Positions 1-64,000 of a DNA stretch of 64,000 bases are shown here, one piece after another. This stretch comes from Eledone cirrhosa. Taxonomy: Eukaryota. Position 1 is the first letter of the stretch; every line of letters starts with the position of its first letter. The stretch is taken from positions 225,308,001-225,372,000 of the forward strand of contig OZ024741.1 in assembly GCA_964016885.1 (NCBI GenBank). Reading direction: 5' to 3'. The notes below the pieces were generated by a model. The model searched no databases and was not told the origin of the DNA. It saw nothing but the letters and a program-made list of their open reading frames with translations. The position numbers and the translations under genes are program-made.

Positions 1-86
1 ACACACACACACAGACATAGATATATATATGTAAATATCTATGTATGTATGTGTATATATATAGTTTTTTTTAAAAGTAGAAAAGT

Positions 87-129
87 GCAGTGACCTCGAA
101 GTTTCAGGTTGGTCGCTTCATCTGTCTAC
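87..129 (-). ncRNA. Degenerate minimal type I hammerhead-like motif
   Basis: Minus strand reads gtaga CAGAUGA agcg accaa cct GAAA cuucgagg UC acugc: core-like boxes, near-palindromic stem III and a GUC triplet. U4 is A and the stems are imperfect. Confidence 0.4.
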
Positions 130-192
130 CATCTATCAACTACGTAAATAACCACCTTACTACAAAGTAAGCGTCAAAAGATCATATGCTTT

Positions 193-224
<32 letters not shown>

Positions 225-567
225 CGAATACACACGCGCACGAACACACACACATATACACACACATATATTATATAAACACTTTGATTTCTCTCCGCTC
301 TATCAACGTATGACGATTCAGACGTGGCTTCGTCGTCTTGAAACCGCTGGTAGTATGGCGCTAATCTAACAGTTAATATAAATACCCAGCTTCTACTTTA
401 CTCATTCATTGCTTTTCCTTTCGTTTGTACCCACAACTATATATATTATTATAATGAGTGACTACTGCCCGACGGCTGAATTCTTGCCGTTTCGACAGCA
501 AGTAGATTCACTCATCGTCGAGTACTAAGCTGAACAATGCTCTGATTTGTGTAAAATGGTAACTCCG

Positions 568-708
<141 letters not shown>

Positions 709-794
709 CGAAGGAAATGTGGTAAGGAACCAGGTGGACCATAACGCACCAAAGTACTCAATACTTCCTATTATATATATATATATATATATAT

Positions 795-919
795 ATAGGA
801 GTAAGTAAGACCCCGACGGCTGAGCTCAAGCCGTTTCGACGGCTAATTCTGTACTGGCAGTACAGAATTAGCCGTCGAAACGGCTTGAGCTCAGCCGTCG
901 GGGTCTTACTTACTCCTAT
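795..919. repeat. Perfect 125-bp palindrome (62-bp arms, 1-nt centre at 857) containing the 3' half of a hammerhead on each strand
   Basis: ataggagtaagtaagaccccgacggc...gtactg G cagtac...gccgtcggggtcttacttactcctat. Each strand carries GAAA-CGGCU-ugagcuc-AGCCG-UC. Confidence 0.9.
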
Positions 920-1123
920 TACCCACTCTACTACCCTAAGTATTGATTACTTTGGTGCGTTATGGTCCACCTGGTTCCTTACCACTTTTCCCACGCTATA
1001 TATATATATATATATATATATAGTAATAATAATAAATTTGAAGACTAAAATCCAAAGAGGGCTCGATAAGGATAAATATATATCAAATATATAAGAACCG
1101 TAGAGCGAATATTTATTAAAATG

Positions 1124-1199
1124 ACAGATTAAAGTTTAAGCAAAGAATCGCTGCTTTGACCCTTAACGGGGTCTTCTGAAACTAACAAAGTCAATCTGT
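1124..1199 (-). ncRNA. Variant type I hammerhead in pLTR of the older Hydra-like family (also 3331-3406 +, 36559-36635 -, partial 46689-46742 -)
   Basis: Consensus guuu CAGAAGA (y)ccc guuaa ggg(u) GAAA gcag...uugc UU aaac, plus a distal acagauu/aaucugu helix. Each copy has private core mutations (this one has CAAA for GAAA). Confidence 0.55.
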
Positions 1200-2096
1200 A
1201 AACGCAGAAGTGGATATTTCAAAAAACGTTGCAACCGGAGGAAGACAGGAAGACGATACTTTGGTTCGTGGAAACGTTCCCTGGCAAAGAACGGGAAAAA
1301 ACGAATATAATACGTCATTAAGACAGAACCACGTTTATGGTATAAAAGAAGTCGTAGACTAATGTTCTCTTAGGTGGTTCATAGAGACGTTCTCTGGCCA
1401 TGAACGGAAAAAACGAAGATTATACGTCATATGTGGAGCGTGGAGAACAATTGCACGCAAAGACAAACCACGTAAATGGTATAGCTGAAGTCGTAGACTA
1501 AATTTCTAACTAGGAAACCGAATGAATCTCTGCTTCAGAGCTAAGAATAAAGTAAATAAAATACAATACAGAGGTAATAAAAATTAAATAAATACATACA
1601 CGCATGCAAATACGTACATACACAAGCATACGTGGAAACACTTGCCATAGGTATACAAAACCACGCACATATAAATATGTGTGTGTCTGTGTGTGCGTGT
1701 ATACAAATAAATAAATAATTAAATAAACGTATATAAATAAATAAATACGTATATAACAAGCGCACACACATACCTACATGTAAATACACAAAGGTTCGGA
1801 GACGTAATTCAACCAAAACATGAAGTACACATATACACACACCCTACATACGTACGAACCTGCATACTCACACAGACGCAAAAATCCCGTATACACATAA
1901 CCAAACCATACGTACCAGAATATATAAAAAATTATACGCCATAACATATACAATCAAATATACGTACGAGAAAGTATACGTACCTTCACAAAACATACAG
2001 GTAATATATACTTACCTATGCAAATAAGTAATGGTATAAACAAAACATATACTTAGCTACCATATCAAAACGTAAAATATCCACGTATAGATCGTA

Positions 2097-2697
2097 CTAT
2101 CCGTTAGGGTATAACGTGGGGCTGTAATACAGGAAAGTTTTGTGCAATTTATGTTTACAAGCCGAAATTGCCTCAGATTTTTTGTTTAAGATGTGGTCTG
2201 TGGCGTAGAGTATTTCCAGGACCTCAGCGGCGCAGAGGTCACATGGTCTTTTATTTCCGTTATACGATCTAGCCTCAGCTAGGATCTCCCAGTGTAACTT
2301 ATATTGGGTGTGGTTGTCTTTTAGACTCCAGATATAAGCTGAAAGTGACGTCATATTCCTTCTTAGAAGGTAACGAAAAGAATGGATATGCATGTAAAGA
2401 CGCTGCTTGAATCTATTGGCGGTTAACCCTATGTAGGCCCTACGGGACGTGGGTGTTTCAACTTTACATTTGTAGACAATGTTACTAGAGAGGCATTTCC
2501 CGGATAGGGGGCAATCAACCCGATTCCTACAATTACAGTTAGTACTAACTACAGGGTTGCACGTGTTCCTACGGCTAGGTAGTTTAGCTAAATTTGAAGC
2601 TGTGATTTATGTGTAGGGGGAAAATGCTTCGTAATAAGGGAAAGAAAGATCTTAGCTAATGGTGTGGCCACCTCCATATTATATGGTGGGTTATACC
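2097..2697 (-). pseudogene. PLE linker + GIY-YIG endonuclease fragment
   Basis: WYNPPY...KHFPPTHK [internal deletion] CNCRNRVDCPLSGKCLSSNIVYKC...AYIGLT...CDLC...ILNKKSE..SACKH; homologous to the C-terminus of 15123-17585. Confidence 0.9.
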
Positions 2698-3454
2698 AAC
2701 AAATGCGACTTACGTCTCCGAACTTTTGTGTATTTACATGTAGGTATGTATGTGCGCTTGTTATATACGAATTTATTTATTTATATACGTTTATTTAATT
2801 ATTTATTTATTTGTATACACGCACACACACACATACACATATTTATATGTGCGTGGTTTTGTATACCTATGGCAAGTGTTTCCACGTATGCTTGTGTATA
2901 TACGTATTTGCATGCGTGTATGTATTTATTTAATTTCTATTACCTCTGTATAGTATTTTATTTACTTTATTCTTAACTCTGAAGCGGAGATTCATTCGGT
3001 TTCCTAGTTAGAAATTTAGTGTACGACTTCAGCTATACCATTTACGTGGTTTTGTCTTTGCGTGCAAATATGACGTATTATCTTCGTTTTTTCCGTTCAT
3101 TGCCAGAGAACGTCTCTAAGAACCCCCTAAGAGAACATTAGTCTACGACTTCTTTTATACCATAAACGTGGTTCTGTCTTTGCGCGTAATTGTTTTTCAC
3201 CGCTCCTATTAATGACATATTATATTCGTTTTTTCCCGTTCTTTGCATGGGAACGTTTCCACGAACCAAAGTATTGTCTTCCTGTCTTCCTCCGGTTGCA
3301 ACGTTTTTTGAAATATCAACTTCTACGTTTACAGATTGACTTTGTTAGTTTAAGAAGATCCCGTTAAAGGTGAAAGCAGCGATTCTTTGCTTAAATTTTA
3401 ATCTGTTATTTTAATAAATATATATATAACAAAAATATAAATATAACAAAAAAC

Positions 3455-4736
3455 AAATCCCCCATTCCTATTATGCCAAACCCATGACTTCCAAATATCT
3501 GATCCACCGAAACTCAGGTGTTTCGGACCATACCAAAATCAACATACTGATTGCGGATTTGGTACGGGTGATGAGAAACGTGTCCCGCATGTGCAACCCC
3601 GAAGAACTAGAGAGTCACATACAGCACTTCATCCACCGTATGCAGTTCTCTGGTTACAATCAGAGAGATAAAATCAGAGTGTATAGAGGAGCCAGAACCA
3701 AATGGGAAAAAATGGTAAATAATGACACAAATGGGACCAGCCCCTTGTATAGGAACAAATTTTGGAATAGAATAGAAAGAACTAGGAATAAGGCTAATAG
3801 AATAAATTCATGGTATGATAGCAATAAATACCAGAGTGTAATGTTCATCGATGCAACCCCTAGAGGTGAATTAACTTACAAATTTAGAAGGGCCTTAGAT
3901 AAAAATAAACTCAATATTAAGATAGTAGAAAGACCAGGTACCTCTATAAAAACACTTATTAGCAAGACATACCCTTTTCAAAGACCCCCTGTATAGATAA
4001 GAAATGTATAACCTGTAAATTAAGCCCCCACATTAACTGTAAAACTAGAAATGTAGTATATAGCATAAGATGTACTGAAGGACAATGTAGAGACAAACAT
4101 ATAGTGTACATAGGTGAGACAGCTCGTAGTGTAGGGGAACGGATAAATGAACACTGGCGAGAGCTTCAAGATAGTAAAGAATCATCTGTACTCTACCAAC
4201 ATGCTAAAATAGAACATAAGGGTAAATTAGAGAACATAGAAATAAAAATAGAATCTACACACAGAAAAGACGCAATATTTAGACAAATCACAGAGGCAAT
4301 AAACATAAAATAATTACAACCAAAATTAAATAGAAAACATGAGTGGAACAGCAACATCACAACTTACAATTAAGGACAAAATGAAAACACACACGCACAT
4401 AGAACAAACAACCACCCTGTAATATGTAAATAAACAAATAAATAAACGAATATAAACACACACAGACACACGGATGTGGCGCATGCGCAGACTGAGCACA
4501 CAACACACACACAGAAACAAGATGGCGTAGGACAAAACAAAGGAGAGGCACAAAAACAAAGAAAAGAATCCCCAGTCACTGAAGAGGTCACAGAATGTGT
4601 GACGAAAGAACTTTGACAACCAACCGGAAATTTATAGATTTATAAATTCCTAAATTTATAAATTTATTATAATAAATTGAAGTGAAAGCAACTGGTGCGT
4701 GTGTTTCTTATTGGCAACATGACCCTCCCAAAGTAT

Positions 4737-4740
<4 letters not shown>
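3455..4740 (+). mobile_element. 5'-truncated C-terminal-EN Penelope-like element (Cys-linker, CCHH type; clade unresolved, Neptune/Nematis-like)
   Basis: RT thumb/linker ORF 3484-3996. Frameshifted continuation C..C..C..C, VVY..RCTEGQC..YIGETAR..R..EH..QH, then LN..E. HHR in the 3' UTR. Bounded by TA repeats. Confidence 0.85.
4575..4617 (+). ncRNA. Minimal type I hammerhead (slightly decayed)
   Basis: guca CUGAAGA g gucaca gaaug ugugac GAAA gaac UU ugac: 4-bp stem I, 6-bp stem II. Confidence 0.7.
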
Positions 4741-4835
<95 letters not shown>

Positions 4836-4846
4836 CATATATATAC

Positions 4847-4877
<31 letters not shown>

Positions 4878-4892
4878 CATATATATACATTA

Positions 4893-4925
<33 letters not shown>

Positions 4926-4926
4926 C

Positions 4927-4988
<62 letters not shown>

Positions 4989-5019
4989 CAAAAATGGAAC
5001 TTCATTGTGATCGGGTATA

Positions 5020-5082
5020 TTTTATTATACATATTTCGGAGGTGCTGAGCTGGCTACAGCAGTGCGTCCTCATCAGATAGGA
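5020..5082 (-). ncRNA. Minimal type I hammerhead in PLE pLTR remnant (4985-5240)
   Basis: uau CUGAUGA gga...ucc GAAA uaugua UA aua; same family as 31691-31752. Confidence 0.65.
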
Positions 5083-5258
5083 CAGGGTGATGCATGACAT
5101 GCCCTGACAGGGTGGATGGTTGGGATCCAGTCATGGTAGTGACAGTTATGTAAATTACTGTTATATATTTTTAAGCTTTCTTACACGCACCCTCTGTATT
5201 ATATGTATTATATGTAAGTTTTTTCATGTATCAATCTTAAGATATATATATATATACA

Positions 5259-5312
<54 letters not shown>

Positions 5313-5358
5313 TTAAACAAATAATGAATAAACAATTCCTTATATTAAACAAAAAAAG

Positions 5359-5513
5359 TTCATTATTTAACGATCGTTTCTAGGATATATATGTGTTAGA
5401 ATTGGTATGCATATTCAACAGATCTATGTACAAAATTATACAAAATTATACAAATTATCAAGATTAAATATACATACCAAACACATATATACGCCGTCTT
5501 CAGAAATAATGAA
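5359..5513 (-). ncRNA. Type I hammerhead with long stem II (copy 1)
   Basis: Reverse complement of 14646-14800. Confidence 0.75.
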
Positions 5514-6330
5514 GTATATTTATTGATAATAACAACAATTCAAAATTTCAGTTCAAAATTGACCAATGAAAACACAAAGGGTTAAATGCAGTTCGGTGTG
5601 TGTATATACATGTAAAACCCTTACACATATTTTACAAAAATGTATGTATAATTTGTATACGCATACTAAAAGGATGGATGCAAATACAAAATTTCAAGGT
5701 TAATGTCTCTGTAAGCTTACAATGCGCAGATAAGATGCGCATTGATACTTATGAAGTCAAGTATATAAATATATTTTTACATACTCACACATATCAGTAC
5801 AATCACACATACACGCGCGTATATGCATAAATATACACATAACCACGAACATACAAACACACACACACCCCCACTCACATTTATATATGTGGATATAAAA
5901 TCATAAGCACATGGATATTAATTCACTCACATAAAACACTGGCACACACATTTTTAGATCAAGATACAGAAATTAGGTGGGAGGGGGGGGGAGGGGTCAG
6001 TATTCAACTGTCTGAGCAGACTGCCTAATATAAATGTATCTATAAATTAAGAAAAATAAAAAAATAAAACAATAAAATATAATAAATATAATATAATATA
6101 CATACACATACAGATATATACACATACATACATGTACACACACATAGAAATATTTACGCATACACACATACGCACATACATATACAGTCATACACACACA
6201 TACACCTACACGAACATACACATACACATATATAAAGATATATATATATACACACACACACACGCAACACATACACACATATACATATATATAAAAAATA
6301 AATAATAAAGATATATACATATATATATAT

Positions 6331-6373
<43 letters not shown>

Positions 6374-6763
6374 CATACACATACATCTAAATATACATAC
6401 ACATACATACACACATACATGTACACACATGTACATACATATACGTACATCGATATACATATATACATATATATATATACACACACATAGACATATAGAT
6501 ACATACACACACAACTTACATACACACATATATATATACATGTATATTCATACATAGAATTAGATATATAATCATACATACATATGTACTTACTTATACT
6601 CATATATACAAATACATACGCATCCATATATGCGTATATACATAAAAAACCACTACAACCTCACCTAACACAGACATACAAATAAAAATAATAATAAAAA
6701 GGCATATGTATATACATACACACACGCATTAATAGAGATATATATATACACACATACATACAC

Positions 6764-6796
<33 letters not shown>

Positions 6797-7088
6797 TATA
6801 TATATATATATACACACACATACACTCATACATATATATATATATATATATATACACATAGATATCAACACACTCATACCACCATAAATACACATACAAA
6901 CACCCACATATACATATATATACACACGTATATATATATATATATATATACACACACATAAAAAACAGACATGCACATATATATATATATTTTTTTACAC
7001 TTATATATACACATATTATATACACATACACAATCTCACTTATACACACATACACATAAGTTATATTATAATAATAAAGAATAATATA

Positions 7089-7124
<36 letters not shown>

Positions 7125-7214
7125 CATACATACATACATATACATACATACATATAAACATATACATACATAAATACACACATACGAATATAGACATATA
7201 TTCACACATAGACA

Positions 7215-7285
<71 letters not shown>

Positions 7286-8414
7286 ATATACACAGACACA
7301 TATACACACTCACATATATATATATATATGTGTGTGTGCGTGCACACACACATATATACACACACACACACATATACACATAAACACATACATATGCATA
7401 CATGCACACACACGCACATATATCACATAGATACGAAGATAAACATATAAATAGAGAGACATGCATATATATACAACACACATACACACACATACATACA
7501 CACGCATATACATATACATATATATATACATATATATATTCCTATATATACATGCATACACATATATACACATATATACACATACATACACATATACGTA
7601 CACACATTCACATACACATACATATATAATGCATATATACACATATATAACATACATATACACACTCATATATACACACGCAATCTTACGTTCATATTTG
7701 CATGCGCATATATGTATTTTTATATTTAGATATAAATACCCAAACCTATATAGACACCTACCTACATATATATTCATACATAGACGCTTACAAATACAGA
7801 TGATAATAGTATGGGGGAAAGGGGGGGTTTGGAGAAGGGGATCAAAGTAAATATATGTTTCAAGAAACATAAAATATTTTCCGTATCTTTATCCAATGTA
7901 TGTTCTTACATATTTTCAGTGTTAGGAAATACAGCAAACAAGAACTAAGGCAAAATCTATGCATCTCAAAATAAATAAGTATACCATTAATCATATGTTA
8001 ACTAAACCAAAGATAGTCAACATATTGATTTCTAAGGTGTAAATTAGTTAGGTTTATAATATTTGAAGCAGAATTTTGAAGTTAAACAGTAGTAGATTAT
8101 TAATTACAGTATAACTAAATTAAAGTTAATAACGTTATGGTATCAATATTAGGAAATGAATTTAGTAATAGGGAAAAAAACCCAAATAAAAATAAAATAA
8201 AGTATTACATCGGTAGTAGAATATAAATTATATGTTAACTAAATTAAAAATTATATATTTATTTCAATAGTATATGTTAATTAGGTATACAATACATAAA
8301 GCAGATATTGTATTTCATCAATAGCATAATATAATTATATGCAAACAGAAATCAAAATTAATACGCATACATATACATATACATACACATACATATATAC
8401 ATATACATACACAC

Positions 8415-8453
<39 letters not shown>

Positions 8454-8975
8454 TACATACACACACATATACATACACACACACACATACACATACACAT
8501 ATACATATACATATCTTTTTCAAAAAATTGCATAGAATATATTAACTAGGTATATATCCAAAACACATCCCATTCTATGATTACATGACATTCTGCAATT
8601 CGTCTGTATAAGGATACTAATTTTAAGCAAATTAAAATTAAAATTTTTAGGTTGATTAAACTAAAACCAAATAATAAATATATTTCTAAAATGTATATTA
8701 ATTAGGTCTATAATACTAAAAATTATTTCTCTGTCATTGGATACACGATATTATTTTGTTATATTTTATCTGTAAAAGAATTATAATAAAAGGTTTAAAT
8801 AAATTAAAATTAATCTATAAATTAAATTACTAAGTATATATTAGTAGTATTTAAAGGTTTTTCACAATTTATGATTACATAATATTTTATATTCTCATCT
8901 GTAATAAAATATTAATTAAATTAAAATTATAGGTTAACTAACATTTAAATTAAATTAATTTCTAAAATAATGTTA

Positions 8976-10478
8976 TTAATTAGGTTTATAATATTTAAAT
9001 GTTTTTTTTAGTTTATGATTACACGATATAATTAATTCCTGTCGTTTATTTAATAAGATATCCTTAGACTTCATTATTTCAAATAGTTCTTGGGAACATA
9101 ATCTACATTCATTTCTATTATTTTGATAAGGGGTGGCTCTTTTGAGCACACTCCAGGTCAAATCATATTTTATATTCTTATTTTTATAACTATTGATTTT
9201 TTCTGCTAGAGATGTTGTATTAGCCAGTGCGGCATTTTTAAAACTATGCTTGTGGGTATTAAACCTTGTCTTAAAATTGTTAGAGGTAGCTCCTATATAT
9301 GAGCAAATAGAATCTTTAGTTTTAACATTACATTTATAGACTATGTTGTTAACAAGACAATTCCCTTTTAATGGGCAGTTTGCTTTGTTTCTACAGTTAC
9401 ATCCTTTCGTTAATTCTGTATTTGAGGAGATATTATGGTTAATTTGATGTACTGGTGGTATACTTATGGTTTTCTTACATTTATATGCATTATATGCACT
9501 TATATTTTGTTTTATGTTATTTGTTGTAGAGTATGAGAATTTAACTGTAGACCTATTTAAGATTTGATGGTATTTGTGGTTTGGCGGGAAGTTTTTCTCA
9601 AGGATATAAAAAAATTTTTTAGCAATATTATCCTTAACTTGTAAATTAAAAGGAGCATTATACCAAGTAACCCGTCTATTACGGTTTCTATGTTGTTTAT
9701 TATTTTTATTATTTTTATAGGTTGTATCGTGATTTTTACTAGGAGGATTAATGTTAATGATCCCACCACAACTATTTTTAGTTATATTTGTAGATTTAGG
9801 TGTTTTATCCTTTTTATTAGGAGTTTTATTATTAATATTTATTATAGTTGTATGATGAGTAGTTTTTTGAGAGTTACTATACTTTATATTAGAAGATTTA
9901 GTATTTTGGGGTATAGTGTGGGTGGCATTTAGGTGTGTACTTTTCATTTGGTGTTTGTTGGTAATATTATGTTGTATGCTTTCAGTATTCTTAGTAGAAG
10001 GTATATACTCTAATCTATTTTTGTGGCCACTTCTATCTAGAGCTTCGTTATAGAAGGTCGCATTTTTATCAAATACATCTTGGTTAGAAGAAAGGTTAGA
10101 AATTCTAAGTGATATATTATATGCAAGGTTTTTAAGGATAGATTTAGGGTGATTAGATTGTGAGTGTATGTAATGTAAGTTTTGGTTAGGTTTATGGTAA
10201 GGTTGGTAGATACCCGTAGCTAAATCTAAAGTTATATCTAGGAAATTTACTACTTTACTTGTTTTTTCAAAAGTAATATTAAGATTATAATAGTCTTTAA
10301 GGAAAGTTCGAATATGTTTTTTGTTTTTTTCGATTTCTGAAAGGCTAAGGTTGTTAGAAAGAAGAAGACAGTCATCACGATATAAACCACCTTTGAGGTG
10401 GGGAAAAGAGGCATTTATGTTGAAAAGGAGAAAGAGGCCCACAAGATCAGTAATTTGGGCGGAATCGCTTGAACCCAT
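8976..10478 (-). pseudogene. 5'-truncated inverted copy of the PLE RT-GIY-YIG ORF
   Basis: 500 aa matching the C-terminal part of 15123-17585 (one C/S difference); truncated at the inversion junction 10488. Confidence 0.95.
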
Positions 10479-10491
10479 AGTAATATCATTA

Positions 10492-11185
10492 TACTTGGTA
10501 TAATGCTCCTTTTAATTTACAAGTTAAGGATAATATTGCTAAAAAATTTTTTTATATCCTTGAGAAAAACTTCCCGCCAAACCACAAATACCATCAAATC
10601 TTAAATAGGTCTACAGTTAAATTCTCATACTCTACAACAAATAACATAAAACAAAATATAAGTGCATATAATGCATATAAATGTAAGAAAACCATAAGTA
10701 TACCACCAGTACATCAAATTAACCATAATATCTCCTCAAATACAGAATTAACGAAAGGATGTAACTGTAGAAACAAAGCAAACTGCCCATTAAAAGGGAA
10801 TTGTCTTGTTAACAACATAGTCTATAAATGTAATGTTAAAACTAAAGATTCTATTTGCTCATATATAGGAGCTACCTCTAACAATTTTAAGACAAGGTTT
10901 AATACCCACAAGCATAGTTTTAAAAATGCCGCACTGGCTAATACAACATCTCTAGCAGAAAAAATCAATAGTTATAAAAATAAGAATATAAAATATGATT
11001 TGACCTGGAGTGTGCTCAAAAGAGCCACCCCTTATCAAAATAATAGAAATGAATGTAGATTATGTTCCCAAGAACTATTTGAAATAATGAAGTCTAAGGA
11101 TATCTTATTAAATAAACGACAGGAATTAATTATATCGTGTAATCATAAACTAAAAAAAACATTTAAATATTATAAACCTAATTAA
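10492..11185 (+). pseudogene. ORF 3' end within the upstream pLTR (linker + GIY-YIG)
   Basis: Duplicate of 16892-17585. Confidence 0.95.
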
Positions 11186-11709
11186 TAACATTATTTTAGA
11201 AATTAATTTAATTTAAATGTTAGTTAACCTATAATTTTAATTTAATTAATATTTTATTACAGATGAGAATATAAAATATTATGTAATCATAAATTGTGAA
11301 AAACCTTTAAATACTACTAATATATACTTAGTAATTTAATTTATAGATTAATTTTAATTTATTTAAACCTTTTATTATAATTCTTTTACAGATAAAATAT
11401 AACAAAATAATATCGTGTATCCAATGACAGAGAAATAATTTTTAGTATTATAGACCTAATTAATATACATTTTAGAAATATATTTATTATTTGGTTTTAG
11501 TTTAATCAACCTAAAAATTTTAATTTTAATTTGCTTAAAATTAGTATCCTTATACAGACGAATTGCAGAATGTCATGTAATCATAGAATGGGATGTGTTT
11601 TGGATATATACCTAGTTAATATATTCTATGCAATTTTTTGAAAAAGATATGTATATGTATATGTGTATGTGTATGTGTGTGTGTGTATGTATATGTGTGT
11701 GTATGTATA

Positions 11710-11748
<39 letters not shown>

Positions 11749-12875
11749 GTGTGTATGTATATGTATATATGTATGTGTATGTATATGTATATGTATGCGT
11801 ATTAATTTTGATTTCTGTTTGCATATAATTATATTATGCTATTGATGAAATACAATATCTGCTTTATGTATTGTATACCTAATTAACATATACTATTGAA
11901 ATAAATATATAATTTTTAATTTAGTTAACATATAATTTATATTCTACTACCGATGTAATACTTTATTTTATTTTTATTTGGGTTTTTTTCCCTATTACTA
12001 AATTCATTTCCTAATATTGATACCATAACGTTATTAACTTTAATTTAGTTATACTGTAATTAATAATCTACTACTGTTTAACTTCAAAATTCTGCTTCAA
12101 ATATTATAAACCTAACTAATTTACACCTTAGAAATCAATATGTTGACTATCTTTGGTTTAGTTAACATATGATTAATGGTATACTTATTTATTTTGAGAT
12201 GCATAGATTTTGCCTTAGTTCTTGTTTGCTGTATTTCCTAACACTGAAAATATGTAAGAACATACATTGGATAAAGATACGGAAAATATTTTATGTTTCT
12301 TGAAACATATATTTACTTTGATCCCCTTCTCCAAACCCCCCCTTTCCCCCATACTATTATCATCTGTATTTGTAAGCGTCTATGTATGAATATATATGTA
12401 GGTAGGTGTCTATATAGGTTTGGGTATTTATATCTAAATATAAAAATACATATATGCGCATGCAAATATGAACGTAAGATTGCGTGTGTATATATGAGTG
12501 TGTATATGTATGTTATATATGTGTATATATGCATTATATATGTATGTGTATGTGAATGTGTGTACGTATATGTGTATGTATGTGTATATATGTGTATATA
12601 TGTGTATGCATGTATATATAGGAATATATATATGTATATATATATGTATATGTATATGCGTGTGTATGTATGTGTGTGTATGTGTGTTGTATATATATGC
12701 ATGTCTCTCTATTTATATGTTTATCTTCGTATCTATGTGATATATGTGCGTGTGTGTGCATGTATGCATATGTATGTGTTTATGTGTATATGTGTGTGTG
12801 TGTGTATATATGTGTGTGTGCACGCACACACACATATATATATATATGTGAGTGTGTATATGTGTCTGTGTATAT

Positions 12876-12944
<69 letters not shown>

Positions 12945-13034
12945 TGTCTATGTGTGAATATATGTCTATATTCGTATGTGTGTATTTATGTATGTATATG
13001 TTTATATGTATGTATGTATATGTATGTATGTATG

Positions 13035-13070
<36 letters not shown>

Positions 13071-13362
13071 TATATTATTCTTTATTATTATAATATAACT
13101 TATGTGTATGTGTGTATAAGTGAGATTGTGTATGTGTATATAATATGTGTATATATAAGTGTAAAAAAATATATATATATATGTGCATGTCTGTTTTTTA
13201 TGTGTGTGTATATATATATATATATATATACGTGTGTATATATATGTATATGTGGGTGTTTGTATGTGTATTTATGGTGGTATGAGTGTGTTGATATCTA
13301 TGTGTATATATATATATATATATATATGTATGAGTGTATGTGTGTGTATATATATATATATA

Positions 13363-13395
<33 letters not shown>

Positions 13396-13785
13396 GTGTA
13401 TGTATGTGTGTATATATATATCTCTATTAATGCGTGTGTGTATGTATATACATATGCCTTTTTATTATTATTTTTATTTGTATGTCTGTGTTAGGTGAGG
13501 TTGTAGTGGTTTTTTATGTATATACGCATATATGGATGCGTATGTATTTGTATATATGAGTATAAGTAAGTACATATGTATGTATGATTATATATCTAAT
13601 TCTATGTATGAATATACATGTATATATATATGTGTGTATGTAAGTTGTGTGTGTATGTATCTATATGTCTATGTGTGTGTATATATATATATGTATATAT
13701 GTATATCGATGTACGTATATGTATGTACATGTGTGTACATGTATGTGTGTATGTATGTGTATGTATATTTAGATGTATGTGTATG

Positions 13786-13828
<43 letters not shown>

Positions 13829-14645
13829 ATATATATATATGTATATATCTTTATTATTTATTTTTTATATATATGTATATGTGTGTATGTGTTGCGTGTG
13901 TGTGTGTGTATATATATATATCTTTATATATGTGTATGTGTATGTTCGTGTAGGTGTATGTGTGTGTATGACTGTATATGTATGTGCGTATGTGTGTATG
14001 CGTAAATATTTCTATGTGTGTGTACATGTATGTATGTGTATATATCTGTATGTGTATGTATATTATATTATATTTATTATATTTTATTGTTTTATTTTTT
14101 TATTTTTCTTAATTTATAGATACATTTATATTAGGCAGTCTGCTCAGACAGTTGAATACTGACCCCTCCCCCCCCCTCCCACCTAATTTCTGTATCTTGA
14201 TCTAAAAATGTGTGTGCCAGTGTTTTATGTGAGTGAATTAATATCCATGTGCTTATGATTTTATATCCACATATATAAATGTGAGTGGGGGTGTGTGTGT
14301 GTTTGTATGTTCGTGGTTATGTGTATATTTATGCATATACGCGCGTGTATGTGTGATTGTACTGATATGTGTGAGTATGTAAAAATATATTTATATACTT
14401 GACTTCATAAGTATCAATGCGCATCTTATCTGCGCATTGTAAGCTTACAGAGACATTAACCTTGAAATTTTGTATTTGCATCCATCCTTTTAGTATGCGT
14501 ATACAAATTATACATACATTTTTGTAAAATATGTGTAAGGGTTTTACATGTATATACACACACCGAACTGCATTTAACCCTTTGTGTTTTCATTGGTCAA
14601 TTTTGAACTGAAATTTTGAATTGTTGTTATTATCAATAAATATAC

Positions 14646-28200: not shown

Positions 28201-29455
28201 TAATGTAGTATGTTGTAGTGGTGGTGGTGTGTTGTAGTTCTGATGTAATGATATAATGTAGTATGTTGTAGTGGTGGTGGTGTGTTGTAGTTGTGATGTA
28301 ATGATATAATATAGTATGTTGTAGTGGTGGTGGTGTGTTGTAGTTCTGATGTAATGATATAATGTAGTATGTTGTAGTGGTGGTGGTGTGTTGTAGTTCT
28401 GATGTAATGATATAATGTAGTATGTTGTAATGGTGGTGGTGTGTTGTATCTCTGATGTAATGATATACTGTAGTATGTTGTAGTGGTGGTGGTGTGTTGT
28501 AGCTCTGATGTAATGATATAATGTAGTATGTTGTAGTGGTGGTGGTGTGTTGTAGTTCTGATGTAATGATATAATGTAGTATGGTGTAATGGTGGTGGTG
28601 TGTTGTATCTCTGATGTAATGATATACTGTAGTATGTTGTAGTGGTGGTGGTGTGTTGTAGTTCTGATGTAATGATATAATGTAGTATGTTGTAGTGGTG
28701 GTGGTGTGTTGTAGTTCTGATGTAATGATATAATATAGTATATTGTAGTGGTGGTGGTGTGTTGTAGTTCTGATGTAATGATATAATGTAGTATGTTGTA
28801 GTGGTGGTGGTGTGTTGTAGCTCTGATGTAATGATATAATGTAGTATGTTGTAGTGGTGGTGGTGTGTTGTAGTTCTGATGTAATGATATAATGTAGTAT
28901 GTTGTAGTGGTGGTGGTGTGTTGTAGTTCTGATGTAATGATATAATGTAGTATGTTGTAGTGGTGGTGGTGTGTTGTATCTCTGATGTAATGATATAATG
29001 TAGTATGTTGTAGTGGTGGTGGTGTGTTGTAGTTCTCATGTAATGGTATAATGTAGTATGTTGTAGTGGTGGTGGTGTGTTGTAGCTCTGATGTTATGAT
29101 ATAATGTAGTATGTTGTAGTGGTGGTGGTGTGTTGTAGTTCTGATGTTATGATATAATGTAGTATGTTGTAGTGGTGGTGGTGTGTTGTAGTTCTGATGT
29201 AATGATATAATGTAGTATGTTGTAGTGGTGGTGGTGTGTTGTAGTTCTGATGTAATGATATAATGTAGTATGTTGTAGTGGTGGTGGTGTGTTGTAGCTC
29301 TGATGTAATGATATAATGTAGTATGTTGTAGTGGTGGTGGTGCGTTGTAGTTCTGATGTAATGATATAATATAGTATGTTGTAGTGGTGGTGGTGTGTTG
29401 TATTTCTGATGTAATGATATAATATAGTATGTTGTAGTGGTGGTGGTGTGTTGTG
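25217..29455. repeat. 53-bp minisatellite, ~80 copies
   Basis: Unit gttgtagttctgatgtaatgatataatgtagtatgttgtagtggtggtggtgt. Confidence 0.97.
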
Positions 29456-30506
29456 GCTATGTTTGTGTCTAAGTGTGTGTTTGTGTTTGTAGTGTAATCT
29501 GTTAACTAACCTCAATATCCTATTTTAACTCTCATTTTCTCACTCTCCTTGAACAATTATTTTTCATTGAACAATTTCTCCATGAAAGAATTAATACACA
29601 CCTCACTCTTAATTTATCACACTCTTTTCTGTCAATATCTCATTACTTTCCTATACTCTGCTGCTGCGCGTAATGGAATATATGTATGTATTATAGGGCA
29701 TAAAACCTTTCTGAAAGATAAGGTTTTCATAAATGATATCTTTTATATATTATAGCAGGTCTCAGTTATTAGATTGTGGCCATGCAAGGGAGGGCATCGC
29801 CTTCTAGGTTATGCTCGATTATATCGATCACAAAGTAAACTTTATTCATCTGCGTTTTAAAACTACAATTACGCGTTTTTTTTTTCTATATATCGTAATT
29901 ACACTTCAGAACAAGTAATCTATTTTAATTAACTTGATAAATAAAAACTGAAAATTTATTTTACAAAGTCTATTTTATCTATAGTGTTAAAACTTTTTGT
30001 TAGTTTTCCAGATTCATAAAGTTTCAAAACACGAGATATTCCACATATGTTATGTAAAATGATATTGGATTATCAATCTATATTGTATGAGTTGGTAGAA
30101 AAATATACATGTTTATTGAAGTAAGACACAATTTTTCTACTTTAGATTAATCGCCCAACACGTTAATTTCATGAATCAATTTAGATAATAGAGGGGGATG
30201 ATTTTGTCTTTTTCCAGTCGCTTTGTATATTTCCGAGGCCTAACAATGTAAACAGAACAATAGAAAGAGTGTGCATTGCGTTTTTAAGGGGGGGGGGGGG
30301 GGGAATTTAGAGGGGGATAAAAAAAACCTATCAGAGAAAATGAAGGAAAAATACCTTATGGAAGAACAGTGGGAATCGAAGGAGGAGGGGAGGAGGGCAT
30401 AAAACTGAGGTGAAAAGTGGATATATCAAAGAAAACGAACACGCTCTACGTTCATCTTTCATTTCTAAGCTACGTATGTATGTATGTATGCATGTATGTA
30501 TGTAAG

Positions 30507-30614
<108 letters not shown>

Positions 30615-30933
30615 TATATAAATACATGCATACATATTACCTAAATGCATACATACACATGTTACATACGTATACATACATGAAACCTATGGATACAGAC
30701 ATATATATATGTCCACTTAAATGTGTTTAAATACCCGTATATATGCACACACATACACAGAAAAACATATATACACCTAACAAGTGATCTATTAATGTTC
30801 GGTTCACATGATTTAAGTTATTTGAATATTCAATTAAGGCCTGAAGCGAGAATTTCTGTTCACATCTAATTATGTATTAGGTTAGTTTATATAATACACA
30901 TTATCCATATATTGCATATTATTTATATATATA

Positions 30934-31112
30934 TGGTGGATTGCCGTATCGGTAGAGGGTCGGACGTCATGCTTTGTAGCATAGATTTGCCGCCCTTTAT
31001 AATCTGAGTTCAAATCCCGCCGAAGTTAACTTTGCCTTTCATCCTTACGGAGTTGAAGTACCAGTAATACACTAGGATAATTGCTGGCCTTGTGCCAAAA
31101 GTAGAAACAATT
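30934..31112 (+). mobile_element. tRNA-derived SINE (gcctttcatcct..gtcgataaa..gtaccag central domain)
   Basis: B-box gagttcaaatccc plus a conserved body shared with copies at 40872-41095, 42380-42510, 44100-44297 and 48985-49160. Confidence 0.75.
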
Positions 31113-31230
31113 ATTATTGTATATATATCAGGTACACTATTTAAATAAAACACAATATATATGATGCACGTTATTTATAAAATACTCATTTCTATAAAAG
31201 TCATTTTATAATATATATATATATATATAT

Positions 31231-31586
31231 AAAATAGAATAGCTTTCACCGTATTTTTGACTAAAGGAATTTTAGCCTGATAATGGGGTTTAGAACCCTC
31301 AGATAAATGGAAAAAGATGAGTATTGACGTATATGGGAGTCCAACCCACATCTTTGGTTATCGCGACCACTGTAGCTTCTAATTTGAATGTAGCTTCTAA
31401 TTTGAATGGAATGAGATGGGTGATGTGTTTCTGTAATGGTAGCACAGTGGTCGCGATAACCAAAGATGTGGGTTCGACTCCCATGTACGTCAATACTCAT
31501 CTTTTTTCATTTATCTGAGGGTTCTAAACCCCATTATCAGGTTAAAATTCCTTTAGTCAAAAATACGGTGAAAGCTATTCTATTTT
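31231..31586. repeat. Inverted repeat (143-bp arms, 70-bp spacer) containing a tRNA-like segment
   Basis: 31231-31373 mirrors 31444-31586 with few mismatches; B-box gggttcgactccc; abuts (TA)n. Confidence 0.85.
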
Positions 31587-31690
31587 CTAATTTCAAACCT
31601 GCTCACTGTTTCAAAACATACTTACTTGATATATATATATATATTATTCAAAATATTAATAAATGAAGACATTCACGTCATCAAAATATG

Positions 31691-31752
31691 TTTTATTATA
31701 TATATTTCGGAGGTACTGTGCTGTTTTTACAGTACGTCCTCATCAGATAAAA
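31691..31752 (-). ncRNA. Minimal type I hammerhead in pLTR remnant
   Basis: uuuuau CUGAUGA gga c guacugu...acaguac c ucc GAAA uauaua UA auaaaa. Confidence 0.8.
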
Positions 31753-32719
31753 TACACAAACTGATGTATGACATACCTCAACTGTGCTGATGGTTCAATT
31801 CCAGTCTTGGCAGTCGCTTTGAATAATCAATGAATCTTGTTTAACATTTGGTTATATATATATATATATATATTATAGTTCATTATTTGTGTATGTTTGT
31901 CTCCTATGCACTTAAAAATCAGTGGCCCAATCATGTTCAAACTTAGCATGTGAGTTCCGTAGTCCTAGGAATAGGTTTTCCTTACACTTGAACGTATATT
32001 AATTTGTTTATATGTCTGTTTGTCTCTTTGTCAATCTGAAGTAATGGTGGTCGTCGTGAGTTATCGTCTTCACTATGACGGAATGTGACGGAAAATAGAG
32101 GGAATGAAGAATTGAAAATTTGAGAGAAAGTCAGCTCGTACTGAAAGCCAAAAATGGAACTAAACAAGTAAGTTAACAATGCATGAATGAGGAAAGAAAG
32201 AGAGATAAAGAAAGCGAAGAAAGTGAGCGACACACGTTCAACATTCTGCTGTCAAGCTCACCTGAAAGTTTCTTACCACTATCTTCTTCATATCTTTACT
32301 GTGTGTGTGTGAATGAGTGAGTGTGTGTGTGTGTGTGTGTGTATGCCACATCTTTGCATATAGCTCTGTATGTATATGTCTGTGTATCAGCCTCTGATTA
32401 AGTTTTGGGTTCTTTATTTGATTTATTGAAATACTACTAAAAATAACACTTGTGAAACCTGTAATATTTGTTTGCATATTCACTTCCCTTAGTTTTGGTT
32501 GTTGTTTCAAAAAAACCACAGAATGTTAATGCAGTGTGTCCTCATTCAATGAAATTCGATACGGCTTAGATCCATCATTAACAAAAATGTTTTAAATATT
32601 TTGATATATAATAGTGACATTGAAAGCTGCAAGCAAAAATGCCGCCAAAGAATAGACCTTCATTTGGAAGAAAATCTCATAAAACTATGGCAAAGCAGCT
32701 ACAAAAGGTGATTAAACGA

Positions 32720-32925
32720 AGACAACCTTTATGAATGACGTCTAGTTGGTTGATGTGTGACCTATATGGCGTGCATGATTCTGATATAAGAGTGTGGACA
32801 GTACAATAGCTTTACAAACCTGTATCTTGGTGTCCAGTTTTATTCTTCTTTCATTCCAAAGGTGATGACAGAGCTTATCAAATGCACTCGTGGCTTTCCT
32901 TATATGATTGATTATCTTGTCATTT
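32720..32925 (-). pseudogene. Decayed RTE-type LINE RT fragment
   Basis: INHIRKATSAFDKLCHHLWNERRIKLDTKIQVCKAIVLSTLLY resembles the post-RT region of RTE elements. Confidence 0.75.
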
Positions 32926-33434
32926 GTATATAAGTATGTACGGGGTTGTATATACACGAGGTTATTGTGGTTGATTATATAAATACTACTTCGGCAGTAT
33001 AGTCATTTAATTACTGTATATTTCAATGTAATTTGATAATTTAATGTTGGAACCACTCGGTTCACTTAGTGAACAGTCTAATTATCATGCGTAATTTGAT
33101 TTGTCACAATTTCTCACTCATACACAGACACATAGACACAAACACACACATATATACGCGTGCGCGCGCACACACAGACACACACACAGGTTATTTGGTG
33201 ATTATATGACGAATATTACATTATACTACCCTGACGCTAGACAGAGAAAAGGAAAATGAAGTGATATAGTGAATGATACACCAACATTACAGTAACGATA
33301 GGAAATGAACAAGCCCCATTCTGAATCAGAAAATCTTTTGTTGCCATGATCAAATAAAAGTATTTGCCTGTTAGTCGGAGATGGTCTATGGCCACGTGAC
33401 AGAAAACAGCATATGCATATTTTACCGCATATAA

Positions 33435-33800
33435 GTGCAGGCGTGGTGTGCGCTTAAAGAGCTCATTTCGAAATCATGTGGATCTGTGTTCAGTTTTTGT
33501 GTCTTCTACTAAAGCCTCGGATTAACCAATGGCCTGCCAGTGGAATTTGGTAGACGGGCACTGCAGAAGTTCGTCCTGTATGTATCTTTATATATGTACA
33601 TACTATGTGTGTATGTGTGTGCGTATGGGGGACTCGTATCTATGTTTACGTCTGTGTTTGTGTCTGTGTTTATGTTGGATAAAAATAGACCGATGACATA
33701 AGTACTAGGCAAGAAAAAAATAAGTACTCTGGTCGATATGACCACCTAAATGCTCCAACATGGTCGCAGTTTAATGACTGCAACCAGAAAACGAATAAAA
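33435..33800 (+). mobile_element. Decayed SINE-like repeat(s)
   Basis: Eroded tRNA-like head and body (gtggaatttggtagacgg..ctgcagaag) ending in (TG)-rich sequence. Confidence 0.45.
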
Positions 33801-34137
33801 TAACAATGAATATCTGATTATACTTTTTTCTATATTTCCTCATTAAATATGCACCCACCTAAATAACTGCTCGACTGAAATCAACTCTCAATTCGTTCTG
33901 AAACAGTGTTGAGTGCGAATACTACTGCGAAATGGATATATTCACCCGGTGTCAATAGGGTTAATCACTTATACATTGATCGATCTTCATATTAGGTAAA
34001 AGAAAAATGTGTTAACTTGATTGAGACTATTTATCAATCATACGTGATATATATATATATTTATAAAAAAATGTATAAACAATGCGTAAAACTGTAGAAT
34101 TAAAAAAATAATATTATTAATAATAATAATAATAATA

Positions 34138-34169
<32 letters not shown>

Positions 34170-34513
34170 AATGATAATAATAATAATAACAATAATAATA
34201 GTAATAATAATAACAATAATAATAATGTATTTTAATAATTTATAGCAAAGACACAAGGTTACAGATTTATTCCGCTCTGTACTTGACTGGTTCTATCGAC
34301 CCAGAAAGGATGAAAGGTAAAGTTGAACTAATGATGGTGCTATGTATCTATATATCAATAAATTGATACATAAATCTAAATCTATCTATCTATCTATCTA
34401 TCTATATATCTATCTATCTATTTATCTCTATATATATCTGTTTATCTATCTAACTATTTCTTTGATTGCGCTTTTAGTCAATCAATCAATGAATGAACCA
34501 AACAAATCAATCT

Positions 34514-34609
<96 letters not shown>

Positions 34610-35688
34610 TATACACTAATATATATATATATATATATTATACATAGCTAAATATCTTCGAGAAAAAACTTTGCAAGGCGGAACAAATGGACCTTAAATC
34701 CCCAATTAAGTATTTTCAATAAAGATAATGATATAACATGAAATTTTGAAGTATTTTTTTCCTTTGTAGAAAAATAAGGTTATGATAGCATATGAACAAA
34801 GTAGACAACTTTCGGTGTATGATTATGAAAGTATAATTGAACATACTGTTTAATCTCAGGTTATCTGAGATTAGCCATAATGTGATATTTAATCATGTGA
34901 CAGTGTGCCAGCTTTCTGACTTGGTAGTCCTTAAAACGTTTTTGATACGTATGGATTTGTTAAAAGATCTTTCTGGTGATGTTACTGTGACCGGAATTGT
35001 CAACAATATTCTCAAACTAATTTTGTCAGTTAATAAATGTAGCAACACCGAAGGTTTCATATCTAGATTAAAAAAATTTGCTTCATATTGTAATAATAAA
35101 TGGCGGCGGATTAGCAAGATAAAAATATTTTGGTATGGGTTCCAGCTCACTGCGCTCTGTATTCAAGTCCCGTTGAGGTCAACTATAATTTTCAATCTTT
35201 CGAGGTGAATAAATAAACAAACAAAACAGCCAAGTACTGAAATCGATTCTTCCTCTCTCTCGTTATCTTCTCCGACCTGAAGAGGGATGAACCTTGAAAT
35301 ATTTAAAATGCCCAAAATACACCATGTCTTAGGACGGCGCCCTTACGACTCCATAAGGAATAAAGAGTCTTTTCGAGAGTGTTGATAAATGTTGCATTTC
35401 TGTAGCAAAATCTTCATCAGAAAAGTGACATGCTAACAATTTCGTTTCTTTTCAAGCTTACTTTCAGACACTGTTGGATATTTCAGCAATAAAAAGAAAA
35501 TTTTCAGCTAATCACTTAACGTTCAGTTAATTCCACAATAACAATATCAATCGAAAAACCAAACAAGATTTTCTGAATTTGGCGTCTTCTAGCATATCAT
35601 AGCTGCCAGTCCTTTCCCCCCGCCTCGCATCAGGTGCTGTGTCATTCTGAACACTCTGTTTTCGATATATACGTATATATATATATAT

Positions 35689-36318
35689 ATGGAAAAAATG
35701 AAACGACATTTCATTTCTCTCTCTTAGTACGGCTGTTACTTAAATATAAGTATGTATACGTTTACAAACAAACCGAGCATTATAAAAAATATTCGGTAAA
35801 TCCATACGTACATATATATGTGTGTGCATGTATGTATATATATATACATACTACTGTACGTCTGTATACATATATGTATGTACGTATGCATACTTATATT
35901 TAAGTAACAGCCGAGTGAGAAATGAAATTTCGTTTCATTTTTTCCATTCATCGTTTTCGGTGTGCCCGGCCGATTAACACTCGATATGCAAATTAGGCTG
36001 CTCAGCCGTTAATATGCATAAGGAAAGTATATACTTTCAGACGTTCAATCATCTGGCAGGAATGTATACGGTGCTGACGATAGCTAATAAGCTTGAAACT
36101 AGCACATCGTTCCTTTTCAGTGTTGAACAAAAGGGCAACGATGGTTGCTAAATACTGTACGGCTTAATTCGGGTTGTTTGTTTACAAACAAACCGAGCAT
36201 TATAATAAATGTTCGGCAAATCCATACGTACATATATATATATGTGTGCATGTATGTATATATATACATACTACTGTACGTGTGTATACATATATCTATG
36301 TACGTATACATACTTATA
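35689..36318 (+). mobile_element. Retrozyme-like repeat copy with partial tandem duplication and inverted 5' piece
   Basis: 35689-35760 is inverted; 35761-35900 is repeated at 36181-36318 (period 420); octamer 35986-35993; HHR 36068-36110 (U16.1 changed to C). Confidence 0.8.
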
Positions 36319-36548
36319 TGTACGGCTTTTGGAGGAAGGAGTAACCAGCAGTACGTTGTATTATTACGAAAAGGTGTAGCAGAGAATCCTGCGTGAACTA
36401 ACAGCTCGGGTTGAAACTGCTTACCTCGAAGATTCATTCGCCATCGTTCATGTGAATACTCCGTTTAGTTGGTATTTGTTGGTCTACAAAGGGTTAATGT
36501 TTACTGGCAAGAGGTGCAACTGGGCTGGCTTGCCTCGCTTATATTATA

Positions 36549-36750
36549 TATTAAAATAACAGATTAAAGTTTAAGAAAAGAATCGCTGCTTTCACCCTTA
36601 ACAGGATCTTCTGAAACTAAAAAAAATCAATCTGTCAACGCAGAAGTAAATATTTCGAAAAACGTTGCAACTGAGGGAAGACAGGAAGACGATACTTTGG
36701 AAGACGTTCCCTGGCAATGAACGGAAAATAGCGAACATAATACGTCATCA
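36549..36750 (-). mobile_element. pLTR fragment of the older Hydra-like family
   Basis: Matches 1115-1320 and, inverted, 3210-3415. Confidence 0.85.
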
Positions 36751-36984
36751 ATGTTTGTCAGAATGTCGTAATGCAGACAGCCAGGCATACAGACAGATAT
36801 TATAAGAGCGCGACGGAGATGGATAACCGGCCCCTTACACCCCTTTAAGAACAGAAAATTTAAAAATAAAAGCTGCAGTTAATATCTTTAGACCGCAAGG
36901 AATATATAAATACAAGTTTGAAGTCAATCGGAGTAGAACTGTGGATTTGTATAGACTTTGCAAAAATGAGGACACACACAGACA

Positions 36985-39110
36985 ACTCACTCAGACTCAG
37001 AAGCTCCCGCGTCTTGCGACGCATGAGGCAATCATAGTGTTCCATCGCGTTCGGTCAGCAGCCAGTTGCACAGCGTCCCGCCATTGTCTGTTTGTCGCCC
37101 GCAGGTCCCTGCCAACTGTCTGGCGCCAGTTCATTTTGAGTCGCCCTCTCCGTCTGCTTCCCTGCGGGCTCCATTTAACTACTTGCTTTGCCAGTCTCTC
37201 CGGGGGAAGTCTCAAAGCGTGTCCAAACCAGCCCAGGCGTCGCTTGCAGATGGTAGAAGAGACTAGCTGCTGGTTGGTGCGGTTCCTGACTTCCTGGTTT
37301 GTTACATTGTCACTCCATTTAATCCCCAGGTCTTTCGCAGACACCTGGAATCGAATGCGTCCAACTTCTCTTGGCTGGTCTTAAGGTGCCATGTTTCACT
37401 TCCGTACAAGTGTGGACAGCACGTTGCTGTTGTAGAATCTCATCTTTGTTTTGAGGGTGAACTTCCTGCTCTTCCAGATCTTGTCAAACTGGTTAAATGC
37501 TGCTGAAGCCTTTCCCATTCTACATTGCAGTTCACTGTCCATGGTGCCCTCATTGTTAATGGAGCTTCCTAGGTAGGTGACGTTGTCCACTATCTCCACC
37601 TCCCCTGTTGAATGAAGACACTAGTTGGTGATGGGTGTGTCCCAGATAACATGCTTTTGGTCTTCTTGGCACTGATATTGAGACCTAAGCTTCCTGCTTC
37701 GACATTGATATTGTTCACAATGATTTGCAGGTCAGCTGTGCTCTCTGCAAGTGCAGCAATATCGTCCGCAAAGTCCAGGTCAGACAACTTTTGCTCTCCC
37801 ACCCAAGATATACCCTGGTCTTTAGACGCTCTTCTTAGTACCCAGTCAAAGAGAATTGGAGAGAGCGAGCAACCGTGACGCACGCCAGTAACCACCTCAA
37901 ACCAGTCACTGTAACCATCCTCTGTCCGTATGCAGCACTTGGAGTTTGCGTAAATCTGTTTGATTGCCGAAATGACTTTCTGGGGCAGACCATACTCATG
38001 CATGATGCTCCAGAGTGACGGTCGATGAATGCTATCGAATGCTTTGGGGAAATCGATGAAGCTGGTGGCGAGGGGCCTCTGGAATTCGTTGTACCACTCA
38101 ATGATGCGGCGTAGCGTAAAGATCTGCTCTGCACAGGAACGTTTTGGTCGGAACCCTGCCTGTTGTTCTCGCAGTTCCCGGTCTACCATGCCACGTATGC
38201 GGTTCAGGATCACCAGACAATAGACCTTCCCTGGAATGGAGAGAAGTGTCACTCCCTTCCAGTTGTCACAATCGGCAAGGGTGACAACGGCTCCGTTTCT
38301 CCAGTCTTCTGGGACTTCACCCGTGTTCCACACAAGATTACATAAGTGGCCCATCCACTTGACCATGCTTTCGCCTCCTGACTTCAGCATTTCAGCAGAA
38401 ATGCCATCCATACCTGGTGACTTGTTATTCTTAAGGGTTTTGATGACCATGCGGACTTCCTTCTCGGTGAAGTCATCAGTATTGATAGGCAACAAACTAG
38501 TAGGTTCCTTAGTGTCTGCTGGCACACGTGGCTCCGGCCTGTTGAGGACTTCCTTGAAATGTTCAGCCCATCTGACTAACTTTTCTTCACCCTTGGGAAG
38601 CAGCGTACCATCTTTCGCTTTCACCGGGCCTGAGTTAGCTCTAGAGCTGCCGGTGATTTTCTTGGCAATTTGGTACACAGAACGCATGTCATTGCTGCTT
38701 CTGCCTCCTCTGCCTTACTCTCAAGCCACATTCGTTTGTCCTTTTGGGCACTGCGTTTCACCTCCTTGTCCTTGTCAACATACTGCTGATATACCTTGAT
38801 GGCCTCTGGGTAGTGGCATGCCTCAGCTGGTGTAGGGGCTTTCCTTTCATTAATCAGCTGCCAGGTGTTGTCGCTGACCCAAGCTTCCCTGAGGGACTTC
38901 CTGTAGCCCAGGATTTCTTCCCCTGCCGCTTCCATGGTCTTCTTCATTTCCTCCCATCAATTGACCGAGCCTGGTGCAGCCTCCTCAAGGACAGCAAATC
39001 TGTTCCTCAAAGCAGCCTCGAACTGTGCTTCTTTGTCACCGTTCTTCAGCTTGGTAGTGTCAAAACGCCTTAGTGGGTGCTTTCTTCTGCTTCCTCAGTC
39101 TGATTTTAAG
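36985..39110 (-). mobile_element. 5'-truncated, frameshifted RTE-clade LINE
   Basis: ORF pieces 38947-38621, 38687-37590 (KSPGMD, QAGFR, FIDF.KAFDS, LDFADD), 37599-37396 and 37344-36997; (ctgagt)-type tail. Confidence 0.92.
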
Positions 39111-39353
39111 TTTGGTAACAGACAGATAGTGGTCACTGCAGACAAGTGCGCCTTGGTAGACTCGGACGTCCTGCAGGCAAGGAGTTCTCCAACTTGGGCC
39201 AATTGCAATGTAAACAACTACAGTTTTATATATATATATGGATGGATAGATTTACGCAGTCTCGTTTACTTCTATTCTGTATATATACAGATACAACTTT
39301 ATGACACACACACACGTACACGCACGCGCACACACGCTCACACACACACACAC

Positions 39354-39414
<61 letters not shown>

Positions 39415-40004
39415 CACACGCTCAAAAACACACACACACACACATACACACACACACACACGCATATATCTCTATATATATATAAACTCAGTGAGAAGGA
39501 CAGAAGAACAGAGAGACATCCAGAATGCGAAAAAACTTGATGAAAGAGGAGAGACGGAGAGAGGGAGAAAGAGAGAGAGAGAGTGAGAGAGAGAAGGGGG
39601 AGAGAGAGAAAGAAAGAGGGAGAGAGAGAGAGAGAGAGATAGATACAGCGAGAGAGAGGGGAGAGTGAGATAGAGAAAGAGAGAGAGAGAGAGACATAAA
39701 AACCAAGCCCACAGCTAGATTGTATGACCAATGTTAATAGGATGTTTTAAGGGTGTTTTATATAGTTAATGTAGGGTCAATTAGGATTATATTACTCTAC
39801 TGGCACAGCAGGGAGAGGGGGTAATAAAAAGTTGAATATGTTAGACCTATTTACTAAATGACACCATGGTGTTGTGTTGTAGTATTGTTATGTTGTGCTG
39901 CTGTGTTGTAATGCCTTGGTGTTGCAGTGTTGTAAATGTTGAAGAGTCGTGGTGTTGTGGTGTTATGGTGTTGTGGTGTTGTGTTGGGAATGTTGTAGTG
40001 ACGT

Positions 40005-40698
40005 GGTGGTGTGGTGTTATGATAATGCTTTGGTATTGTAGTGATGTAGTTATGTGGTGTTGTGATGTTGTGTTGTAATGCATTAGTGTTGTAGTGTTGT
40101 GAATGGTGTAGTGTTGTGGTGGTGTGGTGTTATGATAATGCCTTGGTATTGTAGTGATGTAGTGATGTGGTGTTGTGATGTTGTGTTGTAATGCATTAGT
40201 GTTGTAGTGTTGTGAATGGTGTAGTGTTGTGGTGGTGTGGTGTTATGATAATGCCTTGGTATTGTAGTGATGTAGTTATGTGGTGTTGTAATGTTGTGTT
40301 GTAATGCATTAGTGTTGTAGTGTTGTGAATGGTGTAGTGTTGTGGTGGTGTGGTGTTATGATAATGCCTTGGTATTGTAGTGATGTAGTTATGTGGTGTT
40401 GTGATGTTGTGTTGTAATGCATTAGTGTTGTAGTGTTGTGAATGGTGTAGTGTTGTGGTGGTGTGGTGTTATGATAATGCCTTGGTATTGTAGTGATGTA
40501 GTTATGTGGTGTTGTGATGTTGTGTTGTAATGCATTAGTGTTGTAGTGTTGTGAATGGTGTAGTGTTGTGGTGGTGTGGTGTTATGATAATGCCTTGGTA
40601 TTGTAGTGATGTAGTTATGTGGTGTTGTGATCTTGTGTTGTAATGCATTAGTGTTGTAGTGTTGTGAATGGTGTAGTGTTGTGGTGGTGTGGTGTTAT
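40005..40698. repeat. 113-bp minisatellite (~6 copies) inside a G/T-rich low-complexity field (39866-41240)
   Basis: gataatg recurs at 40021, 40134, 40247, 40360, 40473 and 40586. Confidence 0.92.
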
Positions 40699-40871
40699 GG
40701 TGATGTGGTGTTCTGCTGTGGCGTTGTATTTCTTTGATGTTGTGGTGTTGTGATGTAGTGTTCTGAATTTGTAATATTGTGGTGCTGTAGTATGTCGGTA
40801 TTGTAATGTTGTAGTGTTGTAATGATGTGGTGTTGTAGTGTTGTGGTGTTGTGGTGTAGTAGTGTTGTGAA

Positions 40872-41095
40872 GTAATATTGGTCTCTAATTTAAGCACAAG
40901 GTCAGCAATTTTGATGAGGGGGGAAAGTCGATTAAATTGACCCCAGTGCGTTACTGGTACTTTATTTTATCAACCCCGTAAGGATGAAAGGCATAGCAAA
41001 CCTCGGCAGGATTTGAGCTCAGATCGTAAAGGGCCGTAACTCTATGTCATAAAGTATGTTGTCTGACGCTCTACCGATACTGTCAGTCCACCACC
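40872..41095 (-). mobile_element. tRNA-derived SINE
   Basis: Reverse complement of the 30934-31112 family. Confidence 0.75.
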
Positions 41096-41249
41096 CTGTT
41101 GTAATGTGTCGGTATTGTAGTGTTGTGAAGTTATGATGTTTCGGTGTTGTGGTATTGTGGTATGGTAGTGTTGTGGTTTTGTAGTGTTGTGGTGTTGTAA
41201 TGTGGTTTTGTGGTGATGTTGTGGTGTTTTAGTGTTGTGACGTTAAAGA

Positions 41250-54522: not shown

Positions 54523-55080
54523 TATATATACATACATGCACACATATATATATGTACGTATGGATTCACCGAACATTTATTATAATGCTCGGTGTGTTTG
54601 TAAACAAGCATCCCGTATTAAGCCGTAGTGTCTAGCAACCATCGTTGCTCGTTTGTTCAACACTGACAAAGGAACGCTGTACTAGTTTCAAGCTTATTAG
54701 CTATCGTCAGCAACGTATACCTTCCTGCCAGATGATTGAACGTCTGAAAGTATATACTTTCCTTATGCATATTAACGGCTGAGCAGCCTAATTTGCATAT
54801 CTAGTGGGTTAATCGGCCGGGTGCACCGAAAACGTTGCTGACGATAGCTAATAAGCTTGAAACTAGTACATCGTTACTTTGTCAGTGTTGAAAAAACGAG
54901 CAACGAAGGTTGCTACACACTACGGCTTAATACGGGATGTTTGTTTACAAACACACCGAGCATTATAATAAATATTCGGTGAATCCATACGTACATATAT
55001 ATATGTGTGCATGTATGTATATATATATACATACTACTGTACGTCTGTATGCATATATGTATGTACGTATACATACTTAT
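54523..55080. mobile_element. Retrozyme-like repeat in inverted (divergent) arrangement with two hammerheads
   Basis: HHRs at 54674-54716 (-) and 54832-54874 (+), both CUGACGA/GAAA/GUA; octamer 54791-54798; continues the fragment at 47524-47642. Confidence 0.8.
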
Positions 55081-55098
55081 ATATATATATTTATATAT

Positions 55099-55852
55099 GA
55101 TGTTCGATTTGTCAAGCTATTTAAACGTATGTTATAACTCTGAGACCTATCTTATCGAGTGCTTTGCTAACTCATCACCTCATATAAGTAGGCCGAATTT
55201 ACTTGCAAACCGCCAGAGATTCGATTTTACTGATTTCCAATTAGATTAATCTCCTAGATTTAATAATTAACCAATTAATTTAATTGGAAAATTCTGTTGA
55301 TTGGTTAATTATTTGTGTTAGTTTTATAACATCAAGTCGAAAGCTTATGATGATTAGCGGAAATTAAAATATTTCCATTCGCTAGCATTTGAATGACCCG
55401 CCAAAAACCAGGGGTTATTTCCCTTGCCGGAATTAACACGTGATAACTATAGATTCGATTAGCAGCCGTGAGAGCAACAACATATTTTATCACTCCCGAT
55501 CCTAACCAGAACGAAAACCTGCTGATAAACTGATTCCTCTGTTCAGTCACCAATACCATGACCTTGCCATTCAAGTAAGTCTGATATTTGATTTCGGAGT
55601 CAGAGAAACATTTCAAACGCCCGTTTGATTTGTCCAGGTCTATTTTTATCAACCTGATTAGTTTTTTCGTTACTTTGATATGTATTGTGTGTTAGTTTAG
55701 CCTACCACAATGTTCGATTTCTCAACCTATTTAAACGTATGTTATAACTCTGAGACCTATCTTATCGAGTGCTTTGCTAACTCATCACTTCATATAAGTA
55801 AGCCGAATTTACTTGCAAACCGCCAGAGATTCGATTTTACTGATTTCCAATT
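55099..55852. repeat. Unclassified element with ~145-bp terminal direct repeats (period 610)
   Basis: 55099-55243 is repeated at 55709-55852; flanked by TA/TATC microsatellites. Confidence 0.75.
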
Positions 55853-55861
55853 ATATATTTA

Positions 55862-56007
<146 letters not shown>

Positions 56008-56023
56008 ATACATATATAGTCAA

Positions 56024-56106
<83 letters not shown>

Positions 56107-56138
56107 TAATAAAAATAATAATAATAATAATAATAATT

Positions 56139-59100
56139 TGACTTAGTGACCTGGCCACCGGCCAAACGTCAACATCAACAACTATGGCACTGCTAGCTCA
56201 CCCCTTCCTCACCAACAATATAAAAATCCCCAGCACCACCACCGACATAGCCAACAACAATAACAGGCAACTTCAGCAAAAAGTATATTATATTATTGTA
56301 ATGCACTGGGTGATTGCTGGCCTTGTGCCTGGAGTGGAGACAATTATTAATAATTTCATTCTTAAGCCACGCAATGCTCACATTAAGGAACCACTCATGA
56401 TAATAACAATTTAAAAAAAACAACAAAAAGAAAACCCCGTGACCAAGAAATACCGGGATGGCGGCCGGCGGGGAATAGCCGTGTCTCTAGGGGAGAACGA
56501 CCCCTCTAGTCTTGGTTGACACTCGTTCTAGAAGTGGTAACACGAAATGATTACCCCTTGGCGAATAAGGATAAAACGCGACAAAATAAAGTAAATGTCT
56601 AATGATAAAATCTCATACCGGATCGGCCGTCACCCGGGTAAAAAAGGGCCGCGTCCCTCAGAGAGGAACCAGACTGGGGTCGAAAAATCAGCTAATGGTT
56701 CAAACCTTCCCATCACTTCGGAGCTGGAGACCTCCCATAACCGGAATACTCCTACTGTTGGCCCTCCATGCTCACCACCAAGAAATCCAAAGAAAAAGAG
56801 AGAAAAATGGTCAAGGGAAGATAATAAAGAAGTCCTTGAGGCTTTCTACACTGCCATGTACTACCCATCAAATACATCGAATACAGAACAGACATATATC
56901 AACTGGAAAAAGAAACATCCCGAAAACAGAGGCTATATTGACAGCAACAAACTAGCCAATATACGAAGAAATATTGTAAGAAAAAAGTTACTAACTGATA
57001 TAGAAATTGATCAGATCAAGCTATTAGCACAAAGTCAGCGAAGGGAAAATGAAACACGTGTCAGTGAAAACGAGGTAAATTGTAACACTTCGAATCCCAG
57101 GGTTGGGGCGGAATCACTGGCAACAGAACAAATTAAAGAAAGGATCGAAAAAGTGGAGGGAGTGCATGCTCAAGATGAAACTCCAAATGAAAATAATGAG
57201 ATCGTAAATGATAAAGAAATGAATGAGAATGAACTTGCCAACTTGAAGGATGAAATTATGATCGAATGGATGAAAATGAAAGAATCTGACATGGGGCAAC
57301 GAGACACCCTCCCTAAGATCCAGAACTCCAAACAGAACCAAAAGATAATACACAAGACTAACATAATTCTCAAAAACATTATCATCACAAACAAACTAAA
57401 TATTACTGATTTAAATCATCTCTATTATGCATCGGCTAAAGTCACCACTCACTTATGTGGAGTGAAGATGAAAAAACAAAGGAATTCCCACAAGAAATCT
57501 ACTTGGCAAGAGAACATCAACCACCAAATAAACCTTCTCCGATCTGACATAGAAATTTTAACAAACTATAAAGTAGGTGAACATGTTAAACAAACTAAAC
57601 TTAGAAAATTGAAAAAAAAGTACAGTATAAAATCAACAAGTGACATAGACATGCTGATAGAAATAATCAAACAAAAAGTGTCGGCCAAAGCTGCTCGTAT
57701 AAGGCGCTTTGAAAAACGATCTAGATTCTATAAGGACAATAATATGTTCAAAAACAACCAAAGAAACTTCTACAGAAAAATTGGTAAGTCAACAATAACT
57801 GCTAAATCAATACCACCCAAGGAGGAAGTGCAAGAATTCTGGGAAAAGATCTGGGCTGAAGAAAAAGTTCATAACATACATGCCCCATGGATAGACAGAC
57901 AAATGAAAGATACAGCTCACCTTGAGGAACAAATATGGGAAAATATAACAGTTGAACAGTTGCGCTTGGCTCTAAGAAAAACCAGCAAATGGAAATCTCC
58001 AGGAAAAGACAAAATACAAAACTTTTGGATAAATGCCTTCACAGAGTCTCATGAGCTGTTAGCCCAACTTTACAATGAAATAGTTTAGGAGCCAGAAAAG
58101 ATACCATCATGGATAGTTAACGGCATTACATTCCTGCTTCCGAAGAATGATGAGACAAACAATCCCCAAAATTACAGACCGATAACTTGCTTGACCACAA
58201 TGTATAAAATTTTAACATCAGTCCTAACTGAATACACATATGACCACCTGATAACAAATGACCTATTTCCCATTGAGCAGAAAGGGTGTAAACGAGGCTC
58301 ATATGGCTGTAAGGATCAGCGTCTGGTTAACAAAATGATACTGGAAGATTGTCATAATAGATACAAAAATCTATCGATTGCTTGGATAGATTATAAAAAA
58401 GCATTCGATAGTTTGCCACACAGTTGGATTGAAAAATGTTTAGAGATTTTCAAAATATCCCCCGTTGTCAGGAGGTTTTTGTCATTCAGTATGAAGACAT
58501 GGAAAACGACACTCCTTTTGAATAGTGAAACAAAATCACTGGAAGCTGGAGAAGTTAATATTAATTGTGGAATTTTTCATGGTGACTCTTTATCACCGCT
58601 TTTATTCTGCATCGCACTTATACCATTAAGTAAAATGCTCAATGAAACAAAACATGGATATAAAGTCTATGACAAAACCATTAATCACTTGTTCTACATG
58701 GATGACCTGAAACTATTTGCAAAAATTGATGAACAATTGCAAGGGTTATTATCCACTGTGGAGCAGTTCAGTGATGACATTAAAATGGAGTTTGGACTAG
58801 ACAAATGCGCCAAAGCAACGTTCACCAGAGGAAAGCTGCTGAAGAGTTCAGACATTAATATTGATCGGGGGAACGTGATAAGAGAACTTGATCAAGAAAA
58901 AAACTTACAAATATCTAGGTGTTTGTGAAGGAGACGGAATCAAGCACTCGACAATGAGGGAAAGGATAAGGAAGGAATGTTACCGCAGAGTAAGAGCAAT
59001 CTTAAGAACGGAATTGAATGCAAGAAATAGGATCGATGCCATAAACACGCTTGCCATACCAGTAGTAACCTACAGTTACAATGTCATCAACTGGTCAAGC

Positions 59101-60388
59101 ACAGAGATCCGTAGGCTCGATACAAAAATTCGAAAACTCTTAACCATGCACAGAATGCATCACCCTAAGGCAGATATAGATAGAATATATCTCCCTAGGA
59201 AAGAAGGAGGACGTGGGTTAATCCAGTTAGACATTGCGTTGAAAACTGCAACAATTGGATTATCTACATATCTAAGGGAATCACATGATTGGATGATCAA
59301 ACTCGTTTTGAAACACGAAAGCATCAAAAGATCATATTCCATTACAAAAGATGCACAAAGATACAGTAATGGACTACAAATTTCAGAAGTCCCATTTACT
59401 GCTGAAATGGAAAACACAGAAAAAGCAAAGCAGGTAAAAGTAACTGCAAAGAAAGAACTGCTACAGAAACTGGCTAAGAAATGGCAAGAAAAGCCTCTGT
59501 ATGGAAAATACCCAGAGCGAGCTAACAATCCTGATGTTGACAAAACTTTAACCCATCAGTGGTTGGCATCCGCTGGACTGAAATCGGAGACTGAAGGACT
59601 GATTATATCAGCACAAGATCAGTGTCTGCCAACAAAAAATTACCAAGCCAACATAATAAAAAATGGATGCAGCCCATTATGCCGTGTATGCAAAAAACAA
59701 CCAGAGACCATTGACCATATAATTTCAATGTGCAGTCCTATAGCTCCAACCGAATACCTAAACAGGCATGACAGAGCTGCACAATACATACATTGGATAA
59801 TGTGTAAGCATTTTGACCTGCCCCATCAAAAGAATTGGTGGGAGCATCAACCACCTCCCATACTTGAAAAAGATCACATCTCAATCTTGTGGAACTTTAG
59901 CATCCAAACAGACCGAAAAATAGATGCAAATAGACCTGATATAATATTGAAGGACTTCAAAAAGAGGGTATGGCTGCTAATTGATATGTCTGTTCCAATA
60001 GACAAGAATGTATCTATAAAAACATTTGAAAAATTGAGCAAGTATAAGGACCTGGAGATAGAAATTGGAAAAATGTGGAAATTGAGAACTAAAACAATAC
60101 CAGTGGTTGTAGGCGCTCTGGGAATGATACCTAAGGGGTCTAATGATTACTTATCGCAAATCCCAGGAAACCCGCGTATAGGAGAAATACAAAAGATAGT
60201 ACTAATGGGAACTGCCCATATACTAAGGAAGATTCTGTCAATATAAGTACATCACAAGTCTAAACACCAAAGATGCATGTGTGAGTATGTATGTTCTTTC
60301 TTGAACATGGCAGACCTTGTTGTCTCTTGAGATGCTGGTTGTGACTTGGTGATAACTCGTATGAACATAAAGCAAGATAAATGCAACT

Positions 60389-60438
<50 letters not shown>
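56139..60438 (+). mobile_element. Near full-length R4/Dong-clade non-LTR element inserted in (TAA)n
   Basis: Single ORF 56595-60246 broken by TAG at 58086 and a frameshift near 58905. RT (WIDYKKAFDS, YMDD), CCHC (CRVC..ETIDHIISMC), RHD, and RPD..K..KY restriction-like endonuclease. (TAA)n on both sides. Confidence 0.9.
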
Positions 60439-60440
<2 letters not shown>

Positions 60441-63400
60441 TTTCATTTATTAGCCACAAGGGCCGACATGTAGGGGACAATACAAAGACAGGGACAGTGG
60501 GGGTTTACAATAAGGTCGAGTAAAAGTGCACAATGGCAAGACTAATTTAACAATGAAAATATAAAATATAAAATAAACTATGCAAAATATAACAAAATAA
60601 ATTCCCCGATAGGGGGTGGATGACCCTGGGGTGATTCGGGTACCCCACCAATCCTGAACCACCCTGCGCTTCTAGGGCACCCAGGAGAGCACCCCTCTCC
60701 TCAAGTTAGCCAGCCTATAGGCGCATGGTCAGAGTAGGCCCATTCACACGAGCCATTCTTGCCACATTCACCCACCTTTTAGCAAATGTACTGGGGGGCA
60801 GCACTTCTCTCTCCACCCTCACCCTCCTTTCCAGGTGAAACTTGAAGAAGTTGATGAGGGATTGGCCGAAGAGAAAAGTGTCTGTCTTTAGTCCTTTCAA
60901 CCTGGTCCACCATATAATCTCTTTCGCAACTGCCACCAGACAGAGGAAAATGTCCTGCTCTTCCTGACCTAAGGAAGGTGGCGGCTCGATCTTCACTATG
61001 GACTCGGCCGATAACTGGATTCGTTCCACACGCGACAGTAGCTGTTCGACATAACTCCACAAGTCAGTAATGCACGGACATTGGACAAGTGCGTGCAGAA
61101 CGGTTTCGTCGTTCTGTGCGCATCTTGGGCAGGTCCGTCTGACAGCACTTCCGTGCCTGTAGAGTTTATCCCGAACCGGCAGTGCCCCCCGGTAGCACTG
61201 CCAAGCGAGGGATTTCTGGAAATTGTCCATCGTCCCCGGCTCAAAAGTCCTCCGGTACAGACTGGTCAGTTCGACTTCGTCGAGGCCCAAAGCTTCTCCG
61301 AGTGCGTCATCGCACTTGCCCACCACTAATCCTCTATAAAACTCGAGAGTGGAAGTTCCACTGATCGCATTGCCCGCTTGGTAGAGGGCAGTGAGTGCCT
61401 GGCAACATTCCAGGTGCCAGTCACCCAGTCTCGGTCTCTTCTTGACCCAGGACTGCAGCTCAGTCAAAGAAATGAGCTGCGGAAAGGCCCGTCTGATAAA
61501 CGGCGACCACACCTGTTCACCATTGAGGCAGAATATCTGGAGATGTCGCAGCCTCAACGCATGTCTGCGCATCATTAGCCACGGCATGCCCAGCCCTCCG
61601 TGTAGAGGGTGCTGGCAGCAGATGGACCGCCTCACCAACGGAACTTGTCCCCTCCACAAGAATTTGAAGAGGAGCCGTTCCAACTTGACGAGGCGCGGAC
61701 GGGGGCAAGGCACGACGGTTAGGCGGTAATAGATGACGGACGCGATGTACGCATTCGCCACCTCCGCGCGACCTTTCAGTGATAGCTTCCTCCCAGCCCA
61801 TTTTTGGGTGAGACTGGCTACTCTGCTCGTTACCTCGTCCCAATTCTTTTCCACCTAGAGGTCTGGTCCGAGCCAAACCCCGAGCAACTTTACTGGTCCG
61901 TCCGTCCAGCGCCCCACGACGCTGTTGGACGGCATGGGCTTGCCTCTCCAGGTTCCGAGCTGCAAGCCCACCGACTTTTCCGGGTTAAGTTTGGCTCCTG
62001 TCAACCTTTCATATTCTTTCAATAAGGTGCCGACCACCTCGATTTCTGAGGTGTTCGACACCATCACGGTGATGTCGTCCGCATAAGCCGACACCGCCTT
62101 TCCACGTCCCGGTTCGAGCGGGATGCCCTGCAACAGCTCCAGCTTCCGCAGTAAAGGCTCGAGAGTCAATACGTACAGAAGGGAAGAGAGAGGGCACCCT
62201 TGACGGACCGATCGGGAGAGCCGAAATGGTTCCGAGAGGTGGCCATTAACTTTGACCACCGAGCGTGTGCCGCTCTGCATTGCAACGATCCAGCTTCTAA
62301 AGACAGGGCCGAAGCCAGCTGCTTTGAGGACAAACTCCAGATACCGATGGTCGACCCTATCGAATGCTTTCGATTGATCTAAATTGATCAGTGCCCCACC
62401 GAAGCAATGTTTACACTCTACCCTCTCTATGATGTATCGCATGAGGTGGAGATTGTCGTGTATGGACCTGGCTGGGATTGCGCAAGTTTGCGCCTCCCCA
62501 ACCAAATCCTCGACGACAAGCGCCAATCTCTTTGCTAACACCTTGGCCAAAATCTTAAACTCTGTGTTGAGCAGAGTTATGGGCCTGAAGTTGTCTAATG
62601 TATCCCTCTTGTTCTCGTCTTTCCTTATCAGCGTCACCACTCTCCTGCTCACAGAACTGGGAATACTCCCATTCTGCTGCCAGTTACAGTAGAGTGCTTC
62701 AAGGAGTTCGGAGAACAAGTCTGGCATATTTACGTAAAGCTCGTAGGGCAGGCCATCCAAGCCTGGTGACTTGCGCCTCATGCAGCCGACAAGGGCGTCC
62801 TGAATTTCGGCTGAAGTAATCGGCCTTTCGCAGCGCTCAGCGTCGACCGTCGAGATGCGCGGCAAGCCGTCAAGGTAGGGACTGAAATCGGCTACTCTCT
62901 CTGACCCGCCACTCTCCCCGAACAACCGAGCAAAGTGCTGGCGAAAGGCCTCACACATCCGCTTGGAATCGCTTATCTCGTGTCCGTTTCGGTCCGCCAA
63001 AGACCGAATTGTGGTTTTATTACCACGCTGCGCCTCCGCCACGCGGGCCCTTCGAACAGCTTTAGTTCCCTCGTTTCTCAGCGCACGCGCCTTAGCTCTG
63101 ACAATGCAACCTTCGTGTTTGACATTGAAGAAATGGTCTAATGCCATTCTCGCCGCTAGCACGTCAGTTGCGATGCCACTACAAATAGCCTCGTCTAACT
63201 TATCTACCAGCTCCCCCTCCTTTCTATTTTTCTCTAACGCTAGTTCTTTGCTGAACTCTATCGAAGTTACTCTAATCTCTCTTTTGAGAGCCCCCCACCA
63301 TCTGTTGTTGATGATCCCCCCTGTCAACTTTTGCTTAACTAACTTATTGACTCGGTCCCTGTAAGCCTTACGTGCCGGAAATGACATGTTCAGCTTCCAG

Positions 63401-64000
63401 TAACCCGGTCCTAACCTACGCGTTTTATTTAGGTCGACCGTACAGATCACAAATTTGTAATCTGAATAGGCGACCGTTTTAAAAAGTGGACAGCCGACAC
63501 TATTTCTATCTATTTTCCTAATGAAGATTCTGTCTATATACGATCTAGATGACCCCATTCGGTTGGTCCATGTCCATACTGGCACATTGGGGAAATCTAG
63601 TCGATACCTGTCAGACAGTTGGAACTGGCTGAGTAGGTGCTTGAGGCTTTTGCACCCCCCGCTCCTATCGGCTACTCCCACACAATCCGAGCGTGCGTCT
63701 AAGATGCCATTCCAGTCCCCCGCTAACAGTAAAGGGCGAGACGTACCCAGAAAGGTCTCCAGGCGCCTAAAGAAATCAGGTCGTCCGGCCCCTGTATGGG
63801 CGTAGGCGGCCAGCAGTCTAAAGGCACCACCTTCGCTACTGCTCACATCCAAGACCACCAACTTACCGTCCGGGTCCCGGAAGATCGACCTTACCTCGAG
63901 ATCCAGTCCTTTCCTAAACATCACTGCCACCCCACCCCCCATTCCCGGCCTGCTAACAGATGCGAAGATCTGATAGTCGTCGAAAATGGGGGCTAGTGCA
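60439..64000 (-). mobile_element. Tx1/L1-clade LINE ORF2 (APE + RT + CCHC) with one in-frame stop; continues beyond the window
   Basis: 63942-61855 and 61854-60715 are in the same frame, separated by TAG. GDWN, WKLN, KSPGLDG, DQSKAFD, RQGCPLS, YADD, CPRC..H..C. Confidence 0.92.

Follow-up and report, generated by a model that had tools for sequence, protein, structure and literature searches.

A small hammerhead repeat of Eledone cirrhosa with the insertion layout of Penelope-like elements

Which enzyme copied a short, non-coding hammerhead repeat into the genome of Eledone cirrhosa, and from what form of RNA? The question is raised by a locus near the middle of the 64-kb window analyzed here (contig OZ024741.1, positions 225,308,001 to 225,372,000), where an inverted fragment of the repeat is followed by more than one unit in head-to-tail order. 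We propose, and consider it likely, that the 420–440-bp repeat is a non-autonomous Penelope-like element (PLE), that is, a non-LTR retrozyme, for which PLE machinery, inserting copies into TA-rich DNA, used an RNA template exceeding a single cleaved unit.

The repeat, its four loci and its predicted ribozyme

The layout was read from a self-comparison of the window and from base-level alignments. Unit coordinates run from m1 to m420, with m1 at 35760 and the hammerhead strand taken as sense. The family comprises six pieces at four loci, A to D (Table 1), counted inside the window only; matches from a BLAST search with the unit were used only above ~85% identity, and a permissive BLAST of the 420-bp unit was swamped by TA repeats. 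Two of the four loci are inverted (A and D), and two of the four exceed one unit. The unit, of 420–439 bp, closes on itself in two loci; it has 36–37% G+C, no LTR, and longest ATG frames of 84 and 45 codons.

Table 1. Coordinates of the repeat, its predicted ribozyme and the 16-kb PLE in the window
Feature	Position	Strand	Remarks
(TA)n target run, locus A left end	35666..35688		no discernible target-site duplication
Locus A inverted, 5'-truncated arm	35689..35761	-	m123-188, reverse complement, plus 7-nt insertion
Locus A full unit	35760..36179	+	420 bp, 36% G+C, longest ATG frame 84 codons
Locus A terminal redundancy	36180..36319	+	m1-140, sense arm 3' end
Predicted type I hammerhead, locus A	36068..36110	+	from motif anatomy; predicted cut after 36104
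Locus B partial tandem	24447..25216	-	~1.75 units, m238-420-420-143, period 438-439, two hammerheads
Locus C 5'-truncated piece	47525..47651	-	~m71-190
Locus D inverted arm	54523..54834	-	m191->420->83, intact hammerhead core at 54710
Locus D sense arm	54832..55082	+	m309->420->140, intact hammerhead core at 54838
16-kb PLE, inverted 5'-truncated arm	5308..10488	-	stops 138 nt before the point reached by the sense arm
16-kb PLE, sense part, partial tandem	10492..21388	+	period 6400, ends on (TA)n
16-kb PLE, open RT + GIY-YIG ORF, 813 codons	15144..17585	+	Hydra-clade motifs RWR, DKT, YRDD, CxCx5C
16-kb PLE hammerhead	21045-21199	+	descriptor scan
16-kb PLE hammerhead	14646-14800 (hit at 14656)	+	descriptor scan
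16-kb PLE hammerhead	5359-5513 (hit at 5503)	-	descriptor scan

At locus A, the inverted piece followed by ~1.3 monomers with a 140-bp terminal redundancy at period 420, as described in the first-pass annotation, is confirmed by alignment, with the end at 36319 rather than 36318. The sense part (35760–36319) is 560 bp or 1.33 units long, and its redundancy (35760–35899 versus 36180–36319) spans 140 bp; of 138 aligned bases, 131 are identical, and there are two 2-nt slips. The inverted arm includes a 7-nt segment absent from the sense unit. The two arms are joined head-to-head (5'-to-5') with a 2-nt overlap, GT, at 35760–35761, and the 3' end of the sense arm falls inside a predicted hairpin loop. 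The arms of locus D (54523–55082), each shorter than one unit, are also joined 5'-to-5', via ACG at 54832–54834. The annotation had placed here, at 54523–55080, two copies joined at an AACG microhomology; the join is real and the locus ends at 55082, but the shared bases are only ACG, because the native upstream base of the plus arm is T. The 3' end of the inverted arm of locus D lies in the (ATT)n tail of a LINE, that of locus B (m143) in a TA-rich array, and that of locus C at a (TA)n run of 180 bp; on its 5' side, locus B abuts a 53-bp satellite.

Divergence within loci is 5.3% (31 of 588 sites) and alike at three loci (~4–6%), and between loci it is 9.1% (251 of 2770), site tables that omit two slippage-prone stretches (m52–91 and m134–149). 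Private alleles are common to the arms of one locus at 11 sites in locus B and six in locus D; because these arms carry alleles absent from the other loci, B and D each represent one event. No diagnostic site ties the inverted arm of locus A to its sense arm, and since no private allele is shared, the short arm there could be a separate insertion.

The predicted hammerhead has a 6-bp helix I, both core strands, a 4-bp helix II with U.U at its base, and a loop-less helix III that is a 6-nt palindrome. A strict descriptor gave seven matches in the window, three of them in the ribozyme-repeat family; 100 shuffled windows gave 0.01 on average. The predicted core is intact in three of the five family copies (25140, 54710 and 54838). 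The locus A copy (36074) has U16.1 changed to C at the cleavage site and is likely inactive, and the copy at 24701 in locus B has a changed first core strand. One core is thus changed in the only tandem hammerhead pair of the window (25140 and 24701), and two consecutive units with complete ribozymes were not seen in the window. The palindromic helix III is described in PMC4209133 as the form that cuts as a dimer, and it predicts dimer-dependent cleavage for this repeat.

Broader searches with the ribozyme were negative. An Rfam scan of the whole 64-kb window gave no match at the gathering score, and 79 weak Rfam matches at 35600–36400 included no hammerhead; those to hairpins and miRNAs on the TA-rich palindrome were rejected as composition noise. 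Covariation in the hammerhead was not above that of shuffles (197 of 500), as expected for five close copies. A scan with the ribozyme core gave zero matches in bacterial and archaeal genomes, a scope outside which animal genomes lie. Modeled as a circle, the whole unit has a stable predicted fold (z -7.9 and -5.9; none of 100 shuffles did as well), with stability that comes largely from a 100-nt imperfect TA-rich palindrome at m45–147; comparing the folds of two subfamilies, we found no two-sided compensatory changes and 14 broken pairs (Fisher P 0.48).

Insertion ends and the neighboring elements

The 3' ends of the six pieces lie at m140, m140, m143, m188, m189–193 and m83 and face outward; the six 5' ends are scattered. 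Five of the six 3' ends are at two preferred sites ~50 nt apart, m140–143 and m188–190, which lie 215 and ~270 nt beyond the cut site. Groups of three and two ends within 6 nt occur in 0.13% of uniform draws and in 0.7% of draws from TA/AT positions, but are not significant (P 0.15) for draws from TATA/ATAT positions, a pool without m188; the statistic was picked post hoc and concerns six ends that are not independent. It was run on ends 139, 139, 139, 188, 190 and 83, and later refinement left the clusters unchanged. The left end of locus A carries a 48–55-nt extension (a candidate 'tail') and the right end does not; PLE tails described in print, at 30–40 bp (PMC8557442, PMC3846280), are shorter than this extension and than the 138 nt of the local PLE.

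Four of the six 3' ends lie no more than 3 nt from a (TA)4+ or (TAA)4+ run, against a background of 8.4% of positions, and a fifth enters a degenerate TA array. The first-pass view that copies abut TA-rich runs thus holds strictly for four ends and loosely for the fifth, but not for the right end of locus A (36319), which abuts ordinary sequence. TIRs, TSDs, common tails and poly(A) were sought at the six pieces and found at none; 14 of 30 terminal bases match in locus A. A MITE does not fit the six pieces, as their ends differ between copies and no TSD is present. Helitrons have fixed 5'-TC and CTRR-3' ends with a subterminal hairpin, and the six pieces, read directly, show no such fixed ends, so that a Helitron derivative does not fit them either. 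Fixed termini with TIRs and TSDs, or Helitron-type ends, were what the annotation had named as evidence against its own reading; both were looked for and are absent from the six pieces.

The window also holds an intact, young 16-kb PLE, for which self-comparison upholds the inverted and partial-tandem layout attributed to it earlier. Its copies are 99.75% identical and it has (TA)n on both sides. Its 6.4-kb unit is long for the clade owing to TA/TG-rich non-coding DNA, published Hydra-clade families being mostly <3 kb (PMC8557442). The single ORF encodes a telomerase-like RT with a C-terminal GIY-YIG domain and an RWK-like motif. The motifs RWK, DKT and CxCX5C define the Hydra clade (PMC8557442), and the ORF is conserved among 98 aligned of at least 120 relatives, the best named of which is from Argonauta hians (42% over 56%). 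The protein model has a pLDDT of 86 and its top eight fold matches are TERTs, while Pfam and PDB sequence searches with the protein gave no match. We assign the element to the Hydra clade by its motifs, the fold matches of the predicted structure, its hammerhead and its (TA)n target. An N/K/T-rich low-complexity insert at about residues 500–590, modeled with low confidence, lies between thumb and linker and recalls the N-rich inserts of Adineta PLEs (PMC3846280).

In the hammerhead of this PLE, helix I is 10–11 bp long, the helix II region measures 116 nt, and helix III is an 8-nt palindrome without a loop. Scans with helix II limited to 60 nt missed it and a 220-nt limit found it; standard descriptors would miss this 116-nt helix II form. 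The long helix II region and the lack of loop III distinguish it from the Hydra-clade PLEs described in PMC8557442. About 40 nt downstream lies a second sequence that pairs perfectly with the 3' strand of helix I and could act as an off-switch; two copies of the small repeat have a competing hairpin resembling that of the PLE hammerhead. A 23-nt inverted match (5219–5241 and 21449–21472) lies just outside the (TA)n runs that flank the element and nowhere else in the window.

Other repeats of the window are noted here in their own right. A second hammerhead family, at 4989–5241 (-) and 31629–31850 (-), has copies ~73% identical with the 3' end on (TA)n, a 31–32-nt helix II and a palindromic AT helix III, changed in the 5076 copy. 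The stretch at 46002–46135 (+) carries, between two TA runs, a minimal hammerhead-like motif whose helix I is weak and whose palindrome is 4 nt long; it looks like the truncated end of a third PLE family. Four more inverted-repeat insertions on TA-rich runs (708–997, 1109–3421, 31228–31629 and 46389–46539), of which 31228–31629 has a 40-nt extension on one arm only, may be PLE-type inverted insertions rather than MITEs. Directly after locus D comes a partial tandem (55100–55856; period 610, 147-bp redundancy, 96.6%) ending on TA/TATC repeats, in which a hammerhead scan found no match. Satellites at 25217–29454 and 39867–40880 are the 53-bp repeat (80 copies, 95%) on which locus B borders with its 5' end, and a 113-bp repeat related to it; the long open frames in them are products of repetition. 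LINE fragments, split over several frames, lie at 37590–38714 (-), 49180–54522 (+), 56595–60246 (+) and 60715–61854 (-); they include endonuclease/RT/zf-RVT elements with (TAA)n tails and an RT fragment beside locus A that we take, from its appearance, to be RTE-like.

The probable mobilizing enzyme and the RNA template

The sequence itself shows how the pieces are laid out, that their 3' ends cluster, that the targets are TA-rich and that the ribozyme site is read through. The mobilization that we propose would run as follows. A tandem locus would be transcribed, and an RT/GIY-YIG protein, likely of the Hydra clade, would bind the repeat RNA in trans, as PLE biochemistry suggests, and nick both strands of (TA)n DNA. 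cDNA would start inside the RNA at m140–143 or m188–190, the RNA being either an uncleaved linear multimer or a re-ligated circle. Two cDNAs, one per strand, would stop at variable points and join 5'-to-5' via 2–3 shared bases. The inverted arm, the one-sided tail and the length above one unit would all arise because two variably stopped cDNAs are joined in this way. The 5'-to-5' joins and outward 3' ends are common to both inverted loci and the 16-kb PLE. PLE insertions are described as an inverted copy plus a one-sided tail (PMC8557442, PMC3846280), the tail has been traced to two internal RT start sites (PMC11167929), and Hydra-clade PLEs are reported to target (TA)n (PMC8557442). A U.U at the base of helix II is present in 14 of 26 Hydra-clade rows in File S2 of PMC8557442; the repeat hammerhead has it too, together with a loop-less palindromic helix III like that of the local PLE.

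The first-pass annotation had inferred reverse transcription by PLE machinery and had pointed to the 16-kb element as the model. The inversion, the outward 3' ends and the TA targets speak for the machinery; the link to that particular element is weakened by its lack of shared sequence and its youth. That the 16-kb family itself mobilizes the repeat, recognizing RNA structure and not sequence, we regard as rather unlikely, even though it has the same layout, TA target and hammerhead type and an intact ORF only 14 kb away. Its similarity to the repeat does not rise above shuffled controls (best score 24.3 bits; shuffled mean 23.3, maximum 34.2), and nhmmer found no match to the repeat in the PLE. 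It is also far younger (0.25% versus 5% internal divergence, or 99.75% versus 95% identity), its tail is 138 nt against ~50 nt for the repeat, and a shared (TA)n preference alone predicts proximity. At least two further hammerhead families occur in the window, which makes the presence of several PLE families likely. Resemblance to the partner's 3' end is usual among non-autonomous PLEs and retrozymes (PMC8557442), and 24 of 57 Xenopus retrozyme families matched known elements (Li 2026, 10.64898/2026.07.22.740005). The lack of any such resemblance to the local PLE also counts against copying by a PLE in general. The 16-kb element in the window probably does not represent the cognate autonomous family.

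Two explanations dispense with a PLE altogether. A LINE enzyme (RTE-like or Tx1/L1-like) that mobilized the repeat as a SINE, with twin priming as the source of the inversions, has in its favor the RT fragments at 37.6–38.7, 50–54 and 58–62 kb and the one locus on a LINE's (ATT)n tail. In L1 twin priming, however, the 3' end of the inverted arm adjoins the 5' end of the sense arm on the RNA, and the corresponding neighbors here are 232 and 226 nt apart on the unit. Moreover, both 3' ends of locus A are at the two preferred sites, and there is neither a common tail nor a TSD; we therefore find a LINE very unlikely. Events at the DNA level (fold-back repair, slippage or unequal exchange in a satellite), or a MITE or Helitron, with no retrotransposition at all, strike us as highly improbable. 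The TA-rich palindrome at m45–147 could promote fold-back, and unequal exchange has been proposed for the tandem growth of retrozyme arrays (Li 2026), but the ends vary between copies and form no TIRs, the inversion affects element sequence only and never the flank, and the 3' ends cluster on TA while the 5' ends scatter, a polarity characteristic of reverse transcription.

Returning to copying by a PLE enzyme, we can narrow the form of its template. Four of the six pieces cross the cut site, with five crossings and no indel, three of them through intact cores, and none of the 12 piece ends is within 35 nt of it. Because the pieces read through the ribozyme site and no ends lie near the cut, the template was not a cleaved linear monomer, and a template RNA longer than one cleaved unit is supported. 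To this extent the circular or multimeric template suggested earlier stands, but the circle cannot be told apart from a linear multimer: an uncleaved linear tandem transcript gives the same redundancy, which thus does not single out a circle. Circularly permuted starts, the check suggested with that proposal, are not what the six pieces show, since their 3' ends, the presumed cDNA starts, cluster. Nor can such a test separate the templates, because with either one the 3' ends would be set by internal priming and the 5' ends dispersed by truncation. A PLE enzyme is reported to prime internally on unprocessed RNA (PMC11167929), and because internal priming explains the clustered 3' ends, a circular template is not required. 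We rate an uncleaved linear multimer as a slightly better than even prospect, a re-ligated circle as a substantial possibility short of that, and end-to-end template jumps as improbable.

A monomeric RNA circle, produced when the hammerhead cleaves and ligates and copied by an RT that runs round it more than once, is accordingly a reading that we hold open without favoring it. A circle should leave identical units at insertion and a source array mixed units. The similar ~4–6% divergence within three loci looks as if identical units had decayed after insertion, the indel-free crossings (three through intact cores) agree with a circle, the predicted fold of the unit as one is stable, as given above, and related retrozymes are described as abundant circles (PMC7229834). 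Against this, at two sites the same pair of alleles occurs within each of two different loci (P 0.03–0.26 under an identical-start model, according to rate variation), and these shared polymorphisms lean weakly to mixed templates. The stable fold is dominated by the TA-rich palindrome and has no compensatory changes, the loop-less helix III needs a dimer to cut, and two of the five cores are changed. PLE minimal hammerheads are reported to cut poorly (PMC4209133), and unprocessed RNA to be the main PLE substrate in vitro (PMC11167929).

Relation to known elements and what the insertion ends offer

The repeat shows two of the features that define retrozymes: a predicted type I hammerhead within the unit and head-to-tail units of the right size and G+C, without ORF or LTR. 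The metazoan non-LTR retrozymes of PMC7229834 and 10.64898/2026.07.22.740005 share its non-coding tandem unit (150–450 bp, G+C <50%) and its type I hammerhead, in which helix I has 6 bp, helix II is short and helix III is palindromic; the axolotl motifs, with a one-pair stem, a palindromic tetraloop and a U.U mismatch, are similar. Unlike those retrozymes, the repeat occurs here in partial tandems only, with no two intact ribozymes in a row. Inverted joins, tails and microsatellite targets at retrozyme insertions are not described in the consulted portions of those two texts. With the Hydra-clade PLEs of Craig et al. 2021 (PMC8557442) the repeat shares the partial tandem with an inverted 5'-truncated copy, a possible one-sided tail, the (TA)n target and the 3' hammerhead, often with U.U at helix II; it differs in having no ORF and no homology to the local 16-kb element.

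Non-autonomous PLEs such as MRC1 (Chlamys; PMC8557442) are likewise short ORF-less units with pLTRs in head-to-tail copies, and in the pLTR-driven trans-mobilization of Adineta (PMC3846280) PLE enzymes act in trans and leave direct and inverted repeats. Both systems have 3' or pLTR sequence in common with an autonomous family that is known, unlike the repeat, and most Chlamys elements lack hammerheads (PMC8557442). The minimal hammerheads of truncated PLEs form opposite-strand pairs 100–700 bp apart (PMC4209133), as do those at 54710 (-) and 54838 (+) here, but the repeat, a self-contained 420–439-bp unit, is more than a long element's truncated end.

Much of the framework is already in print (2014, 2020, 2026), namely the retrozyme class, its link to PLEs and the idea of a circular template. 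A circular template was proposed for PLE copies longer than a unit (Cervera & de la Pena 2014, PMC4209133), PLE reverse transcription was proposed for circular retrozymes (Cervera & de la Pena 2020, PMC7229834; PMC7761336), and retrozymes were argued to be non-autonomous PLEs (Li, Clavereau & Pollet 2026, 10.64898/2026.07.22.740005). A literature search, thin on subscription journals, found no publication on cephalopod retrozymes or on the mapping of retrozyme insertion ends.

The mobilizer of animal retrozymes has so far been argued from co-occurrence, ribozyme type and pLTR homology (PMC7229834; Li 2026), and a 2020 review holds that the repeats show no motif naming their helper (PMC7761336). 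Insertion ends are a separate and cheap line of evidence on this point, seen here in miniature. A much stronger claim would be that retrozyme insertions show a PLE footprint as direct evidence of mobilization and that a Hydra-clade RT primes inside circular ribozyme RNA without shared sequence, via hairpin structure downstream of a dimer-type hammerhead; we think that combination quite unlikely. The useful part of the finding is a testable PLE insertion footprint on a retrozyme, and the two presumed RT start sites mapped on this 420-nt passenger would make it convenient for studying PLE priming and the use of circles.
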